Shown here: one piece after another, positions 1-64,000 of the stretch | Numbering within the stretch: position 1 is the first letter of the stretch | How the letters are laid out: every line of letters begins with the position of its first letter | Virus record (IMG/VR): IMGVR_UViG_3300048625_000166 | Length of the DNA: 64,000 nucleotides | Direction: 5' to 3' (one strand) | From: a virus | Lineage: Duplodnaviria; Heunggongvirae; Uroviricota; Caudoviricetes | Program-made: the position numbers and the translations under genes | Notes under the pieces: model-generated | Database searches by the model: none | What the model was told of the DNA's origin: nothing | Seen by the model: the letters and a program-made list of their open reading frames with translations, nothing else

Positions 1-366
1 GTTAGTAAGATTGACCAGACACTACATCAGCCACCTCCAACAGCTATCGCTCCAGCGATGATGAGCATGGGCACTGATTTGTGCGTTACCGGTGTTAGTG
101 GCGCAACACAAACTCAAATCTTTGGCTTGAGCTTTGGCTCTACCATGCGTGATGCGAACTGTGAACGACTAAAGCTATCAAAGACTTTATTCGACATGGG
201 CATGAAGGTGGCGGCAGTTGCCACAATGTGTCAAGATCGCCGTATCTGGGATGCTATGATGCAAGCTGGCACACCTTGCCCATATGAAGGCAAGATTGGT
301 GAGCAAGCACGTGAAGCATGGGAAGCAAACCCTAAAAAGATTCCTACTATCGGCTTGAAAGAGTAA
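1..366 (+). CDS. Hypothetical phage protein, 5'-truncated by the window edge
   Basis: Frame is open from base 1 (VSKIDQTLHQPPPTAIAPAM...) to TAA at 364-366; Cys-containing CVTGVSGA...NCERLKLSK segment. Confidence 0.7.
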   Translation, partial: VSKIDQTLHQPPPTAIAPAMMSMGTDLCVTGVSGATQTQIFGLSFGSTMRDANCERLKLSKTLFDMGMKVAAVATMCQDRRIWDAMMQAGTPCPYEGKIGEQAREAWEANPKKIPTIGLKE

Positions 367-367
367 G

Positions 368-2254
368 ATGAAGGGACTAGTACTCGGCTTGATGTTATTG
401 AGCAATTCAGTTTTTGCTCAATACATACAAAACGTGGGTATGATTGATGGTGCTACTGGTAACTTAGTATACACCTCTGTCAATCCACCACCTCCTGGCG
501 CCGATCCAGTTACTTGGTCTGGCTTTACGGGCACAACTTCAACTGGTGGCGGATACAGCGGCGGCTATATGCCAGGATACAATTCAACCACTGGCACCTT
601 CATGTTTGGTTATAGTAGAGGAACTATAGCGTATTCGACTCCAGTTAACTATGCATTAGCAATGGCCGGTACAAATATTCAGGTGAATGGGTTTAAGTAT
701 TCTTGGGAGTATATTAACCAAGACTACAGCAGAGGAACACTTAGTGGTAATATTAACTTGACTAGCAACACTGGTCAAGTATTGCAGAACTACAACTATA
801 ATATGCCACAGACAACTGCTGGCTGGACAACAATGAGTGGCATAGAAAACTTCAACACTCAGTATGCCGCATCATCATTGGGCCGTCTAAATGTCAGTTT
901 CACTGGCAAAGATGATAGATTCTGGGCTGGTTACTATGGTCCACAAATTAGAGATATCGATGTGAAGTTGTTATATAGCGTTGCACCTCCTCCTGTGCCA
1001 ACGGACTTTCTAAAGTGGGTTCCTCTTACAAATGAAAACGGAGAGTTCACACTTACTAAGCCAGGTGTGGTTCGCTACGGTGCTAATGATGTGTATGTTT
1101 ATCATGAATTTCAAGCTGGCACGTATAGCTGTACTAACAGTGCTTGGGGCATTGATCCACTTAGTGGTGTTGGCAAATCTTGTTCACTAGGCACAAACAC
1201 ATCCACAACAACTACTCCCACAGTTACTAAGACTACCACAACTGATACTTACACTAGTGGTGTGACATTGTTGGAACCAGTAACAACTGCATCGACACCT
1301 ACTACCACAACGGTAGCAACACCGACAGTAGATTCTACATCCTTGCCAACTAGTTCCGCACCACAAACAAGTGTGATTAGTGCGGTTGTTTCTGCACCAG
1401 CACCGACTACTTCAACGAGTACAACGACTGCAAGTACCTCAACCATATCGAGTACACAGAGTTCAAAAGAATCAAGTGGGTCAAGTGGTTCAACTAGTTT
1501 GGCACTAAGCATTATCAGTAAGAACAATGAACGTGATGCCGCTGGATCAGCAGTTGCACAATCAGCAATGGCACAAGCACAACAGGCGGCAACTCAAGCA
1601 CAACAGGATGCCGCTAATGTAGCATCAAACGCAGTGTCAAACAGCGTGAGTGCTAACGCAGTGTCAATTGGTGGTCAGCAATCAACTGGTAATGGAATCA
1701 GAGCTACATCAAGTGGTAGTTCATCTGTATTGGCGTCGAACGCTTCCTTGTCTATTGGCACAACAGGAACTGCACAGCAACTAGTAATATCACAACAGCC
1801 TGGCACTACTTCTGTTATTAACACAACAACACAAAGCGCAACTGCACAGACAGCATCCGCATATACACAGCAGAACGTTAGCACGACAATGCAAACGCAA
1901 GAGACTTACGTGTTGGTTCAACCTAATACACTAACTGACAGAACAAACCCACTGACCGATATCGTTGAGGGTAAACAATCCGTTCCTCAAAGTAATTCAG
2001 TGGGAATGACAGGCCCTGCAGTGAATAAAAATGCACAGGACAATGACATTGCAGGTGGCGTATCTATCAACAAAATGGCTACTGCGCCTAATGGATACGG
2101 AGACTACTTAAACTTTACTATGCGTGATGTTGCATTCTACGCACCAAAGGAAGTTTACAAGAATCAACGTAACGTTGATAACCAACGTGCATTGCGTACA
2201 CTAACCAGTGACAGCAAGCACAGAGAAATGGTGGAGATGCAATATGCTAAATGA
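368..2254 (+). CDS. Large secreted/virion-like protein with Thr/Ser/Ala-rich linker
   Basis: 628-aa ORF; signal-peptide-like N-terminus, small disulfide module (SCTNSAWGIDPLSGVGKSC), low-complexity stalk. Confidence 0.7.
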   Translation: MKGLVLGLMLLSNSVFAQYIQNVGMIDGATGNLVYTSVNPPPPGADPVTWSGFTGTTSTGGGYSGGYMPGYNSTTGTFMFGYSRGTIAYSTPVNYALAMAGTNIQVNGFKYSWEYINQDYSRGTLSGNINLTSNTGQVLQNYNYNMPQTTAGWTTMSGIENFNTQYAASSLGRLNVSFTGKDDRFWAGYYGPQIRDIDVKLLYSVAPPPVPTDFLKWVPLTNENGEFTLTKPGVVRYGANDVYVYHEFQAGTYSCTNSAWGIDPLSGVGKSCSLGTNTSTTTTPTVTKTTTTDTYTSGVTLLEPVTTASTPTTTTVATPTVDSTSLPTSSAPQTSVISAVVSAPAPTTSTSTTTASTSTISSTQSSKESSGSSGSTSLALSIISKNNERDAAGSAVAQSAMAQAQQAATQAQQDAANVASNAVSNSVSANAVSIGGQQSTGNGIRATSSGSSSVLASNASLSIGTTGTAQQLVISQQPGTTSVINTTTQSATAQTASAYTQQNVSTTMQTQETYVLVQPNTLTDRTNPLTDIVEGKQSVPQSNSVGMTGPAVNKNAQDNDIAGGVSINKMATAPNGYGDYLNFTMRDVAFYAPKEVYKNQRNVDNQRALRTLTSDSKHREMVEMQYAK

Positions 2255-2380
2255 GATTATTAATTGGAATACAACTGCAATGATTATCGTCGCAGTGTTG
2301 AGTATACATGCCGGAATCAAACTAATAAACCGAATGTTTGAAAACCTAGGCAAGAAAAAGAATTCATTATTTTAAAGGAA

Positions 2381-2953
2381 GTGAATATGTCAGAAGAAAT
2401 TAAAGACTTAAACAGTCAAGTCGATAAACTAGAGGAAGCCGCTAAGAAGTATGCGAGTAAAGATACAGTCATTAGCATTGGTGGTTATGAGTTTACGCCA
2501 GCAAAGTTAATGGTTGCATTCACAATTGTGTCTTCAACTCTCGGCGGGCTTTATGGATGTTTTGAGGTCTACAAAGACTACACAAGCATGAAAAAACACA
2601 TCGCGGAATACGTTGCACCTGATCTATCTGTATTTGATAAACGTTTAGCCGTTATCGAAGAAAATAGCCAGAAGTCAACTGACTACACCCGTGATATCAA
2701 AAACGATTTAAAGAACGATATCCGTCGTTTGGAAGGAGTAGTTGAGAATGTAGAACGTAGTCAAAAACAAACTGCTAGAGAAACGGATGTTGCAGTGCGT
2801 GAAGTTCAAACCGAAGTGCGTAATACAACTCGCAGTGTCGAACAGGAACTACGTAAGAACACCCGTGAGATGGAACAGTCAGTAAAGAACATACAAAGAG
2901 AAGTTGACCAAAAAATCAAACAGGCTATTGACAATCCACTAGCAAACAAGTAA
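2381..2953 (+). CDS. Membrane-anchored coiled-coil protein
   Basis: AAGGA RBS; one hydrophobic helix followed by heptad-rich C-terminus. Confidence 0.65.
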   Translation: MNMSEEIKDLNSQVDKLEEAAKKYASKDTVISIGGYEFTPAKLMVAFTIVSSTLGGLYGCFEVYKDYTSMKKHIAEYVAPDLSVFDKRLAVIEENSQKSTDYTRDIKNDLKNDIRRLEGVVENVERSQKQTARETDVAVREVQTEVRNTTRSVEQELRKNTREMEQSVKNIQREVDQKIKQAIDNPLANK

Positions 2954-2962
2954 AATGATTGA

Positions 2963-3523
2963 ATGAAAATCACAGAACTTGAAAAGAAAATGCCCCATCT
3001 GTATCTTGATATGGATGGGGTTCAAGCTGACTTCTTTGGTGCATGGGCTGACAAGCATAACGTTAGTCACTGGAGAGCTATCCAGGACAAAGAAGGTGAA
3101 ATCGAAGAACTGGCAAACAGTACACCAGAACAAGTCTACGATTTCTTCCGCAAGCTAAAACCACTACCAGGTGGACAACTAATTATCAATTGGTTGAAAG
3201 AAAACAAAATCCCCTTTACCGTACTGAGTGCTCCTCTACGGGGCCCATACGCCGATGTTAGTAAGCAAGCCAAACGTGATTGGTTAGATGAACATAATCC
3301 AGGTACTAGCGAAGATGCTATCTTTACTAGCGGCAAGCAAAAGTACGCAGTGACAGATGGTGTTGCTAATGTACTAGTTGACGATTTTGGACCCTATATC
3401 CAAAAATGGACAGATGCTGGCGGCATACCCGTCAAGCATGAGGATGAATCAGAAGTTGCAAGTGCCGCTGAGGACACTATTGAGAAACTAGAAAAGATTT
3501 ATTCTCCTTATCTAAAACGATAA
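2963..3523 (+). CDS. 5'(3')-deoxyribonucleotidase, HAD family (NT5C-like)
   Basis: LYLDMDGVQADF (DxDGV) motif, ILSAP-like LSAP, LVDD motif. Confidence 0.85.
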   Translation: MKITELEKKMPHLYLDMDGVQADFFGAWADKHNVSHWRAIQDKEGEIEELANSTPEQVYDFFRKLKPLPGGQLIINWLKENKIPFTVLSAPLRGPYADVSKQAKRDWLDEHNPGTSEDAIFTSGKQKYAVTDGVANVLVDDFGPYIQKWTDAGGIPVKHEDESEVASAAEDTIEKLEKIYSPYLKR

Positions 3524-3530
3524 GTAGTAG

Positions 3531-3716
3531 ATGACTGCTCCAGGACAAAACCAAACACGTTACGAAGTTATAACACAAGAAGATCCAGAAACTGGTGATC
3601 TTCTTATGCCTATTCCACCTGAACTATTGAAAAGTCTGGGATGGAAAGAAGGCGACGAAATAGAATTCGGCATCGACGACTCTGGTAATTATATTCTAAA
3701 ACGAGTTGATAAATGA
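3531..3716 (+). CDS. AbrB/MazE/SpoVT-type DNA-binding protein
   Basis: MPIPPELLKSLGWKEGDEIEF pattern. Confidence 0.75.
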   Translation: MTAPGQNQTRYEVITQEDPETGDLLMPIPPELLKSLGWKEGDEIEFGIDDSGNYILKRVDK

Positions 3717-4120
3717 GCGAATACGACATAGATTTATCGGACATGGCTTACACAACACTAACATCACCTAATTCAAGTTTAGTCCGGGGTGCAACTGGAA
3801 CAACAGCAACAAACAACGTATACACAGTAGCAGGATCAAACGGGTCAAGTGCCATGTGGTCTGATACTGTTACTATATCTGCGGCACCCCACCCATCACT
3901 TGCAGTAAAAGGTGATGCCACGTTTGAAGGCGATGTTAAAATCAATGGCAAGTCAATCGGTGACTCACTTGAGCGTATTGAAGAACGACTAGCTATCTTA
4001 CGTCCTAACGAAGAACTAGAAGAAAAGTGGGAAAACTTACGTGGCTTACGTAAGATGTATATGGACCTCGAAGCTGAGATTATTGAGAAAGAAAAGATGT
4101 GGGGTATACTCAAAAAGTGA
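3713..4120 (+). CDS. Hypothetical phage protein
   Basis: 135-aa ORF with ATGA overlap to upstream gene. Confidence 0.7.
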   Translation: MSEYDIDLSDMAYTTLTSPNSSLVRGATGTTATNNVYTVAGSNGSSAMWSDTVTISAAPHPSLAVKGDATFEGDVKINGKSIGDSLERIEERLAILRPNEELEEKWENLRGLRKMYMDLEAEIIEKEKMWGILKK

Positions 4121-4123
4121 TAC

Positions 4124-4151
4124 TTGACAATTAACTAAATTCCAATATAAT
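4124..4151 (+). promoter_or_regulatory. sigma70-type promoter
   Basis: TTGACA-16 nt-TATAAT. Confidence 0.7.
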
Positions 4152-4181
4152 AGCGCATATATCAACTATGTCCAAACAGCC

Positions 4182-4577
4182 ATGACAATGCATCTCGCAC
4201 ATCCCTCCCTTTCCATGGGTGGCAAGCGCAAAGGCAAAAAGAAATTTCGCAATGCAGACGAAGCACGTAAAGCACGTGAGCTTGATGCTGAGTGGGAACA
4301 AAAGCAAAAAGAGTGGGCTAAACTCAGTCCACTTGCTAACAAAAAAACAACATTCAAGCCTGCACCTTCCCTGAGTCCGCAGATTCCTGCAGGCCGTGAT
4401 ACAACTCGTCACATCAAGAGTCTAGACACTGGTCACACTGGTGCAATCGCTAGTAAACAAATCCCACAGTACACTGGCACTAAGATCATCGGCATTGGCA
4501 CCCTGCACAAATCAAATGCTGTGCCTATTTTCAGTGATGAAGAAGCGGTTGAAATTTCAAGGATGCGCCGTGGCTAA
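4182..4577 (+). CDS. Basic hypothetical phage protein
   Basis: 131-aa ORF downstream of promoter; ends IGTLHKSNAVPIFS...ISRMRRG. Confidence 0.7.
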   Translation: MTMHLAHPSLSMGGKRKGKKKFRNADEARKARELDAEWEQKQKEWAKLSPLANKKTTFKPAPSLSPQIPAGRDTTRHIKSLDTGHTGAIASKQIPQYTGTKIIGIGTLHKSNAVPIFSDEEAVEISRMRRG

Positions 4578-4821
4578 TTTCTATTTTGAGATTGCTGACT
4601 GCATGATAGACAAAGTTGGCGGCAAGTATTACATGACCAGTAAGTCAATCACTAGTAATCTTGCCGGAAAATCTCAACGACTATTAGAGTATAGCGATAG
4701 GGCTTGGTGCGAAAAAGAAGGCGCAGTCTGGTTTATTAAACACCGCATGGATCCAACTGCCGAAGTTGACTTGAAGGAATTCATGTGGATCAAACTTAGT
4801 GCGGAGGATGTACGTGGTTAA
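4570..4821 (+). CDS. Hypothetical protein, paralog of the next gene
   Basis: GTG start inferred; ends DLKEFMWIKL. Confidence 0.55.
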   Translation: MANFYFEIADCMIDKVGGKYYMTSKSITSNLAGKSQRLLEYSDRAWCEKEGAVWFIKHRMDPTAEVDLKEFMWIKLSAEDVRG

Positions 4822-5101
4822 TCAAAAAACTCCAGCAATGGTCAATCAATACTATTGTGAGTTAGAGCATGGCTATCAGAGCATTGAAGCTGGCATCTAT
4901 ACTTTCAACAAAGGCCAAGGCACAAGACACCCTGCTAGTAAATTGCGATATATAGATATTGCTGATAGAGTTTGGAAAGAAAACGAAGTTGGCGTATTTG
5001 TAATAAAAAATACTCACAAGAGCGTAGGTATACCAAACAAACTCGCAGGTGACGAGTTGAAAGAGTTTATGTGGATTAAACTCAAAGCACAAGATATTTA
5101 A
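4799..5101 (+). CDS. Hypothetical protein, paralog of the previous gene
   Basis: Shares DR(A/V)W.E..(V/G)..(I)K and ELKEFMWIKL with 4570-4821. Confidence 0.6.
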   Translation: MRRMYVVNQKTPAMVNQYYCELEHGYQSIEAGIYTFNKGQGTRHPASKLRYIDIADRVWKENEVGVFVIKNTHKSVGIPNKLAGDELKEFMWIKLKAQDI

Positions 5102-5122
5102 GGAGCGTAAAGCAAAACACAT

Positions 5123-5338
5123 ATGGCAAAAGAAGAAACTATCAATATGGAAGGTAGCGTCATTGAGGTACTACCCAATGCGACATTCCGTGTAACCCTA
5201 ACATCTGGTCAGACCGTTATGGGATTTATCTCAGGCAAGATGCGACAGCATAACATCAAGATTCTACTTGGCGACAGAGTAGAAATTGAGTTCAGTCCAT
5301 ACGACTTGAGTAAAGGACGCATTACAAGGCGCAAGTAA
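5123..5338 (+). CDS. infA: Translation initiation factor IF-1
   Basis: [24 protein letters not shown]...ISGKMR...[24 protein letters not shown]. Confidence 0.95.
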
Positions 5339-5958
5339 TGCAATTCTATGACAAGTATATTGGTCATTCTCTCGGCAATGACTTTAACAGTCTTGGACAT
5401 AGATGTAGAGAAATAGATGACATAAATCATCGAAATTATATATTGTTTGTTGGTGACAATATAACGCTTGGGTTAGGTACCTCCATTGAGGAAACGTATC
5501 CGTATCTAGTCAGTAAACAATTGAACATGGATTACTACAATCTTGCGGTGTTCAATGGTGGATTGGATGCATCCAAGTATAATATGATATCATGGCAAGC
5601 GAATCAACCTACGCCTAGAGCTATCGTAGTTGGACATGAGTTCTTAAATTCATTCCTTACAGCAGATCAGAATTTTCAAAACTGGAAAACATGTGATTTA
5701 TCCGATGCTAGCGTTCAGGATATTTTTGATGCTGGCAATACAAATGGCTTTTTTACCACGAGACAATTCTTAGCTGAAAAGATATTGAAGAATCTAATAA
5801 AGGTTCCTATCTATCAGATAGTGTTCAATGACAAAACACCACTGTTTACTAGTGGGATAGTCAATATAAAATATGATGGTGATCCATACAATCACACCGA
5901 TATCACGACTGTGGTAGTGAATGCAATGCGTACTAATACGAGAAAGATGCTACCATGA
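5338..5958 (+). CDS. SGNH/GDSL-like hypothetical protein
   Basis: ILFVGDNITLGLG...YPYLVS...YYNLA. Confidence 0.5.
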   Translation: MQFYDKYIGHSLGNDFNSLGHRCREIDDINHRNYILFVGDNITLGLGTSIEETYPYLVSKQLNMDYYNLAVFNGGLDASKYNMISWQANQPTPRAIVVGHEFLNSFLTADQNFQNWKTCDLSDASVQDIFDAGNTNGFFTTRQFLAEKILKNLIKVPIYQIVFNDKTPLFTSGIVNIKYDGDPYNHTDITTVVVNAMRTNTRKMLP

Positions 5959-6686
5959 AGTTTCATGGCGATTTCATAGGTTTAGACAATCAGAATCAAA
6001 TAGAACAGTTCACTGGTGGTGATTCTAAGAATCAGTTCGAGCGTCATTTGATTACTCAGCCAGATGATTGGTATTATAGAAATACAGCTATCACATATCA
6101 ATTTAACGACAATGGTCATCGTTGTAAGAACATAGAAGATGTAGACTTAGACAATTACATATTGTTCACTGGTTGCAGTCACACTATGGGAATTGGATTA
6201 GAGCTAGAAAAGACATATCCATATCTTGTCAGTAAACGTTTAGGATATGATTACTACAATCTTGCAATTCCGGCAACTGGCATAGATGTAGTTGAATACA
6301 ATTTGTTGACTTGGTGGGCAACTATAGAGAAAAAGCCAAAATACGTATTCGTGCAGTTGCCAGATCATAGTAGATTTGTGTCATATTTTGCACAATATGA
6401 TCACCTGGTAGAGCGGGGCACGTGGTCGATTGACGATAGGGATTTACGTTTCATTGTGAATGGCGAAGACTCTGGATTCTTTCATGCCAGAAAGATTCTT
6501 CATCTAAATAACATTAAGAATACAGTGAATGTGCCATTGTACACATTTAACTTTGGGGCACAAGTTTCATATGGATCAGAAGACTGGTGTATGAAACAGA
6601 TAGATAAAGCAAGAGACTTATCTCACAGTGGGATATTGTCCAATATTGAGTTTTCGAATCAAGTTTGTAATAGGATACCATTATGA
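5955..6686 (+). CDS. SGNH/GDSL-like hypothetical protein (paralog of upstream gene)
   Basis: ILFTGCSHTMGIG...YPYLVS...YYNLA. Confidence 0.5.
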   Translation: MKFHGDFIGLDNQNQIEQFTGGDSKNQFERHLITQPDDWYYRNTAITYQFNDNGHRCKNIEDVDLDNYILFTGCSHTMGIGLELEKTYPYLVSKRLGYDYYNLAIPATGIDVVEYNLLTWWATIEKKPKYVFVQLPDHSRFVSYFAQYDHLVERGTWSIDDRDLRFIVNGEDSGFFHARKILHLNNIKNTVNVPLYTFNFGAQVSYGSEDWCMKQIDKARDLSHSGILSNIEFSNQVCNRIPL

Positions 6687-7003
6687 TAACATTAACAGAA
6701 TCGGCAATTGCCAAAATAGCAGAAGTATTAGAGGACGAGAGTCCAAGTTCCAGACTTAGAATGTATGTCCAGGGCGGTGGATGCGCTGGTTTCTCATATG
6801 GATTTACCATCGACGATCAAACTAACGACGATGACTTTGAAATCCCAGCTGGCGCTACGACAGTTCTAGTTGATAGCATGAGCGCACAGTATTTGACTGG
6901 TAGCACAGTAGATTATGAGGAAAGTCTAATGGGTGCCAGCTTTAAAATCAAGAATCCACAAGCACAATCTACCTGCGGATGCGGAGCCAGTTTTAGCGCA
7001 TAA
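6683..7003 (+). CDS. erpA: A-type Fe-S cluster carrier (ErpA/IscA/HesB)
   Basis: GGGCAGFSY, LVDSMSAQYL, NPQAQSTCGCGASF. Confidence 0.9.
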   Translation: MITLTESAIAKIAEVLEDESPSSRLRMYVQGGGCAGFSYGFTIDDQTNDDDFEIPAGATTVLVDSMSAQYLTGSTVDYEESLMGASFKIKNPQAQSTCGCGASFSA

Positions 7004-7030
7004 TCCAGAGTTGCCCGTTTCTCCTTTATT

Positions 7031-7038
7031 GATAAATA
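7031..7038 (+). promoter_or_regulatory. T4-like late promoter motif (ATAAATA)
   Basis: GATAAATA upstream of fibre-like gene; the motif recurs before many genes in the window. Confidence 0.55.
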
Positions 7039-7057
7039 CAATAATAAGGATGAAAAC

Positions 7058-8287
7058 ATGGCAATTCCAGGCATTCAAGTCATTAATGTTGGCTTACCTA
7101 ATGAATCAGCAAACAGCGATTCAATACGTAACGCATTTAACAAAACCGTAACTAATTTTAACACTCTATTCGATAACGCTAGTCCGTATAATACATACAC
7201 TGGCAACACTGGCATTTCAGTAGCGGCAAATGCTACTAGCGGCACAGTAGACATAACGAATACAGGCGTCACTAACATCATAGCTGGTACTAACATTGTT
7301 GTTAGTCAAGCGAATGGTAACGTAACAATCTCTGCTACTGGCGGAGGTGGTGGATCTGGAGGCACAGTCACCAGCGTTGGCATCGTGCCAGGAAGCACAA
7401 GTAGACTGACTGTTTCAAACAGCCCAGTAGTGTCTGCTGGCAACATGACAATCGACTTGGCCACTAGTGGTGCGATTGCTGGCTCATATGTATATCCAGC
7501 AATCACAGTTGATAGCTATGGTCGTGTTACTAACATTGCAAATGGCGCTAGCGTTGGCACTGTCACTAGCGTTGGTATTACCCCTGGTGCAGGTATCCAA
7601 GTCACTGGAACTAACCCAATAACGACTTCTGGCACACTTACAGTGGTGAACACTGGCGTAACTAGTTTGAGCGCTGGTACGGGCATTATGCTAAGTGGAA
7701 GTAACGGTAACGTCACTATCAGTACTAGCACATCAGGTGGTACCGTAACTAGTATTGTACTCAGTAGTTCAACATTAACAGTAACTGGTAGTCCAATTAC
7801 CAGTGCTGGCACAATCACTGTAGATTTGCCAAGCACGATAACCTTGTCTGGTAACATCACAGGTGGTAACTTAAAGACTGCTGGTATAGTATCTGCTACT
7901 GGCAATATTAGTGGTGGCAATCTATTGTCATCAGGCGGAATCCTCTCAAACAACAGTTCTGGCATTGGTTATGCAACAGGCTCAGGTGGCACAGTCACTC
8001 AACTAACATCACGCACAACTGGTGTAACAATCAACAAGATTTCTGGCGCAATCACTCTATTCTCTGCCGCTGGCACATCATCATATACAACGTTTACTGT
8101 CACGAACAGCACAGTAGCGGCAACTGACGTAATTATCGTCAATCAAAAATCTGGTACTGACAAGTATGAAGCATTCGTAACTAACGTTTCATCTGGTAGT
8201 TTTGACATTACTTTCTCAGATACTTCAGGTACAACTACTGAGCAACCAGTATTCAATTTCGCTGTTATCAAGGCAGTGGCGGCATAA
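7058..8287 (+). CDS. Virion fibre/baseplate-associated structural protein
   Basis: N-terminal DSIRNAFNKTVTNFNTLF attachment-type motif; repeated GTVTSV Gly/Thr/Ser-rich modules. Confidence 0.65.
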   Translation: MAIPGIQVINVGLPNESANSDSIRNAFNKTVTNFNTLFDNASPYNTYTGNTGISVAANATSGTVDITNTGVTNIIAGTNIVVSQANGNVTISATGGGGGSGGTVTSVGIVPGSTSRLTVSNSPVVSAGNMTIDLATSGAIAGSYVYPAITVDSYGRVTNIANGASVGTVTSVGITPGAGIQVTGTNPITTSGTLTVVNTGVTSLSAGTGIMLSGSNGNVTISTSTSGGTVTSIVLSSSTLTVTGSPITSAGTITVDLPSTITLSGNITGGNLKTAGIVSATGNISGGNLLSSGGILSNNSSGIGYATGSGGTVTQLTSRTTGVTINKISGAITLFSAAGTSSYTTFTVTNSTVAATDVIIVNQKSGTDKYEAFVTNVSSGSFDITFSDTSGTTTEQPVFNFAVIKAVAA

Positions 8288-8296
8288 GGATAAGAA

Positions 8297-9976
8297 ATGA
8301 TAATCGGATCAATAACAATAACATCTTTAGACTCAATCGGCAACAATGTTGCTGGCGATACTCTAATACCGGTTGTAAACATGGATGGTGTCCCAACGAC
8401 ACAAAAGATGACAGTGGCCAACTTAATGCAAGCTGGCATAGGAGCTAATCTAGGACCTGTTGCTAATGTGACAATCTCAGGTGGCACTAACGGATACGTA
8501 CTACAAACAGATGGTACTGGTAATTTAAGTTGGACTGCTCAGACTGGTGGGGGCGGTAACGGATCAGTGGGCGGTGCGAACACACAAGTTCAATTCAATG
8601 ATGCTGGTAATTTCGGCGGCGATACTGGATTTACATTTGATAAAACCACCGGTGCATTAGCAGTTACGAAACTAGATACAGCGACGGTGTATCACTTAAA
8701 TGGTGTAGTTGTAGAAAACGCTGATTTAACACACGGTGCAACTTCTGCACTAATTATTCCAACAAATGGAAACACAACTAATCCAGCACAGTTAAACAAC
8801 TTTTATGGAAACGTTATTGTCACTAGTGGTGTTGATGTTGACCATCTTAAGGTATGGACATTTAATGCTAATGGCGCAATCACTTTTCCTAATCAACCTA
8901 CTAATCAGCGAACTGGTAGTGGCGAAGCACTAATGTTTGCCAAAACAGGCACTCAGAAAATAATTGGCACACAAACAGGAACAGCAAATATACCAGTCGT
9001 AGAACGATTAGTAGTTGCAGGTGGTGATGGATTTGATACTGGTGAAGGTGGTGATATCTATCTATGGGCCGGCTCAAGTGGAGCCAACGGTGGCGGCGGC
9101 GGTGATATCAAAGTAGATGGTGGCACTGGCTACAATGGTAGCGAGGGAGGTACTATTAAGATTCGCGGTGGACAGAGTAATGACACTGGTAATGGTGCTG
9201 GATATGGCGGTTTTGTTGAAATCTATGCCGGTAGTGGCAAGTACGGTGCACCAGTTGACATTCGTTCCGGTCAAGGTGACAGTCAAGCTAATAGTGCTGA
9301 TATCAGATTGAACACACCGTACGGCGGACAGTGGACGTTTGATAATTATGGCAACTTAACACTACCAAGTGGCGGCAAACTAGGCTATGCTGGCATGGGA
9401 TGGACAGGTCTGCATGGTGCTAATACTGGGACTCCGTTGGAAGTAACGGCATACACTAATACTGGAAATACTTCTTCACAACTATTCCTTAATAATAATG
9501 GAAGTCTAGCACTCTTTACTTCCGATGAAGCTAACGCAAACTCTTATTCATGGAATTATAACAGCAATGGTAGTTTGACATTACCTAATATTGGTGTAGG
9601 TGTCGGATTAGATGAACAAACAGTAATTCAAAGTCAACGTAAGATTATACCACCAAATCGTTATAGCGCATTAATTGATGGTAATACACCAACTGTAGTT
9701 TATACTGCTAGTCAGGGTTCATTATCACTAAAAACAACACTTGTTGTCCAACATGCTGGTTTTGGATTAGAGATGTTTGATGTGTCCGCAGTCAGTGCGG
9801 GCGCTAATGTTATCTATAGTGTAAGCAATAGATTGAATGCTACTGGTCAACCTGATACTACAGCAGTAGTTGATTGGGATAGTACTCAACTAGCAATAAC
9901 ATTGACTGTTAATTCAGGCGCAACTACAAGTTGGGTAACATACGATTCTACCGAATTCGGTATCGCAGTAGACTAA
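8297..9976 (+). CDS. Tail-fibre-like structural protein
   Basis: GGTNGYVLQTDGTGNLSW and GGANTQVQFNDAGNFGG fibre motifs; Gly-rich repeats. Confidence 0.65.
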   Translation: MIIGSITITSLDSIGNNVAGDTLIPVVNMDGVPTTQKMTVANLMQAGIGANLGPVANVTISGGTNGYVLQTDGTGNLSWTAQTGGGGNGSVGGANTQVQFNDAGNFGGDTGFTFDKTTGALAVTKLDTATVYHLNGVVVENADLTHGATSALIIPTNGNTTNPAQLNNFYGNVIVTSGVDVDHLKVWTFNANGAITFPNQPTNQRTGSGEALMFAKTGTQKIIGTQTGTANIPVVERLVVAGGDGFDTGEGGDIYLWAGSSGANGGGGGDIKVDGGTGYNGSEGGTIKIRGGQSNDTGNGAGYGGFVEIYAGSGKYGAPVDIRSGQGDSQANSADIRLNTPYGGQWTFDNYGNLTLPSGGKLGYAGMGWTGLHGANTGTPLEVTAYTNTGNTSSQLFLNNNGSLALFTSDEANANSYSWNYNSNGSLTLPNIGVGVGLDEQTVIQSQRKIIPPNRYSALIDGNTPTVVYTASQGSLSLKTTLVVQHAGFGLEMFDVSAVSAGANVIYSVSNRLNATGQPDTTAVVDWDSTQLAITLTVNSGATTSWVTYDSTEFGIAVD

Positions 9977-10029
9977 TAACAGTGGTACAACCCAAGTTGT
10001 AAATTGGGGCTATACAAAGCTATAAAATG

Positions 10030-10055
10030 AAAAAGCCCCTCACTTGGGGCTTTTT
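10030..10055. terminator. Bidirectional intrinsic terminator between convergent gene blocks
   Basis: AAAAAGCCCC-TCACTT-GGGGCTTTTT. Confidence 0.85.
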
Positions 10056-11578
10056 GCTTTCTTTGGGGTCTTCATCTGAGACAACATGTGTTCAGCGTAC
10101 TTATGCATACACATCACTGGAATATTGTCCCAGTATTCTTCTAGATAAAATGGACAACTACCGATCCACTGATTTGTGTCAATGTAATGTTTCAGTTCAC
10201 GTAAATCTTCATCCCGTGTAGGATCAAAAAGCCGACGATTACTGACCGCATTAAGTAGAGAATATCGCATGGTTAGCTATCCATTTCCATTGAGTTGTAT
10301 TCTTTAACAACATCAAGTACTTCTTCCTCTGTGTTACAGATAATTTTACAGTTCTTCCATTCACTGTCGTCATCGCGGCCGCCAACTTCGACCATCCAAC
10401 CATTGTCGTAACGATTGATTGTAATTGATTCGTTTACTTTTGCTAGTTTGCCTAGTTTATTTGCCATTGTTACTTCTCCTTAAAACTTAATGATATCAAA
10501 TAACTCAGAGTGAGTCAACTATTTGTTTACCATTAACCTGGAATAGCACTCTCAGACATAAGAAGACGACCGTACTGTGCTTTTGCCATCTGCACAGCTT
10601 GATGGGGATTATCAGCACGAATCATCACACGACCAAAGCCTGCACCAGGTTCGTCTTTGTATTTTACCATCACATAATATGTGTTCATTTTACAACTCCA
10701 GTTAAAGTGAATTTACCAAGTGCTTCTTTTGCGTCGAACAAGTTTTCAACATCATCTAAAATCTCGGCAGTCTGTTGAATGAGTTCAGTTCGTGCCATTC
10801 TGATCAATTCGATGGCATACTGTGCATCATCATCGCTGATTGTAGCATACCAATTCTCAAATTGTTGAGGCGACAGTGACATGATAAACAAATAATTATC
10901 GCGGTCATGTTTGTTCATTATACGACTCCAGCTTCCTTTGTGTAATCAAGATCGAGTTTGATGTGACCATATCCATTCTTTATCAGATTGGCAGTCACTC
11001 GTGAAGATGCCATTCGCTTCATCCAAACAGTTGTATGGACACCTCATTTAGTTTCTCGACCAGTTACTCTAGTGCCGTTGATGTAAACAGCACCCAGATT
11101 GGTGACTTCTACGTTAACTCGTTTGGATCGCATTATGCAACCTCGTATGATTTGTTCCACTGGCCGATGTTCACATCAACATACCAGCCCACATCGAAGT
11201 AATCTGATTGAATGTCCGAGTTGTTGTGATTGCCGTTGTTCATAGCAGTCATGACTTCTTGCAAGAACGTCAATGCTTTGCCATCGAAGTGGTCGTGATA
11301 CCAGTAAGGGTTAACTTGAATAGAACCTTCTGCCTTACGGAAGTTTTGTGGCTCAGCCATGTAACGAGGAGTACGGCTTACAGTACTGTTAAAGTTATCG
11401 ATAAAGTCGATAGAACCAGACTTGATGTTCAACACCAGGGTAGAGTGATTACGAACAGCAAGAGTGCCTTTGACGTTGTACTTTTTCAAGATAGCCTTGA
11501 CGACTGGTGCGATTTCTGCTTTGTGATCTTGAGACATGTAAGCCATTTTGTTTCTCCGGTTTGTTTGTTGATGAATGA

Positions 11579-11607
11579 ATTATATATCCAAATCCATTCG
11601 TCGTCAA
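11579..11607 (-). promoter_or_regulatory. Early sigma70-type promoter
   Basis: TTGACG-17-TATAAT with GGATTTGG in the spacer. Confidence 0.8.
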
Positions 11608-12485
11608 GTCAAAGTTAATTTAACTTCAACAACTTCCAGGTGGGCTGTTTTTTGAGTGTAAGTGTCACGAATGCCGTCAGCCATGTCAGGTCTGGTTGAA
11701 TTAGCACATTGGTCAATATATGCTTGAACATTGGGATGATATCGATCACCGTCAATAGTCCAAGCATTGTATTGCTGTCCGTTTTTCTCACCTTTGAACA
11801 TGTTCTTGATAGCTTTTTCAGCATTGGCTCGTGAAACGAATTGTGCCGCACTTTGCATGTCCATGCTAAATGAACGGAAGTTTTGACCTGTACAAAATGC
11901 GCCAGTTTCTGTTTCACGAATTACAAACATTTTTGTCCTTAGTTAAAAACTTGACCATCAGCACGAATTTGTGTGATGTTCTCAACATCGAACGTGCGAA
12001 TCACAACTTTGTCAGACAAGCCACCTTGTTCGCCTTCGCTAGCTTCTTGGAGACCTTGAATGCTAGATGCAGGAACAACATTCCCGTCAAGAGTGAAGTA
12101 AGATGCGCCAGCTTTCAGGAAGATCACTTCAAGATAGTGCTTAGTATCGCCGTTCTTAGTATGTTCAACGATTGGCATGTTCTCAAGACGAGTACCCCAT
12201 TGACGAGGACCCAGTGTGAAGTTTGCAGGGTCTTTGCCTTCTGCAATCAAGCGACGATTAACCATATTCTCGTAGCCGTTGGAGTTTTTGTTTTGAAACA
12301 CCATGACGTTAGCACCAGTCATGAACTTCTGAACACGACCTTGATGTGGGTTAGACTTACCGCCAGTAAGTTTAGGAACAGTAACAGTGTCGATAGTTAC
12401 GAAAGAAGCGCCATTAACGTTTGCGATGGCGTTGAGAACTTGAGCGTATTTCATTTTTAACTCCGTTTTGTGTGTTGATGGATGA

Positions 12486-12514
12486 ATTATATGCCCAAAC
12501 CCATTTAATGTCAA
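12486..12514 (-). promoter_or_regulatory. Early sigma70-type promoter
   Basis: TTGACA-17-TATAAT with GGGTTTGG in the spacer. Confidence 0.8.
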
Positions 12515-13189
12515 CCGTTTTTAGGAATTAATTGTATTAAATGGGTCAGTTTCGTCGTATTGTTGATCGTGAATACTTTCTACTACATCGTAGACAAAGG
12601 TAACAGGCACTCCCAATCTGACCGCAATCATCTTGGGAGGCACATCCTCGTCCAGCAACATTTCGATTTCAAGTGCTAGTTCGGACATGTGGCTCATTTT
12701 GAGGAATTACTAGTAGTGTGAAACATAATGCCAGTCAGGATGTTCAAACCCCAGGCTTGCAACCAGGTAACTTCTTTGACACCAGTAACAGCGTCAACCA
12801 AGCAACCATTCCACAACATGTACACTGGCCAACTCAGCAAAAAACTGACGAAGACCAAGAGTGCGATGCCAAAAACTACAGTGATAAGTTTTGCTAGAAA
12901 ATTCATGATGATTCCTTTAATTGTATGGATTACTTACTATTGATTTCTTTAATCTTTTGCTCATACTCAAGTCGGTTGAGCGTGATTGCGTAGAACAAAT
13001 AAATGAACCAAGCGACGAGGCCGCCCCCAATCGCATTGCCAATGATCTGAGCGGGCACATTTGCAACAATGAATGCAACGGCGAATGAACCTGCAATTAC
13101 ACTAACAATGATGCCTGCTGTAATAAGCATTGCTTTTTGTTTAAGGGAGAGAGTCATATTTTTCCTTTATAGAGGAGGGTTGAGAAATC

Positions 13190-13441
13190 TTACATTGTCT
13201 TTAACAAATGCATCGTTAGATCAGGGCCGCCGATCAATACACATTGTTGTGTGTATTTTAAGTAGCCGGTATCTGAGCGATAACCTGTTAGCATGGGAAC
13301 TACACGAACTTGTTTGGGCGTTACCTTAATTACTTTGCCCACATATAACATATTATGATGGCAGAATGCCACCGCGTCATCTTCTTTTACTTCACGACCT
13401 AACAGGTCTTTGTGCTGTTCTTCTGGTTGTTTAATAGTCAT
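13190..13441 (-). CDS. Hypothetical protein (SH3/KOW-like)
   Basis: Probable start MTIKQPEE; DLLGREVKEDDAV...YVGKVIKVTPKQV. Confidence 0.55.
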   Translation of the reverse strand: MTIKQPEEQHKDLLGREVKEDDAVAFCHHNMLYVGKVIKVTPKQVRVVPMLTGYRSDTGYLKYTQQCVLIGGPDLTMHLLKTM

Positions 13442-13589
13442 CTTTGTATCTATGTTTCGGGCGACGATTGTATTGCCCCTTCTTAGGCTTTTCAACCTTA
13501 GGCTGGAAGGGCAATTCATCATCAAACAGTGCCTTGTGGACACGGCGTTTCATGGGCTCGATTCGGAAGGTGATAGTTTCTCGTTTCAT
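13431..13589 (-). CDS. Small basic protein resembling ArfA (alternative ribosome-rescue factor)
   Basis: 52 aa, not in the ORF track: ...KALFDDELPFQPKVEKPKKGQYNRRPKHRY, compared by eye with the ArfA LF..RVEK.KKGKGSY.RK.KH pattern. Confidence 0.4.
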   Translation of the reverse strand: MKRETITFRIEPMKRRVHKALFDDELPFQPKVEKPKKGQYNRRPKHRYKDDY

Positions 13590-13598
13590 AGTGAGAGT

Positions 13599-13627
13599 AT
13601 TATACTTCCAAATCGAGTTCTTGTCAA
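13599..13627 (-). promoter_or_regulatory. Early sigma70-type promoter
   Basis: TTGACA-17-TATAAT with GATTTGG in the spacer. Confidence 0.8.
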
Positions 13628-14940
13628 ATCTCTTGTTTAATCTGGGTGATTACACTATCCCAGGTGGTATCTGTCTGTCTGAACAATTTTACACAAGAAT
13701 AGAAGGGACTGTCACTTCTTTCGGTGAACCAGCGCCAATCGCATCCATATTGACTCAACATTACATACGTTGGTACTCCAAGAGCGCCAGCTAAATGAGC
13801 AGTCACGGTGTCAACTGTTACGATCAAGTCACATTGAATCATCAACTTTGCAGTTTCATGAAAATTGCCTAGAGTGGGAACCAATACGTTGTATTCCTGC
13901 AACAAATGTTTTTCTTCATCTGTTAGATCGAAGTTCAAACATACAAGTTGAATATCATCACGTGAAATCTCAAGGAGCTTTGCAAGATCCATCTTTCTAA
14001 AGCGAGTGATAAATGCAACACCATTACTTCCCCACTGAATACCAACACGTTTCTTTGTAGTTGGTTGCAAGAATCTCATGGAGTGTGGAGTTATCGTTGT
14101 AGATAGATACTGGTCTGGATATGGGATTGTGTCGATAGTAGTGCCGAAACATTTAGGCAATGAAAGCAAAGGCACATTATAATGATAAGAGGGAACTTCA
14201 TCTATTTTTGAGGTTACAATTACGTTTGGGAAATTTTCTTCGAACAAGCTAACTAGCGGCTGTCTTACAAGTAGCACAACTGTGGCATTAAGATTCGCTA
14301 GCATCTTTACATAGCGCACAAACTGAATACAATCACCAAAGCCTTGTTCTCCGTAAACAAGTACAGTTAAGCCATTGACATTTTGTGTGCCATCCCACTC
14401 TGGTCCATGGTACACTGGCTTAAAGCTAGTTGCACTTTCATAGTACCAACGTGCGTCATAGTTCTTCCAGCCTTCAATTAGATCACCCTTCATTAGGTGA
14501 CACACACTTTCATTCAAGCGATGCACTGGATCATTGCTGTAGGTTTGTGCTATCTTGCAGAAATTCGCACCAATCTCTGGCATGCCAAACTCGCGCAGGC
14601 TATTGCCATAGTTGCTGTACGCCGATGCGTTCTTTGGATCAAGAATAAATGCTTGACCAAAGTCCATCATTGCTTGTTTGTAGTGTCCTAGAGTTCTGAG
14701 GACTGCACCTCTACTGATTAAACTTTCAGCATAGCCAGCGGCGATCGGTGCTTCGAAATACTTCAATGCCTGATCGAGTTGATTCAACTTTATACAGGTC
14801 AATCCACAATTATGTTGAATAACGTAATTGTCAATGCCATCATTGAGAATTTTCTCATAGCATTCTTTTGCTAGTTCAAACTCTCCAATCGTGTAATGTG
14901 CATTACCTCGATTGAAAAGTTCAAGTTGTGCTTCATTCAA
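13624..14940 (-). CDS. TPR-repeat protein with C-terminal GT9-like glycosyltransferase domain
   Basis: TPR helices (AYSNYGNSL); EQGFGDCIQFVRY, DLIVTVDTVTAHLAGALG, DWRW motifs. Confidence 0.85.
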   Translation of the reverse strand: MNEAQLELFNRGNAHYTIGEFELAKECYEKILNDGIDNYVIQHNCGLTCIKLNQLDQALKYFEAPIAAGYAESLISRGAVLRTLGHYKQAMMDFGQAFILDPKNASAYSNYGNSLREFGMPEIGANFCKIAQTYSNDPVHRLNESVCHLMKGDLIEGWKNYDARWYYESATSFKPVYHGPEWDGTQNVNGLTVLVYGEQGFGDCIQFVRYVKMLANLNATVVLLVRQPLVSLFEENFPNVIVTSKIDEVPSYHYNVPLLSLPKCFGTTIDTIPYPDQYLSTTITPHSMRFLQPTTKKRVGIQWGSNGVAFITRFRKMDLAKLLEISRDDIQLVCLNFDLTDEEKHLLQEYNVLVPTLGNFHETAKLMIQCDLIVTVDTVTAHLAGALGVPTYVMLSQYGCDWRWFTERSDSPFYSCVKLFRQTDTTWDSVITQIKQEI

Positions 14941-15223
14941 TTGATATCTCCACGGACTTTACGCTTTTAACAGTAAAGCTACGCCACTCTTTTTTATCCG
15001 TGTCGAATACTCGCATGGATTCAGTTGACTCTTTTCGAGGAGTTGCGCCCTCCTTGATTTCAACTTTAGGCAGTTGTGCTGGTTCAAGTGTGCAGTTCAT
15101 GACACGCTCGGTGCCATCTTTTTTAGTAAAAGTTACCTTAGCAGGACCAGCTTGTAGCATACCATGAAGCCACTCACGAAACTTATTCCACTCTTGATCT
15201 GTAAATTCAGCTTTAATTTCCAT
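14933..15223 (-). CDS. WYL_2/Sm-like SH3 beta-barrel phage protein
   Basis: VTFTKKDGTERVMNCTL...VFDTDKKEWRSF. Confidence 0.7.
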   Translation of the reverse strand: MEIKAEFTDQEWNKFREWLHGMLQAGPAKVTFTKKDGTERVMNCTLEPAQLPKVEIKEGATPRKESTESMRVFDTDKKEWRSFTVKSVKSVEISIE

Positions 15224-15515
15224 CTGTTTCTTTCTCTGTTGGCAAACAACCAAATACGATGATAGGAATAATTGTTACAAACGTAACTAAACTAAACCAT
15301 GGGTTAATTCCTGCGTCACGGCAACGTCTAGCTGATGTGGCAAACATCAAATAGAATGATAGTATCAACGATACAAATGCCACGATGCTACCGATTACTC
15401 CTAGCAACACCGATAGCAAAACAATAAACGGCATTACAGCTAGGTAACAAATAAGCAACACACCCCAGAATTCACTGCGGGTTGATCGACCGCTAAAGCT
15501 AAAATATTTTTCCAT
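15213..15515 (-). CDS. DUF805-family membrane protein
   Basis: FSFSGRSTRSEFW...ARRCRDAG. Confidence 0.8.
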   Translation of the reverse strand: MEKYFSFSGRSTRSEFWGVLLICYLAVMPFIVLLSVLLGVIGSIVAFVSLILSFYLMFATSARRCRDAGINPWFSLVTFVTIIPIIVFGCLPTEKETDGN

Positions 15516-17451
15516 TACAGTACTGCCATTCTGAATAGTGCTACACTGTCGATAGATACCAGCAACAGGTAATTTGAAAGCATGCCTAGACTCTTACGTG
15601 TCCATGCGGCCCATGCAAAGATCGCACATTGCGAGATAAAGATGGGATACAGAATAAGAAAAGGTGGTGTTGGCACAGTTAACATCATAGTGATTGAGCA
15701 TCCAATGCTCATGAACCATGCCAAGATTTCTAAGAAACATCTAAGAGGATTGCTTTTCCAATCCTCTTTAATCCAGTTGATTACGCCGTAAAATAATTCA
15801 TTCATTGAGTACATGTCCGTGTGCGAGTTACTGTACCATTGGGTTGCATTGTTTCTACCCAAGGTGTGCAGTTTTCTTTTGATTGATAGATGATTGGTGG
15901 TTGTTGCTGTTGCACAATCACTGGCTGTTGTTCAACAATCACAGTTCGTGGATGACTGAGTTCGTAACCAATCACACCTCCAATGATTGCTGGACCTACC
16001 CAGCCTCCGCGATAACCACCATAGTAATGATGATGGTAATGTTGAGCAAATGCTGGCGCTGATGCTAGTAATGCTACTGCTAATAGAACTTTTTTCATGA
16101 TAGTCTCCTATTCGTATTTAACGTATTAGGAGGTCACCTCGTTGACCTTAGTTTCATTGTGCTTGTCAATAGCCTCTTGCATGAGAATTTCGACCATCTT
16201 GTTTAATGTGATATCACGCTTGTGAGCTTCTAATGCCAGCTTCAATAACATATCATCTTCGAGTGTCAGTGGAACTTCAATACGCTCGTCGAATCCAGTA
16301 CCAATAGAGATAGCTTCTGCTTTGTATAGCCAATCTTCCTCGGTCTCAAGATCGTACCACTTTACATCGTCCCATGCTTGATTAGGATCAACTTTACGTT
16401 CTTTGGCTTCTGTAATCATTGCTTCCTTGAATCGTGGATCTAACCAACGATATGGTTTGATTTCACTTGGAAACCATTCATCTGGTTTAACACTGACCTC
16501 TGCCTGATAGACTTCTTGCGTCTTGGAGTTGAATACGACACTAACGTGACAGTACTCAGTTTCATAATCTAAGTATCGTGCATTTGGCCAGCAATCCCAT
16601 TGATACTCACTGCCATCAGTGATTTTATGAGCCATGATTTCATTTACTTGTGCTAGTTTCATTTGTTGTCCTCGAAATACATTTGTGCCAATCGCATCAT
16701 TAGTGCGGCGTGTTCTTTGCTTTGTGGAACTTGAACACTACGTCCCTCTTTCAAATCGTTGAATTCTTTCAAGAGTGGTTCAATGTCGTTATTATATATT
16801 TGTTCCATCGTTTTGTAAAGCATAATGGCATCTTGTTCAGTCATGCCTGCTGTCCATGAAGGATCGCCTTGTTCTTTACGTAGACCATAGTCATGACGAT
16901 AGGTCATGCACATGTTATAGATGATTTCTTCTTTTGTCATTTTGGATATCCTTTATCATAATCCCAACCTTTACCACCGAGCTTTTCCCAGTTATCCCAT
17001 TTCTGAGCTTCATCCTTACAACGCTGTGGTTGACCCATGGAACCAATTACTGCATTGCATGTATCACATCTATGGGCGCATCCTGAACCAAAATCATAGT
17101 AAGCAGTACCACCACATGGCATATAGATTGGATCTAACGCAGGATGCTTGTCATCAAAGTCGGTATAGTAGTTCATTTCATTATCAATTCTTTGAGTTTC
17201 TTGGCAGTGATAATTTCATGGACACCCTTGACTTCTTTGATGACCATCTCCAATTCAACTACTTCCCATTCACTCACACGATTGCGTCCACTGTCACTTC
17301 TGCTATCACTATTCATGACACCAGTAACAAACGTTCTTAGTTGCCCCAGTGTCTGAAAGATTCTTCCAGATTTATCGTAACTCTGATAGTAAGGTGTACC
17401 CCTCACAAATAACTCAGGGTCATCCTTTTTTCTAATTTTATAGTATATCAT
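15515..17451 (-). other. Run of hypothetical CDS (15515-15805 membrane protein, 15802-16098 secreted protein, 16126-16662 with C-terminal ribbon-helix-helix-like segment, 16659-16940, 16937-17176, 17173-17451)
   Basis: Overlapping ATGA junctions; 16126-16662 ends LKLALEAHKRDITLNKMVEIL. Confidence 0.6.
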
Positions 17452-17452
17452 A

Positions 17453-17722
17453 TTATTCCCATCTTAATTTAAACCACATATACTCTTGCTCACACAAAAA
17501 CTTAAATGTATATCGGCCAGAGTATATCCTGTTGCCATCGTCATTGTCGTAACCTTCACCCTCGGCACATATAAACTTATACCCACGCTCATCCTGCAAC
17601 CATTTGTATGCCTGAACGTATACCCGATAGTTGGGCACAGTATGTAACAACCAGTCATTACACTCACAATGATTCTCGTGGCGACAAATATCTGTCCACT
17701 CTAATTTAACTGTGTCTGTCAT
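17453..17722 (-). CDS. WFxLRW-tail cassette protein
   Basis: Ends EQEYMWFKLRWE. Confidence 0.65.
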   Translation of the reverse strand: MTDTVKLEWTDICRHENHCECNDWLLHTVPNYRVYVQAYKWLQDERGYKFICAEGEGYDNDDGNRIYSGRYTFKFLCEQEYMWFKLRWE

Positions 17723-17973
17723 AGCCATCTCAACACAAACCAGGTGCGTTGCTCCTCTGTTTTGAATCTAATGTAATCACCTGGTGGATTGATTGCGCCA
17801 AATTTAGCCAATTCTTGATTCGCAATTACTCGCAAATGCATTACCCGCCATGGATAAGTCAGCTTCTTTACATGATCGCAGAAGTTGTCCCACAGTGGTG
17901 TTACATTCATATCATCTGAACATACCTGTAACTCATATGGATATGCCCTAAGTTGTTCCGTATCTTCTGTCAT
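17719..17973 (-). CDS. WFxLRW-tail cassette protein
   Basis: Ends EEQRTWFVLRWL; start placed at the ATGA overlap. Confidence 0.65.
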   Translation of the reverse strand: MTEDTEQLRAYPYELQVCSDDMNVTPLWDNFCDHVKKLTYPWRVMHLRVIANQELAKFGAINPPGDYIRFKTEEQRTWFVLRWL

Positions 17974-18356
17974 AGCCACCTCAATATAAACCAAGCATAA
18001 TCTTTTTCATCACGAAATCTAATACGATCAATATGTATATCATACCAGCGTGTCCACGCATCCGGTCGTCTAGGGCGTGGACCAAAATGTTCAGTACACC
18101 ATGCTATGACTTCATCATAATCGTCATAATGATGGTCTGCATCGTACCATCGGGCACGGCTGAATTGATATTTTGGCTGTTGTTTGTAGCTGGCTTTCAT
18201 AGTAAAGATTTCACCCACAGAATCTGTCATAGTTTGTACACCTAGAATAGATTGGGCTAACAGTTGAGGATATACTTGCCTAATCATGGGCATGAGTATC
18301 TGCTGGCCTGTGGCGGTCACACTGGCCGCTAGATTGGGATTATAGTGATGCGTCAT
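17970..18356 (-). CDS. WFxLRW-tail cassette protein
   Basis: Ends EKDYAWFILRWL. Confidence 0.65.
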   Translation of the reverse strand: MTHHYNPNLAASVTATGQQILMPMIRQVYPQLLAQSILGVQTMTDSVGEIFTMKASYKQQPKYQFSRARWYDADHHYDDYDEVIAWCTEHFGPRPRRPDAWTRWYDIHIDRIRFRDEKDYAWFILRWL

Positions 18357-18592
18357 GACCACCTCAACGTAAACCACTCGGCGTCTTTTTCATCACGAAA
18401 TTCGAACCATTCGATATCCCACGTGCCGTCAATCGTTTCACTGCCCAAGAATCCTGGATGATCTTTGCCATAAGTCCAACGCTTTTTATAATTATTGTGT
18501 GCTTCTGGGGGACCAAACATATCAGTCATCCATTTCCATATCTCGGTCATTTCCTGAATAGTGCGTTCAGTATTTCTAGTATAGACTTTCAT
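18353..18592 (-). CDS. WFxLRW-tail cassette protein
   Basis: Ends EKDAEWFTLRWS. Confidence 0.65.
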   Translation of the reverse strand: MKVYTRNTERTIQEMTEIWKWMTDMFGPPEAHNNYKKRWTYGKDHPGFLGSETIDGTWDIEWFEFRDEKDAEWFTLRWS

Positions 18593-18930
18593 GACCACCT
18601 CAACATAAACCACTCGTAGTCTTTGCTATCACGAAATCTAAATGTTCTGTTGACATTAAAGTACCAACGTGACCACGCATCAGGATACTTTGGGTCCGGA
18701 CCAAACTGTTCAATGCACCAGTTATATGCGCCTGCACCGTCTTTAGGCAATTTAGCTTCATGCCACTTAGCACGGCTGAACTTGTATTTCGATTCACTCA
18801 TAATAGTTGGAATATAGGGAGCATAGTATGCTCCATCAATCAATATTGAATCAAGTGTACTTTCTATTGTCTGTGCAGTAAGTAATATTTCCTTGCACAA
18901 GTTTGAATTATAAATTTGAGTTTTATTCAT
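18589..18930 (-). CDS. WFxLRW-tail cassette protein
   Basis: Ends SKDYEWFMLRWS; shares KYxFSRAxW and PDAWxRWY with 17970-18356. Confidence 0.65.
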   Translation of the reverse strand: MNKTQIYNSNLCKEILLTAQTIESTLDSILIDGAYYAPYIPTIMSESKYKFSRAKWHEAKLPKDGAGAYNWCIEQFGPDPKYPDAWSRWYFNVNRTFRFRDSKDYEWFMLRWS

Positions 18931-19235
18931 TGGAACTTCAAAATTAACATTGAATAGATTTTTTCAGGTACATCAAAGTATGAATCGAATGTCCATCCAG
19001 TGTTAGCCTCAACTGCACAATCTTGTTCACGTAACCACTTGCCTGCATCGCTATCTCTGCGGGTTCTAATAGAATACCACTGTTCGCCATCAACAATAGC
19101 TTCATCAACTTTTTCAAATTGAAAATTCTTTGATGTTGGATAGTAGTATGAACTTTTGCCAGTTCGTCTAGCCTGCATAATCAGCATTTCTCCTGCTTTG
19201 AAACCACCTGATTCAATGTCGATAAATGTTTTCAT
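18927..19235 (-). CDS. Hypothetical protein, divergent cassette-family member
   Basis: Ends KIYSMLILKFQ. Confidence 0.55.
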   Translation of the reverse strand: MKTFIDIESGGFKAGEMLIMQARRTGKSSYYYPTSKNFQFEKVDEAIVDGEQWYSIRTRRDSDAGKWLREQDCAVEANTGWTFDSYFDVPEKIYSMLILKFQ

Positions 19236-19510
19236 GACCACCTCAATGTTATGTAAGTGTAAAGCGATTCGTGCACCAGATAGGGCATGCAATTCATTTG
19301 GCCCCAAGAAGGCGTTCCTTCACACCACATGTCGTCTGGTTGTTTCTCGATCCAACGTTGTAAGCTGGTAACGAATACATTGATTTCATACCACATCACA
19401 CCGCTTGAATCAGGACTGGACTCAACATACACAAATGGAGTTAAACCCGCTGTATTAACTACATGTGGGTACATTGAGTTTACATCTGAGTCTAAAAAGT
19501 TTATAGCCAT
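19232..19510 (-). CDS. LRW-tail cassette protein
   Basis: Ends YTYITLRWS. Confidence 0.6.
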   Translation of the reverse strand: MAINFLDSDVNSMYPHVVNTAGLTPFVYVESSPDSSGVMWYEINVFVTSLQRWIEKQPDDMWCEGTPSWGQMNCMPYLVHESLYTYITLRWS

Positions 19511-19731
19511 TTTAATGCAAAGATGGTTGCATCTTTGTGTACTGCAAATTTAAATACTGCTTCATCCCATTCATCACTACAGACCCATGATCCTTTGCAA
19601 TTCTTTTTGCACCATCTGGTAGCGGCACTAACTCGCTGGTCGTGTTCGTACCAGCGCTGATCTTCAATTGCACGTACAGTAATGACATGCGGATGTTCTC
19701 TTCGGGATTTCCTACGTTGTGCTGAGTTCAT
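19501..19731 (-). CDS. LKW-tail cassette protein
   Basis: Ends KDATIFALKWL. Confidence 0.6.
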   Translation of the reverse strand: MNSAQRRKSRREHPHVITVRAIEDQRWYEHDQRVSAATRWCKKNCKGSWVCSDEWDEAVFKFAVHKDATIFALKWL

Positions 19732-20432
19732 GATACTGAATATAGAATGTCAGAGGTTTGATATTGTGTGCCAGCGTTTTGATTATTTTCTACCCATTCC
19801 ATGACTTTCTTATATCCGAATGGTTCTATTAATTTGAAAGCATCGTGTTCGCAGTGCCCATAAAATTTATTAAGAAAATCATTTGATTCAATGACAATCA
19901 CTGGTTTGTATTTCTCAATAGTAGCCAATGCGCCTTGAATGGCCGCTTGTTCATATCCTTCAATATCAAGATGAATTAAATCTGGACGTAGATTCAATGA
20001 ATCTATCTTCAATTGAGGAATATTTCCGCCACCGACTACTCGAATCGCACCAAGATTTTTGTTGCCGCCCCATGTGTCCGGTGGTGGTGAAATAGCTAGA
20101 CCACCTGGGTCATTTCCCAAACAGCATTGAAACTTGAAAATGTTATCAGCATTCGCATTATGAGTAAGACATTGGAACCATTTACTGTCTGGCTCAAACG
20201 TATACACATTTTCAAAATGATTGGCATACAATTTAGCATATAGTCCAGAATTACCGCCAGCTTGAATAACTGTCGATCTACCATCAACATACTGCATGAT
20301 CGTTTCTGGAAAAGTTGCGGCATCATGACGATTAAAGAAATCCCAACACATGGTATCCTGGGCCGGCCATAGCCAACCCGCACCAAATACGTCACTGTCT
20401 CTAATTTCTAACTCTTTGTTCATTCTTTCCAC
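19728..20432 (-). CDS. FkbM-family SAM-dependent methyltransferase
   Basis: VIQAGGNSG, VYTFEPD, LIHLDIEGYE, KYKPVIVIE. Confidence 0.85.
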   Translation of the reverse strand: MERMNKELEIRDSDVFGAGWLWPAQDTMCWDFFNRHDAATFPETIMQYVDGRSTVIQAGGNSGLYAKLYANHFENVYTFEPDSKWFQCLTHNANADNIFKFQCCLGNDPGGLAISPPPDTWGGNKNLGAIRVVGGGNIPQLKIDSLNLRPDLIHLDIEGYEQAAIQGALATIEKYKPVIVIESNDFLNKFYGHCEHDAFKLIEPFGYKKVMEWVENNQNAGTQYQTSDILYSVS

Positions 20433-21653
20433 TTTTTCGATTCTACACTATTGCAATGAATGCAGTAGCGCACTTGTTTTGTAAATGACGAATAACTACT
20501 TGTAACAGGATCACTCCACTTAGTCCACGTGTGCCAATTGAATCGGCACCAGAAGCTAGTCACTGCCGGTGGCAAGTCTTGTAGTGAGCGCCATGTGTTG
20601 ATCTTCTCGTTCATATCTTTAACAGAAACATCATTTGATCCTGTGTGTTATCAAACTTCAAGTAGTTACGACCTTCTTTCCAATTATACACCTGTTCAGC
20701 ATTAAATTCTCTCTTTATAAAGCCCCATAAATCCATTGTATATCCATTAGGATCCATCAACATCATGTTAATGATGCTGTCTTTGTAGTCCGTAATTGGA
20801 ACTAACTTTTTGCCTAACAGTTTATATAGAAAGAATTTCATTGCCACCTCAACATGAACCATAATTTATGGGATTCATCAGAGAATTCAAAATGCTCGTC
20901 AACATAATCCCAATCGTAACCAATCGTATCATCTAACCAAGTTGATAACTGGTACCATTTCCCTTCATTATTATACCAATCACCAGTTCGTGGGAAATAA
21001 ACACGATAGATATTTTTCTTCATGCAAACCTCAGTGAAAACATAAACGCATCTTGTTCACGTATGAACACAAAATTAGTGCAATTATTGAATCGTTCATA
21101 TGTCCAACCACGTTTGTCATACAGACTATATCCATCATTGTCACATTCTACTACATTTAACTTGCACCATGCAAGTGCTTCTGCTACATCCTTTGATGCA
21201 TATAGTTTTGTCATTACATGATAGTCATCTGCCAGACTTCGTTTAATCATGTCCACCTCAAGCTAAACCACTCGGCTTGTTTTTCGTCGTCAAACTGAAA
21301 AGTATAATGAGTCTCAAGATTGTAATAATCTGGTTTAAACCATCGCCATTCAACAAGATGCTTCCATCCCTGTTGTTGAATCCATTCAAACACATCAGGA
21401 AGAACTTCATCCTTTTTCAGATTAACATGTATGTTATAACTCATGACATTAGAATTTTAAAAATCTCATGATACGTAGTTTGACATTGTTGCAAAGCCCA
21501 GTTCAACTGTTTCGCAGGCATGTCATCAACAACGGTGTCAATGTCTTTATCTAAATCCAAATGACTGTACATACGCTTAAACACCATGCGATTCTTGTCC
21601 TCAAGCAAGTGCAAAATGCGTTTAATCTCAGTACGTTTTTGCTTCGGTGTCAT
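20420..21653 (-). other. Run of small CDS (20420-20614, 20611-20841, 20838-21023, 21020-21250, 21247-21444, 21441-21653); four carry FxL(R/K)(W/F/I) tails
   Basis: Tails QMMFLLKI, KLWFMLRWQ, AFMFSLRFA, AEWFSLRWT. Confidence 0.65.
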
Positions 21654-21655
21654 GA

Positions 21656-21982
21656 TTAAATCTTGAATGTAGCCCAGAATGCAGTCTTCTCTAAGTCACT
21701 TTGAAACTCGGGATAGACTTCATCGAGTTGGTCTTTGTCAACTTCTTTATAGCCCTTGTTTGTTTTCTTTTCAAACATCAACATAGCGTCATAGCTTGAT
21801 CCAGAAAACAATTTAGTTTGCAGTTTAGCACCACGACGGCCCCAAAACGAAACGTACTTGTTTGTGCGGAATGGCCATGCTGATGTATTTACTGGCACAT
21901 CTTGTGCTAACAGAATGATGCCCCAAACTTTGTCTGCGTTTGTCTTTTCGTCTTTGCACCAACCGATATGCTCATATTTCAT
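21656..21982 (-). CDS. WGR-domain-like protein
   Basis: ADKVWGI...YVSFWGRRGAKLQTK...KKTNKGY. Confidence 0.55.
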   Translation of the reverse strand: MKYEHIGWCKDEKTNADKVWGIILLAQDVPVNTSAWPFRTNKYVSFWGRRGAKLQTKLFSGSSYDAMLMFEKKTNKGYKEVDKDQLDEVYPEFQSDLEKTAFWATFKI

Positions 21983-21985
21983 ACT

Positions 21986-22240
21986 TTACTCCATTGACAA
22001 TTGTTTTCGTTCAAACTGTTCTAACGTTAACACTTCTGGGAATTGTAGCACAAACCAGGTAGCAATTGCTTCGTTGTAGAAAACAAATTCAACAAAATCT
22101 TCTGTATCATCATGCCAATACCATGTCCAAGTTGATTTGTCATATGAGCATTTGCCAAAGTTTTTCTCGACCCAGTTCCACTTTACCATCATGTCTTCAA
22201 AGTGTTTATGACCGTGTCGTGGGATAACAAACGTAGTCAT
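21986..22240 (-). CDS. Cassette-family hypothetical protein
   Basis: Contains EAIATWFVLQF. Confidence 0.55.
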   Translation of the reverse strand: MTTFVIPRHGHKHFEDMMVKWNWVEKNFGKCSYDKSTWTWYWHDDTEDFVEFVFYNEAIATWFVLQFPEVLTLEQFERKQLSME

Positions 22241-22626
22241 ACATTGAACCCTGCACTACGCAATTCAACGAGAGCCTTGTTTCGATTAGTAGGATCAACT
22301 TCGATTTTGATGACTTTGCCAGATGAAATCAAGTCACTCATGTCCTTGGCTTCTTTCAGCCCAGGGCCACGCCGGTCAACAGTACGAATAGCTTTAATCA
22401 TCGCAACACGATTAGCATTCGGAGAATGACTAGCAATGGTGATGATATTGTTATATTCACCAGTCAGCATTGCAAAGAAAATCTGACCCTTAACGTCAGG
22501 GTCAAGAGTACTTGCAATAGTATCCCACAGTTTCATGCCTTCATCAGTACCGTAGGCTTCTGTGATACTACGCATGAAGTTCATGCCACTTTGGATAATG
22601 TCTTGTTTGTTTTCAGCAGGAATCAT
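22237..22626 (-). CDS. Protein with ribosomal L7/L12 C-terminal-like domain
   Basis: VAMIKAIRTVDRRGPGLKEAKDM resembles the L7/L12 VIKAVR...GLKEAKD motif. Confidence 0.55.
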   Translation of the reverse strand: MIPAENKQDIIQSGMNFMRSITEAYGTDEGMKLWDTIASTLDPDVKGQIFFAMLTGEYNNIITIASHSPNANRVAMIKAIRTVDRRGPGLKEAKDMSDLISSGKVIKIEVDPTNRNKALVELRSAGFNV

Positions 22627-23949
22627 TTTTTAATACCAAGAACTTTCTTTTCTTCGGCAGTCAATTTAGACAATGCCTCTTTGCGAATACGTGCTTCGTG
22701 TGCTTTCTTTTCTTTTGCTTCACGTGCTTTACGGTCAGCTTCTTGGTGAAATTCCCACCACTCACGGACTTCATCATCACGTAGAATCAGGAAATCACCT
22801 TTGCCTTGTTCCATTAGTTCAGTTATTACTTTACAAGCAATACGAGCCAACTTGTCATTATTCGCTTTGAGTTCTTTGTACTGCCAACTTTCTGTTGGCG
22901 AACCGGTGCGATCATTGTCTTCATAACTCATGCATGGCATTTTATTGTCCCATCCTGTCAGGGTTGAGTTCCCAACCCATATCTGAATTTTCTTTTTTAA
23001 GTTTTTCAAATTGGTCAACGCACACTTCTACATCAACAAGGATACGCTTGAGTTCGTCAATGTTGATTTCAAGGAATTCCATTGTTACTGATAACGCTCT
23101 TGCTTCTCCTTGAGACAGAGTGTATTGTTTCTGCAACATTTCGGCCATCATCCGTTCCTTGCCGGCGATTGTGTTACGCAGATTCTCTGCTACGGTTTGG
23201 ATGTTCATAGTTCAACCCAAAAATGTTCTGCCAATTTATTGCGAAGGGTAGCATTATACAGATTCCAATTGATTTTGGAGCCAGGTGTTTGAATGCTTTC
23301 ATCTGCCTTTAGCTCATTACAAGTTTCTTTGCTTATTTTATTACATTCTGCAACAATCAACTCGGCGAACTTTTCTTTGAACAATGTAGCCTGGCTTGGG
23401 TTATTTGCATTAGCCCAGTTCCAGGTTTTATCTACGAATTCCCAAGCCTGCTTCTCAAGTTCTTTAATTCGTTCGTTCATTTGACTTCTTTCAAAATTTT
23501 GTTGATAGCATCAGGCAGAAACTTTTTCATTTCTTCTGCGTCAAGGAAGTCACCAAACGTTCCAGGCGCTTTACTGTATGTTTGTGCATCGAGCCATTTC
23601 TTCAATGCCTCAATTTGTGTCTCAGTCATTTTTCTTCCTCCGCTTTAAGTTCTGCCAGCATTTCAGCAATCAGTTTGTCAGCAAGTGCGTTGCGGCGCAC
23701 GGATTCTTCACGGGTCCAACCACGTGAAACAAAGTTTTTAAATGCACATGACCCATGACGATCCGAACCGTGAGTAGAACCAATTGGCATACATTCAGGA
23801 GCATCAAGGCATCCATCCAAGTCCAACCAGAAGCCAGTAGATGTGATTTCAGTTGTTTCACGATCTACCAAACAGTACAATGGAGTGCGACCGTATGTGT
23901 ACTGGTAGCTAGGATGAATTCGGATGCTGTGTTCGTATGTCATGGTTGA

Positions 23950-23978
23950 ATTATACATCCAAATCCATTTAGTGTCAA
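23950..23978 (-). promoter_or_regulatory. Early sigma70-type promoter
   Basis: TTGACACTAAATGGATTTGGATGTATAAT; identical copy at 24754-24782. Confidence 0.85.
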
Positions 23979-24753
23979 CCGATTAACTGTAGAATCTTTT
24001 CTTTGCAGTCTTCTCGACTACTCTTTGCATTAGGACTGTACTTGAGTCCCGGCTCAGGGTCGCACCTCGATGCACATTCATTGATAAGCAAATTGGCAAA
24101 TGCCTTGATGAATTCAGCAGGAATCTCATACGTGATTTCGCCGTTGGAAGTTTGCAACATAAAATCCTGTGAATCGAATCCCATGTTGTATGTGGCTTCT
24201 TCTGCTAGTTTACTAATAATATCGTTCACTTCACCAACTCCATAACTTTAGTTGCATCAGCTTCGTCACCACGGATGCGAGTGAAAACATCACTGTTATC
24301 CATGCGATCATAATAAGTACGATTTGCTTTGGCAGCCTCTACGATGACCAGTGGGTTTTGCAACCAACGACCATTATCACCAGCTGGCTTGAATTCAAAA
24401 GTACGATCAAACTCAAAGTCAAAGCCGCTGTCATCATAGATGTAGTTGCCAATAAAACTATTCATCTTTGAAACCCAACCTGGATTATAGTGATAGCTAT
24501 TGCCAATGTTACTAAAATCCATGCCAGAGATTTGCCAGATCATCTGAATAATCTCGCGGCCAATCTTAGCATCAGAGTCGCCGCCACAATAAGCCATCTG
24601 GTCACTGTATGCGAGAATGTAGCGCATCATTTCAGCAACGCCAGGGTCTCTATTGCATGTAGCTTTGAGTTCGTCAATTTGCAGTTGCAGATAGTCGTGT
24701 GATTTTTTAGATACGATATCAAACATTGTGGTCTTTCGTTAATGAATGACTGA

Positions 24754-24782
24754 ATTATACATCCAAATCCATTTAGTGTCAA
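24754..24782 (-). promoter_or_regulatory. Early sigma70-type promoter
   Basis: TTGACACTAAATGGATTTGGATGTATAAT. Confidence 0.85.
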
Positions 24783-25658
24783 CGACCTTCTGAATTCTTA
24801 ATAAACTCGAACAAGTTTGCTTTATTGTATGCGTTCTTTACGATAGGAAGATTGTTTCGCCACGTTGCAAACTTTAATATTGAATTCTCAACAAAGTCCA
24901 ATGTTCGTATGCGGAACATAGGAACAATAGAAATGATGCCAGCGATTATCAACATCAAAACAATAAACGGCACAATTGGCACCGTGATTGCCCAAAATAT
25001 GATATTGAGCTTTGCGTCAGGACTGAGTTTCATTTGTATCGCTTCGCTTTCTTGTCGTAGCCGATCTTGTCGTAGAAGTCCCATACTCCCTTGCATACCG
25101 GCACAGTGTTGATATCAACTCCAAGATCATCAAGGTATTCTTTGATGGGGCGACCTGTAACTTGCTCACCACAGTACTTCACAGTGCGAGAATACTCCAT
25201 CCAGTTCATACCCTTGTATAGTCCACCAGAGGTATCAGGATACGCACGTTTCAATTCACGGTCACGAAACCATTGAAACGAAATGCACTGAGGATAAAAG
25301 TTTGGTTCATTTGGTGTCGGCACTTCAACAATGAAGAATTTACCATAGTCACCAGAATGACGGTTAGGTTCGTGTAGTTCCATTAGATATTGTCGCATGA
25401 TTATTTTCCTTCAGGCTTGTTGCATTCCCAGAACACTTCGTTGATGCCGCATTTAATGCAGTGTCCGCCTTCGTGTTCGTAGCCTTTGAGTGCAGATGCA
25501 AAGTCATGGTTACATTCAAATCGATATGACTTGAGTTCCGCAATCATTGCATCTTGCTCCGCCAATCGTTTGGCAAGTTCGCGGCGCTGTTTTTCAGCGT
25601 GTTCGATTTGATCGAGTAGAGTCACAGACATTGCAGTTCCTTTTAAATGTATAGGCTT

Positions 25659-25687
25659 AGTATACATCCAAAATGGTTTAATGTCAA
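25659..25687 (-). promoter_or_regulatory. Early sigma70-type promoter
   Basis: TTGACA-17-TATACT with TTTTGG in the spacer. Confidence 0.75.
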
Positions 25688-25690
25688 CAA

Positions 25691-26125
25691 TTATGTGGCT
25701 AAAAATGCACGTAGATCTGGGAGAATTCTACGTTGTCGATTGATAACGTCTTGTTCCCAAGGTAGATTTTGATAGTATTGATAGTCGGCGTTCTTAGGAA
25801 CAGGGTAGTTGTTACCGTTCCAGATATATTGGCCGTTTGATGTGTTAGACAGTTTGCCTGTCTTAATTTGACTTAAATGTAACAACTCATGTAAGAGAAC
25901 TTGTGGTATCTCTCTGACTGTTAATTTAGAATTGACATTAACCCTATTCTTGAATCTAGGGTTAACAGGGGTGTTTCCGTATTCATGGTCTGCGAGTGCC
26001 GCAAATACAATTTCAATATCAACAGGCAGTTCAACTACTGTTGATAAGTATTCAACCACACGAGTTGCCAGTGCCTCTCGTTCTGCTATTTGCTCACCTG
26101 CTTGATAAATGAATCTGATTGCCAT
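25691..26125 (-). CDS. Putative zinc metallopeptidase (HExxH)
   Basis: VLLHELLHLSQ...LPWE. Confidence 0.6.
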   Translation of the reverse strand: MAIRFIYQAGEQIAEREALATRVVEYLSTVVELPVDIEIVFAALADHEYGNTPVNPRFKNRVNVNSKLTVREIPQVLLHELLHLSQIKTGKLSNTSNGQYIWNGNNYPVPKNADYQYYQNLPWEQDVINRQRRILPDLRAFLAT

Positions 26126-26418
26126 TAGTGGATTGTCTCGCCGAATGAACTATTGATCCAACGCTTTAGTTCTTTCTTTAGGTCTTTCTCGGTATAGCCC
26201 ATTGCGCCTAAACGCATGACCACCTCTGTAAATAGACCTAGTGTAGCTACGCCATATACGTATTCTGGATCTTCATTCTCGTGTTCGAATTCGTCTAGTT
26301 GTTCTAGTACGTTCTCGTTCAAGAATTCGCTTGCTATCTCGGCACTATGTTCAAATTGCCAGTCTTCGTATTCTTCTTCGGTTAATTCCCTTACTTCGAT
26401 TCCTGACTTTTCGCTCAT
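26125..26418 (-). CDS. Acidic hypothetical protein
   Basis: 97-aa ORF with GGAG RBS. Confidence 0.6.
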   Translation of the reverse strand: MSEKSGIEVRELTEEEYEDWQFEHSAEIASEFLNENVLEQLDEFEHENEDPEYVYGVATLGLFTEVVMRLGAMGYTEKDLKKELKRWINSSFGETIH

Positions 26419-26422
26419 AGTG

Positions 26423-26881
26423 TTACTCCTGAATAGTATCTTTATTTATGACGTATTCGTAGTTGGTTGTCTCTAGATTTTCTCTAAAGATAATAGCACC
26501 ATTTTTCAAATGAAAACGTCTTGCCATGTTAGTCTTAGGACTCAGAGTTACAAACCTAGTTACACTTGGGTATTTTTCTTGAATCCCTTTCACCGCCCTA
26601 AGCAATAATTCCTTGCCTTTGCCACTCTTATAAGACCAGATTGTGTAGAAGATTGCAGTCGTAGGGACTTGACTTGTGTTATTCAAGTCAGTTACATCTT
26701 CTGGTACAAAATCATGAAAACTCACACAAACCATCGCCTCTGGATTCTGTTCCTCGTCTGTCAGGGCGGCAATTAAGCGACCGTTTGATACTCGGAAATC
26801 CGCAGGAATCTCAGGACGCACTGGATCGTCCTTGATGAATTCCAATAATTTGTGTGTGAGGTCTTGAATGAAGTGAAGCAT
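26423..26881 (-). CDS. GNAT-like hypothetical protein
   Basis: Start MLHFIQDL 5 nt after ATAAATA; AIFYTIWSYKSGKGKELL...ARRFHLKNGA. Confidence 0.5.
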   Translation of the reverse strand: MLHFIQDLTHKLLEFIKDDPVRPEIPADFRVSNGRLIAALTDEEQNPEAMVCVSFHDFVPEDVTDLNNTSQVPTTAIFYTIWSYKSGKGKELLLRAVKGIQEKYPSVTRFVTLSPKTNMARRFHLKNGAIIFRENLETTNYEYVINKDTIQE

Positions 26882-26913
26882 AATGTTATTTATACGTATA
26901 TTATAAAAATCCA

Positions 26914-26937
26914 AAAAATAGGGACTTTCGCCCCTAG
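26914..26937 (-). terminator. Intrinsic terminator
   Basis: TAGGGGC-GAAA-GTCCCTA-TTTTTT on the minus strand. Confidence 0.75.
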
Positions 26938-26989
26938 TACTGGTTACGAGTTCCAGTGCCACTCAATCTTTGTGGTCGGTTACTATTAT

Positions 26990-28662
26990 TTAATCAGATT
27001 TGTGTGACAGGCGTGTGACAATCTCACGTAATCTTTCGATTTCAGTTGCCGCCTCGTCCAATAAGTTAGCAATTTTGTCCGGTTTGCCTTCTGTTACAGC
27101 GAGTCGTCCTGGAATCTGGCGTCTGATTTCAGCCCGTTTTCTCAGTCTGAATACTAGACTTTGCTCCGCAACTGGTAAATGTGATTCGTCTTTCATCGTT
27201 TGAGTTCCTCCCATACTTCCTGTCGCTCACTGTCGTAAATTCGGTGCAATACAACTAACCAGTTGTATAAGAAAAAGATTACAGGATTAGCAAGTAGGAT
27301 GTAGAGCCAAAATTGATCCGGGCGTCCGCCTGATAGTCCAACTATTACTAATGCGCCGACAATAAACTGAGCAATGCCCAGTAAAAACGTGAGGACAATT
27401 GCCGCAAACATTTCATCTTCAATTATATCACGATAACCTTCAATCATGCCATAATTACTGTCGAATAATCGAAATTGAATTCTCTTTAAAATCCATACTA
27501 TAAAATTCATATCAACTCCTTAAAATGGGATATCGTCATCCCAGCTAGCTGGATATTCAACTGGCTTAGGCTTAGGCGCTACGTAGTTTTCATCATGGAA
27601 GTTATCGAATACTTCTTGGTAACCACCACTCCAATCACTAACACTACGCAACCTGTCTTGATTATCACACAAGATTTCAACCTTGTCTAAGCTAGAGTAG
27701 TCACCGCTAGGGCAGTCATGAACCGTGACATACCCATCAATGTATGTACCGTTCCAACGACCATTGACCACATGAAAGTCAAAATGGGTGGGACTGTATT
27801 CTTGCTCGACATTAACAAGCAAACTTGGTTTATCTTTTGTACCTAACATTAGTCTCATTCTTCAACTCCGAAATGTTCTTTAATCCTGTGTTCAATCTTT
27901 ACTGCTACATCGGCATTGAGTTCTGCCTTGTCCCACATGTCATACGGAACACGGATACATTCCCGAACAATCAACTCGGCGAACTTTTTAGAATTAAACC
28001 AAGGTGGACCATATTGTTTCGGCTCCCAGCATTGCGCTTCAAGTTCTTGAATTCGTTCGTTCATTCGTCATCCTCGTTATAGAAAACTTTGGTATGGTCA
28101 GTGATGTTGTAACCACTTAAATTTAGTCGGCTTCTTGCAGGAATATCACCACGTACATATTCGTACTTGATAAACTTACCCAACTTGGCATCAATCTCAG
28201 CTACAGTACATCCATGCCATCCTCTGCCAAGAATGTATTTTACTTTCACCCATTTGACATTGTTTTCAGGTGCACCGGTATAGCAACTTTGAAAACTGTA
28301 ATAGTCACTATGTCCACCATTCATGCTCATAAGAGACAGAGGACGACACCAATCTTCTGGATCAACTGTGTCATTGGCTTCAAGTAATTGCAGTGTTATC
28401 ATTTAACTACCCTTAATGTTGTTGGGTCTTCCCTACGCTTGTGCATTTCACACATACCATGACCCTTTTCAAAGAACACGATTGCTGGCATATCTGGCAC
28501 AGTACAGCCATATCCAATCACAGTAGTGATGGATGATTTCGTAGCTAGACTTTTGTTCCAGGGATGACCTACGATGGCACGATGATACTTGCAGTTACAA
28601 CAGCAACTGCCACTACTGTTGCCGTCTTCTTCTCGCCATCCCTCGAAGCATAATTCTAGCAT
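26990..28662 (-). other. Run of hypothetical CDS (26990-27214, 27193-27510, 27520-27858, 27855-28064 MNERI family, 28061-28402, 28399-28662)
   Basis: Overlapping ORFs with RBS. Confidence 0.6.
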
Positions 28663-29171
28663 ACTTTACTTTCGTCAATCTTTTCGCACAACGATTCGTA
28701 CTGTTTAAAACTTACTCCGAGTGCTTCTAGCCATTTGGTAAAATAACGATCCAGTTCATTGCTTCTGGCATGTTTTCCATAATGATATGTAGCGAAGTCC
28801 TTCAGGTTCTGTACCTTATCAGCAATCAGCATTTCATTGACTTCAAGAATAGGACTCAATTTCAATGGATAATCTGTATCAATCTTGTCGCTTAGATATG
28901 CATTGGCAATGTTACGATATTCCATCGTTAGGAGCAATACATGTGGCTCAACAAAGGAAGCCATATAGTAGTTCTCTTGCAGGTCTTCATCTGCCTGAAA
29001 CAATGGATGCAAACAGAATGCCTTCTTGGTTGTTTCTACTGCACCGATTTCTTTTAGAATAATCAAGCCTTCGTTGATGTGATTAATCAGAGGGACCTGA
29101 CTGCGCTTGGCAACACGGTCGCCATAGTGCTTGGCAATCAACTTGTATTCGACAGAATTTTTGATACTCAT
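28656..29171 (-). CDS. HD-domain-like hypothetical protein
   Basis: AKRSQVPLINHINEG...FCLHP...LIADKVQN. Confidence 0.45.
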   Translation of the reverse strand: MSIKNSVEYKLIAKHYGDRVAKRSQVPLINHINEGLIILKEIGAVETTKKAFCLHPLFQADEDLQENYYMASFVEPHVLLLTMEYRNIANAYLSDKIDTDYPLKLSPILEVNEMLIADKVQNLKDFATYHYGKHARSNELDRYFTKWLEALGVSFKQYESLCEKIDESKVC

Positions 29172-29276
29172 GTTACCACCCTATATCGTGAGTGCGGATA
29201 CGTTTCAACAAGCCATTCTAACAGGTCTTCGCTGTATGGCAATCTGATTGAATCATATTTGTTTGTGATGTACATA

Positions 29277-29303
29277 AAAGAAAAGGGCGAACAAGTCGCC
29301 CTC
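29277..29303 (-). terminator. Intrinsic terminator
   Basis: GAGGGCGA-CTTGT-TCGCCCTTTTCTTTT. Confidence 0.7.
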
Positions 29304-29320
29304 TCACATGGGAGCAACTG

Positions 29321-29746
29321 TTATGCAGTTTGTGTTTCGGCAGTGTCTGCTTCTTGAGTAGTGGCAGTAGCACGTGCTTTGATTGCGTCAAGAGAGAGTT
29401 CAACCTTGACTTCTTTTTGCTTTGCAGGCTTGGCGGTACGCTCAGAGAGAGCTTCTTGAATAGTTGCCTGATCTGCGGGAGATTGGAAATCTGCATGTTG
29501 AGCCAAGAAAGCAAGTGCTTGCTCTTTAGTCATTGCGTTAGGCAATTCGACCAGGTCAACACGTTTGCTGTCCAGGAAGCCATCACCACGACCACCCAGA
29601 TCATAAGAGACACCGATCTTGCGATCAGAGGACAGAGTTTTCACAAGACGGATCATGTCGTTACCATAGCGAACTTTGGTAACAGTGACATTCTCGCGAG
29701 AGTGAGTAGTAATACCAGCAACAGTAAAAAGTTTAGAAGTAGACAT
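29321..29746 (-). CDS. Hypothetical phage protein
   Basis: Probable start MSTSKLFTVAG after GAGAAA. Confidence 0.6.
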   Translation of the reverse strand: MSTSKLFTVAGITTHSRENVTVTKVRYGNDMIRLVKTLSSDRKIGVSYDLGGRGDGFLDSKRVDLVELPNAMTKEQALAFLAQHADFQSPADQATIQEALSERTAKPAKQKEVKVELSLDAIKARATATTQEADTAETQTA

Positions 29747-29826
29747 ATATTTCTCTTTCAAGATAACACCTGAGATTAAAATATCGTAATTGCTGTCAGG
29801 CACCACAATCACGACTTGGAATAATT

Positions 29827-29855
29827 AGTATAAGTGGAACGGTATCAAATGTCAA
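29827..29855 (-). promoter_or_regulatory. sigma70-type promoter
   Basis: TTGACA-17-TATACT. Confidence 0.7.
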
Positions 29856-29872
29856 CAGTATCTTACCAGAAA

Positions 29873-30943
29873 TTAAACCATTTTGTATCCAACGGAAAAC
29901 TTCATTGCATTTTTGTAGCTTTCCAGCAACACAATGCGTTGATCTTCACTAGGAACTGTGTTAGATTTCAACGGAGACAAGTCAATATTAAAACTTTTGC
30001 TTACATCTTCGATATTGCAATCTGGATGAATTAATGGCAAGCAATCATTATAGATTGATTCAATGAATCTGTAATTGGAGAAACAATGAGAATCGTAGCT
30101 AGGCAACATGAACGTAAACTTAGAACGTTTCACTTTGTCAAGGTACTCATTCCCTGGAATATGTGAGTTCTCGCCAGTGAATTCATTTTTGCAATACACG
30201 TTTGCGACCTTGAATTGACTAGCAATATTATTGACATATTCTGGATAATGTTCACGACCGCTATCATCTAGAATTGTATATCCAAACGTGAAGTCGTAGC
30301 ACTTGTCTACTGCTTCCTCGAATAGTGGATTCTGCTTCGCTTCAAAATAATATTGCAGACTATCTAATCGATTCGCGTTGTACTTAGGAATGTCGTATCC
30401 GTGATACAGATAGAAGTTGTCGCCAACAGCAACGTCCGTATGAAATAAGTCACAACTCATTTCATTTGGATCATATGCCATTTCATGCAGAGGAATTCCA
30501 TACTCACGATGTGCTTTCAACATAGCAAGAATGTTGGTCAAGTGAGTGCCGAGAGATTCAAACTTGATCTGTCCACCATCATGTGGGAAAACACCCTTAC
30601 GCTTTTGGTGACGACCGATATTGCTATTGTGAAAATCTAGTCCACCAATGATATACAAGGCATCGTAGTCCTTCAAGAATGCTGGGTTAATATCGTTGTA
30701 GATATCAATCCACTTGTCAAACTTTTTTGCCTCGTTATCGTAGTATAGACGATAGCTATCATTCATTTCATTGATGCGAATCATTGAATGCTGTTCGATC
30801 AACTTCTTTGATGCGGGTGATTTCTTACTAGTGAGTAAATCGATTTGATCGTGGTGATGTTTCAGAATAGTGAAGTGGCGACAGATGTTCGGGCCTTCTC
30901 GACCATCAATCGCACGTGTTGTATAAAATAGACATTTTGACAT
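29873..30943 (-). CDS. Putative GT-B glycosyltransferase
   Basis: C-terminal YLDKVKRSKFTFMLPSY...RFIESIYNDCLPLI resembles the GT-B nucleotide-sugar-binding helix. Confidence 0.45.
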   Translation of the reverse strand: MSKCLFYTTRAIDGREGPNICRHFTILKHHHDQIDLLTSKKSPASKKLIEQHSMIRINEMNDSYRLYYDNEAKKFDKWIDIYNDINPAFLKDYDALYIIGGLDFHNSNIGRHQKRKGVFPHDGGQIKFESLGTHLTNILAMLKAHREYGIPLHEMAYDPNEMSCDLFHTDVAVGDNFYLYHGYDIPKYNANRLDSLQYYFEAKQNPLFEEAVDKCYDFTFGYTILDDSGREHYPEYVNNIASQFKVANVYCKNEFTGENSHIPGNEYLDKVKRSKFTFMLPSYDSHCFSNYRFIESIYNDCLPLIHPDCNIEDVSKSFNIDLSPLKSNTVPSEDQRIVLLESYKNAMKFSVGYKMV

Positions 30944-30947
30944 ACTG

Positions 30948-31100
30948 TTACTTATAGTGGTCGAACCACTGAAAACTAATTCTTCGCCAAGGCTGATACC
31001 ATGTGAAATAGCCGCCAGTCAAGTGGACCATACGAACCCCAAACTTTCCAATCTGGAGTTCGTATGCAGTAGCGCCTTTAATACAGCCAATGTAAATCAT
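30948..31100 (-). CDS. Small hypothetical protein (50 aa)
   Basis: Starts at ATGA overlap after GAGGTGG; not in the ORF track. Confidence 0.5.
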   Translation of the reverse strand: MIYIGCIKGATAYELQIGKFGVRMVHLTGGYFTWYQPWRRISFQWFDHYK

Positions 31101-31276
31101 GCCCACCTCAATTGATATAAGGTATATTGAATATCAGTTAGCCTCAACCCATACTTTCCAGTACTGGGTTGGTGGGTAGATTTATAGTCATCATTCCACA
31201 CTGCCCTGCACCAAGCGTGTATTTCTTGATATGCAGGTACACGAAGGTGTCTCAAATCAACATATGTTAGATGCAC
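31097..31276 (-). CDS. LRW-tail cassette protein (59 aa, GTG start)
   Basis: Ends QYTLYQLRWA; not in the ORF track. Confidence 0.55.
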   Translation of the reverse strand: MHLTYVDLRHLRVPAYQEIHAWCRAVWNDDYKSTHQPSTGKYGLRLTDIQYTLYQLRWA

Positions 31277-31277
31277 T

Positions 31278-32195
31278 TCAATTTCCTTCTACAAAGTTAC
31301 GAACCCATGCTAAACGAGCTTGCTCGTCCATAGCAGTGTACTCAACAATGTTGGCACGAATAGCGTCAACAAGTGGATAATACTCCTCGTCTAGGTTTTG
31401 CTTGATATCTTTGTTCATATCAACCAATTTATCTGTACGAGGATTACGTGCTACCCACTTAGAGGTCAAGTAGTAAGGACTCTTGATCTTGGAGCTAACT
31501 CCATCTTGTGTATAGAACACATAGCCTTCATGCTTACATTCCTTGACTAAGTTCTTTAGTTGAGCCAGATTAGTTGTTACACTTTCTGGTACAAAACAGT
31601 TGAACATTGCGCCAAGTTCTTTCAACATGAAAACATCATGACCTACCTTAGAACCCCATGCGTTCTCACGATGACCCAAGATGTACATACCTGGCTTTTC
31701 AATCACGATATGTGGATCGTTAGGATGTACGCACTCAAACATGAAAGTCATGTCACGGCAGTCGTCACCCATGAGTGCCATTTGCCAGTCTGTCCAAGGC
31801 ATGTGCTTTAGCATCATTTCTTTTGCCATGGTAACAAAATCACTGTCAGTAGAACCAGTAGTAGATACCAATACATCGCCATTGTGCCAAGTCACTGAAA
31901 CCATAAAGCCATTGACCTTACGGAAAGCAGTCACTTGAGTATCATCGGACAACACAGGTGCTTCTTTTTCGATACCATAATTGTAGATTTTTGTGAATGG
32001 ATATGCAACTAGGTTGAAATCCTTGTCAACAATCGTACCACGGCATTCAGCAATGTAGTCGTTCCACAAGTTATCGTAGAACACTTTCTTCTTGTACTTT
32101 AACACATAGATGCCGTCGCCAGCCTCTTTCATGTTCACAAGGCCAGAAGTCTCTACGTAGTTTTTCAATTCATCTTTAAACATCTTTAGTTCCAT
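31278..32195 (-). CDS. T4 RNA ligase 1 (Rnl1)-like protein
   Basis: ECRG...PFTKIYN, motif I RKVNG, FECVHP, EGYV, KIKS nucleotidyltransferase motifs. Confidence 0.85.
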   Translation of the reverse strand: MELKMFKDELKNYVETSGLVNMKEAGDGIYVLKYKKKVFYDNLWNDYIAECRGTIVDKDFNLVAYPFTKIYNYGIEKEAPVLSDDTQVTAFRKVNGFMVSVTWHNGDVLVSTTGSTDSDFVTMAKEMMLKHMPWTDWQMALMGDDCRDMTFMFECVHPNDPHIVIEKPGMYILGHRENAWGSKVGHDVFMLKELGAMFNCFVPESVTTNLAQLKNLVKECKHEGYVFYTQDGVSSKIKSPYYLTSKWVARNPRTDKLVDMNKDIKQNLDEEYYPLVDAIRANIVEYTAMDEQARLAWVRNFVEGN

Positions 32196-34368
32196 TTTGT
32201 TGAAGACTAGATACGTATTTTACATCATACCATCCAATTGAGCAATACTTTCTATCAAGTATTTCTGCTTGCAGACGTTTGCCGTTGTCATATTTGACAG
32301 AAAGCAACACATATCCATCTTCACCTTTTTTGCCATCAAGTAGCACAAATTCGCCAATGTCTTGTAGAGTAATTGCAGTCATTCCTCAACTCCGAAAATG
32401 TTCCTCTACACGATACGATAGTGTTCCAGTATCTTCTCCACGGTTGTTGCGAAGTATAGTCTGAAATTCTTCCACCATCAACTCGGCGAACTTTTCCAAG
32501 TACCACGCTGGAATATTCATGGTATGAGTGGTTGAACCGTGATGTGTTGCCTGTTCAGCAAGTTGCTTAATTCGTTCGTTCATTTCACAATCTCCACTCG
32601 ACCTTCGTCGATCATTTTATCCCACGCTTGGCAACGATATCCGTTGCAAAAACTTTTGTACACTGTACCGTCTTTTTTGATTTTCTCAAAATTGTAGCTT
32701 TGACGGCGAGGGTCTTCTTTGTCTTTGCCGTAGCAGAATGGGGCCCAGATATGTTTCACACGATACAACCCAGTCTTCCAGTCATCACATTTGTGAATAC
32801 CTGGAATAGTTTCATTCAGTTTTACAACATCACCGACTTTGAGTTTGAACATTACTTTGCTCCTAGTTTAGCTATCATACGTTGTTGTGCAATGAACAGT
32901 GCCTTGGCTTGGTCTTCGTTATTGATTCTTTGTGCCTTGGCGGCATCACGATATTCAATAACTAGATCAGCACAGATTGTAACACATTCCCGAATAAGCA
33001 ACTCGGCAAACTTCTCAAGATGCGGCGCGATGCACAATTCAGTGCCGTATTCCAGATGATACTCTGGAATTTTAGCCTTTTCTGCAAGTTCTTTAAATTG
33101 TTTGTTCATTATTCAACTCCGAAATGTTCTTTGATTCTGTCTTTAACAACTTGGGAAATATTGCCATTTATACCATCTTCACGAGTATACCAAACCTGAT
33201 CTATACATTCCCGAACAATCAGCTGGGCGTGTTTACCAGCGGCAATGGCATAGTAAATGTCATTGTATCTGCGTTCAGCAGGCACAACGCTGTCTGCATA
33301 TTCAATAGCCTGCATGTACAGTTCTTGAATTCGTTCGCTCATAATATTACCGTTGAGTAAAAAGTCGGTCATCCACAAACAGCGTATACTCATGCTCTGC
33401 TATTCCGGGAATAGGATCGGAGACACTGATCATTACTTTGAGTTTCTTTCCTAGAAAGAAGTCAATCAATGTATGCAGGTCTTCTTCTACAACAGCATTA
33501 TGCTGATATCCGTATTGCTCAAGTTTAACTGAGCCTGCCCAAGAGAAAATTAAAACTTTGTTCATTTTACAGTCCAAGTAGTTCACGTTCTTCGTCACTA
33601 AGCAGTTCATTTACCTTACGTTGAGCTTCACGCTTAACTTCTAGTCGGCGTTGTGCTTCTCGTTGTTCTTCTTCAAGTTGATCAAGTTTCCATTCCAGAC
33701 TATCTAAAGTGTCTTGAGTGTCAACATTCCAACTATAGCTAAGTTCATATTCGGAGTCATATCGTTCACGACTATTCTTCACCACGAACAATCCATTTCG
33801 CACTTTAAGATCCATGTCGTATTGATTGTTCAGGCGCTCGAATGCCGCCATCAATCGCGCAGGATACTCACGAGCCTGCTCTGCCAAACGATTTACTTCT
33901 GCTTGACGTTCACGCTCTTGGCGTTCAGCTTTTGTTTCTTTTGCCATATCTTTTGCCCAGTTACGTGCGTCACGTTGTTTTGTAGTTTCACGTACCATTT
34001 TAGGCTCCTAGTTACATATATTTCAATTCGTCCAGTGCTTCTGCATATGCAGATGCTTCATATTGTTCCATCAGATTGGAAGTAGGACTAGTGCTTTGTG
34101 CAGGATAACGTGCTTTGCTCATAACACGATCAAGCAATGTTTCACGTGCCTGTTCGATTGTGCAAACTTCTTCGCCTTCGCGTGGAGTAAATGAATACAC
34201 CAACATGGTAGCTACTTTCAATCGTGCCGCATTGTGAAATGCATCGAGGCCCCAGCTAAGTGCGTGTGCAGGATCTTTATCCAAGGCTTCTTTGAATTTG
34301 TCGATTTTTGCTTGAGCTTGCTCGGCGATTGCGGTGAACTTCTTGAGTGCTTTGGCTGACATTTTGGG
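32176..34368 (-). other. Run of small hypothetical CDS including three MNERI-family members (32386-32583, 32852-33109, 33109-33342)
   Basis: Packed overlapping ORFs; shared EKFAELxVREC motif. Confidence 0.6.
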
Positions 34369-34393
34369 CTCCAGTGTGTTAAACAATGACTGT

Positions 34394-34422
34394 ATTATAT
34401 GCCCAAAATGTTTTGTTGTCAA
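34394..34422 (-). promoter_or_regulatory. Early sigma70-type promoter
   Basis: TTGACA-17-TATAAT with TTTTGG in the spacer. Confidence 0.75.
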
Positions 34423-34427
34423 CCGTT

Positions 34428-34892
34428 TTACTGAGCGTACCAGATTTCTTTGAAGCCTTCGTCTTCGGTAGGAGGATCGTAACTCTCAATCATGTTTTTC
34501 ATCACATGCTCAGGAATGTTTTTGCCAACTCGTGAGTTCAATCGACGATCATGTTCTTCCTTCTCAGGAGTCTTAAAGACCACCGCGATAAACTCATAAC
34601 CAGGCAACATATTGAACTTGCGTTCACGACTGCGAATGGTAGTAGAAGTCTGGTCCCAGATCACATCCAAGTTGTTTGCATGACAGACTGCCGCCTGATT
34701 AGCCATCAACTTAACAGCAATAGGCATGTAGTCTTTGAACACTTCATTGTAAGTCTTGCCTTGGCGAACTGCCTCAGCTTCAACGAAATTGTCAGTAGAA
34801 ACAACAGGCATGTCCTTGGTCCAATCTTGGTTCTTAATCCAAGTAGACTTGCCTGCGGCAGGCACACCAATCAACATATAACACTTAGGCAT
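34428..34892 (-). CDS. P-loop polynucleotide kinase (AAA_33, T4 Pnk kinase-like)
   Basis: LIGVPAAGKSTW, VSTD, IWDQT, R..R lid motif. Confidence 0.8.
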   Translation of the reverse strand: MPKCYMLIGVPAAGKSTWIKNQDWTKDMPVVSTDNFVEAEAVRQGKTYNEVFKDYMPIAVKLMANQAAVCHANNLDVIWDQTSTTIRSRERKFNMLPGYEFIAVVFKTPEKEEHDRRLNSRVGKNIPEHVMKNMIESYDPPTEDEGFKEIWYAQ

Positions 34893-34901
34893 ATTTTCTC
34901 C

Positions 34902-35309
34902 TTACTGAAACACTGTCTTTGCTACGGTTGATGCCAACTTGCCGTCATACTGACCGGCATATGCTTCTTTCAAATGTTTCATGAATGAAGGCATGCTCTC
35001 GTGATGGAGGGCAATTTCACGAAGGGCGCCTTCTCCAAGTTGCTGAGGCAAAAACTGTTCCAAAACTTCGCGTTCGACCACGAATTCAACGAATAGTTGA
35101 TTACGAGCTTGAAGGGCGGCAATGGTTTCATCGATATTCTTGATGAATTTCTTTACCACAGCAACAACTTCTTGGTCAGTAGTTTCTCGATTGGCATTCT
35201 TACCAACCATGCTAGCTTCGCCCAACAGCGTAGTCAACAGACTCGCTTGTGGATCACCGGACTTACGTGCGGCAACTTGTCTTGTTTTGATTTGTTCCAT
35301 CAATGTCAT
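34902..35309 (-). CDS. GatB/YqeY-domain protein
   Basis: AARKSGD...LLTTLLGE...TDQEVVAVVKK...LEQFLPQQL. Confidence 0.8.
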   Translation of the reverse strand: MTLMEQIKTRQVAARKSGDPQASLLTTLLGEASMVGKNANRETTDQEVVAVVKKFIKNIDETIAALQARNQLFVEFVVEREVLEQFLPQQLGEGALREIALHHESMPSFMKHLKEAYAGQYDGKLASTVAKTVFQ

Positions 35310-35319
35310 TTTGTTTTCC

Positions 35320-35862
35320 TTAGTGATGGGCGCGAATTTCGCCCTTTAATGCATCAGCAATCATATCATCTAAATTGCTAACTACTCGACCAGTTGCGTC
35401 AAATGCAACATCACGGGCACGATATTTCTCCATGCCAGTTTTGTTACCATGAACATGTCCATAGAAATGAACACTGCCACGATGCATTTGGTCCCATTCC
35501 CAGATAGGGTAGTGCAACATAATCACGATTTGTCCATTGTGATTATAACGCAAATATTGATGAACTTCTTTAAACTGAAGGCGAAACAATTCATCCTGCA
35601 ACAATTTGCGGTCATGATTGCCTTCAATCAAAATCTTTTCACCATTTAATCTGCATAAGATATCAACTGCATCTTTTGCAGGCAAGAAAGCAAAGTCACC
35701 CAAGATGAATGTTTCATCTTCTGGAGCTACCTTACTGTTCCACTCTGCAATCATCTTCTCTCGCATATCTTCTACATCCTTAAAGCCTGCCCGAGTTACT
35801 GGACAGAACTTCATGATGTTTGCGTGACCGAAATGCAGGTCACTTGTAATCCATTTTGTCAT
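35320..35862 (-). CDS. Calcineurin-like metallophosphoesterase
   Basis: SDLHFGH, LGDF, GNHD, HGHVH-like YGHVH. Confidence 0.9.
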   Translation of the reverse strand: MTKWITSDLHFGHANIMKFCPVTRAGFKDVEDMREKMIAEWNSKVAPEDETFILGDFAFLPAKDAVDILCRLNGEKILIEGNHDRKLLQDELFRLQFKEVHQYLRYNHNGQIVIMLHYPIWEWDQMHRGSVHFYGHVHGNKTGMEKYRARDVAFDATGRVVSNLDDMIADALKGEIRAHH

Positions 35863-37439
35863 TTTGTTGTCTTTCTTAAACTTTTCTCAAACCATTCAGT
35901 TAGGTATGAGTTTTGACTAGTAACATTGTCCTCGTAGAACTCTTGTTCTGCGGCAACACGAATCATAGTGTATAACTCAGTGATGCGTTGTGGATGATCG
36001 AATCCTTGACGCACTTGCTTACGAAATACGCGAGTCAAGAACCAACGTTCAAATTTTGTCATACGTATTCCTTATTCAAACGTTCACGTGCGGCACTTGC
36101 GAATTCGCTGATGTTACCACACTTATCTTCCCAACGCAACAGATTTCGACAAGTGTAACCAATGTCACGCTTATTGTAGCAAACTGCTTCCTGATTTACT
36201 TCACCATTAACCAACACACGGCAGTGATAGTTGCCATTGATATTGCGAACAGTTACTTCATGTTCTACTGCACCAACGAGACAACGCTGGATGCGAATGA
36301 GTTGTTTATATCGTTCCATGTTATTCTCCAATGTACTCACGAACCCATTCAAACTTAGCTTCGCTAGCTTTGACCCATTTGAATTGTTCACGGCGTCTGT
36401 TAATCTTGTCAAAGTCGAAACATATAAAGATCCAACCTTTGTCCTCTGAGAACATGACGGTATCTTGGACTTTGACAATCTGTACGATTTTGTCTTTCAT
36501 CTTTGCTACAATCATCATTATGTTCTCCGGTTAATGCATGTATTATATAACCAATTCCATTTAATGTCAACCGAATCTTGCTTTGTCAGGAAAGAGTCGT
36601 CTTGCATCAATTCTAGCCTGTAGATAAGTTTCTACCACTTGAGTATCCATTTTCTTAAATCCAGATTTAAGCAAAAAGAATAATTCATCCTTCTCAGACT
36701 CTACAGTAACTGCGTGTACATCACCTTCGCTGATTTTGGCAACTGAGTTGCAAATAAATGTTATCTGCACTCCCAGTTCTCGTGTTAACACATCAGGTCC
36801 AGTCATGTCACCTGGGACATAATCATACTGATAGGTATTAGGAACGTCAACGTAGAATACGTAGCTCATGTGCGTTCTCGTTGTACTCGGCCTATACGTG
36901 CTGACTTGTTCCAGTCATACTTTACACCGTCAGGAGTCTTACCGTCTACAACAGAGTCAACTCCAAACATACCCACGATTTCAAAGTCCGGACCTGTGAT
37001 AGTCACAAACTCGTTCATCTTCTTTGCGTACTTCATAGCTTCGTCCAACGACAAAACTTCATGTTCTACACTCTTACCTTTTACTTTATACATTAAAGTC
37101 ATTTAAACTTATCCTTTTCAATCCATACTTGTTTGATATTTCTATGTGATCGGCAATTGCCTCTTTCTTTGTTTTATATCGTCCTAACACCGCACTCTCA
37201 CCATTACCATAAAAGATACAACTTTCATATGGGGCATACTTATACAAGTCGCCATCTAATTCAACTGTGCTTAGTGAGATATCAGCTGGGAACATCCAAA
37301 CATGATCATCGCTTACAATTTGCCAACGCTTGCTATGCATACTATTAAGTGTCACCAAGTTGTTGCGGACTACGCTTAGGGATGATAAGTCCGGATTCAA
37401 GTTCGATTCCATTAATTGTATGAGGCTCGTTTTCGTCAT
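35859..37439 (-). other. Run of small hypothetical CDS (35859-36062, about 36059-36318, 36321-36518, 36567-36869, 36866-37102, 37086-37439)
   Basis: Packed ORFs; promoter at 36542-36570. Confidence 0.55.
36542..36570 (-). promoter_or_regulatory. Early sigma70-type promoter
   Basis: TTGACA-17-TATAAT with GGAATTGG in the spacer. Confidence 0.75.
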
Positions 37440-37851
37440 AAGTCCATCCCAATGCTTTCATCATCTTGTGCTTTACTAGCAAGTTAGGACTGCGAAACAC
37501 TTCTGTGTCTTGAAATCCCATCATTACGCCAATCTCACAAACTGCGCCACTACGACACACACCGGCATGACAATGAACAATCACGTTCATGTGATTTTCT
37601 TGTGCATGTTGTAGCAATCGAACTAGTTCATCGGCTTGCTCTTGACTGCATCTCCATGCTTCGTCAAGTGAGTAATCATTTGCTTCAATATCAAGAAACT
37701 CAAACTGATGAACTTCTTTGAATTTGTACAAGGGAGTAGGAAATTCATAAGCAGGATCAACAATTTGAATCAGCATTGCATTGTCGCCAGGGTTGATATG
37801 AAACCCTTTCTTGATATCACTGAGTGATACGTTTTGAATCCACATTGTCAA
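37345..37851 (-). CDS. CX5R (dual-specificity/tyrosine) phosphatase-fold protein
   Basis: VHCHAGVCRSGAV, preceded by FLDIE acid loop. Confidence 0.85.
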   Translation of the reverse strand: MTMWIQNVSLSDIKKGFHINPGDNAMLIQIVDPAYEFPTPLYKFKEVHQFEFLDIEANDYSLDEAWRCSQEQADELVRLLQHAQENHMNVIVHCHAGVCRSGAVCEIGVMMGFQDTEVFRSPNLLVKHKMMKALGWTYDENEPHTINGIELESGLIIPKRSPQQLGDT

Positions 37852-38276
37852 TCCTCTCGAAACATTTTAATCATGGGTCCGTCAAGATAATCTCGACCTG
37901 GATCCATGTCACTGTAAACAGTCTTACTACCAAACTTCTTTTTCAATCGTTCATATTCAGCTAGTTCTTTGGCTTCTTTCGCCGCCTTGTCGGCTTTGTT
38001 TTTTGCTTTAGTTTTAGCTTCAACTGCGAGTCGTGCGTTATATTCTTTGTCAGTTTCTTCACGGCGTTCACGCAACTTTAATTCTTTGCCACCATCATAG
38101 CCGTAGTGTTCGATATCGAAATACACATCACGATTGCCCATTTCTTCTCGGAGTGCCTTCATGCGTTCGATGATTTCCTCAGGAGTTCTACCGTCAAACT
38201 CACAGAAGTCAACATACTCATTTGCTTCAACATCTAAAATTTTACGTTTGCTCATATTATCTCCAAAGTAAATCAA
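37848..38276 (-). CDS. Hypothetical protein
   Basis: 142-aa ORF. Confidence 0.6.
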   Translation of the reverse strand: MIYFGDNMSKRKILDVEANEYVDFCEFDGRTPEEIIERMKALREEMGNRDVYFDIEHYGYDGGKELKLRERREETDKEYNARLAVEAKTKAKNKADKAAKEAKELAEYERLKKKFGSKTVYSDMDPGRDYLDGPMIKMFRED

Positions 38277-38928
38277 AGTTGCCAGCTAGTACTTTAGTAG
38301 CATTAGCAACTTTACCTGTTAAGTGATCTTGAACTTTATCATCTTGGAAACGATATGTGCGAATCTTGTCACCGCGCATGCCAGAACCAACCTGAGTCTT
38401 TCTATCACTAGCTATTTCGTTATTGTACATCATTTGGTTATTGCTGTCAACACGTTCTTGTATTGCACTCAATGCTTCGTTATAGCTATTCTCACGGCTA
38501 CGACATTGAGCCGTTGCAACTACGCCGCTTGGGATGTGCGTGATTCTGCAACTGTTTTGATGCTTGTTACGATGTTGACCACCTGCACCAGTGCCACTAT
38601 ACCATTCGATTCGTAAATCTTTTTGTTGTATAGTTGTTGTGATTTTAGCAGGATCGATAACGGCAACTGTCACTGTGCTTGTATGCACTCGACCTTTGCG
38701 TTCTGTTGGCGGTACACGTTGTATTCTGTGTCCACCTGGCTCGTTGTATAAGCCGGATAAATCAGTACCCTCTATCTCTAGATGGATCTCGCCTTGATGC
38801 TCATTTATCAGGCGGGTAGTTCAGCCGAGCTTGGAAGCCATGCGAATATAAGACTTCGCTAAATCTTTTACAAACAACTTACTGTCATCGCCACCTTCTG
38901 CGGCTCTAATCTCAATTACACGTTTCAT
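38257..38928 (-). CDS. Class I peptide chain release factor (RF1-like, lacking domain 1) with an in-frame UGA at codon 36
   Basis: AAGGAG RBS; IEIRAAEGGDDSKLFVKDL...KLG*TTRL...EPGGHRIQRVPPTERKGRVHTS...GAGGQHRNK...RTYRF in one 224-codon frame. Confidence 0.85.
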
Positions 38929-38953
38929 GATATTCTCCTTTAATTGTGTTGAG

Positions 38954-38960
38954 TATTTAT
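38954..38960 (-). promoter_or_regulatory. Late promoter motif upstream of the release factor
   Basis: ATAAATA. Confidence 0.55.
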
Positions 38961-39393
38961 TATACACTATAAATCCGTATCTGGAAATAAGAATGGCCGG
39001 ACACTTCCACCACAGAAGCCCCGGCCTTAGTTGTTTACACTGTCTCACGTTATAGTTTCTGGAAACTACTATTCGTCAACCTAGGGCTTTGTCCGTATCC
39101 TGAAATTGGATCGTGTAGTAGTCCCTATGCACTAAACTACGTTGTGGTTGTAGTCAATACCTCACACATCATAACGACTGTGTGACGCCGGGTTTTAGGT
39201 TTGATATGTCACTAAATGCTCAATCCTGAGAAAGATTTTACGGCATGCCAGCATTTTTTACTGTGAACAGAAGGTGTCTCGGATACTATTTTAAACTTCT
39301 TCATATCAAATTAGGGGTTGAATGATTAGGCTGACTCCTGGGCGTCCCCTGGCTTTATTTAAAGTGACTCACACTCACCTAATCAATCAGTAG

Positions 39394-40815
39394 TTACGAC
39401 AAGTCGTAACGTGTCTTCATCACTGTCTTCAACATGACGGCTTCTGGTGTGAAGTCTTCCAAGTCGTTAGACAATACAGAAGTTGCTAGTGCTGGGCTAA
39501 AGCCTGACACTAGTGCAGTACCACTCTTATCGAATGACACTGGTGTGTTACCGTAACTTGCGTTCAAGTTCCAGAAGACAACTTTTGGAAGTGCGTAGCC
39601 TGCGGCTTCGTACTTACGTGCGATCATTTGCATCGCGGTGTCGTCATGCTTAACACATTGGTTAAATTGCATGTCTGAGAAGATAACAAGAGTTTCAGGC
39701 ATTTCTGCTTGTGGAACACTGTTTTCTGTCGCAGTCTTCAGGATCTTTTCAAACGCCTTGTGAAGGTCTGTACTCATATCCCAGTTAGACTTGACCATTT
39801 GGTCAATCTTTTGGTTGATGTTACCCTTTAGGTGCATCAATTCTGGCTTGCTTGAGAAGGTCAAGAAGGTATCTTTGAACTTACCCTTGTTCTTATCAGC
39901 AAAGTACAAACCTAGGCTAACAGCAACTTCCATGCAAGACAGGTTGCTCTTAGAGCCATGACCACCTGCTGGACAAGACATTGAACCAGAAACGTCAACC
40001 AGAGGAAGAACGTTTGCATCGCCAACGTAGTTAGGCATTGCTTCCCATTGCTTTTGGATCAAGTCAGTTTCAGTCTTGTTAAACTGCATCCAACCACCAA
40101 TACGACCCTTCAGTACGTCATATGGGAACACTGCGCCTGCGTTAACCTTAACACCAGCTTCGCCCTTAACGAGCTTAGTTACATATTCAGCGTATGTAGT
40201 ACCATGACGGCCAAACGCTTTCTTGTAACGTGCATGTGCCACTGAAGGAACATGTGAGTAGTTGATGTTATCCCAATTTTGGGCACACATTTGTGTTTCA
40301 ACAACATTAGTAAGGCCGACTAGGCTCTTACGATATTGTTTAGGGGTCATTCCGAAGAATTGACGGATTTCACGTGCTACTTCACCTTTACGTGGAGTCC
40401 ACTTAGCCGCAAGACCGTTACCTGCACGTAGTGCATCGCCGAGCATAGTGTATGCCTTGGCCTTCACAGGCTGAGTCTTAAACACTAGCAAGTCGTCGTA
40501 ACGACCCAATTCTGGAATCTTAGCCATCAAACGCATTGCGTCTTCTGGGTTAGTCTTTTCCAAGTGAACGAGGATGTCTCGGAAGACTTGACGTTCACCT
40601 GAACCACCACGTGCATCACGTGCCCATTGAGCGATACGCAATGCAAGATCAGAGTTCTCTACATAAGCCGCTGTGAAAGCCGGCACGATGTTTTTACCAC
40701 GGCTTGCACCGATGTTGTAAAACAAATCAACACATGCGTTAGCACTTGATTTGCGAGCCTTCATACCATTGGTGGTACGAGTTGATTGATTCTTAACTGC
40801 TTCTGCGAATTGCAT
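39394..40815 (-). CDS. DUF2828-type helical plus vWA protein (Ro60/TROVE-like architecture)
   Basis: WARDARGGSGER, PELGRYDDL, LAAKW.P; MIDAS LVDVSGSM, TFS, IFSDMQF, VFWNL. Confidence 0.8.
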   Translation of the reverse strand: MQFAEAVKNQSTRTTNGMKARKSSANACVDLFYNIGASRGKNIVPAFTAAYVENSDLALRIAQWARDARGGSGERQVFRDILVHLEKTNPEDAMRLMAKIPELGRYDDLLVFKTQPVKAKAYTMLGDALRAGNGLAAKWTPRKGEVAREIRQFFGMTPKQYRKSLVGLTNVVETQMCAQNWDNINYSHVPSVAHARYKKAFGRHGTTYAEYVTKLVKGEAGVKVNAGAVFPYDVLKGRIGGWMQFNKTETDLIQKQWEAMPNYVGDANVLPLVDVSGSMSCPAGGHGSKSNLSCMEVAVSLGLYFADKNKGKFKDTFLTFSSKPELMHLKGNINQKIDQMVKSNWDMSTDLHKAFEKILKTATENSVPQAEMPETLVIFSDMQFNQCVKHDDTAMQMIARKYEAAGYALPKVVFWNLNASYGNTPVSFDKSGTALVSGFSPALATSVLSNDLEDFTPEAVMLKTVMKTRYDLS

Positions 40816-40842
40816 AGTAACTCCTTTCTATGTGTGTTATGC

Positions 40843-40908
40843 AACAGGATGCGCTTTTAGTTTCATCTATGAATTGAAATTTTAAAGTTTGCTGAATGCA
40901 TCCTAAAA
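40843..40908 (-). ncRNA. Y-like RNA A1 (RGGWT-N3-TN-CAGCA family), in the leader of the vWA gene
   Basis: AGGATGCATTCAGCAA...GCGCATCCTG; internal hairpin TTTCA-ATTCATAGA-TGAAA. Confidence 0.7.
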
Positions 40909-40913
40909 CTTGA

Positions 40914-40941
40914 TTGTACTACAGTAGTCATTGTATGTCAA
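40914..40941 (-). promoter_or_regulatory. sigma70-type promoter for A1 and the vWA gene
   Basis: TTGACA-17-TACAAT. Confidence 0.7.
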
Positions 40942-40960
40942 CTGTAGTTCGAAAAATAAA

Positions 40961-41114
40961 ACAGGATCGTTGTTGACTGCTTTTTGAATAGGGCCATCAC
41001 TCCTATTGCGATAGATGCATTTCAATAACTACCTTCAAAGTCCGTAGACTCCAGTAGTTACCATGCGATCCATCAGTTCCAATAAAGTAAATTATTGCTG
41101 TACCGATCCTAAAA
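40961..41114 (-). ncRNA. Y-like RNA A2
   Basis: AGGATCGGTACAGCAA...AACGATCCTG enclosing about 125 nt of hairpins. Confidence 0.65.
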
Positions 41115-41119
41115 ATAAA

Positions 41120-41370
41120 CGGGATGTTTGAACGTAGTTTATTTTATTGTCTGGTTGAGTCTAACTCACCTTTGCAGGACTTACGTTCCTCAACCATATC
41201 AACAATTCATGTTGACTATCTAGTAATTGAGTCTGCTACTAGCAACATAGAATGTCTTTCCATTCTGTCGTCTATTCCCTGAATGCTTAGTTGCCTAAGA
41301 GTATTGCTACTGTCTCCCGACCACCTTCTATAGCTGATAGTTTGATTTTTAAATGCTGAACACATCCCAG
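41120..41370 (-). ncRNA. Y-like RNA A3
   Basis: GGGATGTGTTCAGCAT...AAACATCCCG enclosing about 220 nt; TACAAT -10 box just upstream. Confidence 0.65.
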
Positions 41371-41427
41371 TCATTCAATACAAGTATTGTATCATCAATA
41401 CATGTGATTTTAAACTGTTTTGGGTAA

Positions 41428-42561
41428 CTATCGTAAATTAATTTTTACGTTAGGGTCTAATGTGATGCTAGACCAATTCTTGTTGAAATTGCCCCATATA
41501 TCTTTCTCATTCTTGTAATCAGAAAGCAATGATAGCAATTGTGGATTGAATCGCTCAACTATCTTACGTTGAATAAGACCTGTTGTGGAATTCAGGGTGA
41601 TATCCTCTACTGACATTCTATGAATCGTTTGAGGGATTCGTATGTCTGCGAAAGGACTAAAAGTCATGTTGTTGTCAATGTGCCAATACTGATGATCATA
41701 AAAAATTGTTGAGTATAAAAACTTCATCAACTGTTCTTGGTCGTAGTATTCTTCCATTGAATCTTTGTACTTGGCTACAACATTGGGACGCTTCAAAAAC
41801 CAATAAAGATAATCAGTTTCTTTAGCTAGTTCGTCAATGTGTTTGCCTTGATAGTTTGCCAATGCGTTGATTGCTTCGCCGTCACGGTACTGATATGTCT
41901 CTGCATAGAAGCCAGTTGCATACCAATTTAATTCCGTAAATGCACTTGATACATCATATCCCCAGTGTTTACTGGATACAAAGTCTACCAAGTCACTATC
42001 GTACTCTCTAACTCTGCCCAAAAACTTATGTAACGTATCGTCACCTTGTTTAGGCACATATGCTGTTAGAGTATAGTCTTTTGTGTAGCTGTCTAGTACA
42101 GCCCATGTTGTTAGGGTATCCAGTCCTGCTGAATACAACACATTCATGCGTTCAATATTATTGTACTTGTAGAAGTTTCGTGTGTTTTCTAACAATATAT
42201 CGCCGATGATAATCGACGACTCTTCCAATGACAGTAGGGTATCATTGGGAATTTTAGGTTCATTGTATGTAACAATGCCGTAGCCTTCAGTGGCTAGGTT
42301 TGTTTGTTCACCATTGCGTTCATATAATGGAAAACCTCTGAGAACTGGGTGATACACTTTTTCGTCATGTATCACGCACCATTTCCCAGCTGGCTGATAG
42401 CCATCAAGTATTTCTAGTAGCGTATCTGCTAGAGTACAATCTACGCTATAACCCTTATACCAGATGTTATCTTTTTGTTTCCAGCCGCCATCTAAAAACA
42501 GGCGATCTGAAACTTTGTTCATCGCCTGTATTGGACAATTGGATCCGATGTAGAAAAACAT
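41428..42561 (-). CDS. PP-loop/asparagine-synthetase-like protein
   Basis: VLYSAGLDT resembles the SGGxDS loop; late SPFAD resembles the PFLD motif. Confidence 0.45.
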   Translation of the reverse strand: MFFYIGSNCPIQAMNKVSDRLFLDGGWKQKDNIWYKGYSVDCTLADTLLEILDGYQPAGKWCVIHDEKVYHPVLRGFPLYERNGEQTNLATEGYGIVTYNEPKIPNDTLLSLEESSIIIGDILLENTRNFYKYNNIERMNVLYSAGLDTLTTWAVLDSYTKDYTLTAYVPKQGDDTLHKFLGRVREYDSDLVDFVSSKHWGYDVSSAFTELNWYATGFYAETYQYRDGEAINALANYQGKHIDELAKETDYLYWFLKRPNVVAKYKDSMEEYYDQEQLMKFLYSTIFYDHQYWHIDNNMTFSPFADIRIPQTIHRMSVEDITLNSTTGLIQRKIVERFNPQLLSLLSDYKNEKDIWGNFNKNWSSITLDPNVKINLR

Positions 42562-42785
42562 TATCGCTTGTTGCCGATGCGCTTTAGATAATCACGGCCG
42601 ACTAGGCCCTTTTCGATTTCTTGCAATGCAGTAACAAGATGGCCTGCTTTTGTTGCTAGTTTTGGTCGATGACCACGGGATAATTCACGAGTACGTTGAC
42701 TTGCGATTAGAATCAAATCATATCGATTGCCAACTGCATTAACTGCATCTTCGCTAGTATAGCGAACTCTACTTTCTGTCGTCAT
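42561..42785 (-). CDS. rpoZ: RNA polymerase omega subunit
   Basis: TSEDAVNAVGNRYDLILIASQRTREL...VTALQEIEKG. Confidence 0.85.
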   Translation of the reverse strand: MTTESRVRYTSEDAVNAVGNRYDLILIASQRTRELSRGHRPKLATKAGHLVTALQEIEKGLVGRDYLKRIGNKR

Positions 42786-42814
42786 TTTTTACCTTTTAAG
42801 GTTGTTAATAAACA

Positions 42815-42890
42815 TGGAGCGGGAAAAGGGGCTCGAACCCTCGACCTATACCTTGGCAAGGTATCGCTCTACCAACTGAGCTATTCCCGC
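42815..42890 (-). tRNA. tRNA-Gly(GCC)
   Basis: Cloverleaf, loop TTGCCAA, CCA. Confidence 0.95.
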
Positions 42891-42896
42891 ATGTTC

Positions 42897-42971
42897 TGGT
42901 ACATCGACACGGTTTCGAACCGCGGACCCTCTCCGTGTAAAGGAGACGCTCTACCCCTGAGCTATCGATGC
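42897..42971 (-). tRNA. tRNA-Val(TAC)
   Basis: Cloverleaf, loop TTTACAC, CCA. Confidence 0.95.
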
Positions 42972-42982
42972 ATATATTCTAT

Positions 42983-43171
42983 TTAGCCACCCTGTTGGCT
43001 ATCTTTAATTTCTGTTCCCCAGTCAATTTCCTTCTTGTCATCAGACATATCAGGTAATGGAGGTGGAACGTAACGTTCACGCTTTGGCTTTTCACCAAAG
43101 ATTTTGTCCATGTTCTCACCGAATTCTGTAGGACTAATACTAAATGGACGAGGACGAGAACCCTTGCTCAT
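42983..43171 (-). CDS. Small hypothetical protein
   Basis: MSKGSRPRPFSI... Confidence 0.6.
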   Translation of the reverse strand: MSKGSRPRPFSISPTEFGENMDKIFGEKPKRERYVPPPLPDMSDDKKEIDWGTEIKDSQQGG

Positions 43172-43338
43172 TACTTAGATTCCTTACGTGAACCCTTCTG
43201 ACGGGCATCGCTCTCTGCGATTTGTGTAAAGCTACGCAAGAATGCGCCACGCTTGTGTGAATCTAGAATTGTTGCAGATGCTATCTTAACTAGCTTGCCT
43301 AGCTTCACTGCTTTTGGATCATAACCTCTACATGTCAT
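43171..43338 (-). CDS. Small hypothetical protein (55 aa)
   Basis: AAGGA RBS; MTCRGYDPKAVKLGK...; not in the ORF track. Confidence 0.6.
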   Translation of the reverse strand: MTCRGYDPKAVKLGKLVKIASATILDSHKRGAFLRSFTQIAESDARQKGSRKESK

Positions 43339-43361
43339 ACTATTTTCCTTTTATGTTAAAT

Positions 43362-43439
43362 TGGTCTCGGTAGTAGGATTCGAACCTACGACCCTCTGCT
43401 CCCAAAGCAGATGCGCTAACCAGACTGCGCTACACCGAG
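43362..43439 (-). tRNA. tRNA-Pro(TGG)
   Basis: Cloverleaf, loop TTTGGGA, CCA. Confidence 0.95.
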
Positions 43440-43445
43440 ATTGTT

Positions 43446-43519
43446 TGGATGCGGGTGACAGATTCGAACTGCCGATGCTCCGAGCTTATGAGACTGGAGT
43501 GGTGACCACCCTACCCGCG
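43446..43519 (-). tRNA. tRNA-iMet(CAT)-like, atypical
   Basis: C1:A72 mismatch, loop CTCATAA; short D arm and bulged anticodon stem. Confidence 0.65.
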
Positions 43520-43530
43520 TAAATCGTTTT

Positions 43531-43605
43531 TGGTGCGTGATAGAGGGATCGAACCTCTGACCTTCTCAATGTCACTGAGATATTCTACCGCTGAAATAAT
43601 CACGC
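43531..43605 (-). tRNA. tRNA-Val(GAC)
   Basis: Cloverleaf, loop GTGACAT, CCA. Confidence 0.9.
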
Positions 43606-43610
43606 ATTTT

Positions 43611-43730
43611 AACAGGTTCTCTTTTTTCGTGCTACCACTACACCAACGCGAAGACCAACTCGCGCCTGGGATTCGAACCCAGCCCCTCTTTTTTACAGAA
43701 AGATTATTAAGATTGCTGAAAAGAACCTAA
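43611..43730 (-). ncRNA. Y-like RNA A4 containing a circularly permuted tRNA-Tyr(GTA)
   Basis: AGGTTCTTTTCAGCAA...AGAACCTG; inside, in order: anticodon arm TCTTT-CTGTAAA-AAAGA, T arm CTGGG-TTCGAAT-CCCAG, loop-closed acceptor, D arm GTGT-AGTGGTA-GCAC. Confidence 0.8.
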
Positions 43731-43740
43731 TGGTCAAACT

Positions 43741-43816
43741 TGGTGGAGGTGACAGGACTCGAACCCGCTACCTATTGCTTGCAAAGCAACCGCTCTCCCA
43801 GGTGAGCTACACCCCC
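43741..43816 (-). tRNA. tRNA-Ala(TGC)
   Basis: G3:U70, loop TTTGCAA, CCA. Confidence 0.95.
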
Positions 43817-43891
43817 GAAATTTGTTACACACTACTTATCTCATTATACGCCATGTGTAAGGGCGAGGCTTCTAACTCTTTCGAGTTTTGT

Positions 43892-43968
43892 TGGTGCGGA
43901 TGGTGGGACTCGAACCCACAAAATTTGGCTTCTAAGACCAACACGTATACCAATTCCATCACATCCGC
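43892..43968 (-). tRNA. tRNA-Leu(TAG), short variable loop
   Basis: Loop CTTAGAA; 5-nt variable region. Confidence 0.9.
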
Positions 43969-43979
43969 GTAATTCTATT

Positions 43980-44058
43980 TATACTGAAACACACTAACCA
44001 AGTCTCCTAACCTGTATCAACTGCCCCACTTGTGCAGTTATCAATGCGTTTTAGTATA
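43980..44058 (-). ncRNA. Long-stem RNA B1
   Basis: TATACTAAAACGCATTG...TAGTGTGTTTCAGTATA. Confidence 0.55.
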
Positions 44059-44238
44059 AAGGCTATCAGAGGCTTGCCATCGCCCTTAGGTTATACTGAT
44101 ATTACTCGTTGAAATATACCGAAGTATAGAGTTGGATTCAACAAGACCCTACTACTCACCTAAACTCATGTAGTCTGTAACGCATCATCATGAAGGGTCC
44201 AGCGACCTCTATCGTTACAGCATCTGGTTACATTCTTT

Positions 44239-44320
44239 CTATACTGAAACACACTGACTCTCCAGTATTTCTACTTTCGCCGAGTTTGACCGCGTAGTCG
44301 TGCAATGTGTTTTAGTATAG
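44239..44320 (-). ncRNA. Long-stem RNA B2
   Basis: CTATACTAAAACACATTG...CAGTGTGTTTCAGTATAG. Confidence 0.55.
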
Positions 44321-45198
44321 TGGAGCACTGAGAATACATGCTTACCGAGTAACACCTCAGACATTATTACAATCCTTGCGAGACTGCTTTCTTCTGACTT
44401 CCACTGCAACCTCTTGCGAGTATCACAGTCTGTTACCAACATCGCCGTTTTAAGTCAGGCATTAGACTTGACGCTGTATGCTATTCTACGCTTTCTATCC
44501 CGTTGACCTTTAGAGCCATTCACTACCGCTAAGTAGTTACGAAACTTCCTGCATAAACAGATTTCACCTTGCGAGTTACGTCTGACTGGATTATCTTGCG
44601 ACTCCAGTATTAGATGCTTTTCACATACAACCGAGACAGACTTTGCTTTTTTAATCGATAGAAGGGATCGAACCTTCAGCCGACTGCTTGAAAATGCAGT
44701 TGATCTACCATTGATCTATATCAACCTACTGTGATGTGCTGTCTCAGTTGCTTCATAATCTTTTGGACTACAAAATACAACACGCCACGTACCTTTTGTC
44801 TCGCGGACTACTCAGTCGTCTTTCACGATTAATGTCGGGTCTCGGCTTTCGCGTACCTCCATCAACCATTCAAACTGCATTACAACTCTTAGATGCGACT
44901 CCTCGAATCATAACACTACCCTTTCTCATACCAATTAACTGGACTGGTTTTGTCGTGAGGTCAGCACCACCTGTTACTCTCTAATGACTTGCGTTACCCT
45001 CGATATTATCTCAGGCGCTTAAGCCACTAATTCTTTCCACAACTTCCAGCGTCATTGTTATCACCACCGGTCTTATCAGTGATGAAACCCTCGCGGGTTT
45101 GAGCAGGCTTGCTTAGATGAACTATTTCTAGCGCGGGTCTGTAGGAGACTACCGCTTTGGGCCGATCACTCGGCTTATTCTAATGAGGCTAAGCCCCC
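44321..45198 (-). ncRNA. About 880-nt large structured RNA, GOLLD-like
   Basis: No credible CDS; many GNRA-capped hairpins (CTCGCAAGAG, CCGCGAGG, GCGAAAGC); 5' GGGGGC can pair with 3' GCTCC-A; located in a tRNA array; embedded tRNA-like domain. Confidence 0.6.
44653..44725 (-). ncRNA. tRNA-like domain embedded in the large RNA, 8-nt anticodon loop
   Basis: D arm GATC-AATGGTA-GATC, ACTGC-ATTTTCAA-GCAGT, T arm GAAGG-TTCGATC-CCTTC, no CCA. Confidence 0.7.
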
Positions 45199-45203
45199 AT
45201 AAA

Positions 45204-45320
45204 TTCTTATACTCGCATACACTTGCAATATTGAAATTGCCTACCGGAAGGATATCTCACATCCAGCTGTGTCCGCTCACATCCGTATGGCCTATACGTT
45301 TATGTATGCGAGTATAAGAA
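45204..45320 (-). ncRNA. Long-stem RNA B3
   Basis: 17-bp perfect inverted repeat TTCTTATACTCGCATAC / GTATGCGAGTATAAGAA. Confidence 0.55.
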
Positions 45321-45325
45321 CTACT

Positions 45326-45428
45326 TTCTTAACATTGTTGAACATACTAGTGCATTTCCAAATTATGCTACTCCTCATCAGGGATGGAATCGAACCAACA
45401 TCCCTAATACATTCAACAATGCTAAGAA
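45326..45428 (-). ncRNA. YrlA-like permuted tRNA mimic
   Basis: About 25-bp terminal helix enclosing a T arm (TGG-TTCGATT-CCA), a mini acceptor hairpin and a D arm (TA-GCAT-AATTTGGAA-ATGC). Confidence 0.65.
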
Positions 45429-45444
45429 AATTCTTAGCAATAAT

Positions 45445-45514
45445 TTTTTAAAGAACATCACTGATTTCTCAGTGTCAATACAAGTATTGTATAAGGTTTT
45501 TAATTCACTGTCAA
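45445..45514 (-). promoter_or_regulatory. sigma70 promoter followed by boxB-boxA antitermination site
   Basis: TTGACA-17-TACAAT; CACTGA-GAAA-TCAGTG; TGTTCTTTAAAAA. Confidence 0.75.
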
Positions 45515-45544
45515 CAACTTTTTTAAGATTGTTAACCATTTTAT

Positions 45545-45620
45545 TGGAGCGGGAGGCGGGAGTCGAACCCGTCTATTTCAGTTTGGAAGACTAACGTGTA
45601 ACCACAAACACTTCACCCGC
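45545..45620 (-). tRNA. tRNA-Gly(TCC)
   Basis: Loop CTTCCAA, CCA. Confidence 0.9.
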
Positions 45621-45632
45621 ATAAATAACTTT

Positions 45633-45797
45633 ATGCATATCTATGACGCTATCACAAACTCTGGATTACACATCCACTTGTCCATGAGCGCCGATAATAC
45701 ATTTTACATTCTAGTATACGACATTGATAACTTCATGTTAACTATGAAATTTTTCAACAATGTAGATACTGCAATGCAATTTATCCATTCACTATGA
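45633..45797 (+). CDS. Small hypothetical protein (54 aa), antisense to the tRNA array
   Basis: ATG 5 nt after ATAAATA; ATGA overlap with the next ORF. Confidence 0.5.
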   Translation: MHIYDAITNSGLHIHLSMSADNTFYILVYDIDNFMLTMKFFNNVDTAMQFIHSL

Positions 45798-45985
45798 GTA
45801 GCCCAACAGATTACGAAATCTTATATAGATTAAACACTAGTCCATATGCAGAGACTAAGAGTTGGGTACTGCCTAATACATTCAAAGCAATGTTCTCAAA
45901 TGAGAACTTACCTGAATTTGTTATTGATGAACTATTAAAGAAACAGACGTTTAAATTAGACGATCAGTTTCCTCAATACAAATAA
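45794..45985 (+). CDS. Small hypothetical protein, antisense to the tRNA array
   Basis: 63-aa ORF ending just before the tRNA-Trp 3' end. Confidence 0.5.
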   Translation: MSSPTDYEILYRLNTSPYAETKSWVLPNTFKAMFSNENLPEFVIDELLKKQTFKLDDQFPQYK

Positions 45986-45987
45986 TC

Positions 45988-46063
45988 TGGCATCCCGGGA
46001 GGGATTTGAACCCCCAACTTACGGTTTTGGAGACCGTTGCTCTGCCAATTGAACTACCGAGAT
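45988..46063 (-). tRNA. tRNA-Trp(CCA)
   Basis: Loop CTCCAAA, G73, CCA. Confidence 0.95.
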
Positions 46064-46069
46064 ATATAA

Positions 46070-46132
46070 AACAGGATGCTTATTTTTCAATTAAAAGTTG
46101 AATTATAAGATGTTGCTGGACGCATCCTAAAA
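46070..46132 (-). ncRNA. Y-like RNA A5 displaying a Lys(TTT) anticodon stem-loop
   Basis: AGGATGCGTCCAGCAA...TTCAA-CTTTTAA-TTGAA...AAGCATCCTG. Confidence 0.75.
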
Positions 46133-46134
46133 CT

Positions 46135-46224
46135 TGGCGGAAACGGTGAGATTCGAACTCACGGACCCTTTGAAAGATCGCCGGTTTTCAAGACCGGAGC
46201 CATAGACCACTCGACCACGTTTCC
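46135..46224 (-). tRNA. tRNA-Ser(TGA)
   Basis: Loop CTTGAAA, long variable arm, G73. Confidence 0.95.
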
Positions 46225-46238
46225 ATTAAAATATTTAT

Positions 46239-46322
46239 ACCATATGTAAACACACTAGCGTTTTTCACTAAACTACAACTTGACTGGACTTGACCAGTGA
46301 CTCTATTGTGCTTGCATATGGT
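46239..46322 (-). ncRNA. Long-stem RNA B4
   Basis: ACCATATGCAAGCACAATAG...TAGTGTGTTTACATATGGT. Confidence 0.55.
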
Positions 46323-46436
46323 GACAGTTTAGTCCGATAACTGCCAAGAGTTGTGGTGATCCGGCACACCTTTTATGTATAAGTTGACTACAAGAGGCTT
46401 ATACACTAGGGCCTTCACGTTGCCCTATTTTTTAAT

Positions 46437-46561
46437 ACCATATAGAAACACACTGTCGTTTCTCTTTCCAGTCTAGACAACCTCGCTTACGAAGCACGAT
46501 TATATCACAGGATTACGCATCCTGCTCGTCACTGTACTCAAGCAATGTGTTTTTATATGGT
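46437..46561 (-). ncRNA. Long-stem RNA B5
   Basis: ACCATATAAAAACACATTG...CAGTGTGTTTCTATATGGT; begins in the ACCA of tRNA-Lys. Confidence 0.55.
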
Positions 46562-46632
46562 AGGGGCACAGGGAATCGAACCCTGATAGACCGGTTAAAA
46601 GCCGGATATTCTAGCCGTTGAATTATACCCCC
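46558..46632 (-). tRNA. tRNA-Lys(TTT)
   Basis: Loop CTTTTAA, CCA. Confidence 0.9.
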
Positions 46633-46635
46633 ATA

Positions 46636-46710
46636 TGGTCCCAGTGCTGAGATTCGAACTCAGTTCTCTCGGCTTAAGAGGCCGGACTTCACCTTCAAAG
46701 TTTCTCTGGG
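46636..46710 (-). tRNA. tRNA-Lys(CTT)
   Basis: Loop CTCTTAA, CCA; atypical D arm. Confidence 0.8.
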
Positions 46711-46772
46711 ATGGATCGTAAGAAATTTTCTTTTACGTGCCATCTGAGACCATACGGGGGTCAAAGATGACA

Positions 46773-46796
46773 CTATCGTTTACCTGAACGTTTCAT
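46773..46796 (-). other. 7-codon mini-ORF MKRSGKR followed by two hairpins
   Basis: AAGGT RBS; ATG AAA CGT TCA GGT AAA CGA TAG; then GTGTCATCT/AGATGGCAC stem. Confidence 0.45.
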
Positions 46797-46809
46797 GTCA
46801 TTTACCTTT

Positions 46810-47166
46810 TTAAGATTTAAGTGCTTTTAAAATATTATCCCAAGATTCAGTTGGATTATGACCTTGATCTAGCAAGGCAACATAAGTCTTAACTGCATCT
46901 TCTGGAATCTTGAAATAGATGTTTGCGTAGGTGCAGTCGAATGAATCATCTTCATCACGAACGTACCATGGATGACTTGACATTTCATCAAATACATCTT
47001 CATAGTCTTCACGATTGCCACCACCATTACGTGTGTGAACAACAATGTGACCATCTTCTACATAAACATCACGAAAGCGACCGAAGTCACCTTTTGTTTT
47101 ATCTAACAGACTCAGGAGTTGATCCGAGTTAGGGTTAGTGCCAAACATCATGTTATACAAACTCAT
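46810..47166 (-). CDS. Hypothetical protein
   Basis: AAGGAG RBS before MSLYNMMFG; ORF-track extension overlaps tRNA-Cys. Confidence 0.7.
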   Translation of the reverse strand: MSLYNMMFGTNPNSDQLLSLLDKTKGDFGRFRDVYVEDGHIVVHTRNGGGNREDYEDVFDEMSSHPWYVRDEDDSFDCTYANIYFKIPEDAVKTYVALLDQGHNPTESWDNILKALKS

Positions 47167-47264
47167 TTCATTCTCCTTTGTTAATTTGTGGAAGTTCCGA
47201 TAGCACCCATCGTCACTTACAACCGTTGAGTAGCCTTGCATCAAAACAGTGCTACTATTTGCTC

Positions 47265-47339
47265 TGGAGGACAGGATAGGAATCAAACCTACCTAGAACG
47301 GATTTGCAATCCGCCACATAATCGCTCTGTCACCTGTCC
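47265..47339 (-). tRNA. tRNA-Cys(GCA)
   Basis: Loop TTGCAAA, U73; T loop TTTGATT. Confidence 0.85.
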
Positions 47340-47348
47340 ATATTTTGT

Positions 47349-47436
47349 TGGCGGAGCATGTAGGAATCGAACCTACTCACCTCTTTCGAAATGATGGATT
47401 AGCAATCCATTGCCTTAACCGGTCGGCCAATGCTCC
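47349..47436 (-). tRNA. tRNA-Ser(GCT)
   Basis: Loop TTGCTAA, long variable arm. Confidence 0.95.
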
Positions 47437-47451
47437 GTAAAATATCTGATT

Positions 47452-47620
47452 AAAAATCATAAAATAGTGTATTCAGCTGGCAGACTGCAACAAGATACTA
47501 TCCTCTAATATATTAGTATCACAGTGATATTAAGTTCCGGACCCTAATATCACCAAAGTCTGGCAAATAAGATATATAAATTCAAAGTTTATTAAATGAA
47601 TACACTAATTTATGATTTTT
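47452..47620 (-). ncRNA. Long-stem RNA B8 with internal multi-way junction
   Basis: AAAATCATAAATTAGTGTATTCA...TGAATACACTATTTTATGATTTT. Confidence 0.55.
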
Positions 47621-47696
47621 GGTGGGCCCAACAGGACTCGAACCTGTGGCCAAGGAATTATGAGTTCCCTGCTCTAACCAACTGAGCTATAGGCCC
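47620..47696 (-). tRNA. tRNA-Ile2(CAT)
   Basis: GGGCCTATAGCTCAG body typical of lysidine-modified Ile2; loop CTCATAA. Confidence 0.85.
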
Positions 47697-47706
47697 ATAA
47701 TCTAAA

Positions 47707-47886
47707 ACCATATTATAATACACTCCCAATGCATGTCAAGCACTGTAACTTCATGGTACATCTTGAACCACAGTTTCGAACCTGTGAAATGTAGCACTAT
47801 CTAGTATCAACTCTTTCGAATTCAAAACATACTAGACCCGGCAAGCTGGGGCCTCTATATATGACAAGAGTATACTATAATATGGT
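47707..47886 (-). ncRNA. Long-stem RNA B6
   Basis: ACCATATTATAGTATACTC...GAGTGTATTATAATATGGT; begins in the ACCA of tRNA-Leu; internal T-arm-like CACAG-GTTCGAAA-CTGTG. Confidence 0.55.
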
Positions 47887-47969
47887 GCGGGTGGCCGGAA
47901 TCGAACCGGCACGGTGTCTCCACCGACGGATTTTAAGTCCGTTACGTCTACCTATTTCATCACACCCGC
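47883..47969 (-). tRNA. tRNA-Leu(TAA)
   Basis: Loop CTTAAAA, long variable arm. Confidence 0.95.
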
Positions 47970-47976
47970 ATATTAC

Positions 47977-48053
47977 TGGCGCCTCGTAGGGGACTCGAAC
48001 CCCTGGCCTCTTGCGTGACAGGCAAGCGATCTAACCAACTGAGCTAACGAAGC
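47977..48053 (-). tRNA. tRNA-Asp(GTC)
   Basis: Loop CTGTCAC, G73. Confidence 0.95.
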
Positions 48054-48058
48054 GTAAA

Positions 48059-48210
48059 TGGTGGGCTATCGCGGATTCAAACCACGCAACAACTCTATGT
48101 TGTAGAGTTAGGATTTCCAATCACTCTAAAGCCTATAAATTCATCACCGTTGACGTTTTACCATTGAAAGACACGGTGCCATCTGTCTCAGTCGCATTAC
48201 CTATCACCCC
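48059..48210 (-). ncRNA. 152-nt tRNA-like RNA (Ser-GGA-like loop, expanded D region)
   Basis: GGGTGAT/ATAGCCC-ACCA acceptor, T arm CGTGG-TTTGAAT-CCGCG, loop TTGGAAA, variable hairpin ACAAC/GTTGT. Confidence 0.55.
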
Positions 48211-48259
48211 ATGCTCGGATTCATAGATAGGCATTCTACTGATAATTCAATGTTTATCT

Positions 48260-48346
48260 TGGTGGATGCGGCTGGAGTTGAACCAGCAGTGCCTTTCGGG
48301 CGGCGGGTTTACAGCCCGCTGGGGTTACCAATTTTCCTACACATCC
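48260..48346 (-). tRNA. tRNA-Tyr(GTA)
   Basis: Loop CTGTAAA, long variable arm. Confidence 0.95.
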
Positions 48347-48347
48347 A

Positions 48348-48776
48348 TTATTTGTTTTTGCCACACCAAGTGTCAGTCTGTGAATGACAATTGGGACAGA
48401 GTAATCTTAAGTTTTTAAACTTGTGATTGTGATTATCGCCGTCTATGTGATCTAAATGTAGAGAAATTTCTTTTCCCATCCATTCTTCTAATCCACACGA
48501 CGAGCATTTGTTATCTAATATTTTTTCTTTTAACAAACGCTTTTTCAGTTTTAGTGTTTGATATGTAGGATGCAATCCTTCTAGAATTTCATTCAACTCT
48601 ATCTTCTTTGCACCACCACCTATCTTAAAATCTAAACCTAATCTTTTTGCTCTACGCCAAACTGTAACATCTGGCACATTAAAATAATGTGCTAACTTGC
48701 TCAAGACTGGCGTAATGTTATACTGTTCTATCAATTCAGTATCTGTAAACTTTTCTGTACTATGTTTTTGTTTCAT
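48348..48776 (-). CDS. HNH endonuclease with N-terminal HTH-like segment
   Basis: CSSC...LHLDHIDGDNHN...NLRLLCPNCH; ATAAATA 4 nt upstream. Confidence 0.85.
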   Translation of the reverse strand: MKQKHSTEKFTDTELIEQYNITPVLSKLAHYFNVPDVTVWRRAKRLGLDFKIGGGAKKIELNEILEGLHPTYQTLKLKKRLLKEKILDNKCSSCGLEEWMGKEISLHLDHIDGDNHNHKFKNLRLLCPNCHSQTDTWCGKNK

Positions 48777-48819
48777 ACAGTATTTATGAAAAGTTAGATA
48801 TGAAATCTAAAAATAAACT

Positions 48820-48896
48820 TGGTGCCCCCAGCGGGACTCGAACCCGCAGAATCTTGATTTTGAGTCAAGCACGTATACCAATTCCATCACAAGGGC
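48820..48896 (-). tRNA. tRNA-Leu(CAA), short variable loop
   Basis: Loop CTCAAAA. Confidence 0.9.
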
Positions 48897-48901
48897 AAAA
48901 A

Positions 48902-49017
48902 GAAACATACTAGCGATCTACTGTTGTTGTGATTGAACACAGGACTTAGTATAAGTCGTCCCAACTCCGCATCTTTTTAACACAAGTCCTGCGGTTGCTT
49001 GTGAGCTAATATATTTC
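48902..49017 (-). ncRNA. Long-stem structured RNA
   Basis: GAAATATATTAGC/GCTAGTATGTTTC outer stem; CAGGACTT/AAGTCCTG inner stem. Confidence 0.5.
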
Positions 49018-49024
49018 AAAAACT

Positions 49025-49100
49025 TGGTACTCCGTATGGGAATCGAACCCATCTTACCAACGTGAAAGGCTGGTGTCCTAAACCGATAGACGAACGGAGC
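49025..49100 (-). tRNA. tRNA-Glu(TTC)
   Basis: Loop CTTTCAC. Confidence 0.95.
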
Positions 49101-49110
49101 ATAGTTATTC

Positions 49111-49209
49111 ACTATATGTAAACACAAAAGCAATACTAACCGGGCGGTCGATATCGGCGTTAGCCAAGTCACTTACCCAGACTTTCAAACTAATGTGCTT
49201 ACATATAGT
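49111..49209 (-). ncRNA. Long-stem RNA B7
   Basis: ACTATATGTAAGCACATTAG...TTTGTGTTTACATATAGT. Confidence 0.55.
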
Positions 49210-49242
49210 GACTGCTTCACAGCAGTGTATATGTTGGTTGTT

Positions 49243-49312
49243 TTTTTAAAGAACAGTGCTGATTTCTCAGCGTCAATACATGTATTGTATAACATGTTTG
49301 AATCATTGTCAA
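49243..49312 (-). promoter_or_regulatory. sigma70 promoter followed by boxB-boxA
   Basis: TTGACA-17-TACAAT; GCTGA-GAAA-TCAGC; TGTTCTTTAAAAA. Confidence 0.75.
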
Positions 49313-49320
49313 ACTATTTT

Positions 49321-49435
49321 TAAGTATTTTAGATGGATTCGAACCATCGTTTCACTGGCGATTCCCACCATACAGTTACTATGACTTCACTGTGTGGGCC
49401 CTTGCGTCCTAAGCCCCTAGACGATAAGACACTTA
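49321..49435 (-). ncRNA. 115-nt tRNA-like RNA with an expanded anticodon region and no CCA
   Basis: D arm GTCT-AGGGGCTTAG-GAC, T arm GATGG-TTCGAAT-CCATC, AAGTGT/ATACTT acceptor. Confidence 0.55.
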
Positions 49436-49441
49436 GAAATA

Positions 49442-49520
49442 GTCTGACAAATTGTTAAAGAACAGTGATTGATTTCTCAATCGATACACGTATTGTATGC
49501 GAGTTTTTATTTAGTGTCAA
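49442..49520 (-). promoter_or_regulatory. sigma70 promoter followed by rrn-leader-like boxB-boxA
   Basis: TTGACA-17-TACAAT; GATTGA-GAAA-TCAATC; CACTGTTCTTTAACAATTTGTCAGAC. Confidence 0.85.
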
Positions 49521-49565
49521 GCGTTTCCTAAAATATTTTGATAAATAGTTAAAAGGAACCCCAAA

Positions 49566-50063
49566 ATGAAAAAGTACGCAACATTAAGCATTGATAGCTC
49601 AACTCTAGCAACTGAAATCATGACATATTTGAAATCTTCAATCGATGTTGAGGATAACGATCATCATATCCATGCATTTCACGTGTTAAATTTGACTGAT
49701 CTTGCCAACACTACACTCAACACTACGTTTACCGGATTAACCGCAAAATTCGTGGGGCATTTGACAATCAATGGCAGTCAAATGTTTAATCATTGCTATG
49801 ATTCTGCATTTATGCTTATTCCATTGGAAGATTGTGAATCAACAGTGGTTAAGATTTTTGACGTTGCTCCTGGCGCAGTATTTAATCCAACTGACTCTTG
49901 CTACATGGACCAAGACTGCACACTAGCAAATGCATTGCCACTTACATCACCTATTGTGATTAGTGCGAATACAACTCACACCATTGAAACAACCAACTTC
50001 ACAAAACTAGCAGATGTGTTAATGATCATCTTCAATGAAGATGTATCAACGTTACTAGCTTAA
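49566..50063 (+). CDS. Hypothetical protein, antisense to the tRNA array
   Basis: ATAAATA at 49541 and AAGGA RBS; 165 aa. Confidence 0.65.
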   Translation: MKKYATLSIDSSTLATEIMTYLKSSIDVEDNDHHIHAFHVLNLTDLANTTLNTTFTGLTAKFVGHLTINGSQMFNHCYDSAFMLIPLEDCESTVVKIFDVAPGAVFNPTDSCYMDQDCTLANALPLTSPIVISANTTHTIETTNFTKLADVLMIIFNEDVSTLLA

Positions 50064-50064
50064 G

Positions 50065-50139
50065 TGGTCCGGCGTAGTGGAATCGAACCACTATAATCAC
50101 TTTAGAAGAATGATGTCCTATCCGTTGAACGAACGCCAG
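50065..50139 (-). tRNA. tRNA-Arg(TCT)
   Basis: Loop CTTCTAA. Confidence 0.9.
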
Positions 50140-50164
50140 ATAACTGATAGCATATCACAATAAA

Positions 50165-50203
50165 AAGAAAAAGTCAAGAGATTTTTAGTTTCTTGACTTT
50201 TTT
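50165..50203. terminator. Terminator-like hairpin overlapping a -35 box (TTGACT...TATGCT)
   Basis: AAAAAGTCAAGA-11 nt-TCTTGACTTTTT. Confidence 0.55.
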
Positions 50204-50206
50204 GTT

Positions 50207-50282
50207 TGGCTCCCCTACGTGGGCTCGAACCACGGACATTTTGATTAACAGTCAAACGCTCTACCAACTGAGCTATAGGAGA
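50207..50282 (-). tRNA. tRNA-Asn(GTT)
   Basis: Loop CTGTTAA, G73. Confidence 0.95.
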
Positions 50283-50289
50283 ATAAATG

Positions 50290-50364
50290 TGGTGCCCTCG
50301 AGGTGAATCGAACACCTGATCCTCCGCTTACAAGGCGGATGCATTACCACTCTGCTACAAGGGC
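50290..50364 (-). tRNA. tRNA-Thr(TGT)
   Basis: Loop CTTGTAA. Confidence 0.95.
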
Positions 50365-50382
50365 ATAATTTTATTTATAGTG

Positions 50383-50411
50383 AGTATATCACAGCAAAAC
50401 TTTTTTGTCAA
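50383..50411 (-). promoter_or_regulatory. sigma70-type promoter
   Basis: TTGACA-17-TATACT. Confidence 0.75.
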
Positions 50412-50430
50412 GTCTTGCCATGATATCTTC

Positions 50431-50991
50431 CTACGAAAGCAAGATTCTAGAATGCTTTGGCACACCTGCCATCAAGTATTCCATTTGGTCTGCAAGAATT
50501 GTTCGTTGTTGCAGAATCATGTTTTCATAGTGGTTAGGTTCATAAGGAACATAAAGTAGTTCCATACGTGCTTCTTTCAAAGACTTATGACCCTTCTTAG
50601 AGTTACATTCCTTACATGCAGTAACTACGTTCATCCAAGTGTTGTCGCCGCCATGGTACCGAGGTACAATGTGGTCACGGCTTAGATTGTGATAGTTAGG
50701 GAAATGTCCACCACAGTATGCACAAACATACCGGTCACGACCAAACAATGTCTTGTTAGTCAATGCAACATGTGCGTGACGATGTGGGTTATAACCATGA
50801 CCCTTGATAGCAATAATAGAAGGAGATTCTAGGTAGCTTAGTGATCCGTCACGTTGTACGCCACCACGATACTTCGCAACAATTTCACCCATAGACCATG
50901 CTACGGAGTCAGTTGCGTGATATGCAATTGCGTCATCGTTTGAGATCCATTGCCGGGGAACTCCTGAAATATCTAGTGCTAGAACAGCCAT
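50431..50991 (-). CDS. HNH endonuclease (McrA/HNH_5-like)
   Basis: LFGRDRYVCAYCG...SRDHIVP...GGDNTWMNVVTACKECNSKKG. Confidence 0.9.
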   Translation of the reverse strand: MAVLALDISGVPRQWISNDDAIAYHATDSVAWSMGEIVAKYRGGVQRDGSLSYLESPSIIAIKGHGYNPHRHAHVALTNKTLFGRDRYVCAYCGGHFPNYHNLSRDHIVPRYHGGDNTWMNVVTACKECNSKKGHKSLKEARMELLYVPYEPNHYENMILQQRTILADQMEYLMAGVPKHSRILLS

Positions 50992-51036
50992 GCTTTTCTC
51001 CTTTGTGTTACTGTCTACATTTATTTAATGTTCCTT

Positions 51037-51111
51037 TGGAGGGTCGTACAAGATTCGAACTTGTGACTGCTGGTTTCGAAGACCAGAACTCTTCCACTGA
51101 GCTAACGACCC
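51037..51111 (-). tRNA. tRNA-Arg(TCG)
   Basis: Loop CTTCGAA. Confidence 0.9.
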
Positions 51112-51120
51112 ATGTTAATG

Positions 51121-51149
51121 ATTATATGACAAACACCATTATTTGTCAA
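51121..51149 (-). promoter_or_regulatory. sigma70-type promoter
   Basis: TTGACA-17-TATAAT. Confidence 0.8.
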
Positions 51150-51152
51150 ACT

Positions 51153-51228
51153 TGGTGGCCTCGGGCGGGATCGAACCACCGACACATGGATTTTCAATCC
51201 ACTGCTCTACCATCTGAGCTACGAGGCC
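51153..51228 (-). tRNA. tRNA-Phe(GAA)
   Basis: Loop TTGAAAA. Confidence 0.95.
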
Positions 51229-51229
51229 A

Positions 51230-51403
51230 TTATTTTTGTTCTGGTATCTTACGCAAGCTATCTAGCTTCACTAGACAATCACGTTGAGTACCCATTCTGA
51301 ATACGCGCAGATAATCTACGCCATCAATCTTTTGAATGTCCTTCATGTTTTTACAGAAGAACTTTTCCTTGTTTCTGACATTTTCGAAATAAGTTGTTTT
51401 CAT
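51230..51403 (-). CDS. Small hypothetical protein (57 aa)
   Basis: AAGGAG RBS before MKTTYFE. Confidence 0.6.
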   Translation of the reverse strand: MKTTYFENVRNKEKFFCKNMKDIQKIDGVDYLRVFRMGTQRDCLVKLDSLRKIPEQK

Positions 51404-51417
51404 ATCATTCTCCTTCT

Positions 51418-51494
51418 TGGTACCCCAGATGGGACTCGAACCCACAGATACAACGACCTCAACGTTGCGTGTCTACCAATTCCACCACCGGGGC
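51418..51494 (-). tRNA. tRNA-Leu(GAG), short variable loop
   Basis: Loop TTGAGGT. Confidence 0.9.
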
Positions 51495-51602
51495 ATATAT
51501 TAGTGCCAGGTTGTCCTTGTCCCTAGCGTTGCGGCAAGTTGTTTTAGGTTTTGCTTTTACTATGGATCCGCTTTACCTTAAACCACAAAAGGATTTAAAC
51601 AC

Positions 51603-51692
51603 TGGCAGAGAGTAAGGGATTCGAACCCTTGTGCCGCGCTAGCGACCATCACCTTTCCAAGATGCGCCCTTAAGCCTCTCGGGCAACTCTCT
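51603..51692 (-). tRNA. tRNA-Ser(GGA)
   Basis: Loop TTGGAAA, long variable arm. Confidence 0.9.
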
Positions 51693-51697
51693 ATATT

Positions 51698-51796
51698 TGG
51701 TGCCTCTGGCAGGACTCGAACCTGCACACTGTGGCTTATCTAGCCACTGCTTTGGGGAGGTATAAGCTCCCTTCTTTACCATTAAGCTACAGAGGC
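51698..51796 (-). tRNA. tRNA-Ile(TAT) with a long variable arm (99 nt)
   Basis: GGGAG-CTTATAC-CTCCC; variable hairpin GTGGCT/AGCCAC. Confidence 0.8.
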
Positions 51797-51803
51797 ATTA
51801 TCT

Positions 51804-51895
51804 TGGCGGAAAGCAGAGGAGTCGAACCCCATCCCCGTTAGGAGAACCCAGTTTTCAAGGCTGGTCGGCACACCAACGCGCCTGCATTACTTTCC
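51804..51895 (-). tRNA. (8/4)-fold tRNA-Ser(TGA)
   Basis: 8-bp acceptor GGAAAGTA/TGCTTTCC, 4-bp T stem, 5-bp D stem, loop CTTGAAA. Confidence 0.75.
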
Positions 51896-51896
51896 T

Positions 51897-52901
51897 TTAT
51901 TTTTTGACGCCACGGGATGGATTGAGCAATTCATGTAGATGCTCAATATATCGGTGGACTTCTTGATACACTAATTTTAGGTATCGTCTACGAACCTGCA
52001 CTTCTTGTGGGTTGCGCGGTTCGGCGAATCTATTGCTGATTCTATTGTTTATGTAAGAAATGATATCTTCACTTTCAATGCGAGGAATATCTTGTAGTCT
52101 TTCAACTTTATCTAAGCCATTTGCTTTAATAACGTCTAATGCCATTTGATGTGCAAATGCGGCAATTTCTTGTGGACTAGCATAATACAAGTCGTAGTAA
52201 CGATCTTTGTTCTTAGACTTTACAGCCTTTTGTGCGGCGCTGTAGAACTCACCCTTAGTTTTATCTAAGTAGCTACGATATTCAGTCTTGCCTAGTGGTC
52301 TATGTGCCTGTTGCTTGTGTTGAACTAAGTGTACTGCCTCGTGAACTACAATTGATACAATCTTGTCGATTGCACTGTCCATGTCTTTCAAAAGTACATT
52401 AAGAATTTCTCTGTCATTAGATTTCAACATCTTGAACAAGAAACTCATGCCCTTTGTTCTATCGCCTGCCTCATAATTGTCATACAAATAAATGCTAAAA
52501 CGATTCATGATTGTACGAGCAATTGCTGGCAAGTAAGCACGATTAATAACCATGTTAGAACCCTGTGCGTAACCGCCCATGCCCTTCATGGTACCAAATC
52601 TGAACTTAGATATTGCGTCTTTACCAAGGATCTTTTCCAAGGTAAGTTTCATTTGTTTGGTAATACCTTTTTCAATCTTTTCATTACCTTCACGTTGCAT
52701 GAACTCACGTACATAACGATCACTTAGGTTATCGTCGTTTAAGATTTCTTGCAAGTTTGGATTGTTCATGAATGACTTTTCCAATGCAGACACGCCATTA
52801 ATAATGCCGTCTTTAACAGCCCTTGACAAGTCTTCTTCATACTTGGTCATACTTATGGCTTCATCGACCACTTCTTCATTAACAAATTCAAATATACGCA
52901 T
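51897..52901 (-). CDS. Hypothetical protein with HExxH motif
   Basis: Start MRIFEF 8 nt after ATAAATA; VVHEAVHLVQ. Confidence 0.6.
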   Translation of the reverse strand: MRIFEFVNEEVVDEAISMTKYEEDLSRAVKDGIINGVSALEKSFMNNPNLQEILNDDNLSDRYVREFMQREGNEKIEKGITKQMKLTLEKILGKDAISKFRFGTMKGMGGYAQGSNMVINRAYLPAIARTIMNRFSIYLYDNYEAGDRTKGMSFLFKMLKSNDREILNVLLKDMDSAIDKIVSIVVHEAVHLVQHKQQAHRPLGKTEYRSYLDKTKGEFYSAAQKAVKSKNKDRYYDLYYASPQEIAAFAHQMALDVIKANGLDKVERLQDIPRIESEDIISYINNRISNRFAEPRNPQEVQVRRRYLKLVYQEVHRYIEHLHELLNPSRGVKK

Positions 52902-52922
52902 AGTACATATATTTATCTTATT

Positions 52923-53000
52923 TGGTGTGTCCTGTTGGAATCGAACCAACTTCTCCGATTTTTCAGACCGGCGCTGAATGACCACACTAGCTCAGGACAC
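52923..53000 (-). tRNA. tRNA-Phe(GAA), second divergent copy
   Basis: Loop CTGAAAA. Confidence 0.85.
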
Positions 53001-53001
53001 A

Positions 53002-53364
53002 TTAAATTGTTTTATATCTTTTATCTTTTTGCTTGTGTTCTACGTCCCACTTGATTGCGGCGCCAGAACAAAACTTTTCATCTTTCCAGAATCTTGCTCC
53101 ATTCAATATGAATGGCTTCAATACTCTATCACCGTTCCACCAACCACGTTGGCATTTAATGAAGCCTTTTGCTTCTAATTCGTTTCGTAGTTCTTTGAAC
53201 TCTGGATGATCATCATGTGACAATGACTTACATCGATCCTCGCCCTTGATAATCTTAATCAATTGATCTGGTGTTAGTTCGTTTACTGGAATGTGATCAT
53301 ACATTCCCCACTCTTTTTCAATCTTAACATCACATAATGAATTCATGTCGATTTCAAACTTCAT
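53002..53364 (-). CDS. Hypothetical protein
   Basis: GGAGG RBS before MKFEIDM. Confidence 0.65.
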   Translation of the reverse strand: MKFEIDMNSLCDVKIEKEWGMYDHIPVNELTPDQLIKIIKGEDRCKSLSHDDHPEFKELRNELEAKGFIKCQRGWWNGDRVLKPFILNGARFWKDEKFCSGAAIKWDVEHKQKDKRYKTI

Positions 53365-53530
53365 GCTTCCTCCATTGTAGGTTTTTGAGCGCCCAACTAT
53401 CTTTCTCAAGGACTCACTGGATTGTCTCGTATGAAGGAGTTTAGCAACCTTGTACTGCTACTGGCGTGTCAGTCACAAGAATAGGGACCTAGCGCACAAG
53501 GGACTCTACTTCTACGTCTATCTCAAAAAT

Positions 53531-53585
53531 TGGTGGTAGGCTTTCCTGGCACATGTAACCAGTAAGGCCCGGGCGCCGCCTACCA
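53531..53585 (-). ncRNA. 55-nt CCA-ending minihelix-like RNA
   Basis: TGGTAGGC/GCCTACCA-CCA stem; inner CTGG/CCAG hairpin. Confidence 0.45.
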
Positions 53586-53594
53586 TAACTCGAA

Positions 53595-53676
53595 TGTGTG
53601 TTGTAGGATTCGAACCTACATCAGGAGGTTTTTAGGCCTCTTGTAATGATGCCCTAAACATTTATACGAAACACAC
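53595..53676 (-). pseudogene. Degenerate tRNA-like element
   Basis: GTGTGTT/AACACAC acceptor, T arm GTAGG-TTCGAAT-CCTAC, 8-nt loop CCTAAAAA, no CCA. Confidence 0.55.
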
Positions 53677-53681
53677 AAAAC

Positions 53682-53939
53682 TGGCTTCGTTAGCAAGACT
53701 CGAACTTGCGATAGTGGCTTCAAATCGCGTATGCTGGGTGCCACCGTGTTTCCCAAAGTTACCCTCGTATCCCCTCTGCTAGTTTATCTCACTTTTCTCA
53801 CATTTCGACCTGTTCCGCACTTCCCGGACTCACAGTGTTTGGTTTTAAAGCCTACGCGATTGTTATCTACTTTGTTTTACTAGTTGCCTTATTAATAGCA
53901 TACTCAATACTACTCTACCTTCCTCTACACTATAACGAA
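53682..53939 (-). ncRNA. 258-nt RNA with tRNA acceptor and T arm enclosing about 200 nt (tmRNA-like architecture)
   Basis: TTCGTTA/TAACGAA-G-CCA; GCAAG-TTCGAGT-CTTGC; internal ATCGCGTA/TACGCGAT helix. Confidence 0.65.
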
Positions 53940-53946
53940 ATAAAAT

Positions 53947-54022
53947 TGGCACCGTAGACGGGAATCGAACCCGCCGCGTCTTCATAGACAGTGAAGTATC
54001 ACCCCTAGGTGAACTCTACGGT
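53947..54022 (-). tRNA. tRNA-Asp(GTC), second divergent copy
   Basis: Loop CTGTCTA (U37), G73. Confidence 0.8.
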
Positions 54023-54027
54023 ATAAA

Positions 54028-54567
54028 TCATTTTACAACATCTTGCCAACGAATGACTAGTGATTTGTCGTAATTTTGAGTTTTGTTCTTTCTGCGATTT
54101 TCCAATGCAGGAAGATACTGAAAGTTATCAGGATGATGTAGACCTCCGCATGCCAATGGCACAATATGGTCGACTTCGTATCCAGTTGGACAACTCTCGT
54201 AAATTTTTCGAATTAACTGACTATCAACGTAATCAGGTGTTGCGTTGTACTTTCTCGCTCTATAGTTTTGTACATTCAACACATTTAATTTTGCAGATTC
54301 GTCTTTCGTTTTTCTTCCAACTTTATCCCAATAAGCTATTCTAGCCTCTGATATTTTGGCAGAATGTTCTGCTGTTCTCGGCTTAAGTTTCTTTCCTTTG
54401 GTACTGGTTTGCTTAATTGAACCAGAAGCAATTCCTTCTTTAACCGAGTTGGCTATTTTTCGTTTCGTTTCATCGGATCTAACTCTAGAGTTAGCACACG
54501 GTCTACAACAATACTTTCCTGATCCATATGATCCATCATGTTCACTATTACATTTGAGGCAAAACAT
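54028..54567 (-). CDS. HNH endonuclease with zinc-finger and NUMOD3-like repeats
   Basis: CLKC...CCRPC; SDETKRKI; YEVDHIVPLACGGLHHPDN...ENRRK. Confidence 0.85.
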   Translation of the reverse strand: MFCLKCNSEHDGSYGSGKYCCRPCANSRVRSDETKRKIANSVKEGIASGSIKQTSTKGKKLKPRTAEHSAKISEARIAYWDKVGRKTKDESAKLNVLNVQNYRARKYNATPDYVDSQLIRKIYESCPTGYEVDHIVPLACGGLHHPDNFQYLPALENRRKNKTQNYDKSLVIRWQDVVK

Positions 54568-54616
54568 ATTAAATTCCTTTAATATATTTATCGAACCTCG
54601 CTCATTCTTTAGTTTT

Positions 54617-54692
54617 TGGCTCCCCAGGATGGGATCGAACCACCGACATCCTGATTAACAGTCAGGCGCAACTACCGCTGTGCTACTGGGGA
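54617..54692 (-). tRNA. tRNA-Asn(GTT)
   Basis: Loop CTGTTAA. Confidence 0.95.
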
Positions 54693-54700
54693 ATAATTCT

Positions 54701-54775
54701 TGGTGCCTCCACCTGGGCTCGAACCAGGGACTCCCACCTTATCAAGATGATACTCTACCACTGAGTTATAGAGGC
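54701..54775 (-). tRNA. tRNA-Ile(GAT)
   Basis: Loop TTGATAA. Confidence 0.9.
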
Positions 54776-54785
54776 AATTAATTGT

Positions 54786-54859
54786 TGGTACCCAGTGCAA
54801 GAATTGAACTTGCGTCTATCGATTATCAGTCGATTGCTCTTCCGTTGAGCTAACCGGGC
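54786..54859 (-). tRNA. tRNA-Ile(GAT)
   Basis: Loop CTGATAA. Confidence 0.9.
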
Positions 54860-54865
54860 ATTGTT

Positions 54866-54941
54866 TGGTAGATGTGAGTGGATTCGAACCACCGACCTGC
54901 TCCGTATGAAGGAGATGCACTAGCCGCTGTGCTACACATCC
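54866..54941 (-). tRNA. tRNA-Met(CAT), elongator-type
   Basis: Loop TTCATAC. Confidence 0.8.
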
Positions 54942-54947
54942 ATTGTA

Positions 54948-55022
54948 TGGTGCTCCTTGACAGAATCGAACTGCCACCCCTAGATTACAAAACTAGTCCA
55001 CTACCATTATGATTAAAAGAGC
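54948..55022 (-). tRNA. tRNA-Thr(TGT), divergent copy
   Basis: Loop TTTGTAA, U31:U39 mismatch. Confidence 0.8.
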
Positions 55023-55029
55023 AAATAAA

Positions 55030-55145
55030 ACAGGATACATTCTTGACGAATGCTCTACCAATTGAGCTAATCTCGCATGAAGCGAAATGTTGGAATCGAA
55101 CCAACGACACATCGTTTGATGTAGTTTGCTGTATGTATCCTAAAA
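55030..55145 (-). ncRNA. Y-like RNA A6 containing a permuted tRNA (truncated anticodon arm)
   Basis: AGGATACATACAGCAA...ATGTATCCTG; ACATC-AAAC-GATGT, GTTGG-TTCGATT-CCAAC, ATTTCGC-TTCAT-GCGAGAT, GCTC-AATTGGTA-GAGC. Confidence 0.8.
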
Positions 55146-55146
55146 T

Positions 55147-55266
55147 TGGCGCCGCCGGAGGGATTCGAACCCCCATCTCTTCCTTGACATGGAATTTTTA
55201 TATGCTGAACGTACTCTGTACAGAGTCACTTTTTATAAGTGTCCTGATCCATTAGACGACAGCGGC
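55147..55266 (-). ncRNA. 120-nt tRNA-like RNA with about 45 nt inserted between D and anticodon arms
   Basis: GCCGCTG/CGGCGGC-G-CCA; T arm GGGGG-TTCGAAT-CCCTC; TTCC-ATGTCAA-GGAA (Asp GTC-like). Confidence 0.65.
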
Positions 55267-55273
55267 GATAAAT

Positions 55274-55347
55274 TGGTGCGGGGTAAGGGAGTTGAACCCT
55301 TGACTAAACGTTGGCAACGTTTGATTTTACCGTTAAACTAACCACGC
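55274..55347 (-). tRNA. tRNA-Gly(GCC), divergent copy
   Basis: Loop TTGCCAA; A73, acceptor mismatch. Confidence 0.8.
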
Positions 55348-55355
55348 ATAAAAAC

Positions 55356-55432
55356 TGGAATACGGAGTGAGATTTGAACTCACGAATAACTGGTTTGCAA
55401 TCAGTCCCCTTAGGCCGCTCGGGCATCCGTAC
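55356..55432 (-). tRNA. tRNA-Cys(GCA)
   Basis: Loop TTGCAAA, U73. Confidence 0.85.
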
Positions 55433-55442
55433 ATAAATTGAT

Positions 55443-55518
<76 letters not shown>

Positions 55519-55528
55519 AAATTCACTT

Positions 55529-55605
55529 AGGGGTGACCGGTGGGACTTGAACCCACAAAAACCTGAGTCACAGTCAGGGTCGTCTACCAATTCCGACACG
55601 GCCAC
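55529..55605 (-). tRNA. tRNA-His(GTG), no encoded G-1 or CCA
   Basis: Loop CTGTGAC, C73; 3' end CCT; flanks pair (ACTTAGG/CCTAAGT). Confidence 0.8.
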
Positions 55606-55631
55606 ACCTAAGTAAACTTAGGAGAAATAAA

Positions 55632-55694
55632 ACAGGATGCGTTTTTGCTTTTTACCAATAAAAGTTTTTTTAATTGCTGAATGCATCCTAAAAA
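55632..55694 (-). ncRNA. Y-like RNA A7
   Basis: AGGATGCATTCAGCAA...CTTTT-ATTGGTA-AAAAG...ACGCATCCTG. Confidence 0.7.
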
Positions 55695-55722
55695 CAAAAA
55701 ACCCTGAGAGGATCAGGGTTTG
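55691..55722 (-). terminator. Intrinsic terminator inside the array
   Basis: AAACCCTGA-TCCTC-TCAGGGTTT-TTTGTTTTT. Confidence 0.75.
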
Positions 55723-55741
55723 TAATGTGTTGCAAGTATGT

Positions 55742-56395
55742 TTACTTTTTAGGATAAACATACAGTTTTTGCAAGTCTGGTCTTTCAGGTTCTAACCACT
55801 CGCCTTTCTTGCACATAGCAATGATGCTTTTTGGGCATCCTGCTAACTCTAATTGTGTATAAGAACTAAGTCCTCTACCTTGAATTTTAGGTTGCATATG
55901 ACATGGCTGAGGAACTTCTCTCCAATAACCGGTGCCATTGTCTACACCTGATGCAATGTAGTTAGTGTATTCTGCTTTGATACCAGGACGAAAATAAATT
56001 GTCAAGCCACGATCAGGTGTTTCATACACTCTAGGACCATCAACAAATATTTCTGCCATGTCTAAGCATGTCATTACAGCAGTAGGTCGCTGTAGATGAT
56101 CTAACCTTGTGCCATCAGGGCATGCACCGTTGTCTAACTCAGTTTTATCGCCGTTAGGCAACTCCATGAACTCGCCATGCTGAGTTTTGAATTCACCGAA
56201 CAAGTCTTGGTAATTCTCACTGATCCAGTATTTCTCGCGTGTCCAATCTTCATCCCTATCGATGGTAGTAGTCACACCTTTAAACACTTTAATATAGCCA
56301 CTATCGCCGCCATCAAGTGCTTCATAAGATAATTCTTTATTGACTGTTAATGTCAATTTCTTTGTATTGTAATCATAAATCCATGGTAAAATCAT
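55742..56395 (-). CDS. Hypothetical protein
   Basis: ATAAATA at 56415-56421 and GGAG RBS; 217 aa. Confidence 0.65.
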   Translation of the reverse strand: MILPWIYDYNTKKLTLTVNKELSYEALDGGDSGYIKVFKGVTTTIDRDEDWTREKYWISENYQDLFGEFKTQHGEFMELPNGDKTELDNGACPDGTRLDHLQRPTAVMTCLDMAEIFVDGPRVYETPDRGLTIYFRPGIKAEYTNYIASGVDNGTGYWREVPQPCHMQPKIQGRGLSSYTQLELAGCPKSIIAMCKKGEWLEPERPDLQKLYVYPKK

Positions 56396-56435
56396 AGTTC
56401 GTCTCCGATACTAGTATTTATAGATTAATGAATAA

Positions 56436-56512
56436 TGGCGCCACCGAAGAGATTCGAACTCCTGACTCCTTCGTTCGTAGCGAAGTACTCTAATCCACTG
56501 AGTTACGGCGGC
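56436..56512 (-). tRNA. tRNA-Arg(ACG)
   Basis: Loop CTACGAA. Confidence 0.95.
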
Positions 56513-56520
56513 ATAATATA

Positions 56521-56624
56521 ACAGGATAGTTGTTTTGCAGGGGGAATTGAACCCCCAAGGTTTGATTAGAAGTCAAATTGTGAACCGTTCACATGCGTAT
56601 TGTTTGCTGTAACTATCCTAAAAC
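56521..56624 (-). ncRNA. Y-like RNA A8 containing D, anticodon (Arg TCT) and T arms in normal order
   Basis: AGGATAGTTACAGCAA...GTGAA-CGG-TTCAC, TTTGA-CTTCTAA-TCAAA, GGGGG-TTCAATT-CCCCC...AACTATCCTG. Confidence 0.8.
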
Positions 56625-56699
56625 TGGCATCCTGTACGGGAATCGAACCCGTCTTTATGACTTGAAAGGCCATCGTTCTTACCGATAAACTAACAGGAT
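56625..56699 (-). tRNA. tRNA-Glu(TTC), divergent copy
   Basis: Loop CTTTCAA. Confidence 0.85.
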
Positions 56700-56809
56700 A
56701 TTAATTCGTTCCCGTGCTACGACTTTTACGCAACGACCGTAGTGCCCGATCTCGCAAGTTGCTCCGGACGGGAGTAGAGCAACGTTGTCTTCTTTCTGGC
56801 CAGAAATAC

Positions 56810-56885
56810 TGGCACCCCGTGATGGACTCGAACCACCGCATGTCGGAATCAAAATCCGATGCCTTACCAACTTGGCGAACAGGGT
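56810..56885 (-). tRNA. tRNA-Gln(TTG)
   Basis: Loop TTTTGAT, G73. Confidence 0.9.
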
Positions 56886-56891
56886 ATAATT

Positions 56892-56966
56892 TGGTGGAAG
56901 CCGAGGGAGTTGAACCCTTCTAGACAGCGATCTTGCAAGGATCACCCGTAGCCCGCTACTGCCCCC
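56892..56966 (-). tRNA. tRNA-Ala(TGC), atypical short D arm
   Basis: G3:U70, loop CTTGCAA, D region GTAGC-GG-GCTAC. Confidence 0.7.
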
Positions 56967-57170
56967 AATTGTATGGCGTCCACCGTCGGTATCACACCGC
57001 ACTCCAAGTCAGCTGGTAAGTGCTGACCTACGTATCTCACGTTGAGTGGACTGTCTTATACTTCCATCGTTGCCACCACAGCATTGACTACTCATATAAG
57101 CACTAACTTGAATAGACGCTACCGGGCATTAATATCCGCCCGTATCACAGTTAGTTGGTCTACATAAACT

Positions 57171-57257
57171 TGGTGGAACCCTAAGGAATCGAACCTCTTG
57201 CCACCACCCACCTTATTATGGCTACGATTTTACAGACCGCAAGCGGGAAAGGGCTCC
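57171..57257 (-). tRNA. D-armless tRNA-Tyr(GTA)-like RNA with a long variable arm
   Basis: GGAGCCCT/AGGGTTCC acceptor, GCGGT-CTGTAAA-ATCGT, T loop TTCGATT, CCA; only about 9 nt in place of the D arm. Confidence 0.7.
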
Positions 57258-57268
57258 ATTAAATTGTT

Positions 57269-57342
57269 TGGTCTGGGTGGCAAGAATCGAACTTGCTCCT
57301 CGAGTATCCAAGACTCGCCGACTTCCATTATCCTACACCCAG
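57269..57342 (-). tRNA. tRNA-Pro(TGG), divergent copy
   Basis: Loop CTTGGAT (A37). Confidence 0.85.
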
Positions 57343-57358
57343 ATTGATAAATACTATT

Positions 57359-57922
57359 ATGAATACACAAAAACTACGCCAACTAATGAATCTATGCGAG
57401 GGTCGTAACCCTGATCTAGAATATCAAGACGCAGAAGATAAAGTCATTGCTAGACTTCAAAGTTATAAGAGTCAATCTTATACTAAACTTGCTCAAAAAG
57501 TCAACCGCATCAAAGAATTAAAAGATGAGGTCAAGGCCTTAGAGGAAGAAGTCAAACAAGAAACTCGTGAAAACATCAATGATTTGTTTGATGCCGAAGA
57601 TGCTGTAAAAACACGCATCGTTGAAACTATGAGTTTTATTCTTACTCTAAGCAAGAATCCAAAAGCTACAGAAACTCCTAAGTACAAGGACATTCTGAAT
57701 GAACTTACTAATCACTTGACTCCAGAGTTGATTAACGTCCTAGAAGGTCTTAAGAAACAAATGGTTACTGTTACTCAGAAAGAACCATCATTGAAAATTG
57801 AACCACTTAAGGAAGGTTTCTTAGGCTCATACTTTGCACGTTTGAAAAACGCTGTTATGAGTTGGGGTCAACGTTATGACCAGAAACTCGATAACTTAAA
57901 GCGTTTAGCTTACTCAAAATAA
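57359..57922 (+). CDS. Coiled-coil hypothetical protein, antisense to the tRNA array
   Basis: MNTQKLRQ starts 5 nt after GATAAATA; upstream ORF-track extension is antisense to tRNA-Pro. Confidence 0.7.
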   Translation: MNTQKLRQLMNLCEGRNPDLEYQDAEDKVIARLQSYKSQSYTKLAQKVNRIKELKDEVKALEEEVKQETRENINDLFDAEDAVKTRIVETMSFILTLSKNPKATETPKYKDILNELTNHLTPELINVLEGLKKQMVTVTQKEPSLKIEPLKEGFLGSYFARLKNAVMSWGQRYDQKLDNLKRLAYSK

Positions 57923-57924
57923 GT

Positions 57925-58002
57925 TGGCAGAGGTAACTGGATTCGAACCAGTGTTCACGATTTCAAAGACCGTAGCTTTAGGCCAGACTAAGCTATACCC
58001 CA
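57925..58002 (-). tRNA. tRNA-Gln(TTG)
   Basis: U1:U72 mismatch, loop CTTTGAA, G73. Confidence 0.85.
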
Positions 58003-58243
58003 ACAAAAAACGCTATTCATTAGTATACAGGACATAAGGCCGTCAGGAGGCGAAATGCAGTGTTCATCCTATGATACTAGTGAATAGCATCTTGCGATGC
58101 TATGCTAGAGTCAATGCTCTAGCCAGTTATTTGTACTCCCGGGTTCTCGCCCACGGTTTCATCCAACTGTCCGCCCGTTCAAAGTTTATTATAGTGTTCT
58201 TTCAGGACCTCGTTTCCTGGGCTTACGCTCTTATTCAACACTG

Positions 58244-58411
58244 TTAATCAGCATAGTTTACTAGCTTTTTCAAACTAGCTAACTTTTCCTGATCCTTTTT
58301 CGCTCTCTCATACTTGTTTCGCATGAGAATTCTAACTTGTTCTTTTGACAGAGTATGGTTCTTTAACCAGTTATCTTTGTCAGAAGAACTTAATCTTATT
58401 TCATCCTTCAA
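58244..58411 (-). CDS. Possible 55-aa basic protein (TTG start)
   Basis: Open frame LKDEIRLSS...LVNYAD; weak RBS. Confidence 0.35.
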   Translation of the reverse strand: MKDEIRLSSSDKDNWLKNHTLSKEQVRILMRNKYERAKKDQEKLASLKKLVNYAD

Positions 58412-58457
58412 TTTTTATCAATCTTTCTTTTTGTTCTGTTGTATTTTTGCTACATTC

Positions 58458-58494
58458 AAAACAAAAAACCTCTGGGTTTTTAATCCAGAGGTTT
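58458..58494 (-). terminator. Attenuator terminator upstream of the tRNA array
   Basis: AAACCTCTGG-ATTAAAAAC-CCAGAGGTTT-TTTGTTTT. Confidence 0.85.
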
Positions 58495-58553
58495 CATAAT
58501 CTTTTTGGAGTGTTACTTTAAGCGTAACCGTCTCCTTCTATGAAACTCTCTGG
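58485..58553 (-). promoter_or_regulatory. Antiterminator helix
   Basis: CCAGAGAGTTTCATA (58553-58539) pairs with TATGAAACCTCTGG (58498-58485): 14 bp with one bulge. Confidence 0.75.
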
Positions 58554-58691
58554 TGTTCTCGCATCATAATTGCTCTCTGATCCGCGAATACTAGATAAGC
58601 CTGATGTACCAAACGTAGCCCATACCGGCTGTTGCAATGCGAAAGCATTTAGCCCTGTATGTTTAGCGGTTTGACACATTATGTTTTTCAT
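58518..58691 (-). CDS. 57-aa leader peptide with high codon diversity
   Basis: MKNIMCQTAKHTGLNAFALQQPVWATFGTSGLSSIRGSESNYDARTPESFIEGDGYA; 20 amino acids, 41 distinct codons. Confidence 0.7.
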   Translation of the reverse strand: MKNIMCQTAKHTGLNAFALQQPVWATFGTSGLSSIRGSESNYDARTPESFIEGDGYA

Positions 58692-58768
58692 AGTAAGTTT
58701 ATTTATCTCTGATTAAAAATTTAGTCATTTAAGACTGGTTTTTTGTTGTTTTTGCAACGTATGAGTGA

Positions 58769-58797
58769 AGTATAACTTGTTTTCGATTAGTTGTCAA
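58769..58797 (-). promoter_or_regulatory. sigma70-type promoter for the leader and tRNA array
   Basis: TTGACA-17-TATACT. Confidence 0.85.
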
Positions 58798-58841
58798 CAA
58801 CTTTTTTCGTTAACTTGTCCAAAACTTCAAAATTCTTTTTT

Positions 58842-58895
58842 GCTCGATTTCTCAAGCAATGTGTGTAGTATATATCTGTTTTGAGTTGTTGTCAA
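58842..58895 (-). promoter_or_regulatory. Upstream tandem sigma70 promoter with a boxB-like hairpin and no boxA
   Basis: TTGACA-17-TATACT; GCTTGA-GAAA-TCGAGC. Confidence 0.75.
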
Positions 58896-58911
58896 ACTTT
58901 TTTGGACATCT

Positions 58912-59940
58912 TCACAACAACCATCGTTGATTCTTCATTGTCCACTCTACAACATCACGAAGTTTATCTTGAAATGTGTACTTTGGTTTCCAACCCAACG
59001 ATGCCAGATACTCTCCTGACAAACTGTAGCGAAAATCATGACCAGGTCGTTGACTATCATTTCCAGTGATTTGATATTGTAGCGTCTTGTTCATCACTGT
59101 AGCAATCATTTTGGCAACTGCTAGATTACTAAATTCCTCATTTGCTGTGATGTTGAATTTAGGACAGGTGATGCCTTCTGTGTTGGATGGCAATGAAAAC
59201 TGCTTGTGTGGCAGATTCATAATGAACAATGTGGCTAGAGCCACGTCTTCTACATAGATCCAATGACGTAGTCCACTCACTGTGCCAGTACTATCGCCAT
59301 GAATTGTAACAACTTCATCGTTCGATAACTTATTCATCACTAAACCAATGAACTTTTCTGGATTCTGTCTCTCGCCGAACGTGTTCATAACGTGTAGGCA
59401 GTATATTGGCATGCCATACGTATTCTCATATGCTACGCACAGTTCTTCTGCCGCGGCCTTACTTGCACTATATGGACTACGACTGTTATATCTGTCGTAT
59501 TCGTTGAAATTTACACCAGCTGGAGCACTTCCAAAAATCTCATCCGTCCCAAAATAGATGAACTTTTCTAGATTAGGAAGATGATGCCTTGCATATTCCA
59601 ATAGGTTACATGTGCCTACCACGTTGTCTTGAATGAATTGAACTGGATTTTGTATGCTTCTGTCAACGTGACTACCCGCGGCTAGGTGAATAATATAGTC
59701 AACGTTGCCTAGTTGTTTGGCTAGCTGAGGATTAATTTCTGCACGAAGATCATGGTAGATTACTCTAAGATTATGATTTACTGGATCTAACTCATCGCGT
59801 ATTTCGACTAATCTATTCAGATTGCCAGAAAAATCCAGTCTATCCAGACTAGTCACCTGGTAGCCTCTCGACAATAGTTGTTTTATTAGATGATGACCAA
59901 TGAATCCTGCTCCACCTGTCACTAGTACATTTTTACCCAT
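58912..59940 (-). CDS. NAD-dependent dTDP-glucose 4,6-dehydratase (RmlB-like, extended SDR)
   Basis: VTGGAGFIG, HLAAGSHVDRSI, TDE, YSASK, RPGHDFRY. Confidence 0.9.
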   Translation of the reverse strand: MGKNVLVTGGAGFIGHHLIKQLLSRGYQVTSLDRLDFSGNLNRLVEIRDELDPVNHNLRVIYHDLRAEINPQLAKQLGNVDYIIHLAAGSHVDRSIQNPVQFIQDNVVGTCNLLEYARHHLPNLEKFIYFGTDEIFGSAPAGVNFNEYDRYNSRSPYSASKAAAEELCVAYENTYGMPIYCLHVMNTFGERQNPEKFIGLVMNKLSNDEVVTIHGDSTGTVSGLRHWIYVEDVALATLFIMNLPHKQFSLPSNTEGITCPKFNITANEEFSNLAVAKMIATVMNKTLQYQITGNDSQRPGHDFRYSLSGEYLASLGWKPKYTFQDKLRDVVEWTMKNQRWLL

Positions 59941-59944
59941 CCAG

Positions 59945-59976
59945 TATTTATAGACAAGGTTCCTTCAGAATAAATA
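59945..59976. promoter_or_regulatory. Back-to-back late promoter motifs
   Basis: ATAAATA on minus (59945-59951) and on plus (59970-59976), each 4-5 nt from an ATG. Confidence 0.6.
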
Positions 59977-59981
59977 TCAAC

Positions 59982-60884
59982 ATGGACATACTGACTATTA
60001 CATGCGACCGCGACTTCGATATCATGGAGTCTCACGCCAAAAGCATTCAACGTTTTTTGGCACCATGTAAGCATTGGGTTTTCGTAAATCAGTCAAAACG
60101 CTCACGCCAAGACTGGATGGAAATGCTAGAGCCATATTACACAAGGCATGAACTAGAAATTGTCTTCACCGATGACATAGAATCATTTGGTGACTTGAAT
60201 GGTTGGATCGTTCAACAGATATGGAAGATACGTGCAGTAGATTGGATCAAAAAGGATTACGTTGTTTTTGATTCTAAAAACATATTTGTGCGTGACACTG
60301 ACGTTGGCACATGGACTCATGAAGGACCTGGTGTGTTTGGATACTTACCCGACACTGAGCAGAAGCCAGATGATCCTGACTTTGATTTAACTATCAACTA
60401 CATTCTGTCTGCCAGAGATTGCTATGTAAAGTACTATAATTTACCAGCAATTAAAAAGACTATGAACATTATCACGCCATTCGTAGTGCGTGAAAAAGTA
60501 ATGTCTGAGTTGTCAGCTATGATCAAAAAGAATAACGTGTTTGTAGACGTACCAATCGACGACAAGGTTATATGGCATGGTGACTTTTTGCTATACAGTA
60601 TGGTAGCAGAAAAATATGGACTACTAGACACTGAACCTGACTTCCATCTTCCAGGCGATGTTACTAGTAAATCTGTATTCTATCATCATTCAGAATGGGA
60701 ACAAGATGCATACAAGAGTGGGTTTGATAGATTACGCAACAATGAAAACTATGCGTGTTTGAGTCTACATCATACCTGGTTAGCGAATGCTTCAATGAAT
60801 GAGCGTGTGGAAATGGCAGAGTTCTTAGAGCAATTGGATGTGCTACCAGAACGATTAAAAAAACAAATATTGAGAATAAAATGA
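59982..60884 (+). CDS. Glycosyltransferase-like (GT-A/DUF6492-type) protein
   Basis: TITCDRD, GWIVQQIWKI, YVVFDSKNIFVR. Confidence 0.5.
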   Translation: MDILTITCDRDFDIMESHAKSIQRFLAPCKHWVFVNQSKRSRQDWMEMLEPYYTRHELEIVFTDDIESFGDLNGWIVQQIWKIRAVDWIKKDYVVFDSKNIFVRDTDVGTWTHEGPGVFGYLPDTEQKPDDPDFDLTINYILSARDCYVKYYNLPAIKKTMNIITPFVVREKVMSELSAMIKKNNVFVDVPIDDKVIWHGDFLLYSMVAEKYGLLDTEPDFHLPGDVTSKSVFYHHSEWEQDAYKSGFDRLRNNENYACLSLHHTWLANASMNERVEMAEFLEQLDVLPERLKKQILRIK

Positions 60885-61657
60885 GACATGAACAAACTAA
60901 ATTAGACAATCATATTCTTTTTGCAATTCAGTTACTGAGTTATGCCTCCATTCCATTGATGTTCATGTATGCTACTATTGGACAATGGATTATTGCCAGT
61001 ATCATGTGTTTCTTGTTATATCACGTTGGTGTTGCAGTTACATTCCATCGTTTGTTAACTCATAATTCGTTCAGCACAGGTCCAATCACTAAAGTGGTGA
61101 TGACAATCTTAGGCACATTAGCTACTAATGGCAGTTCATTGTACTGGGTTGCACTGCACACAACACATCACAAGTATTCAGATAGTGATAAAGACGTTCA
61201 CAGTCCACGCTTTGGCTTCTGGAAGACTTGGTTCATGCCTATGTATCCACATAGCCCAGTTGACTCTACTAAGCTAGCTATCCGTTTAGCTAAAGAGCCA
61301 TTGCAATTGTTCTTACACAAGTACTATTGGTTCGTTATTGCCGCATATGTTCTAATGTTGTATGTCATTAGTCCATTCGCTATCGTATATGCTTACTTGT
61401 TCCCTGTAATGTTCTCATGGGCAATGTCAGCAGGCATCGTCAACACACTATGCCATGTTCGTGGATATCGCAATCACGAGACTAAAGACAATTCAACAAA
61501 CATTCGTTGGTTCTCTTGGATCACAAACGGTGAAAGCTATCATAACAATCATCACGCTAGACCAAGCAGTGCTAATTTTGGTAGCGATACCGAGTACGAC
61601 CCAGGCTACTCGTTTATCAAGTTGTTAGCAAAGTTGAAACTGGCAACCTTAAAATGA
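60881..61657 (+). CDS. Acyl-CoA/acyl-lipid delta-9-type fatty acid desaturase
   Basis: His boxes HRLLTH, HTTHH, HNNHH; D.HSP; GESYH; transmembrane helices. Confidence 0.92.
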   Translation: MRHEQTKLDNHILFAIQLLSYASIPLMFMYATIGQWIIASIMCFLLYHVGVAVTFHRLLTHNSFSTGPITKVVMTILGTLATNGSSLYWVALHTTHHKYSDSDKDVHSPRFGFWKTWFMPMYPHSPVDSTKLAIRLAKEPLQLFLHKYYWFVIAAYVLMLYVISPFAIVYAYLFPVMFSWAMSAGIVNTLCHVRGYRNHETKDNSTNIRWFSWITNGESYHNNHHARPSSANFGSDTEYDPGYSFIKLLAKLKLATLK

Positions 61658-61971
61658 TAATTGGCAAACCTAAAGGCAAAGACCACTATACTTGTTCCTT
61701 GAGTGATAAGTATTATGAGAATCAATGTAAGAATCCACCAGATTATTACAGTTTGTTTGACTTCCATCAAGTGCCAGATAGCTATACCTTCGTTCCTGAC
61801 ATAAAGAACTATGATAAATTAGAGAAAGTATGTTATCTATTTCATCACAGGCTAGTTCAGTATTATATTGATCACAATTTAGATCCTGATACCCCGTGGT
61901 GGTGGTATGATGACAAAGAGTTACATGCATTAGCAGATAGGCTAGCACAAAGAATAAAGGACACACTATGA
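61654..61971 (+). CDS. Hypothetical protein
   Basis: ATGA overlaps on both sides. Confidence 0.6.
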   Translation: MIIGKPKGKDHYTCSLSDKYYENQCKNPPDYYSLFDFHQVPDSYTFVPDIKNYDKLEKVCYLFHHRLVQYYIDHNLDPDTPWWWYDDKELHALADRLAQRIKDTL

Positions 61972-62792
61972 GTACTAAACGAATTTCACACAAAAACACG
62001 CCAATGGTCATGCGTATTCCATTGCCAGCATCACTAGCACAATTGCAAAAAGAAACACTAGATTTGATTGCTAAACCAAAAGAAGAACGCCGTAGAGTTG
62101 ACAATGATTCAACATTCGCCGCACTTGACGCAGGCGAAGAAGGCAAGTACTCAGTCTATTCGAATGATGGCATCGATATGCAAGGCACGACTGGTGAAAA
62201 GTTTGAGTACAACGTTGCATCGTTCTTTGAAATGAATGACAAAGCCAAGCAATGGGTAGCTGACAATGGCGGCCATCGTCGTGTTATCAGTCCACTAAAT
62301 CGCTATCGTGGCTACATGAATCCTTGGGTCAGTGAGTACTGGGATCCAGGACTAGACGAGCGTGTGTTTGACAAGCCAACTGAGTTGAACGTTGGTATCT
62401 TTAAAGAACTAAACGATTGGTTCAGTAACAAAGGCTATAGTGTTCGTCGTAGTGCTTTAGTCAGAGTTATGCCGCACCAATTCTTGAGTCCCCACGTTGA
62501 CACTGGTCCTGATTTTATCGTTCGATTCCAAATCCCAGTTATTCACAATGACAAAGCGGTAATGGGTTTCAGAAAGTCTAAGACTGATCCATGGACAGTA
62601 TTCAACTTCGAACCAGGTTACATCTATGCTGTTAACTCAGGACTAGAACATTTTGCACGTAACGATGGCGACGATGACCGAGTTCAATTCCGTATCTGTG
62701 TTGAAGAATACAATGTATTAGAAGAACTAGGTTTCGAAGAATGGAATCAAGCCATGACTTGGGAAGATTGGGAAACACCCAAGTATGACTGA
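61968..62792 (+). CDS. 2OG-Fe(II) oxygenase (aspartyl/asparaginyl beta-hydroxylase-like)
   Basis: LSPHVD...RFQIPV...NSGLEH...N.G...RV. Confidence 0.7.
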   Translation: MSTKRISHKNTPMVMRIPLPASLAQLQKETLDLIAKPKEERRRVDNDSTFAALDAGEEGKYSVYSNDGIDMQGTTGEKFEYNVASFFEMNDKAKQWVADNGGHRRVISPLNRYRGYMNPWVSEYWDPGLDERVFDKPTELNVGIFKELNDWFSNKGYSVRRSALVRVMPHQFLSPHVDTGPDFIVRFQIPVIHNDKAVMGFRKSKTDPWTVFNFEPGYIYAVNSGLEHFARNDGDDDRVQFRICVEEYNVLEELGFEEWNQAMTWEDWETPKYD

Positions 62793-63423
62793 TTGCTATC
62801 AAAGTCATGGTAGCGTTGACGAACAAATTGTACTTGAGTTGCACAAATATCTAGACAGTATTTTTCCTCAAGAGATTCGTAATAGTTATCCATTGTCTGA
62901 GAATGTGTATTACACATTCCACATGAAATACTTGTTTGACAAAAGCGTACCATTGGACATGGACGCATTGTCGTGGTATGGCGATGGTGAACGCACAGTT
63001 GACTTGATATATGATATGCATCCCTTGAAGATTTACAAGGTCATTGAATCAGTTAGACGAGGGGTAATTGATATCATCGCTGTGGTAGATGATGCGCCTG
63101 GTAATGAGACCTTCAAAGAATTCATCGGGGCCATGGAAGAAAAAATGGGTCGCAAAGTCCTGAAGGTTGCATTCAGTGTGTGTGGCGAAGGCCATAGAAT
63201 TAAAATACACAAAGACTTTTCTGTTAAATACGACAACAAACTTCACTTAGTTATTAAGAACGGTGGAGTTAGTTCGCTTGTATGGTACGACGACAATTTC
63301 AAAGAACTTGCTAGATGTAATGGGCAAAGTGGTGAATTGTTCTATTTTGAGGGTGACAAATACTTTCACCGTTTTGATAGACCAAAGAGCGAACGCATAC
63401 ATCTAATTATGTGCTTTGAATGA
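62785..63423 (+). CDS. 2OG-Fe(II) oxygenase-like protein
   Basis: IKIHKD...LHLVI...FHRF...ERIHLI. Confidence 0.55.
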   Translation: MTDCYQSHGSVDEQIVLELHKYLDSIFPQEIRNSYPLSENVYYTFHMKYLFDKSVPLDMDALSWYGDGERTVDLIYDMHPLKIYKVIESVRRGVIDIIAVVDDAPGNETFKEFIGAMEEKMGRKVLKVAFSVCGEGHRIKIHKDFSVKYDNKLHLVIKNGGVSSLVWYDDNFKELARCNGQSGELFYFEGDKYFHRFDRPKSERIHLIMCFE

Positions 63424-64000
63424 AACAGGTTGACTTTCTAATAATTGGCGCAGGCCTTGCTGGAATTGGTGCGGCAGTTCACTTCCAAAAACAATACCCA
63501 AACAAAACTTTTGCTATCGTAGAGAAACGTGGTAGTATTGGTGGCACATGGGATGTGTTCAAGTACCCAGGTGTTCGTTCAGATAGCGACATGTTTACAC
63601 TGGGTTACAGTTTCAAACCGTGGACTGGTAGTTACTATGCCACAGGACAAGAGATTAACAACTACATCAAAGAAACTGCCCAAGAATACAACATTACACA
63701 ACACATCCATTTCAACACTACAGCTAGTGGCTTAGAATGGCAAGACAATCAATGGACTCTATATACTAACAACGATATGTTCGTTGCCAAATTCGTATTG
63801 TTTGCTACCGGTTACATCAACCACGAACGTTCACACTTCCCATTCATCAAGAACCACAATAGTTTTAAAGGCAAAATCATTCATACTCAGTACTGGGATA
63901 GTGACATAGACTATACAGACAAGAAAATAGTCGTGATTGGCAGTGGGGCTACTGCATACACATTAGTGCCAGAACTTGCAAAGACAGCAAAACACGTGAC
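63420..64000 (+). CDS. Flavin-containing (Baeyer-Villiger/EthA-like) monooxygenase, 3'-truncated
   Basis: Manual translation: IIGAGLAGIG, GGTWDVFKYPGVRSDSD, IIHTQYW, VVIGSGATA; absent from the ORF track because there is no stop in the window. Confidence 0.85.
   Translation, partial: MKQVDFLIIGAGLAGIGAAVHFQKQYPNKTFAIVEKRGSIGGTWDVFKYPGVRSDSDMFTLGYSFKPWTGSYYATGQEINNYIKETAQEYNITQHIHFNTTASGLEWQDNQWTLYTNNDMFVAKFVLFATGYINHERSHFPFIKNHNSFKGKIIHTQYWDSDIDYTDKKIVVIGSGATAYTLVPELAKTAKHV

Follow-up and report, generated by a model that had tools for sequence, protein, structure and literature searches.

The gene described here lies on the minus strand of a 64,000-nucleotide stretch (the window) of IMG/VR virus record IMGVR_UViG_3300048625_000166, the genome of a 364-kb freshwater phage (complete at 364,247 bp, with direct terminal repeats and 41% G+C) that encodes a shortened RF1-type translation-termination factor. 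Translated from position 38928 down to 38257, a single frame runs through 35 codons, a TGA, 187 further codons and a TAA, so that the whole gene (38257–38928) comprises 223 sense positions, with UGA as codon 36, followed by its stop. A preliminary description had joined a 35-residue and a 143-residue fragment into one frame interrupted by a single in-frame UGA, and the translation bears this out, except that the 143-residue piece, although in the same frame, is only the portion that follows an internal GTG of the 187-codon downstream part. Codons 1–35, the product if translation terminates at the UGA, occupy 38824–38928 and include EGGDD (38884–38898), the tip of the codon-recognition helix. 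The UGA itself, at 38821–38823, directly follows a GGC glycine codon and falls at the tryptophan of the RF1 'GW' motif; codons 37–223, which can be made only by recoding, span 38260–38820 and contain both the PPT tripeptide (residues 73–75, 38704–38712) and the GGQ motif (residues 116–118, 38575–38583), all on the minus strand. An AAGGAG Shine-Dalgarno sequence can be read 6 nt 5' of the ATG (38935–38940, minus strand), and upstream of the gene is a site that is promoter-like by consensus match only (TTTCCA-17-TATAAT, 10/12; 38959–38987, minus strand).

The gene is located directly downstream of a tRNA array and a DUF2828/Ro60-like gene, in the same orientation, and is the only one in the genome with an RF-1 domain. 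Within it lies a second, near-consensus promoter-like site (TTGACA-17-TACAAT, 11/12; 38422–38450, minus strand). The ATG of the next gene (38255–38253, minus strand) begins 1 nt past the release-factor TAA, and its GGAGA Shine-Dalgarno sequence overlaps the last release-factor codons (38253–38264, minus strand); its translation may be coupled to those ribosomes that got past the UGA. This junction arrangement is absent from one relative, L081. Two genes downstream of the release factor is a phosphatase gene of dual-specificity or PTP type (37345–37851, minus strand), assigned from an HCxxGxxRS motif and weak matches to Pfam DSPc / PTP-SAK.

With the TGA read as tryptophan, the product matches Pfam PCRF (PF03462; 82.7 bits, profile positions 103–194 of 194) and RF-1 (PF00472; 73.2 bits), and among the NCBIfam models RF1 scores 197–202 bits, RF2 119 and PrfH 45. 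The cut-offs of the RF1 equivalog models (TIGR00019 / NF001859) stand at 400–423 bits, and the phage protein falls below them because the first ~110 profile positions are absent, the match beginning at profile position 107–115; it has neither the full-length RF1 architecture with domain 1 nor an equivalog score. Solved RF1 chains align to it only from about residue 87–112 on, so domain 1 is absent, and they do so with 143 bits as against 94 bits for RF2 chains. The phage product is thus an RF1-type, domain-1-less protein with a PxT rather than an SPF tripeptide, nearer to RF1 than to RF2, in agreement with the preliminary description. A rapid maximum-likelihood tree with a bacterial RF2 as its root, in which many branches are weakly supported, sets the short phage forms apart from bacterial RF1 (SH-aLRT 95). 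By the tripeptide rule for RF1 and RF2, factors with PxT recognize UAA and UAG only, and the PPT motif accordingly predicts a product that would release at UAA and UAG and would lack UGA recognition. The placement of the UGA at the RF1 tryptophan also stands: its counterpart in Thermotoga RF1 is the W of 'KGW', and of 61 full-length bacterial RF1 representatives 53 (87%) have W in this column and 42 have G in the column before it.

The preliminary description had offered a way to refute itself, namely by asking whether orthologs keep the TGA with purifying selection on both sides of it, and they do. A scan of IMG/VR returned 258 relatives, with TGA at codon 36 in 80 of 80 fetched loci, and members at 46–65% identity from a second scan keep it too. 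Taken together, 100 of 100 distinct orthologous nucleotide sequences, a set spanning 46–93% protein identity, have TGA at codon 36, and PPT and GGQ are present in every one. Pooled Nei-Gojobori estimates of dN/dS are 0.107 for codons 1–35 and 0.098 for the downstream part, from which it follows that both parts are translated in one frame; synonymous differences among the orthologs are near saturation, and retention of the TGA in all 100 sequences despite this excludes chance. The codon before the stop is GGC in 70 of the 100, GGT in 22, GGA in 4 and another in 4. The nucleotide that follows the TGA is A in 73 sequences, G in 24 and C in 3, which qualifies the earlier suggestion that the leak arises from a UGA-A context: an A does follow in most members, but the constraint is better matched by a covarying stem-loop on the 3' side. 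Indeed, synonymous diversity falls from ~0.8 to ~0.3 at codons 36–42 and dips a second time at codons 54–58, and the two dips match the two arms of the stem.

The interruption is hidden in protein databases: the gene has been annotated either as truncated or in code 4, which leaves the stop invisible at the protein level. In a large protein collection the full-length entries of this family carry W at residue 36 where the underlying DNA reads TGA, the W having arisen because gene callers applied code 4 to short contigs. Dozens of database entries look uninterrupted, and longer contigs yield N-terminally truncated entries of 150–187 aa. DNA searches of a collection of GenBank phages returned no close relatives, and a search of phage proteins gave only matches at 40% identity or less.

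The stem-loop occupies 38752–38813 (minus strand), with its 5' arm at 38794–38813, its 3' arm at 38752–38771, 18 consensus pairs and a 22-nt apical part, and it is separated from the UGA by the 7-nt spacer ACUACCC (38814–38820, minus strand), whose synonymous sites are conserved. RNAalifold applied to the whole codon alignment gave almost no structure; the helix, which joins alignment columns 20–39 with 62–81, emerged from per-sequence partition functions and pair counting. Over 68 distinct sequences 87.4% of its cells are paired, compared with 31–49% when the partners are slid, nine pairs have changed on both sides, compensatory changes are seen in 58 cells where shuffles give 14.8 +/- 4.8 (0/500), and the covariation score reaches 0.238 where shuffles give 0.161, all of these statistics being inflated to the extent that the helix was derived from and counted on the same, related sequences. 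The folding energy of the 80 nt past the UGA averages -25.6 kcal/mol, whereas other windows of the same genes average -15.5. The hairpin of the window itself is weaker than that of the family (15 of 18 pairs, -17.6 kcal/mol, z -1.25), and distant members have hairpins of other sequence that begin 4–7 nt past the TGA. A start a few nucleotides past the stop, here 7 nt, is the usual geometry of a recoding stimulator, and the family thus pairs a stop that is conserved with a structure that covaries and begins shortly after it, the arrangement expected of read-through with a 3' stimulator. The stem-loop probably raises the fraction of ribosomes that read through.

In some relatives the gate has been altered. 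Two members nested inside the clade with TGA at codon 36 have a sense codon near that position: L087 has TGG at codon 36 and TAG at 40, and L200 has TGG at codon 37 and TGA at 41, so that in both the stop has been shifted by four codons and not lost. The genes of a second clade (L091-L095, L097, L113) are likewise interrupted in frame by TGA, in one case TAG, but at about codons 45–50, where the uninterrupted relative L199 has Phe. In three huge phages (630–640 kb), one TGA or two fall within codons 44–54. In a sister clade of about 20 contigs (L096, L098-L108, L111, L112, L231-L238; e.g. L098 around 1400–1510), an N-terminal part of ~37 codons in frame 0 ends with GGAGG, 3 nt and CUU UGA C, and the remainder of the gene continues in the +1 frame; the spacing is that of prfB and a Leu codon stands at the Trp position. 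The tripeptide of these genes varies (PPT, PPN, PET, PQN, PPG). The preliminary description had likened the UGA of the window to the prfB frameshift sensor, and the comparison is strengthened by this true prfB-type +1 cassette at the equivalent position of a clade that, in the tree with its many weakly supported branches, is the neighbour of the one with TGA at codon 36. L240, with CTC TGA C in frame, looks like a halfway stage between read-through and frameshifting. The gate can also be UAG, as CUU UAG C in place of CUU UGA C in L108 and as an in-frame TAG in L087 and L092, and a UAG gate could be read by the RF1-type factor itself, which would amount to direct autoregulation; these three relatives fit such a scheme better than they fit RF2 sensing. 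Three relatives are uninterrupted (L109, L199, L202), and the gate is therefore not obligatory for a mini RF1-type protein. Finally, an AT-rich relative at 60% identity (L083, 27% G+C, of the group L083-L086; release-factor gene at L083:702-1370) carries a further TGA in place of the Arg in the conserved RTYRF motif, and ORF coverage of its flanks is 0.72 under code 11 and 0.95 with TGA as sense, such that these flanks look TGA-recoded.

The phage of the window does not. Among its 459 ORFs of at least 100 aa, TAA ends 226, TGA 195 and TAG 38, and those called under code 11 span 85% of the genome; since TGA ends 195 of the 459 it is a normal stop, and this together with the code 11 coverage rules out phage-wide TGA recoding. 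According to ARAGORN the array contains 45 tRNAs, including tRNA-Trp(CCA), and a tRNA(CUA) lies apart from it; over the complete genome the program finds neither a UCA anticodon nor tRNA-Sec. In these respects – an ordinary UGA, no tRNA with a UCA anticodon, a phage-encoded tRNA-Trp – the preliminary description was accurate. The tRNA-Trp(CCA) gene (45988–46063, minus strand) has a wild-type D stem with U11-G24, which rules out a suppressor of the Hirsh type, and the tRNA is the likely near-cognate reader of the UGA at codon 36. In five large relatives, a search for tRNA(UCA) by an anticodon-loop/T-loop pattern, of limited sensitivity, gave matches at control level only, and ARAGORN was negative there as well. 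A hexamer-based search for lone stops with coding sequence to either side returned the release-factor gene and two other TGA cases; the latter have low-complexity hydrophobic translations and are probably off-frame artefacts. The release factor is the genome's only convincing in-frame TGA gene.

Several other elements of the translation apparatus were seen in this genome. The tRNA(CUA) is of amber-suppressor type and lies outside the window (G000 C1:363408-363482, L204:1909-1980; Rfam tRNA 54.9 bits), in a genome in which TAG is the rarest stop (38/459), and a like tRNA(CUA) occurs in a 424-kb relative (G003; L219, L220); it would compete at UAG with an RF1-type factor. A permuted tmRNA is found near the genome end (G000 C1:362011-362432, L204:512-933; Rfam RF04321, 113.7 bits, gathering score 47), and in the window there is a tRNA-like gene (44652–44726, minus strand) whose anticodon loop is 8 nt long (ARAGORN 'tttc') and whose acceptor stem has 8 bp.

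In the model that we favour, to which we would assign a probability of roughly 0.6, the gene specifies a working class I factor of RF1 type without domain 1, and its synthesis is gated by programmed read-through of the UGA at codon 36. Most ribosomes reaching this codon would be terminated by host RF2 and would release the 35-residue peptide; in the remaining fraction tRNA-Trp(CCA), from the host or from the phage, would decode the UGA, restoring the tryptophan and yielding the full 223-residue factor. Two things speak for insertion of Trp: the column is one of conserved Trp, and UGA is known to be leaky towards tRNA-Trp. The A1 protein of phage Q-beta is made in this way, UGA being read as Trp by tRNA-Trp. 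In B. subtilis, where UGA is leaky and read as Trp, prfB mutations lift UGA read-through from 6% to 19–54% (PMC7918605). With the UGA in the A site, the stem-loop would lie at the mRNA entry channel and could boost the share of ribosomes that read through. RF2 and tRNA-Trp would race for the codon, and it follows from such a race that output should climb when termination by RF2 is slow; the full protein would be expected only at low RF2 or high tRNA-Trp, as the preliminary description had also proposed. The product would then terminate at UAA and UAG, and by lifting the load of UAA from RF2 could close a negative feedback loop; TAA ends 49% of the long ORFs of the phage. An RF1-type factor cannot itself relieve slow termination at UGA, and the feedback needs the extra assumption that sparing RF2 from UAA duty matters.

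What the read-through and frameshift forms share is slow termination at a stop specific to one release factor, nearly always UGA. A sensor of RF2 activity is favoured over a timer based on tRNA-Trp because the frameshift form uses no tRNA-Trp. It is tempting to go further and to propose that large phages have a family of mini RF1-type factors in which every gene would use a release-factor-specific stop as a sensor of termination efficiency, the site having been remodelled repeatedly, into UGA read-through stimulated by a hairpin, into a prfB-type +1 frameshift or into a gate with UAG. The phage would thereby gain homeostatic control of the balance between RF1-type and RF2-type termination in the cell that it infects. 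We hold this wider proposal tentatively, at a little short of even odds.

prfB is the single textbook case of release-factor autoregulation by recoding, and the phage device looks like its read-through counterpart. Both have a conserved early in-frame UGA in a class I release-factor gene with selection on the parts to either side, and in both the yield is, or here would be, tied to the speed of termination. The differences are equally clear: the Shine-Dalgarno-like element, CUU UGA C and the +1 shift belong to the sister clade only, whereas the window has GGC UGA ACU in an unbroken frame, with no frame change, no CUU slippery codon and no Shine-Dalgarno stimulator, and the presumptive stimulator is instead a 3' hairpin. 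Moreover, as the phage product is of RF1 type, its gate codon would be read by a different factor, an arrangement better described as cross-regulation. A 2025 survey of more than 12,000 bacterial genomes notes that programmed recoding is established for prfB and not for prfA, and it found none in prfA (PMC12421855), and our search of the literature found no description of such recoding for RF1-type genes. Phage genes for RF1 and RF2 are themselves known (PMC7162821; 10.1101/2021.08.26.457843; PMC10746230), and no in-frame stop is described there. The 'code change' modules of Jade phages and the release-factor genes of huge phages resemble the present case in that class I factors are found among translation genes (10.1101/2021.08.26.457843; PMC7162821), but for the Jade module a standard code is stated, with no in-frame stop described in the release factor, and the phage considered here is not TGA-recoded and has no tRNA(UCA). 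Domain 1 is also missing from PrfH, and ArfB consists of the GGQ domain alone; the phage factor differs from ArfB in having an intact codon-recognition domain with PxT. A PrfH/RtcB rescue module was considered and rejected, as the match to TIGR03072 is 45.5 bits against a cut-off of 166.65 and covers the GGQ domain only, and the whole genome contains no RtcB.

Alphaviruses and related viruses reportedly use programmed stop-codon read-through with a 3' RNA structure, and the phage gene shares with viral read-through a conserved and, by inference, leaky stop, after which come a coding sequence under selection and, within a few nucleotides, an RNA structure. Viral read-through, however, lengthens at the C terminus a protein that works without the extension, whereas the pre-stop product of the phage gene is a 35-residue fragment, and the inserted residue would matter in the phage factor because the position is that of a conserved Trp. 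No read-through stimulated by a hairpin on the 3' side is known to us from bacteria or phages.

Other explanations of the interrupted frame deserve consideration. That the gene is broken, wrongly assembled, or split with a reinitiated C-terminal part has nothing in its favour beyond the presence of the stop codon, and we regard it as hardly credible: the stop is kept in 100 independent sequences with dN/dS ~0.1 on both sides, an essential recognition element lies within the 35 N-terminal residues, and there is no conserved in-frame start after the UGA at which a separate protein might begin, codons 40–43 being CTG, ATA, AAT and GAG. Insertion of selenocysteine, with the hairpin shortly 3' of the in-frame UGA serving as a SECIS element, seems no more credible: Rfam gives no match at E values up to 10, ARAGORN finds no tRNA-Sec, 87% of the bacterial RF1 representatives have a structural Trp at the position, and relatives swap the device for UAG or for a frameshift. 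True autoregulation, in which the mini factor would read UGA despite its PPT and close a loop as in prfB, has the attraction of a single logic for the UGA-gated relatives and the UAG-gated ones (L087, L092, L108), and the tripeptide variants of the frameshift clade (PPN, PQN, PET, PPG) hint at altered recognition there. It nevertheless strikes us as very improbable, since PPT is present in all 100 members of the clade, the flanking Q..HTS residues are RF1-like, and the established tripeptide rule predicts recognition of UAA and UAG only.

Somewhat more must be conceded to two further explanations. The gene might be activated at a set stage by a UGA suppressor or an altered tRNA of the phage or its host, in the manner of the 'code change' model for recoded phages. 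The related phage Atu_ph07 has a tRNA(UCA) (PMC6102473), RF1 goes together with a suppressor tRNA in the TGA-recoded Jade phages (10.1101/2021.08.26.457843), the gene is just downstream of the tRNA array, and the AT-rich relative L083 bears signs of TGA recoding. But ARAGORN finds no tRNA(UCA) in the complete genome, none turned up in the five large relatives when the pattern search, of limited sensitivity, was followed by ARAGORN, TGA ends 42% of the long ORFs of the phage, and the frameshifting sister clade never decodes UGA at all, so we judge a timed switch to be rather improbable. The alternative that we take most seriously, while still thinking it unlikely, is that nothing is sensed and that the UGA and the hairpin do no more than hold production at a fixed, low level because too much of the factor does harm. 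Overexpression of a release factor lowers fitness in B. subtilis (PMC12421855), the strong Shine-Dalgarno sequence of the gene makes a translational brake plausible, and all of the conservation data fit a fixed limit on dose as well as they fit a sensor. On the other hand, a weak Shine-Dalgarno sequence or promoter would achieve the same yield more cheaply, the stop moves yet is never lost inside the clade, and the sister clade uses the prfB cassette, a known sensor of concentration.

At least two mechanistic forms in which recoding would control this RF1-type family occur at one homologous site, and the interconversion of read-through and +1 frameshifting is therefore open to direct study. 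If hairpin-stimulated read-through of the UGA is indeed how the full-length factor is made, no RF1-type gene before this one would have had a programmed recoding switch, and no read-through before this one, among bacteria and their phages, a stimulatory hairpin. The device suggests that large phages, alongside their tRNA arrays, tmRNA and suppressor tRNA, monitor and adjust the capacity for termination.

Follow-up and report, generated by a model that had tools for sequence, protein, structure and literature searches.

A circularly permuted tRNA look-alike on a conserved RNA handle in a jumbo phage, a likely partner of a predicted Ro60-like ring protein

The tRNA array of a jumbo phage carries a conserved, structured RNA built like a circularly permuted tRNA, and we consider it likely that this look-alike serves as a partner of a phage-encoded, Ro60-like ring protein and does not decode. 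The RNA was found in a 64,000-nucleotide stretch of viral DNA (hereafter the window), which corresponds to bases 182881–246880 of a 364,247-bp IMG/VR virus record with direct terminal repeats. Its structure, its conservation and covariation, the hypervariability of its anticodon-like triplet, the Ro60 fold predicted for the protein and the co-occurrence of gene and RNA were all established computationally, and the conservation of this structured phage RNA goes far beyond chance. It is not a tyrosine tRNA, and it is probably not a tRNA precursor.

The array lies on the minus strand at approximately 42.8–58.0 kb of the window and holds 45 tRNA genes together with one GOLLD RNA. In its native order, the region 43606–43740 was not recognized as a tRNA (canonical family RF00005) by cmscan or ARAGORN. 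No Rfam family claimed the element either at gathering thresholds or up to E ≤ 10, where the matches were chance-level or sub-threshold and included no Y-RNA family. A match to tmRNA_permuted (RF04321, 19.1 bits) was rejected because it spans mostly the neighboring tRNA-Ala. A search for promoters and terminators on the minus strand between the flanking tRNAs gave no match. The GOLLD RNA (44325–44788, minus strand, 203.5 bits) contains a tRNA-like unit of its own at 44652–44726, in which ARAGORN reads a four-base anticodon (tttc), and homing-endonuclease genes of the HNH or endonuclease VII type are present among the tRNA genes (48348–48776, 50431–50991 and 54028–54567, minus strand).

All of the parts named in the original prediction were present on the minus strand, with the arms in the order it described. 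Read 5′ to 3′, the RNA consists of the handle, an anticodon-like hairpin, a 4-nt variable loop, the T arm, the acceptor, the D arm and the handle again (Table 1). The functional unit probably extends some 10 nt beyond the 5′ boundary that had been proposed, and its 5′ end was moved to 43740 because a motif in the leader appears to pair with the acceptor loop. The leader, 5′ of the handle, reads GUUUGACCAUU. A 7-nt linker separates the unpaired CAGCAAUC from the anticodon-like hairpin, and the tail GUUAAAAU, which begins with GUUA, follows the 3′ strand of the handle up to tRNA-Val; CCUGUU at the 3′ end of the handle is nearly invariant. The inner linkers have tRNA-like lengths (T to acceptor, 0 nt; positions 8–9, 2 nt; variable loop, 4 nt). 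Minimum free energy (MFE) folding recovered the handle, T, acceptor and D helices (−38.3 kcal/mol, z = −2.7, with 0/200 shuffles as good). The register that it assigned to the first hairpin (7 bp, loop GUAAAAA) was rejected: its cells are paired in only 53% of cases in distant relatives versus 83% for the register predicted originally, and in 75% versus 92% overall. In several relatives (L063 from about position 9393, and also L013, L005, L019 and L033), a ribosome-binding site and the ATG of a small open reading frame (MKAITFK...) lie within about 10 nt downstream of the element, and the 3′ tail would overlap the translation start region in these five.

Table 1. Coordinates of the element, its parts and associated genes in the window
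Feature	Position	Strand	Remarks
tRNA-Ala	43741–43816	minus	flanks the element
Element (permuted tRNA-like RNA)	43606–43740	minus	between tRNA-Ala and tRNA-Val, abutting both
Leader motif GACCA	43731–43735	minus	proposed pseudoknot strand; complementary to UGGUC of the acceptor loop
Handle helix, 5′ strand AGGUUCUUUU	43719–43728	minus	pairs with 43614–43623
Unpaired CAGCAAUC	43711–43718	minus	conserved CAGCAA(UC); presumed protein-recognition element of the handle
Anticodon-like arm UCUUU[CUGUAAA]AAAGA	43687–43703	minus	5-bp stem, 7-nt loop; triplet GUA at 43694–43696
Variable-loop equivalent GGGG	43683–43686	minus	4 nt; last base behaves as position 48
T arm CUGGG[UUCGAAU]CCCAG	43666–43682	minus	100% of cells paired, loop invariant; conservation partly a product of the search pattern used
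Acceptor GCGCGAG[UUGGUC]UUCGCGU	43646–43665	minus	7 bp, 6-nt loop at 43653–43658
Linker U8-G9 (UG)	43644–43645	minus	
D arm GUGU[AGUGGUA]GCAC	43629–43643	minus	compensatory change in 4/4 stem pairs
G26 equivalent, A-rich linker, handle 3′ strand and tail	43606–43628	minus	ends at the 5′ end of tRNA-Val
Handle helix, 3′ strand AAAGAGAACCU	43614–43623	minus	
tRNA-Val	43531–43605	minus	flanks the element
Three gene-proximal sibling handle RNAs	40839–41369	minus	pattern matches at 40889–40905, 41095–41111 and 41353–41369
DUF2828 + DUF7788 gene	39394–40815	minus	473 aa; Pfam; PHROG 850 'RNA-binding protein'

The conservation of the element was evaluated in viral and metagenomic sequences. BLAST against isolate phages identified a single homologue, at 122114–122237 of ON615601.1 in Synechococcus phage BUCT-ZZ01, which is unannotated and carries compensatory changes in the handle, acceptor and D stems; the remaining matches were to the flanking tRNAs. 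A pattern scan (UUCAGCAA, a gap and the T loop) yielded 22 and then 118 IMG/VR loci, as well as 120 metagenome loci. A perfect 6-bp handle was present in 120 unique elements, 91 of which also have the acceptor hairpin and the D arm. Among 27 close relatives, a count based on a MAFFT alignment showed 92.7% of cells paired versus 81.6% after shuffling, and changes on both sides at 16 pairs versus 3–5 with the partners slid. A covariance model built from these 27 sequences scored the window copy at 160 bits and was used to align 68 distinct homologues, in which 95.7% of cells are paired versus 70.7% after shuffling and 25/30 pairs show changes on both sides; this alignment is fitted to the model and leans towards structure, and the MAFFT-based count agrees in direction. 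Every helix is supported by compensatory changes in the 68 homologues from viral and metagenome contigs, the first hairpin included (5/5 pairs of the anticodon-like stem and 7/7 of the acceptor stem), and the seven core pairs of the handle are paired in 98.7% of cases, with changes on both sides in six of them.

The likeness to tRNA extends to the tertiary core. In a subfamily of 47 members, U8, A14, G18, G19 and the whole T loop are invariant, and A21 is nearly so. Positions 15 and 48, and likewise 26 and 44, are tertiary partners in tRNA. Position 15 covaries with position 48 in this RNA (A:U 35, G:G 17, G:C 9; mutual information 0.82 bits; 0/5000 permutations), and the bases that follow the D stem and the anticodon-like stem covary with each other (26/44; mutual information 0.58 bits; 0/5000 permutations), both tests being inflated by the relatedness of the sequences. 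Therefore, the first hairpin occupies the place of the anticodon arm and is followed by a 4-nt variable loop. Its loop is 7 nt long in 65/68 homologues; among these 65, U occupies loop position 2 in 64, a purine position 6 in 62 and A position 7 in 58, which is the signature of an anticodon loop. After de-permutation in silico, with 26 and 27 joined and the acceptor loop opened, ARAGORN called 64/68 homologues tRNA, the window copy being called tRNA-Tyr(gta). Helix covariation and ARAGORN thus bear out the proposal that a shared handle carries a complete, permuted cloverleaf whose chain is opened between 26 and 27. No tRNA part is missing, and the 3′ half precedes the 5′ half, as in a permuted tRNA gene. 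At 1879–1956 of L151, ARAGORN reports a 'tRNA-Cys(gca)' that lies within the homologous element (1863–2007), a case in which automatic annotation can mislabel such a mimic as a tRNA.

The handle is shared with RNAs beyond this element. The motif UAGG-N-UUCAGCAA occurs in eight copies on the minus strand of the window; the scan, at up to two mismatches, gave nine matches versus 1.2 expected, the ninth being on the plus strand at 3137. Within the 364-kb genome, the handle-RNA copies are confined to the region of the window. CAGCAA is invariant in 47/47 members of the subfamily and is common to seven other RNAs of the window. Three of the seven siblings near the element lie directly upstream of a DUF2828 gene, and the covariance model matched siblings at 40839–40925 and 40956–41131. 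Two other phages likewise have handle RNAs abutting the DUF2828 gene at its 5′ end; the window copy is 2.8 kb from the gene and not adjacent to it. The same layout, with the RNAs next to the protein gene, is found at rsr/Y-RNA loci (PMC4201824, PMC12135203). A second handle RNA, at 55025–55162 (minus strand), also bears a permuted tRNA-like cargo (T arm, closed acceptor stem and D arm), with a 4-bp stem and 4-nt loop (CAUC-AAAC-GAUG) and no anticodon loop in the place of the anticodon arm. A 377-aa open reading frame with no Pfam or PHROG match lies between the gene-proximal handle RNAs and the tRNA array (41428–42561, minus strand), and open reading frames with an RF-1 (peptide release factor) domain (38257–38688, minus strand) and a dual-specificity phosphatase domain (37345–37851, minus strand) lie downstream of the Ro60-like gene.

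The DUF2828/DUF7788 protein is predicted to form a Ro60-like ring plus a vWA domain. Using its AlphaFold model (pLDDT 88.4, pTM 0.87), a fold search against the PDB returned Ro60/TROVE proteins as all of the top 13 matches, over the full length (511–546 alignment columns); these included phage phiLo Ro60 (9KOP, E = 2.7e-9), Xenopus Ro (TM 0.60–0.62), Deinococcus Rsr and human Ro60, and isolated vWA domains ranked below them. Only the fold search showed Ro60: a sequence search of the protein against the PDB found nothing, and Pfam TROVE gave no sequence match. More than 6000 relatives of the protein were found, and the members of the DUF2828 family, which number thousands, carry no annotation beyond 'RNA-binding protein' or hypothetical. 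Of the phage records with this RNA, 9/10 have the gene, versus 0/14 control genomes, the controls not being a matched set of tRNA-rich phages without the RNA; the one negative record is a 39%-complete fragment. BUCT-ZZ01, a phage that infects Synechococcus elongatus PCC 7942, carries the DUF2828 gene as well as its RNA homologue and thus provides a cultured system for both. No Ro60-binding motif (GNCGAA; conserved bulged helix) was seen in the handle, and by inspection none occurs outside the T loop.

These data bear on whether the mimic could act without the Ro60-like protein. It might be a free decoy or inhibitor of a host tRNA nuclease or modifier, or a precursor folding or processing element whose handle serves stability or processing, and this would be consistent with its place inside the tRNA array, far from the gene, with an RNA-bearing record that showed no DUF2828 gene, though only 39% complete, and with an exposed loop whose conserved U33 and A37-A38 suit anticodon-loop enzymes. 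However, the handle sequence (UUCAGCAA, CCUGUU) is conserved far beyond what helix stability needs, the same handle is found on RNAs whose cargo is unrelated and which are grouped at the Ro60-like gene in this and other phages, and the gene accompanies the RNA in all but one of the ten records, so that we regard a protein-free role as rather unlikely and favor a look-alike that would work with the ring protein.

The label tRNA-Tyr, under which the RNA had been predicted, did not survive as an identity. The homologues carry 26 different triplets; ARAGORN read GUA in 17, GAA in 9, GGA in 6, GCA in 5 and others in the rest after de-permutation, and the close relatives alone have GUA, GAA, GCA, GGA, UAG, GCG, ACG and others. 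In the 47-member subfamily, position 35 has the highest entropy of any internal position (1.89 bits), whereas U33, A37 and A38 have 0.15 bits each. Between nearest neighbors, the triplet differs at 0.33 per site versus 0.078 at other unpaired and 0.081 at paired sites, so that it changes about four times faster than the rest of the RNA; L225 and L153 are identical outside the triplet, which is GCG in one and ACG in the other. No stable anticodon or amino-acid identity is therefore kept across the orthologues, as position 35 and the 26 triplets attest. Most variants keep C32-U33-G34-N35-A36-A37-A38, a type of loop found in UNY-reading tRNAs and in MiaA substrates. The identity of bacterial tRNA-Tyr depends on A73 and a long variable arm; the window RNA has U at the discriminator place, a 4-nt variable loop and no long variable arm. 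The same phage encodes a standard class II tRNA-Tyr at 48260–48346, which also has the loop CUGUAAA, and in L003, L020 and L188 a standard tRNA matching the triplet of the mimic is already present. The idea that the phage tRNA set has a gap which the mimic closes was rejected, since the window and these three phages each have a standard tRNA with the same anticodon; large tRNA arrays give such matches by chance, and the result shows only that the RNA is not needed for decoding.

Moreover, the acceptor end appears to be tied to the leader. Within the 47-member subfamily the acceptor loop UUGGUC hardly varies, and GACCA in the leader, 2–4 nt from the handle, is complementary to its UGGUC. Complementarity of leader and loop is kept at the same place with other sequences, as UACCU/AGGUA in BUCT-ZZ01 (L001), AUACCA/UGGUAU in L239, AUCCC/GGGAU in L151 and L163, and GACU/AGUC in L108, and other cargo types provide more examples. 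When each loop type was represented once, a leader formed a mean of 4.2 Watson–Crick pairs with its own loop versus 3.3 in cross pairs (0/10000 permutations); a stricter set gave p = 0.024, and the independent lineages behind this support are few in number. The leader was out of register in the MAFFT alignment, and custom scripts were used for the test. Leader pairing is absent from families with a tetraloop at the acceptor stem. The sequence complementarity suggests that the leader/acceptor-loop pseudoknot is likely real, though not proven, and if real it would bring the acceptor terminus next to the handle's outer end. The complementarity also argues against opening by RNase P and addition of CCA.

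The same observations weigh on a true circularly permuted or two-piece tRNA gene, from which the handle would be removed and 26 and 27 joined, or which would be processed by RNase P and receive CCA, its product decoding UAY or, in relatives, other codons. Such a gene would account for the complete cloverleaf, for its acceptance by ARAGORN after de-permutation and for a loop CUGUAAA identical to that of the phage's own tRNA-Tyr, and its 7-bp acceptor resembles that of the Mycobacterium smegmatis YrlA, an RNA with a 7-bp stem that RNase P cuts and to which CCA is added (PMC4201824). It would not account for a triplet that varies freely on a near-constant body, where identity elements therefore cannot track the triplet. 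In addition, no CCA is encoded, the discriminator place holds U with no long variable arm, the acceptor loop shows both conservation and complementarity to the leader, inspection of the handle found a simple, continuous helix of 7–10 bp and no bulge-helix-bulge, and four phages own a normal tRNA with the same anticodon; no splicing endonuclease has been reported in bacteria (bioRxiv 10.1101/312249). We regard a permuted tRNA gene as very improbable, and the maturation into a real tRNA that the original prediction had entertained is unlikely, given the lack of an encoded CCA, the conserved, leader-pairing acceptor loop and the lack of a bulge-helix-bulge. Finally, a functionless, decayed or recombined tRNA remnant, present by chance in a tRNA-rich region, is virtually out of the question: tRNA arrays recombine readily, and the junction of a tRNA dimer can look like the T-acceptor-D order (PMC4201824), but the conservation pattern, with 68 distinct homologues, compensatory changes in every helix, invariant tertiary positions and acceptor strands that pair with each other and not with the neighboring tRNAs, refutes it as far as computation goes.

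We then compared the look-alike with known RNAs. YrlA RNAs 'resemble circularly permuted tRNAs', with the T-acceptor-D order and a closed acceptor stem (bioRxiv 10.1101/312249). Both RNAs have a terminal helix as protein-binding module (presumed here) and a tRNA-like module of T arm, closed acceptor and D arm with conserved tertiary residues; both are encoded with a ring-shaped protein of Ro60 fold (predicted here), have multiple copies at a locus and are known from phages. The original prediction had set the full anticodon arm of this RNA against YrlA RNAs, in which the Ro-binding stem takes its place. This contrast is fair for the solved YrlA structure (PDB 6CU1), which 'lacks the anticodon loop' and in which the anticodon stem, formed by the 5′ and 3′ strands, is continuous with the Ro60-binding helix (bioRxiv 10.1101/312249); in many YrlA RNAs, however, a 'V' stem-loop is found 5′ of T, which is topologically the same position (Chen et al., 2014, PMC4201824). 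This RNA has a closed, anticodon-shaped hairpin of 5 bp and 7 nt where YrlA has no anticodon loop, and its handle is set off by linkers of about 15 and 5 nt, whereas the YrlA stem runs into the Ro60-binding helix. Furthermore, the motif of the handle, UUCAGCAA ... CCUGUU, bears no relation to the GNCGAA motif of YrlA (GNCGAAN0-1G), the protein is DUF2828/DUF7788 and not Pfam TROVE, and the acceptor loop, unlike that of YrlA, is complementary to the leader. The topology is formally that of YrlA; its geometry, the signature of the loop and the covariation of 26 with 44 indicate a genuine equivalent of the anticodon arm.

Permuted tRNA genes occur in red and green algae and in one archaeon (Soma, 2007; Maruyama, 2010; Chan, 2011; as summarized in bioRxiv 10.1101/312249). 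As in those genes, the 3′ half comes first, a short linker joins the acceptor ends, and the 5′ and 3′ ends of the transcript pair together. The algal and archaeal genes have a bulge-helix-bulge, pass through a circular intermediate and give real tRNAs of fixed identity, in contrast to an RNA with no bulge-helix-bulge, a hypervariable triplet, no CCA, a break at 26/27 and a bacterial host. Two-piece tmRNA, which occurs in bacteria and phages, has a permuted tRNA-like domain as well, with the T arm and the 3′ acceptor strand preceding the 5′ acceptor strand. In tmRNA, cleavage frees a CCA end, alanine is attached and the RNA contains a reading frame for a tag; none of these features was seen in this RNA.

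The handle, and the handle only, resembles the Class I RNAs of dictyostelid amoebae (RF01414), whose signature comprises an AAG start, a covarying stem, an 11-nt motif and a CUGU end (Kjellin et al., 2021, PMC7919456). Both have a covarying 5′/3′ stem, an (A)AG start, ...ACAGCAA beside the 5′ strand and a conserved CUGU end, the C of which pairs with the 5′ G; in the phage handle, the signature reads UAG-GUUCU..., UUCAGCAA, ...AGAACC-UGU. Alignments to the Dicty_Class_I_RNA family scored 20.3 bits at 43613–43727 (minus strand) and 26.1 bits at 40845–40903 (minus strand), below the cut-off of 41.5, and cover the 5′/3′ stem, the ...CAGCAA motif and the CUG end. [quoted passage not shown] A shared origin of the two is a lead, not a result. 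A literature search covering DUF2828, permuted phage tRNA, and Ro60 with phage and anticodon found no description of the phage RNA.

We propose that the element is a non-coding RNA gene of about 120–135 nt, probably co-transcribed with the tRNAs of the array and probably released by processing of the flanking tRNA-Ala and tRNA-Val. It belongs to a large phage RNA family with a common handle, made up of the covarying terminal helix, the unpaired UUCAGCAA and the CCUGUU 3′ end, and by analogy with Y RNAs and Ro60 this handle may be the binding site for the DUF2828/DUF7788 ring protein. The cargo is a tRNA mimic in closed, circularly permuted form, which keeps all four arms and has a tRNA-like tertiary core. 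At its acceptor end it is capped by the loop that likely pairs with the 5′ leader beside the handle, which would leave the elbow and the anticodon-shaped loop exposed. Most likely, the tRNA look-alike would be presented on a Ro60-like particle, where it could recruit a tRNA-recognizing factor (a nuclease, modification or processing enzyme) or soak one up as a decoy, and it would not decode. Expression, processing, protein binding and the adaptor or decoy role are what we infer from the computed features.

A bolder extension is that handle RNAs are the display scaffolds of the Ro60-like particle, that the triplet of the displayed tRNA is under diversifying selection, so that a decoy or sensor is re-aimed at whichever host tRNA is attacked, and that the Class I handle is an ancient cross-domain module. 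We judge this improbable as a whole, and the fast change of the triplet is equally compatible with the absence of any constraint. If the triplet is indeed diversifying, the decoy or sensor would follow the host tRNA hit by anticodon nucleases or other tRNA-directed immunity, and the Class I handle signature in Dictyostelium would then point to an ancient RNA–protein module shared across domains. Given the fast-evolving triplet, a role in tRNA conflict is the most interesting possibility.

Three features are new here: a full anticodon-shaped arm with a triplet that evolves faster than any other part of the tightly conserved RNA, an acceptor end proposed to be tied back to the handle, and a presumed partner family, DUF2828, with a predicted Ro60 fold and no detectable sequence similarity to TROVE. 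To our knowledge, the described tRNA-mimic Y RNAs have no anticodon loop, and we know of no identified effector for them. If the proposed reading holds, the Ro60/Y-RNA world would gain a large, uncharted phage branch, together with a clue to the purpose of tRNA-mimic Y RNAs, possibly phage–host tRNA conflict.

Two further genes were observed in BUCT-ZZ01 (L001, ON615601.1), in the array that holds the homologous mimic. One is a tRNA with the anticodon CTA at 9837–9912, of the amber-suppressor type and labeled 'Pyl' by ARAGORN, and the other is a tmRNA at 10959–11377.

Follow-up and report, generated by a model that had tools for sequence, protein, structure and literature searches.

An element made up of a consensus promoter, a short GAAA-capped hairpin and a boxA of the rRNA operon (rrn) type occurs three times on the minus strand of the 364-kb genome of an uncultured lake phage, and each copy appears to be an rrn-type transcription leader used by the phage, a reading to which we assign a probability of about 0.65. 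Since the untranslated RNA operons behind these leaders start with the same signal as the rrn operons of beta- and gammaproteobacteria, the phage probably borrows the machinery by which its host keeps the polymerase transcribing.

Architecture of the three leaders

In every copy the promoter is followed by a hairpin of 5–6 bp, a gap of 1–2 nt and the sequence TGTTCTTTAA(A/C)AA, with the hairpin always 5′ of boxA and 27–28 nt between the −10 box and boxA. Within the window, the 64,000-nt stretch of the genome that was analysed, all elements lie on the minus strand where the first-pass annotation had placed them, and its promoters, hairpins and boxA motifs were confirmed by inspection of the sequence (Table 1). 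Each copy stands directly behind its consensus promoter and within an array of RNA genes.

The hairpins of copies 1, 2 and 3 have folding energies of −7.6, −7.1 and −6.0 kcal/mol (z-scores against shuffled sequences −4.3, −2.7 and −4.2, respectively) and persist when the leaders are folded within a longer context, while the centroid folds leave boxA unpaired in copies 2 and 3. The stems differ only in the outer two to three pairs, and the inner UGA-GAAA-UCA is the same in all three. The three phage 13-mers fit GYTCTTTAANA, a gammaproteobacterial boxA consensus derived from experiments (Baniulyte et al. 2017, PMC5725501), without a mismatch; the genome holds five such sites where 1.7 would be expected, and the leaders account for three of them. 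The composite GAAA-N4-7-TGTTCTTTAA had no match in 100 shuffles, and a wider form, GAAA-N4-9-TGTTCTTTRA, with a gap of 4–9 nt and R allowed at the ninth base of boxA, has exactly three matches across all 364,247 bp of the genome. Likewise, a covariance model trained on the phage leader family described below scores the three leaders at 47–49 bits and the next best site in the genome at 16 bits.

Table 1 Features of the three leaders and of the transcription units behind them.
Feature	Position	Strand	Basis or remark
Leader 3 promoter, TTGACA-17-TACAAT	49492..49520	-	followed by AT-rich discriminator ACGTGTA
Leader 3 hairpin, GATTGA-GAAA-TCAATC (boxB position)	49467..49482	-	sequence and folding
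Leader 3 boxA, TGTTCTTTAACAA	49452..49464	-	motif match and covariance model
Leader 3 post-boxA segment, TTTGTCAGAC then TAAGTGT	49429..49451	-	leader 3 only
tRNA-like RNA (~105 nt), first product of leader 3	49325..49430	-	read from sequence; D- and T-arm motifs, long insert
Leader 2 promoter, TTGACA-17-TACAAT	49284..49312	-	208 bp downstream of promoter 3 (tandem promoters)
Leader 2 hairpin, GCTGA-GAAA-TCAGC	49258..49271	-	sequence and folding
Leader 2 boxA, TGTTCTTTAAAAA	49243..49255	-	motif match and covariance model
Unit behind leaders 3 and 2	45545..49235	-	structured (Y-like) RNAs, 13 tRNA genes, two ORFs
13 tRNA genes of this unit	first Glu 49025-49100, last Gly 45545-45620	-	
Weak HNH ORF in this unit	48348-48776		
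Further ORF in this unit	46810-47286		no assignment
Extra consensus promoter in this unit	47712-47739		
Leader 1 promoter, TTGACA-17-TACAAT	45486..45514	-	consensus promoter
Leader 1 hairpin, CACTGA-GAAA-TCAGTG	45459..45474	-	sequence and folding
Leader 1 boxA, TGTTCTTTAAAAA	45445..45457	-	motif match and covariance model
GOLLD RNA	44325..44788	-	Rfam RF02032, 203.5 bits; 657 nt downstream of leader 1 boxA
Seven tRNA genes after GOLLD (Leu, Ala, Val, Met, Pro, Val, Gly)	42815..43968	-	
RNA polymerase omega (RpoZ/Rpb6) homologue, 74 aa	42561..42785	-	start 29 nt past last tRNA

RNA operons behind the leaders

The first-pass annotation had the leaders drive the phage tRNA array, which holds for the distal 6.9 kb with 20 of the 45 tRNAs but not for the 25 tRNAs upstream (50065-58002), which have other promoters without boxA. 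The strong promoters at 51149, 50411 and 47739 of the same array also lack boxA. The domain of the leaders extends from 49485 to approximately 42561 and takes in, besides its 20 tRNAs, GOLLD, the Y-like RNAs and a gene for a phage RNA polymerase omega subunit, which is likely the distal gene of the leader 1 unit. The tRNA-like RNA that follows leader 3 received no tRNA call from ARAGORN. Such arrays end with a conserved phage gene for a polymerase omega subunit.

A family of phage leaders

Three scans of IMG/VR, to whose listed matches the following figures refer, gave at least 112 distinct leaders with promoter and boxA, collected without requiring a hairpin, and the number of other phage contigs with the signal is well above one hundred. 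In about 100 of the 112 listed leaders a hairpin ends 0–3 nt before boxA (mean z −4.1), its loop being GAAA in 50 and GCAA in 10. The stem is supported by covariation, since in an alignment of 50 sequences 93.6% of the cells are paired and five of the six pairs change on both sides; none of 500 shuffles reached these values, and slid controls collapsed. Conversely, a scan for promoter and hairpin in which boxA was not imposed yielded at least 26 new leaders in which boxA was still there, with positions 2 and 4–13 conserved and variation at positions 1 and 3 (T, C or A at position 3).

Non-coding RNA operons are a recurrent context of the family. Within 3 kb downstream, tRNA genes are found for 75 of the 112 listed leaders, 39 of them within 60 nt, where they typically start 10–23 nt beyond base 10 of the boxA 13-mer, and GOLLD lies 500–660 nt downstream of a leader in at least five contigs (this phage and four others) whose hairpins differ. 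A further group of contigs has the inner UGA-GAAA-UCA hairpin behind promoters that lack boxA; because of this occurrence and of its conservation, stricter than a hairpin serving only as a spacer would require, the hairpin may have a ligand or role of its own.

Comparison with bacterial rrn leaders

The rrn elements are arranged in the order boxB-boxA-boxC just after the P2 promoter, and boxA is reported to be both necessary and sufficient to recruit the rrn antitermination complex (PMC10250234). The P2 leader read from an E. coli chromosome, CACTGCTCTTTAACAATTTATCAGAC, had been quoted correctly in the first-pass annotation, and the close likeness claimed for copy 3 is borne out by 24 identical bases of 26, a number that rises to 25 of 26 for the T-variant leaders of Pasteurellaceae, Enterobacterales and Shewanella. 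In the betaproteobacterial set of 61 rrn leaders, a hairpin ends 0–4 nt before boxA in 31, and a −10 box lies 26–43 nt upstream of boxA in 17, at 26–31 nt in eight of these. The boxA is of the TTTAA type in all 61 of them and in gammaproteobacterial leaders (E. coli, Pasteurellaceae); in 20 leaders of Actinomycetota, Bacillota, Alphaproteobacteria and other phyla it reads TTTGA in all 20 and TTTAA in none. The variation seen in the phage relatives (base 1 free; T, C or A at base 3) falls at positions that are variable in bacterial rrn leaders as well. Betaproteobacterial rrn leaders thus share both the geometry and the TTTAA-type boxA of the phage, and because the 20 leaders of other phyla carry TTTGA, the sequences support the proteobacterial host proposed earlier, more narrowly a beta- or gammaproteobacterium.

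A boxC was sought as a GU-rich word, TGTGTGGG or GATAAGTGTGGG, approximately 10–14 nt after boxA; it is missing from copies 1 and 2, and its role in rrn itself is unclear (PMC10250234). In copy 3, nine of the ten bases of TTTGTCAGAC equal the gammaproteobacterial rrn linker TTTATCAGAC, and TAAGTGT, 16 nt past boxA, is the core of the betaproteobacterial boxC GATAAGTGTGGG. A boxC-like word is present in 8 and absent in 104 of the 112 phage leaders listed, as against its presence in 52 of the 61 betaproteobacterial ones.

The mimicry of rrn leaders suggested by the first-pass annotation stands for boxA, the element order and the spacing, which pass all sequence tests run, but not for the hairpin, which is not copied from a host boxB. 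None of 185,579 bacterial species genomes contains the hairpin-boxA composite, and by this measure the hairpin sequence is phage-specific. The discriminators differ also, with a GC content of 30% in the phage leader promoters (AT-rich) versus 80% in 17 rrn promoters.

Discussion

In the proposed mechanism, host sigma-70 RNA polymerase would initiate at the near-consensus promoter, and within the first ~45 nt the nascent RNA would fold the short GNRA-capped 5′ hairpin and then expose the single-stranded boxA, GUUCUUUAA(A/C)AA, for binding by host NusB-NusE(S10), by analogy with rrn operons. The rrn antitermination complex, rrnTAC, comprises NusA, NusB, NusE, NusG, SuhB and S4. On the phage leader NusB-NusE, together with NusA, NusG and probably SuhB, would make the polymerase processive, resistant to Rho and able to assist RNA folding, so modified that it could cross several kb of untranslated and highly structured RNA, namely the tRNAs, the Y-like RNAs, GOLLD and last the small omega gene. 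The factors would be those of the host, since the Pfam domains of NusB, NusG and S10 have no match anywhere in the phage genome. The phage appears to have copied the elongation signal and not the GC-rich rrn discriminator, on account of which its RNA units probably escape shutdown by the stringent response. In E. coli without chromosomal rrn, deletion of boxB or boxA from the sole, plasmid-borne rrn operon only mildly affects growth (PMC10250234), so the benefit of the leader may be a quantitative one.

Other explanations of the same sequences have to be weighed. The hairpin might be bound by an N-like or other RNA-binding factor of the phage and act jointly with boxA-bound NusB/E, in which case the site would be nut-like and under phage control instead of a passive rrn mimic. 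This would account for the identity of inner stem and GNRA loop in the three copies and dozens of contigs, for the identical hairpin behind promoters that lack boxA and for the absence of the composite from bacterial genomes, and lambda N is cited in PMC10250234 as recognising GNRA-type loops. We nevertheless consider it unlikely, as a hairpin followed by boxA is the reverse of the lambda nut order, the wider family varies hairpin sequence and loop freely (GCAA, pentaloops, longer stems) around a fixed boxA, and real rrn leaders carry a hairpin at the corresponding place for which no ligand is known. Alternatively, a hairpin within ~10 nt of the predicted start could block 5′-end-dependent decay, with the A/U-rich, unpaired segment behind it serving as an RNase E entry or cleavage site to free the first RNA and resembling boxA by coincidence; the tRNAs that start within 60 nt of 39 of the 112 listed leaders would need just such a 5′ processing cut. 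The loose preference of RNase E explains neither the near-invariant G2, C5 and A9-A13 nor a variation pattern that mirrors bacterial boxA nor the match of copy 3 to rrn leaders at 24–25 of 26 bases, which renders this quite improbable.

Two further readings concern the hairpin as a terminator or as DNA. In a consensus scan two hairpins out of three were flagged as terminator-like, their tails being ATGTTCTTTA and ACTGTTCTTT, so that hairpin and U-rich run might form a weak intrinsic terminator, an attenuator or pause site limiting or gating transcription. Yet the stems, of only 5–6 pairs, reach just −6 to −7.6 kcal/mol, the U tract starts 1–2 nt beyond them and is not continuous, and none of the three leaders has the stable GC-rich stem with an immediate run of 7–9 U of an intrinsic terminator; since E. 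coli rrn shows the same layout without termination and a terminator has no need of the conserved G, C and A positions, the chance of an attenuator seems very small. The perfect short palindrome beside the start site could also be a DNA operator for a dimeric phage or host repressor, a reading to which we give hardly any credence, because its half-sites covary instead of being fixed (five of six pairs change on both sides), a conserved GNRA loop, which fits an RNA element, stands at its centre, and the neighbouring conserved 13-mer is asymmetric.

The rrn-type leader would provide a concrete and easily mutated control element before tRNA arrays and GOLLD, which as long untranslated transcripts would be natural prey for Rho, and it links to the phage-encoded omega subunit at the end of the arrays. 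No paper describing a phage rrn-type hairpin-boxA leader on RNA operons was found in our literature search, nor did the searchable papers hold an account of how phages transcribe their tRNA arrays or GOLLD and other giant RNAs. If the reading is true, Nus-factor hijacking, familiar from lambdoid regulation, would also serve large lytic phages for making RNA in bulk, and the boxA variant could be offered as a marker for host prediction, TTTAA indicating beta- or gammaproteobacteria and TTTGA hosts elsewhere. Tentatively, and against the odds, the phage and a large group of freshwater relatives might even build a complete pseudo-rRNA operon from discriminator-stripped promoters, a hairpin-boxA loading site for Nus factors, a multi-kb untranslated cargo and a distal omega gene, making a host polymerase that is ppGpp-insensitive, rrnTAC-like and dedicated to phage RNA; this, if true, would be the first mechanistic handle on GOLLD RNA production.

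Among known systems, the bacterial rrn leaders (boxB-boxA-boxC) share with the phage element a sigma-70 promoter, a hairpin and a single-stranded boxA before a long structured RNA that is not translated and contains tRNAs. In the distance from −10 box to boxA and in the hairpin that abuts boxA, the phage element agrees with betaproteobacterial rrn promoters, and copy 3 has in addition the gammaproteobacterial linker and the boxC-like TAAGTGT. The phage leaders differ in their location in a phage, in driving no rRNA, in the phage-specific hairpin and AT-rich discriminator, in the lack of boxC in two of three copies and most relatives, and in having no evident leader-trailer helix. The lambdoid nut sites, used by the N protein, would be similar in that a phage transcript with a boxA and a GNRA-type hairpin recruits host Nus factors. 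The lambdoid order, boxA 5′ of boxB, is found neither in the three copies nor in the family, where it is reversed; moreover, boxA is shortened in lambda and of the full rrn type here, and the targets are delayed-early genes in lambda versus non-coding RNA operons in this phage.

A boxA in T7 was noted in the older literature, on which our literature search found no open paper. Read directly from the T7 genome (NC_001604), CGCTCTTTAACAA lies 62 nt downstream of the start of the host-polymerase promoter A3. The T7 early leader is alike in being an rrn-type boxA behind host promoters in a lytic phage without N, but it is present in one copy, has no abutting GNRA hairpin and precedes protein-coding early genes. 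Finally, suhB and other cellular genes regulated through boxA show that this element is functional in places other than rrn operons (Baniulyte et al. 2017, PMC5725501). In that setting the Nus complex acts on the 5′ UTR of a protein gene, whose translation it represses and whose termination by Rho it promotes (PMC5725501), whereas the targets in the phage are mostly untranslated.

Anatomy and setting of the leaders

When the minus strand is read, the three promoter-hairpin-boxA sites described in the first-pass annotation are all present (Table). In each, ACNTGTAT follows the -10 box, and the boxA-like 13-mer begins 1-2 nt past the end of a GAAA-capped hairpin. The composite of hairpin core, short gap and boxA core occurs exactly three times in the whole phage genome and not once in shuffled sequence, and a covariance model for the family of phage leaders described below scores the three at 47-49 bits and the next genomic site at 16 bits. 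Folding energies of the leader hairpins range from -7.6 to -6.0 kcal/mol, with z between -4.3 and -2.7; when longer stretches are folded, the centroid structures of copies 2 and 3 leave boxA unpaired.

The window spans positions 182881-246880 of an IMG/VR virus record that is 364,247 bp long, has a G+C content of 41% and carries direct terminal repeats. Its 45 tRNA genes and its GOLLD RNA are all encoded by the minus strand, within the interval 42815-58002. About 35 sigma-70-type promoters are found throughout the genome, most of them of an "early" family (TTGACAnTAAATGGnTTTGGnnnTATAAT) ahead of protein genes, and the phage therefore clearly uses the host RNA polymerase. The early-type promoter is present in about 30 copies, with a ribosome-binding site and start codon some 25 nt on and boxA in none.

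Coordinates of the leaders and associated features (window positions except for the relatives)
Feature	Position	Strand	Details
Leader 1 promoter	45514-45486	-	TTGACA-17-TACAAT
Leader 1 hairpin	45474-45459	-	CACTGA-GAAA-TCAGTG
Leader 1 boxA-like 13-mer	45457-45445	-	TGTTCTTTAAAAA
Leader 2 promoter	49312-49284	-	TTGACA-17-TACAAT
Leader 2 hairpin	49271-49258	-	GCTGA-GAAA-TCAGC
Leader 2 boxA-like 13-mer	49255-49243	-	TGTTCTTTAAAAA
Leader 3 promoter	49520-49492	-	TTGACA-17-TACAAT
Leader 3 hairpin	49482-49467	-	GATTGA-GAAA-TCAATC
Leader 3 boxA-like 13-mer	49464-49452	-	TGTTCTTTAACAA
GOLLD RNA	44325-44788	-	RF02032, 203.5 bits
Omega-subunit homologue, 74 aa	42561-42785	-	Pfam RNA_pol_Rpb6, 40.9 bits (cut-off 26)
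tRNA-like RNA	49325-49430	-	D-arm and T-arm motifs, long insert; no ARAGORN or Rfam call
Structured modules	46230-46460, 49105-49235	-	CATATRTAAACAC...GCTGTGAAGC
Long inverted repeat, near-perfect	45200-45330	-	TTCTTATACTCGCATACA ... TGTATGCGAGTATAAGAA
ORF, 165 aa	49566-50063	+	good ribosome-binding site; no Pfam match
HNH endonuclease ORF, strong	50431-50991	-	HNH_5, 59 bits
HNH ORF, weak	48348-48776	-	20.8 bits, under cut-off
Promoters without boxA	58895, 58797, 51149, 50411		serve tRNAs upstream of 50065
Early-type promoters (examples)	12486-12514, 23950-23978, 24754-24782, 34394-34422, 36542-36570		TTGACAnTAAATGGnTTTGGnnnTATAAT family
Relatives L148; L147	754-1160; 13185-13378		permuted (alpha-type) tmRNA adjoining tRNA/GOLLD region; group I intron inside tRNA cluster

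A family of related phage leaders

A scan of IMG/VR for the hairpin core and boxA returned at least 118 stretches, about 85% of which are genuine promoter-hairpin-boxA leaders, the remainder being one recurrent chance match in coding sequence. Pooled with a second scan, which required only the promoter and TGTTCTTTAA, the loci represent at least 112 distinct leaders. Among the matches listed, a hairpin ends 0-3 nt 5′ of boxA in about 100 of the 112 (mean z -4.1), with a GAAA loop in 50 and GCAA in 10, boxA most often lies 26-28 nt from the -10 box, and the ten boxA bases that were imposed are followed by AAA or CAA in 81. In a 50-sequence alignment, 93.6% of the cells in the six stem pairs are paired; five pairs show changes in both partners (72 cells), and one pair divides into GC (25) and AU (24). 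None of 500 shuffles gave pairing and covariation values as high, and the values collapsed when the partner was shifted by 1-3 columns. A third scan required the promoter and hairpin core, and at least 26 new leaders carry boxA although it was not imposed. In these 26, G2, T4, C5, T6-T8 and A9-A13 are conserved, base 1 is free and base 3 is T, C or A; the same positions vary in bacterial rrn boxA, as in GATCTTTAAAA of Paraburkholderia.

The composite gave only nine matches in bacterial genomes, all of them coding or chance and lacking promoter or stem, and the hairpin is therefore a feature of the phages and not a captured host boxB. A megablast search with the region for cultured phage relatives gave tRNA matches only. 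In a blastn search of cultured phages with leader 3, the matches were either records of bacterial contamination or chance similarities in coding sequence; one cyanophage match was discarded, as it sits within a structural gene.

RNAs and genes behind the leaders

Leader 3 is followed by a tRNA-like RNA of about 105 nt, and 208 bp downstream of its promoter lies that of leader 2, in a tandem arrangement, followed by a structured RNA, 13 tRNAs and two ORFs. Leader 1 precedes some 650 nt of structured RNA, GOLLD, seven tRNAs and the omega-subunit homologue. The earlier proposal that the leaders drive the tRNA array thus holds for the distal 6.9 kb but not for the 25 tRNAs upstream of 50065, which are served by other promoters without boxA. 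Just upstream of leader 3, the minus-strand array is divided by a plus-strand ORF, which may account for fresh promoters and leaders being placed there. Two HNH ORFs also lie inside the array.

Across the family, among the matches listed, a tRNA follows within 60 nt of 39 of the 112 leaders, within 400 nt and behind another structured RNA in 21, and within 3 kb in 15; another 17 precede a small ORF, mostly of one 82-aa family, 18 are unclassified, and in two the contig ends less than 200 nt from the leader. GOLLD follows a leader at a distance of 500-660 nt in the present genome and in at least four other contigs, with differing hairpins. One hairpin-boxA leader, GTCAGCT-AGAAA-AGTTGAC and then TGTTCTTTAACA, precedes by about 20 nt a conserved ORF of 82-87 aa that begins MNTKNRVW (L152, L168, L172, L174, L183, L186, L197, L200, L212, L217, L132, L188), so that this leader type is also used ahead of a protein-coding gene.

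The locus L175 shows the arrangement seen at leader 3 and its tRNA-like RNA, with an identical boxA-linker sequence. Modules with CATATRTAAACAC...GCTGTGAAGC motifs lie between tRNAs here and in many family loci, often as the first RNA 3′ of the leader, and a stem (TTCTTATAC) similar to the inverted repeat between leader 1 and GOLLD directly follows boxA in L043, L096, L148, L171, L202 and L223. Another large group of transcripts in IMG/VR (L431, L436, L439, L447, L465, L472 and others) consists of a promoter and a GAGTTGAGAAATCAACT hairpin, followed by a conserved GCGGTGCTCCCCTTCAGTAGGTTCAGGAGCAGCGGCGATAGG-like RNA absent from Rfam instead of boxA; a wcaG RNA that lies nearby on one such contig suggests marine cyanophages.

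The omega homologue begins 29 nt past the last tRNA of the leader-1 unit and is 40% identical to enterobacterial RpoZ. It is present in at least 21 IMG/VR relatives (63-81% identity), and in 13 of 20 checked its start likewise lies 5-28 nt past the last tRNA of a same-strand run. Among cultured phage records, matches were confined to bacterial contaminants.

Candidate host clades

Bacterial rrn leaders were collected by anchoring on the 5′ end of 16S, and 61 betaproteobacterial ones contain an exact G[CT]TCTTTAA[ACGT]A. Their boxA mostly ends in AAAAA or AACAA and is exactly TGTTCTTTAAAAA in four. A hairpin ends 0-4 nt 5′ of boxA in 31 of the 61, and a -10 box lies 26-43 nt upstream in 17, eight of them at 26-31 nt, compared with 27-28 nt in the phage leaders. 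A boxC-like word (consensus GATAAGTGTGGG) is found in 52, starting 10-18 nt past the 13-mer and in 49 at 10-12 nt. In other phyla (Actinomycetota, Bacillota, Alphaproteobacteria and others) all 20 exact boxA-like words upstream of 16S have TTTGA and none TTTAA. The phage boxA, with its TTTAA, thus speaks for a host among the beta- or gammaproteobacteria, and the omega homologue, 40% identical to enterobacterial RpoZ, agrees with this.

The 23-mer of boxA and linker from copy 3 has no exact match in 185,579 species genomes, and a Pfam scan of large ORFs and tblastn of a 628-aa ORF gave no clue to the host. Whole-genome matches of TGTTCTTTGA type in four named genomes were set aside as evidence on the boxA of other phyla, being mostly not adjacent to rRNA genes. 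A Nanopelagicaceae MAG with several TGTTCTTTAAAAA words was also discarded, the best of these words being a chance match in coding sequence.

Possible mechanism

In the best-supported reading, to which we assign a probability of about 0.65, host NusB-NusE would bind boxA of the phage transcript and give rise to an elongation complex akin to the rRNA antitermination complex, which would be Rho-resistant, fast and folding-competent on the phage non-coding operons. Pfam profile searches of the phage genome gave no match to NusB, NusG or S10 domains. In the main alternative, which is rather unlikely, boxA is retained and a phage factor would in addition act on the UGA-GAAA-UCA hairpin, whose conservation is strict and which one group of marine contigs also has 3′ of boxA-less promoters. 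A 5′ stabiliser combined with an RNase E site (improbable), a weak attenuator (very improbable) and a DNA operator (hardly credible) all accord poorly with the covariation, with conservation at specific positions and with the identity to rrn leaders.

Comparison with rrn leaders

That boxA serves to engage Nus factors is long established in rrn operons and lambdoid phages, and T7 has CGCTCTTTAACAA 62 nt past the A3 start. A literature search (boxA with phage tRNA, GOLLD or T7, and the motif as text) found no paper on rrn-type leaders of phage tRNA/GOLLD operons. The consensus of functional boxA elements, GYTCTTTAANA (Baniulyte et al., PMC5725501), is matched perfectly by all three copies, which make up three of five genomic matches (1.7 expected). 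The hemG-proximal rrn P2 leader of E. coli, read from a RefSeq chromosome, has the order promoter, hairpin GCCGCTGAGAAAAAGCGAAGCGGC, CAC, TGCTCTTTAACAA, then TTTATCAGAC and TGTGTGGG, and the CAC-boxA-linker of copy 3 is identical to it at 24 of 26 bases. The identity rises to 25 of 26 with the T variant TGTTCTTTAACAATTTATCAGAC, which Pasteurellaceae, several Enterobacterales, Shewanella and Paraferrimonas have in rrn leaders and 16S-23S spacers.

In rrn operons boxB, boxA and boxC immediately follow P2 in that order; boxA alone suffices, and is required, to recruit the complex, and what boxB and boxC contribute is unclear (PMC10250234). Unlike in rrn, boxC has no counterpart in copies 1 and 2 and most family members, and with a boxC-like word in only 8 of the 112 leaders, among the matches listed, it was ruled out as a family feature. 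The promoters also differ: past the -10 box, the discriminator averages 30% G+C in the phage family, against 80% in 17 rrn promoters of Betaproteobacteria, where it is usually GCGC. Stringent control rests on GC-rich discriminators, and the phage therefore seems to have copied the rrn elongation signal without the growth-rate brake.

What the first reader, a model, noticed from the sequence alone, without database searches (positions are those of the whole stretch)
56521..56624. tRNA-Arg(UCU) core whose acceptor stem is replaced by the RNA handle
The D, anticodon and T arms are in normal order with only 3 bp of acceptor (GCA/TGC), continuing into the CAGCA-bearing helix. This third geometry shows the handle can be attached at the acceptor end as well as at 26/27. 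It could read or decoy for AGA but cannot be charged. A normal Arg(TCT) gene exists at 50065.
Basis: partly seen in the sequence, partly recalled or inferred. Interest (0 to 1): 0.7.

Follow-up and report, generated by a model that had tools for sequence, protein, structure and literature searches.

The report
tRNA body on Y-RNA-like handle
A giant lake phage encodes, inside its tRNA operon, a conserved small RNA with a tRNA's D, anticodon and T arms whose amino-acid-accepting stem is replaced by the "handle" shared by RNAs that travel with a Ro60-like ring protein. It is most likely a non-chargeable tRNA look-alike that displays an anticodon arm, not a broken tRNA gene.

Summary
On the minus strand at 56619-56523 lies a 97-nt element. 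A 9-bp terminal helix and an unpaired CAGCAAA enclose a tRNA-like core in normal order. The core has a D arm, a 7-nt anticodon loop CUUCUAA (UCU) and a T arm, but only a 3-bp acceptor remnant and no CCA. Rfam's tRNA model scores it 35.8 bits; ARAGORN does not call it.

It is not a decayed pseudogene. I found 66 relatives (52 distinct) in IMG/VR phage contigs and one in cultured Stenotrophomonas phage DLP_6. All five helices covary (95% of cells paired, 20 of 26 pairs compensatory). The acceptor remnant is 0-5 bp and never 7.

The loop frame is kept (U33 49/52, A37 52/52, U34 45/52), but the triplet varies (UCU 20, UUU 9, UCA 5, UCC 4, others).

The handle is shared by eight RNAs in this window and more than 200 elsewhere. 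They co-occur, on the same strand, with a DUF2828/DUF7788 gene whose predicted fold matches Ro60 over its full length.

Best reading: a Y-RNA-like partner of that protein, carrying an uncharged anticodon-arm-plus-elbow as bait or adaptor. Protein binding and function are inferred, not shown.

This scan has met the DUF2828-handle RNA pairing before on other DNA; the normal-order, acceptor-less cargo is the new point.

The parts
56523..56619 (-). Whole A8 element (97 nt): handle plus acceptor-less tRNA-like body
   Evidence: CM R1 scores it 120.2 bits. There is one copy in the complete 364-kb genome.
56611..56619 (-). 5' strand of the terminal (handle) helix, AGGAUAGUU
   Evidence: Pairs with 56531-56523. 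The helix is 91-96% paired across relatives and has compensatory pairs.
56603..56609 (-). Unpaired handle motif CAGCAAA
   Evidence: Invariant in the first 10 A8-type RNAs and at least 90% conserved in each position over all 52 distinct ones. The pattern RGGWTN5CAGCA has 8 exact hits in the window, all on the minus strand.
56594..56596 (-). 5' strand of the 3-bp acceptor remnant (GCA)
   Evidence: Pairs with UGC at 56539-56537. All three pairs show changes on both sides in relatives, for example ACA/UGU, GUA/UAC and GCU/AGC.
56579..56593 (-). D arm (4-bp stem, loop AACGGUU with G18 G19); no 8-9 linker before it
   Evidence: The GG of the loop is at least 90% conserved.
56561..56577 (-). Anticodon arm: 5-bp stem, 7-nt loop CUUCUAA, anticodon UCU at 56570-56568
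   Evidence: The stem is 100% paired in 52 relatives.
56540..56556 (-). T arm GGGGG / UUCAAUU / CCCCC
   Evidence: It is 100% paired in relatives, and GGUUCNANUCC is conserved.
56537..56539 (-). 3' strand of the acceptor remnant (UGC), followed by the A-rich linker AAAAC (56536-56532)
56523..56531 (-). 3' strand of the handle helix AACUAUCCU, followed by an invariant G (56522)
   Evidence: The CCUG end is at least 90% conserved.
56625..56699 (-). Upstream tRNA-Glu(UUC); its CCA end lies 5 nt before the handle
   Evidence: A 5-6 nt spacing recurs in 26 of 45 relatives.
56436..56512 (-). Downstream tRNA-Arg(ACG); its 5' end lies 10 nt after the handle
   Evidence: A 9-10 nt spacing recurs in 19 of 41 relatives.
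39394..40815 (-). Presumed protein partner: DUF2828 + DUF7788 (vWA) protein, 473 aa, Ro60-like predicted fold
   Evidence: Pfam. PHROG 850 'RNA-binding protein', E 7e-147. AF2 model pLDDT 93.6. Foldseek: all 13 hits at E<=1e-3 are Ro60/TROVE proteins.
40846..55689 (-). Span holding the other seven handle RNAs of the window. 5' ends: 40904, 41110, 41368, 43728, 46128, 55141, 55689. Lengths: 59, 148, 248, 115, 56, 110, 56 nt.

Best explanation
A8 is a stable non-coding RNA cut out of the phage's polycistronic tRNA transcript. It belongs to a large, apparently undescribed family of 'handle' RNAs that accompany DUF2828/DUF7788 proteins, which are structural relatives of Ro60.

The handle has three features: a terminal 7-9 bp helix, an unpaired CAGCAAA on the 5' side, and an A-rich 3' strand ending in CCUG. 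By analogy with Ro60-Y RNA complexes, it is the docking site for the ring protein.

The cargo is a tRNA body reduced to the parts that make the elbow and the anticodon arm. The accepting stem is only 3 bp and there is no CCA, so the RNA cannot be aminoacylated.

The particle therefore presents an uncharged anticodon arm with a canonical loop. It would act as bait, decoy or adaptor for a factor that recognises tRNA through the anticodon loop and elbow. Candidates are a tRNA-targeting nuclease, an anticodon-loop modification enzyme, or the ribosome's decoding site.

Shown: the structure, its conservation and covariation, the fixed spacing between tRNAs, the co-occurrence with the gene, and the Ro60-like predicted fold of the protein. 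Inferred: protein binding, non-chargeability, release by tRNA-processing enzymes, and the bait or adaptor role.
For: Structure:
- The tRNA model scores 35.8 bits, with the acceptor deleted.
- There are 66 relatives, 52 distinct and 52-89% identical to A8. 95% of cells are paired against 36-47% in slid controls; 20 of 26 pairs are compensatory; the anticodon and T stems are 100% paired. The MAFFT alignment, which was not fitted to the structure, gives the same result.
- G-U pairs and the one-sided CAGCAAA make the structure strand-specific, so it exists at the RNA level.

Not a working tRNA:
- The acceptor remnant is 0-5 bp, most often 3 (27/52), and never 7. There is no CCA.
- Real tRNAs with the same anticodon coexist in the three complete genomes.
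- The bodies are at most 80% identical to any real tRNA of the same locus.

Loop: always 7 nt. C32 46/52, U33 49/52, U34 45/52, A37 52/52.

Same theme in the short family members: 52 of 97 carry a hairpin with a U33/R37 7-nt loop, against 3.2 +/- 1.8 in shuffles. The commonest loops are CUUUUAA and CUUCUAA.

Link to the protein:
- 8 exact handle motifs in the window, all on the gene's strand, three of them directly upstream of the gene.
- 35 of 119 handle-bearing locus slices carry the gene on the same strand.
- The gene is present in 8 of 10 records with an A8-type RNA. The other two records are 4-6% fragments.
- The AF2 model matches Ro60/Rsr and a phage Ro60 over its full length.

Processing: there is no own promoter, and the gaps to flanking tRNAs are fixed at 5-6 nt and 9-10 nt.

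Precedent: Y RNAs with tRNA-like modules are co-transcribed with tRNAs and bound by Ro60 (PMC4201824).
Against: The handle shows no similarity to the Ro60-binding motifs GGUCCGA or GNCGAA. By sequence the protein is not a TROVE family member: Pfam gives DUF2828 and DUF7788, with only a sub-threshold vWA_Ro60 hit. The docking mode is therefore an analogy.

A8 lies about 16 kb from the gene.

The anticodon triplet is not conserved. That fits several different targets, or weak constraint on positions 35-36.

Most members lack the 8-9 linker, so a true L-shape is not certain.
Confidence: 0.6

Rival explanations
1. It is a decaying tRNA-Arg(UCU) pseudogene. A duplicated tRNA lost most of its acceptor stem, and the flanking inverted repeat is incidental.
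For: The core scores as a weak tRNA (35.8 bits). A functional tRNA-Arg(UCU) with the same loop exists at 50065. Phage tRNA arrays do hold degenerate copies.
Against: 52 distinct relatives keep all five helices through compensatory changes, including the 3-bp remnant and the outer helix. CAGCAAA and CCUG are invariant or nearly so. The spacing to neighbouring tRNAs is fixed. The body is not a recent copy of any tRNA in the window.
Confidence: 0.04
2. It is a precursor of a working tRNA. The handle is removed, or itself serves as a long acceptor arm, and after processing and CCA addition the RNA is charged and decodes AGA.
For: M. smegmatis YrlA is cut by RNase P and receives CCA (PMC4201824). 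A few relatives have 4-5 bp remnants and a U8-A9-like linker, and ARAGORN calls those as tRNAs.
Against: No member has a 7-bp acceptor or an encoded CCA. Removing the handle leaves 3 bp. Keeping the handle gives an arm of 9 + 3 + 5 bp interrupted by a large internal loop, far longer than the 12-13 bp acceptor/T stack of tRNAs (established tRNA geometry). Genuine isoacceptors coexist in the same genomes. The anticodon varies among close relatives.
Confidence: 0.05
3. It is a processing or punctuation element of the tRNA operon. The tRNA-like fold and helix would guide RNase P, RNase E or RNase III cuts or stabilise the precursor, with no role in trans and no protein partner of its own.
For: It lies between tRNAs at fixed 5-6 nt and 9-10 nt distances and has no promoter.
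Against: The same handle is found on RNAs directly upstream of the DUF2828 gene, outside tRNA-to-tRNA spacers, with very different cargoes. The anticodon-loop frame (U33, A37, U34) is conserved, which punctuation would not need. Most tRNA junctions in these arrays have no such element.
Confidence: 0.1
4. It is a miniature mobile DNA element. The terminal inverted repeats would carry tRNA fragments, spread by the HNH endonucleases in the array.
For: There are terminal inverted repeats, many copies per genome, and HNH genes at 50431-50991 and 48348-48776.
Against: All copies lie on the transcribed strand. The helices contain G-U pairs that would be A-C mismatches on the other strand. The inner helix positions vary with compensation while the single-stranded CAGCAAA is fixed. 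No HNH gene is next to A8.
Confidence: 0.03

Closest known systems
YrlA-type bacterial and phage Y RNAs bound by Ro60/Rsr (Chen et al. 2014, PMC4201824; Wang et al. 2018, bioRxiv 10.1101/312249; Rfam RF02553)
   Same: Both are modular small RNAs. The 5' and 3' ends pair into a protein-docking stem with a conserved motif on the 5' strand. A second module mimics tRNA, with conserved D and T loops. They are encoded near, and on the strand of, a ring-plus-vWA protein, can be co-transcribed with tRNAs, and several occur per genome. A6 of this window and a similar RNA in L016 hit RF02553 full-length at 31-33 bits.
   Different: YrlA is circularly permuted (T arm, capped acceptor, D arm). It lacks an anticodon loop, and its stem joins at the anticodon stem. 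A8 is in normal order, keeps a canonical anticodon arm, and joins the stem at the acceptor end. The motif is CAGCAAA, not GNCGAA. By sequence the protein is DUF2828/DUF7788, not TROVE. A8 gives no RF02553 hit.
Class I RNAs of dictyostelid social amoebas (Rfam RF01414; Kjellin et al. 2021, PMC7919456)
   Same: Both have a short terminal stem conserved in structure but not sequence. Both have a conserved 5' G pairing with the C of a 3' CUGU. Both have an unpaired motif ending in CAGCAA right after the 5' strand, an A-rich 3' side, and a variable body. Short handle RNAs of this window and of L063 align full-length to RF01414 at 34.5, 26.1 and 33.1 bits.
   Different: All scores are below the gathering score of 41.5. 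Class I RNAs are about 60 nt, eukaryotic, have their own promoter, and are reported from Dictyostelia only. Their known direct binder is an RRM protein. A8 itself (97 nt, tRNA cargo) gives no RF01414 hit. Whether dictyostelids have a DUF2828 protein was not tested.
Canonical tRNA-Arg(UCU), such as the phage's own gene at 50065-50139
   Same: The 7-nt loop CUUCUAA is identical. The D-loop GG and the T-loop UUCAAUU are kept, as are a 5-bp anticodon stem, a 5-bp T stem and a 4-nt variable loop.
   Different: The acceptor is 3 bp instead of 7. There is no 8-9 linker, no discriminator and no CCA, and the ends are locked in a 9-bp helix. The stems are not similar in sequence to any real tRNA of the window.
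Other tRNA mimics (tmRNA tRNA-like domain, TYMV-type 3' tRNA-like structures)
   Same: They use the tRNA elbow as a recognisable shape. There are weak Rfam hits to Tymo_tRNA-like (18.4 bits) and tmRNA (16.3 bits) over the T arm.
   Different: Those mimics keep a free, chargeable CCA end and lack a true anticodon arm. A8 is the reverse.

Membership tests
tRNA (Rfam RF00005; functional tRNA gene) | Score at or above the Rfam gathering score (29 bits) | tested here: met
   35.8 bits, E 4e-6, in the relaxed-filter scan of 56400-56750. The match is lost by the default filters.
tRNA (Rfam RF00005; functional tRNA gene) | 7-bp acceptor stem with a free 3' end (discriminator plus CCA, encoded or addable) | tested here: not met
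   3 bp only, followed by AAAAC and the 3' strand of the outer helix. The remnant is 0-5 bp in 52 relatives. ARAGORN does not call the element.
tRNA (Rfam RF00005; functional tRNA gene) | D, anticodon and T arms in order, with G18G19, U33, purine 37 and a T-loop UUCRA | tested here: met
tRNA (Rfam RF00005; functional tRNA gene) | Aminoacylation and decoding | not testable with these tools
   Needs acid-gel Northern blots or in vitro charging.
YrlA / bacterial Y RNA (RF02553) | Rfam gathering score (69 bits) | tested here: not met
   No RF02553 hit on A8 at E<=10. A6 of the same window reaches only 31.3 bits.
YrlA / bacterial Y RNA (RF02553) | GNCGAA(N)G Ro-binding motif near the 5' end | tested here: not met
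   The 5' strand reads AGGAUAGUUACAGCAAA. The motif definition is from PMC4201824.
YrlA / bacterial Y RNA (RF02553) | Permuted tRNA-like module (T arm, closed acceptor stem-loop, D arm) without an anticodon loop | tested here: not met
   A8 has the normal order D, anticodon, T and a canonical anticodon loop. The YrlA geometry is described.
YrlA / bacterial Y RNA (RF02553) | Encoded near, and on the strand of, a TROVE-domain Ro60 orthologue | tested here: inconclusive
   The gene is on the same strand and in the same operon region, but 16 kb away. The protein is DUF2828/DUF7788 by Pfam. Its predicted fold matches Ro60 (TM 0.44-0.62, E down to 7e-9).
Dictyostelid Class I RNA (RF01414) | Rfam gathering score (41.5 bits) | tested here: not met
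   No hit on A8. The sister RNAs A7 and A1 reach 34.5 and 26.1 bits.
Dictyostelid Class I RNA (RF01414) | Short terminal stem, 5' G paired to the C of a 3' CUGU, and an unpaired motif ending CAGCAA after the 5' strand | tested here: met
   The ends are AGGAU...AUCCUGU with CAGCAAA one nucleotide after the 9-bp 5' strand. The feature list is from PMC7919456.
Dictyostelid Class I RNA (RF01414) | About 60 nt, own DUSE promoter, dictyostelid genome | tested here: not met
   A8 is 97 nt, sits inside a phage tRNA operon and has no own promoter.
DUF2828-associated handle RNAs (no published family found; defined here and in earlier notes of this scan) | Terminal 7-9 bp helix starting RGGWY and ending RWCCYG, covarying in its inner pairs | tested here: met
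DUF2828-associated handle RNAs (no published family found; defined here and in earlier notes of this scan) | Unpaired CAGCA(A) at a fixed distance after the start of the 5' strand (RGGWY, five bases, then CAGCA) | tested here: met
   8 exact pattern hits in the window, all on the minus strand. Invariant in the first 10 A8-type RNAs and at least 90% conserved over all 52.
DUF2828-associated handle RNAs (no published family found; defined here and in earlier notes of this scan) | Same record and strand as a DUF2828/DUF7788 gene | tested here: met
   Window gene at 39394-40815. 35 of 119 locus slices carry the gene. 8 of 10 A8-type records carry it, and the other two are small fragments. 0 of 14 control genomes carry DUF2828.
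DUF2828-associated handle RNAs (no published family found; defined here and in earlier notes of this scan) | Physical binding of the handle to the protein | not testable with these tools
   Needs RIP/CLIP, gel shift or a structure.

The most novel reading that the evidence does not exclude
Handle RNAs, with A8 as the fullest version, are a phage-encoded panel of uncharged anticodon-arm baits held on a Ro60-like ring. They would intercept or report host factors that attack or modify tRNA anticodon loops, such as tRNA-targeting immune nucleases. That would protect the phage's and host's real tRNAs, or couple tRNA damage to RNA surveillance. The displayed loops are mostly U34 types: UCU, UUU, UCC and UUC in A8-type RNAs, and UUU, UGU and UCU in the short RNAs. 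They include the loops of tRNAs that published work shows are cut by PARIS AriB: Lys-UUU and Thr-UGU.
Probability: 0.2. Interest if true: 0.85.

Novelty: new variant of a known kind. Interest (0 to 1): 0.66.

Why it matters
Known Y RNAs mimic the acceptor, T and D side of tRNA and lack an anticodon loop. This conserved class does the reverse: it keeps the anticodon arm and elbow and gives up the chargeable end. That points to a partner that reads anticodon loops, which is where much of the current bacterium-phage conflict over tRNA takes place.

It also shows that the handle is a portable docking module. It can be grafted on at either end of a tRNA body, or carry a bare anticodon hairpin.

The protein family is very large: 6083 representatives at 50% identity, and 692 cultured phage genomes including phages of E. 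coli, Salmonella, Listeria, Staphylococcus and Mycobacterium. Yet I found no paper describing its RNAs.

An A8-type RNA in cultured Stenotrophomonas phage DLP_6 makes the question directly testable.

Tried and rejected
- The search for related loci with the neighbouring 217-aa ORF (55742-56395) found nothing in IMG/VR.
- A first pattern for the collection scan was one specified base too short.
- An Rfam gathering-mode scan of 14 loci was swamped by tRNA rows, so it could not show whether any phage RNA passes the Class I threshold. Targeted E-value scans show only sub-threshold hits.
- No RtcB in the complete phage genome. No PADLOC family for the DUF2828 protein or its neighbours. No relevant Pfam domains in 20 other ORFs of the window.
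- phmmer of the protein against PDB sequences gave nothing. The profile put Ro60 first, but only at E 0.05. The fold comparison was needed.
- blastn of A8 against cultured phages found only half-length matches in two unannotated uncultured phage records. The CM found the DLP_6 copy.
- The MFE alternative that pairs UGC with the GCA inside CAGCA is rejected. CAGCAAA is invariant, while the GCA next to the D arm covaries with UGC.
- A8 as a recent copy of the phage's own tRNA-Arg(UCU) is rejected. Only the loop matches, and the stems differ.
- Avesson et al. 2011, on the proteins bound to Class I RNA, is not held in the library.
- The 110-nt spacer at 56700-56809 has no significant fold (z 0.19).

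Full report
**1. The observation**

The window is part of a complete 364,247-bp phage genome with terminal repeats. Its minus strand carries a long RNA array: 45 ARAGORN tRNAs and a GOLLD RNA. The finding lies between tRNA-Glu(UUC) (56699-56625) and tRNA-Arg(ACG) (56512-56436).

Read on the minus strand, it is a 97-nt element at 56619-56523:
- A 9-bp terminal helix, AGGAUAGUU/AACUAUCCU.
- One A, then CAGCAAA and a short linker.
- A tRNA-like core in normal order.

Rfam's tRNA model matches 56596-56536 at 35.8 bits (E 4e-6, gathering score 29). The D, anticodon (loop CUUCUAA, UCU) and T arms are intact, but only GCA/UGC is left of the acceptor and there is no 8-9 linker. ARAGORN and the default Rfam filters miss the element. 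The single-sequence fold gives the same arms (z -2.98). A normal tRNA-Arg(UCU) with the identical 7-nt loop is at 50065-50139.

**2. The handle is a family signature**

RGGWT-N5-CAGCA has eight exact matches in the window. All are on the minus strand between 40.8 and 56.6 kb. My own calculation expects about 0.5 exact matches by chance in 128 kb of both strands.

Each match has a 3' partner that closes a 7-9 bp helix. This gives RNAs of 56 to 248 nt with common flanks UUUU-AGGAU...AUCCU-GUUUU. Three of them sit directly upstream of the gene at 39394-40815.

A script found 221 helix-closed elements in those loci and the window.

**3. A8 represents a conserved subclass**

Ten elements from the first scan had the same architecture. 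They align well and covary: 96.5% of cells are paired, against about 40% when the partners are slid, and 15 of 26 pairs are compensatory. Those include all three pairs of the acceptor remnant, for example GCA/UGC, ACA/UGU, GUA/UAC and GCU/AGC.

A covariance model separates this class cleanly from everything else: 89-124 bits against 45 or less. Two further scans with A8-specific patterns raised the set to 66 matches, 52 of them distinct and 52-89% identical to A8. On this larger set:
- 95% of cells pair.
- 20 of 26 pairs show changes on both sides.
- The anticodon and T stems are 100% paired.

That alignment is fitted to the model. The MAFFT alignment, which is not fitted, gives the same picture.

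Positions conserved in at least 90% of the 52 are the handle (AGG, CAGCAAA, CCUG), the D-loop GG, U33, A37 and GGUUCNANUCC. The acceptor remnant is 0-5 bp, most often 3 (27/52), and never 7. No member has a CCA.

This rules out a decaying pseudogene and makes a chargeable tRNA very unlikely. The bodies are at most 80% identical to any true tRNA of the same locus (the values of 1.00 are ARAGORN calling the element itself). A real tRNA with the same anticodon is present in all three complete genomes.

**4. The anticodon arm**

The loop is always 7 nt: C32 46/52, U33 49/52, U34 45/52, A37 52/52, A38 44/52. The triplet varies: UCU 20, UUU 9, UCA 5, UCC 4, GAA 3, UUC 2, UGA 2, and seven singletons. 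The conserved thing is therefore a canonical, mostly U34 anticodon loop, not the AGA-reading triplet.

The short members of the handle family carry the same theme:
- 73 of 97 have a stem of at least 4 bp with a 7-nt loop, against 22 +/- 4 in shuffles.
- 52 have U33 and a purine at 37, against 3.2 +/- 1.8 (maximum 11) in shuffles.
- The commonest loops are CUUUUAA, CUUCUAA and CUUGUAA.

A8 is thus the version of an 'anticodon arm on a handle' that also keeps the D and T arms, which form the tRNA elbow.

**5. Context and processing**

Strong promoter-like sites lie at 58895 and 58797, and a terminator-like hairpin at 55721-55699. A8 has no promoter of its own.

In relatives, an upstream tRNA ends 5-6 nt before the handle in 26 of 45 cases. 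A downstream tRNA starts 9-10 nt after it in 19 of 41 cases. In several relatives the flanking pair is the same as here, Glu or Gly upstream and Arg(ACG) downstream.

I infer that RNase P cutting of the downstream tRNA and 3' maturation of the upstream tRNA release the element with short tails. Deinococcus Yrn2 is likewise made from a precursor with a tRNA.

**6. The protein**

The 473-aa product of 39394-40815 is DUF2828 plus DUF7788, with a sub-threshold vWA_Ro60 hit. It matches PHROG 850 'RNA-binding protein' at E 7e-147. The family is very large: 6083 representatives at 50% identity and 692 cultured phage records.

An AlphaFold2 model built from 85 sequences has a mean pLDDT of 93.6. In Foldseek against the PDB, all 13 hits with E<=1e-3 are Ro60/TROVE proteins aligned over the full length (TM 0.44-0.62). 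They include Xenopus and human Ro60, Deinococcus Rsr and Thermus phage Ro60. The next hits are isolated vWA domains. A sequence profile puts Ro60 first, but only at E 0.05.

Linkage to the RNAs:
- 35 of 119 handle loci contain the gene within the slice, always on the strand of the elements, which are mostly directly upstream.
- 8 of 10 records with an A8-type RNA carry the gene. The other two records are 4% and 6% fragments. None of 14 control genomes has DUF2828.

**7. Comparison with what is known**

YrlA-type Y RNAs are the closest functional parallel: an end-to-end stem with a protein-binding motif, plus a tRNA-like module, next to a Ro60 gene. But YrlA is permuted, has a capped acceptor and lacks an anticodon loop. 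A8 is the inverse. A8 gives no RF02553 hit, while the permuted sister RNA A6 hits it at 31.3 bits.

The handle itself resembles dictyostelid Class I RNAs. A7 and A1 of this window and an RNA in L063 align full-length to RF01414 at 34.5, 26.1 and 33.1 bits, below the gathering score of 41.5. The published features match: a short covarying stem, a 5' G paired to the C of a 3' CUGU, and an unpaired motif ending in CAGCAA.

I found no paper on RNAs of DUF2828 proteins. A jumbo-phage survey mentions only TROVE proteins 'with a tRNA-like partner'. Earlier notes of this scan describe the DUF2828-handle pairing and the Class I likeness on other genomes. I reached both independently before reading those notes.

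**8. Mechanism**

Most likely (0.6 for the package):
- The handle docks on the Ro60-like ring.
- The acceptor-less body cannot be charged.
- It serves as a displayed anticodon arm plus elbow.

What it is displayed to is open. Published tRNA-targeting immune nucleases cut Lys-UUU and Thr-UGU (PARIS AriB, PMC12409363). Those are among the commonest loops on the short handle RNAs. This is circumstantial and could reflect A+U-rich composition. I put the decoy or sensor reading at about 0.2.

**9. A test system**

The covariance model finds an unannotated A8-type RNA (77.4 bits) in cultured Stenotrophomonas phage vB_SmaS-DLP_6. It lies 6 nt after the annotated end of tRNA-Phe, displays the loop CUUUCAA, and the phage also has the DUF2828 gene.

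**Verdict**

The structural interpretation is supported. The functional interpretation is plausible but untested, and its AGA-specific form is weakened. This is a new variant of the Ro60/Y-RNA kind of system.

Noticed in passing
window 45320-45432 (-): A ninth Y-like RNA without the CAGCA handle. It has a stem of about 22 bp closing a T-arm-like hairpin. The fold z-score is -7.4, and Rfam YrlA scores it 32.3 bits (gathering score 69).
   Followed up: partly
window 55633-55688 (-), 40845-40903 (-); L063 4970-5025: Short handle RNAs align full-length to Rfam's Dictyostelium Class I RNA model (34.5, 26.1 and 33.1 bits; gathering score 41.5). They share the stem, the CAGCAA motif and the 3' CUGU. 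Class I RNAs are reported as unique to dictyostelids. Whether dictyostelids encode a DUF2828 protein was not checked.
   Followed up: partly
97 short handle RNAs in L001-L119 and the window: More than half carry a hairpin with a canonical anticodon-type 7-nt loop (U33, purine 37), about 16 times the shuffled expectation. The commonest loops are Lys-UUU (12), Thr-UGU (6) and Arg-UCU (5).
   Followed up: yes
L203 624-722 (KU682439.2 104923-105021, Stenotrophomonas phage vB_SmaS-DLP_6): An unannotated A8-type RNA (77.4 bits) lies 6 nt after the annotated end of tRNA-Phe(GAA) in a cultured phage that also has a DUF2828 gene (94038-95438). It displays the loop CUUUCAA.
   Followed up: partly
L192 3494-3607 (OR515478.1 77205-77318, Citrobacter phage Ci1): A 114-nt feature annotated 'tRNA-Pseudo-AAC / tRNA-OTHER' lies 600 nt downstream of the DUF2828 gene. 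It is probably a handle RNA with tRNA-like cargo that annotation pipelines call a pseudo-tRNA.
   Followed up: no
window 51603-51692, 51698-51796, 51808-51895, 57174-57258 (-): Over-long tRNA calls (Pro 90 nt, Glu-CUC 99 nt) and sub-threshold tRNA-Sec-like matches (36.6 and 28.1 bits). These are tRNAs with insertions or further tRNA-like RNAs in the array.
   Followed up: no
window 44325-44788 (-): A GOLLD RNA (203.5 bits) lies within the same RNA array. It holds an embedded tRNA-like element that ARAGORN reads with a 4-base anticodon (tttc).
   Followed up: no
L046 8029-8130, L013 37-143, L024 10328-10433: A further recurrent cargo type on the same handle. Its body is G+C-rich (GGCCGGCCCGC...GGGGGC) and ends in a T-arm-like hairpin. 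It fits neither the A8 class nor the YrlA-like class.
   Followed up: no
A8-type RNAs in L129, L166, L149, L140, L144, L153, L120, L167, L121, L176, L168, L165: A subgroup keeps a U8-A9-like linker, a typical GCUC...GAGC D arm and, in some, a 4-5 bp acceptor remnant, and ARAGORN calls these elements as tRNAs. Other members have 0-2 bp. Together this looks like a graded series from a captured tRNA to an acceptor-less body.
   Followed up: partly
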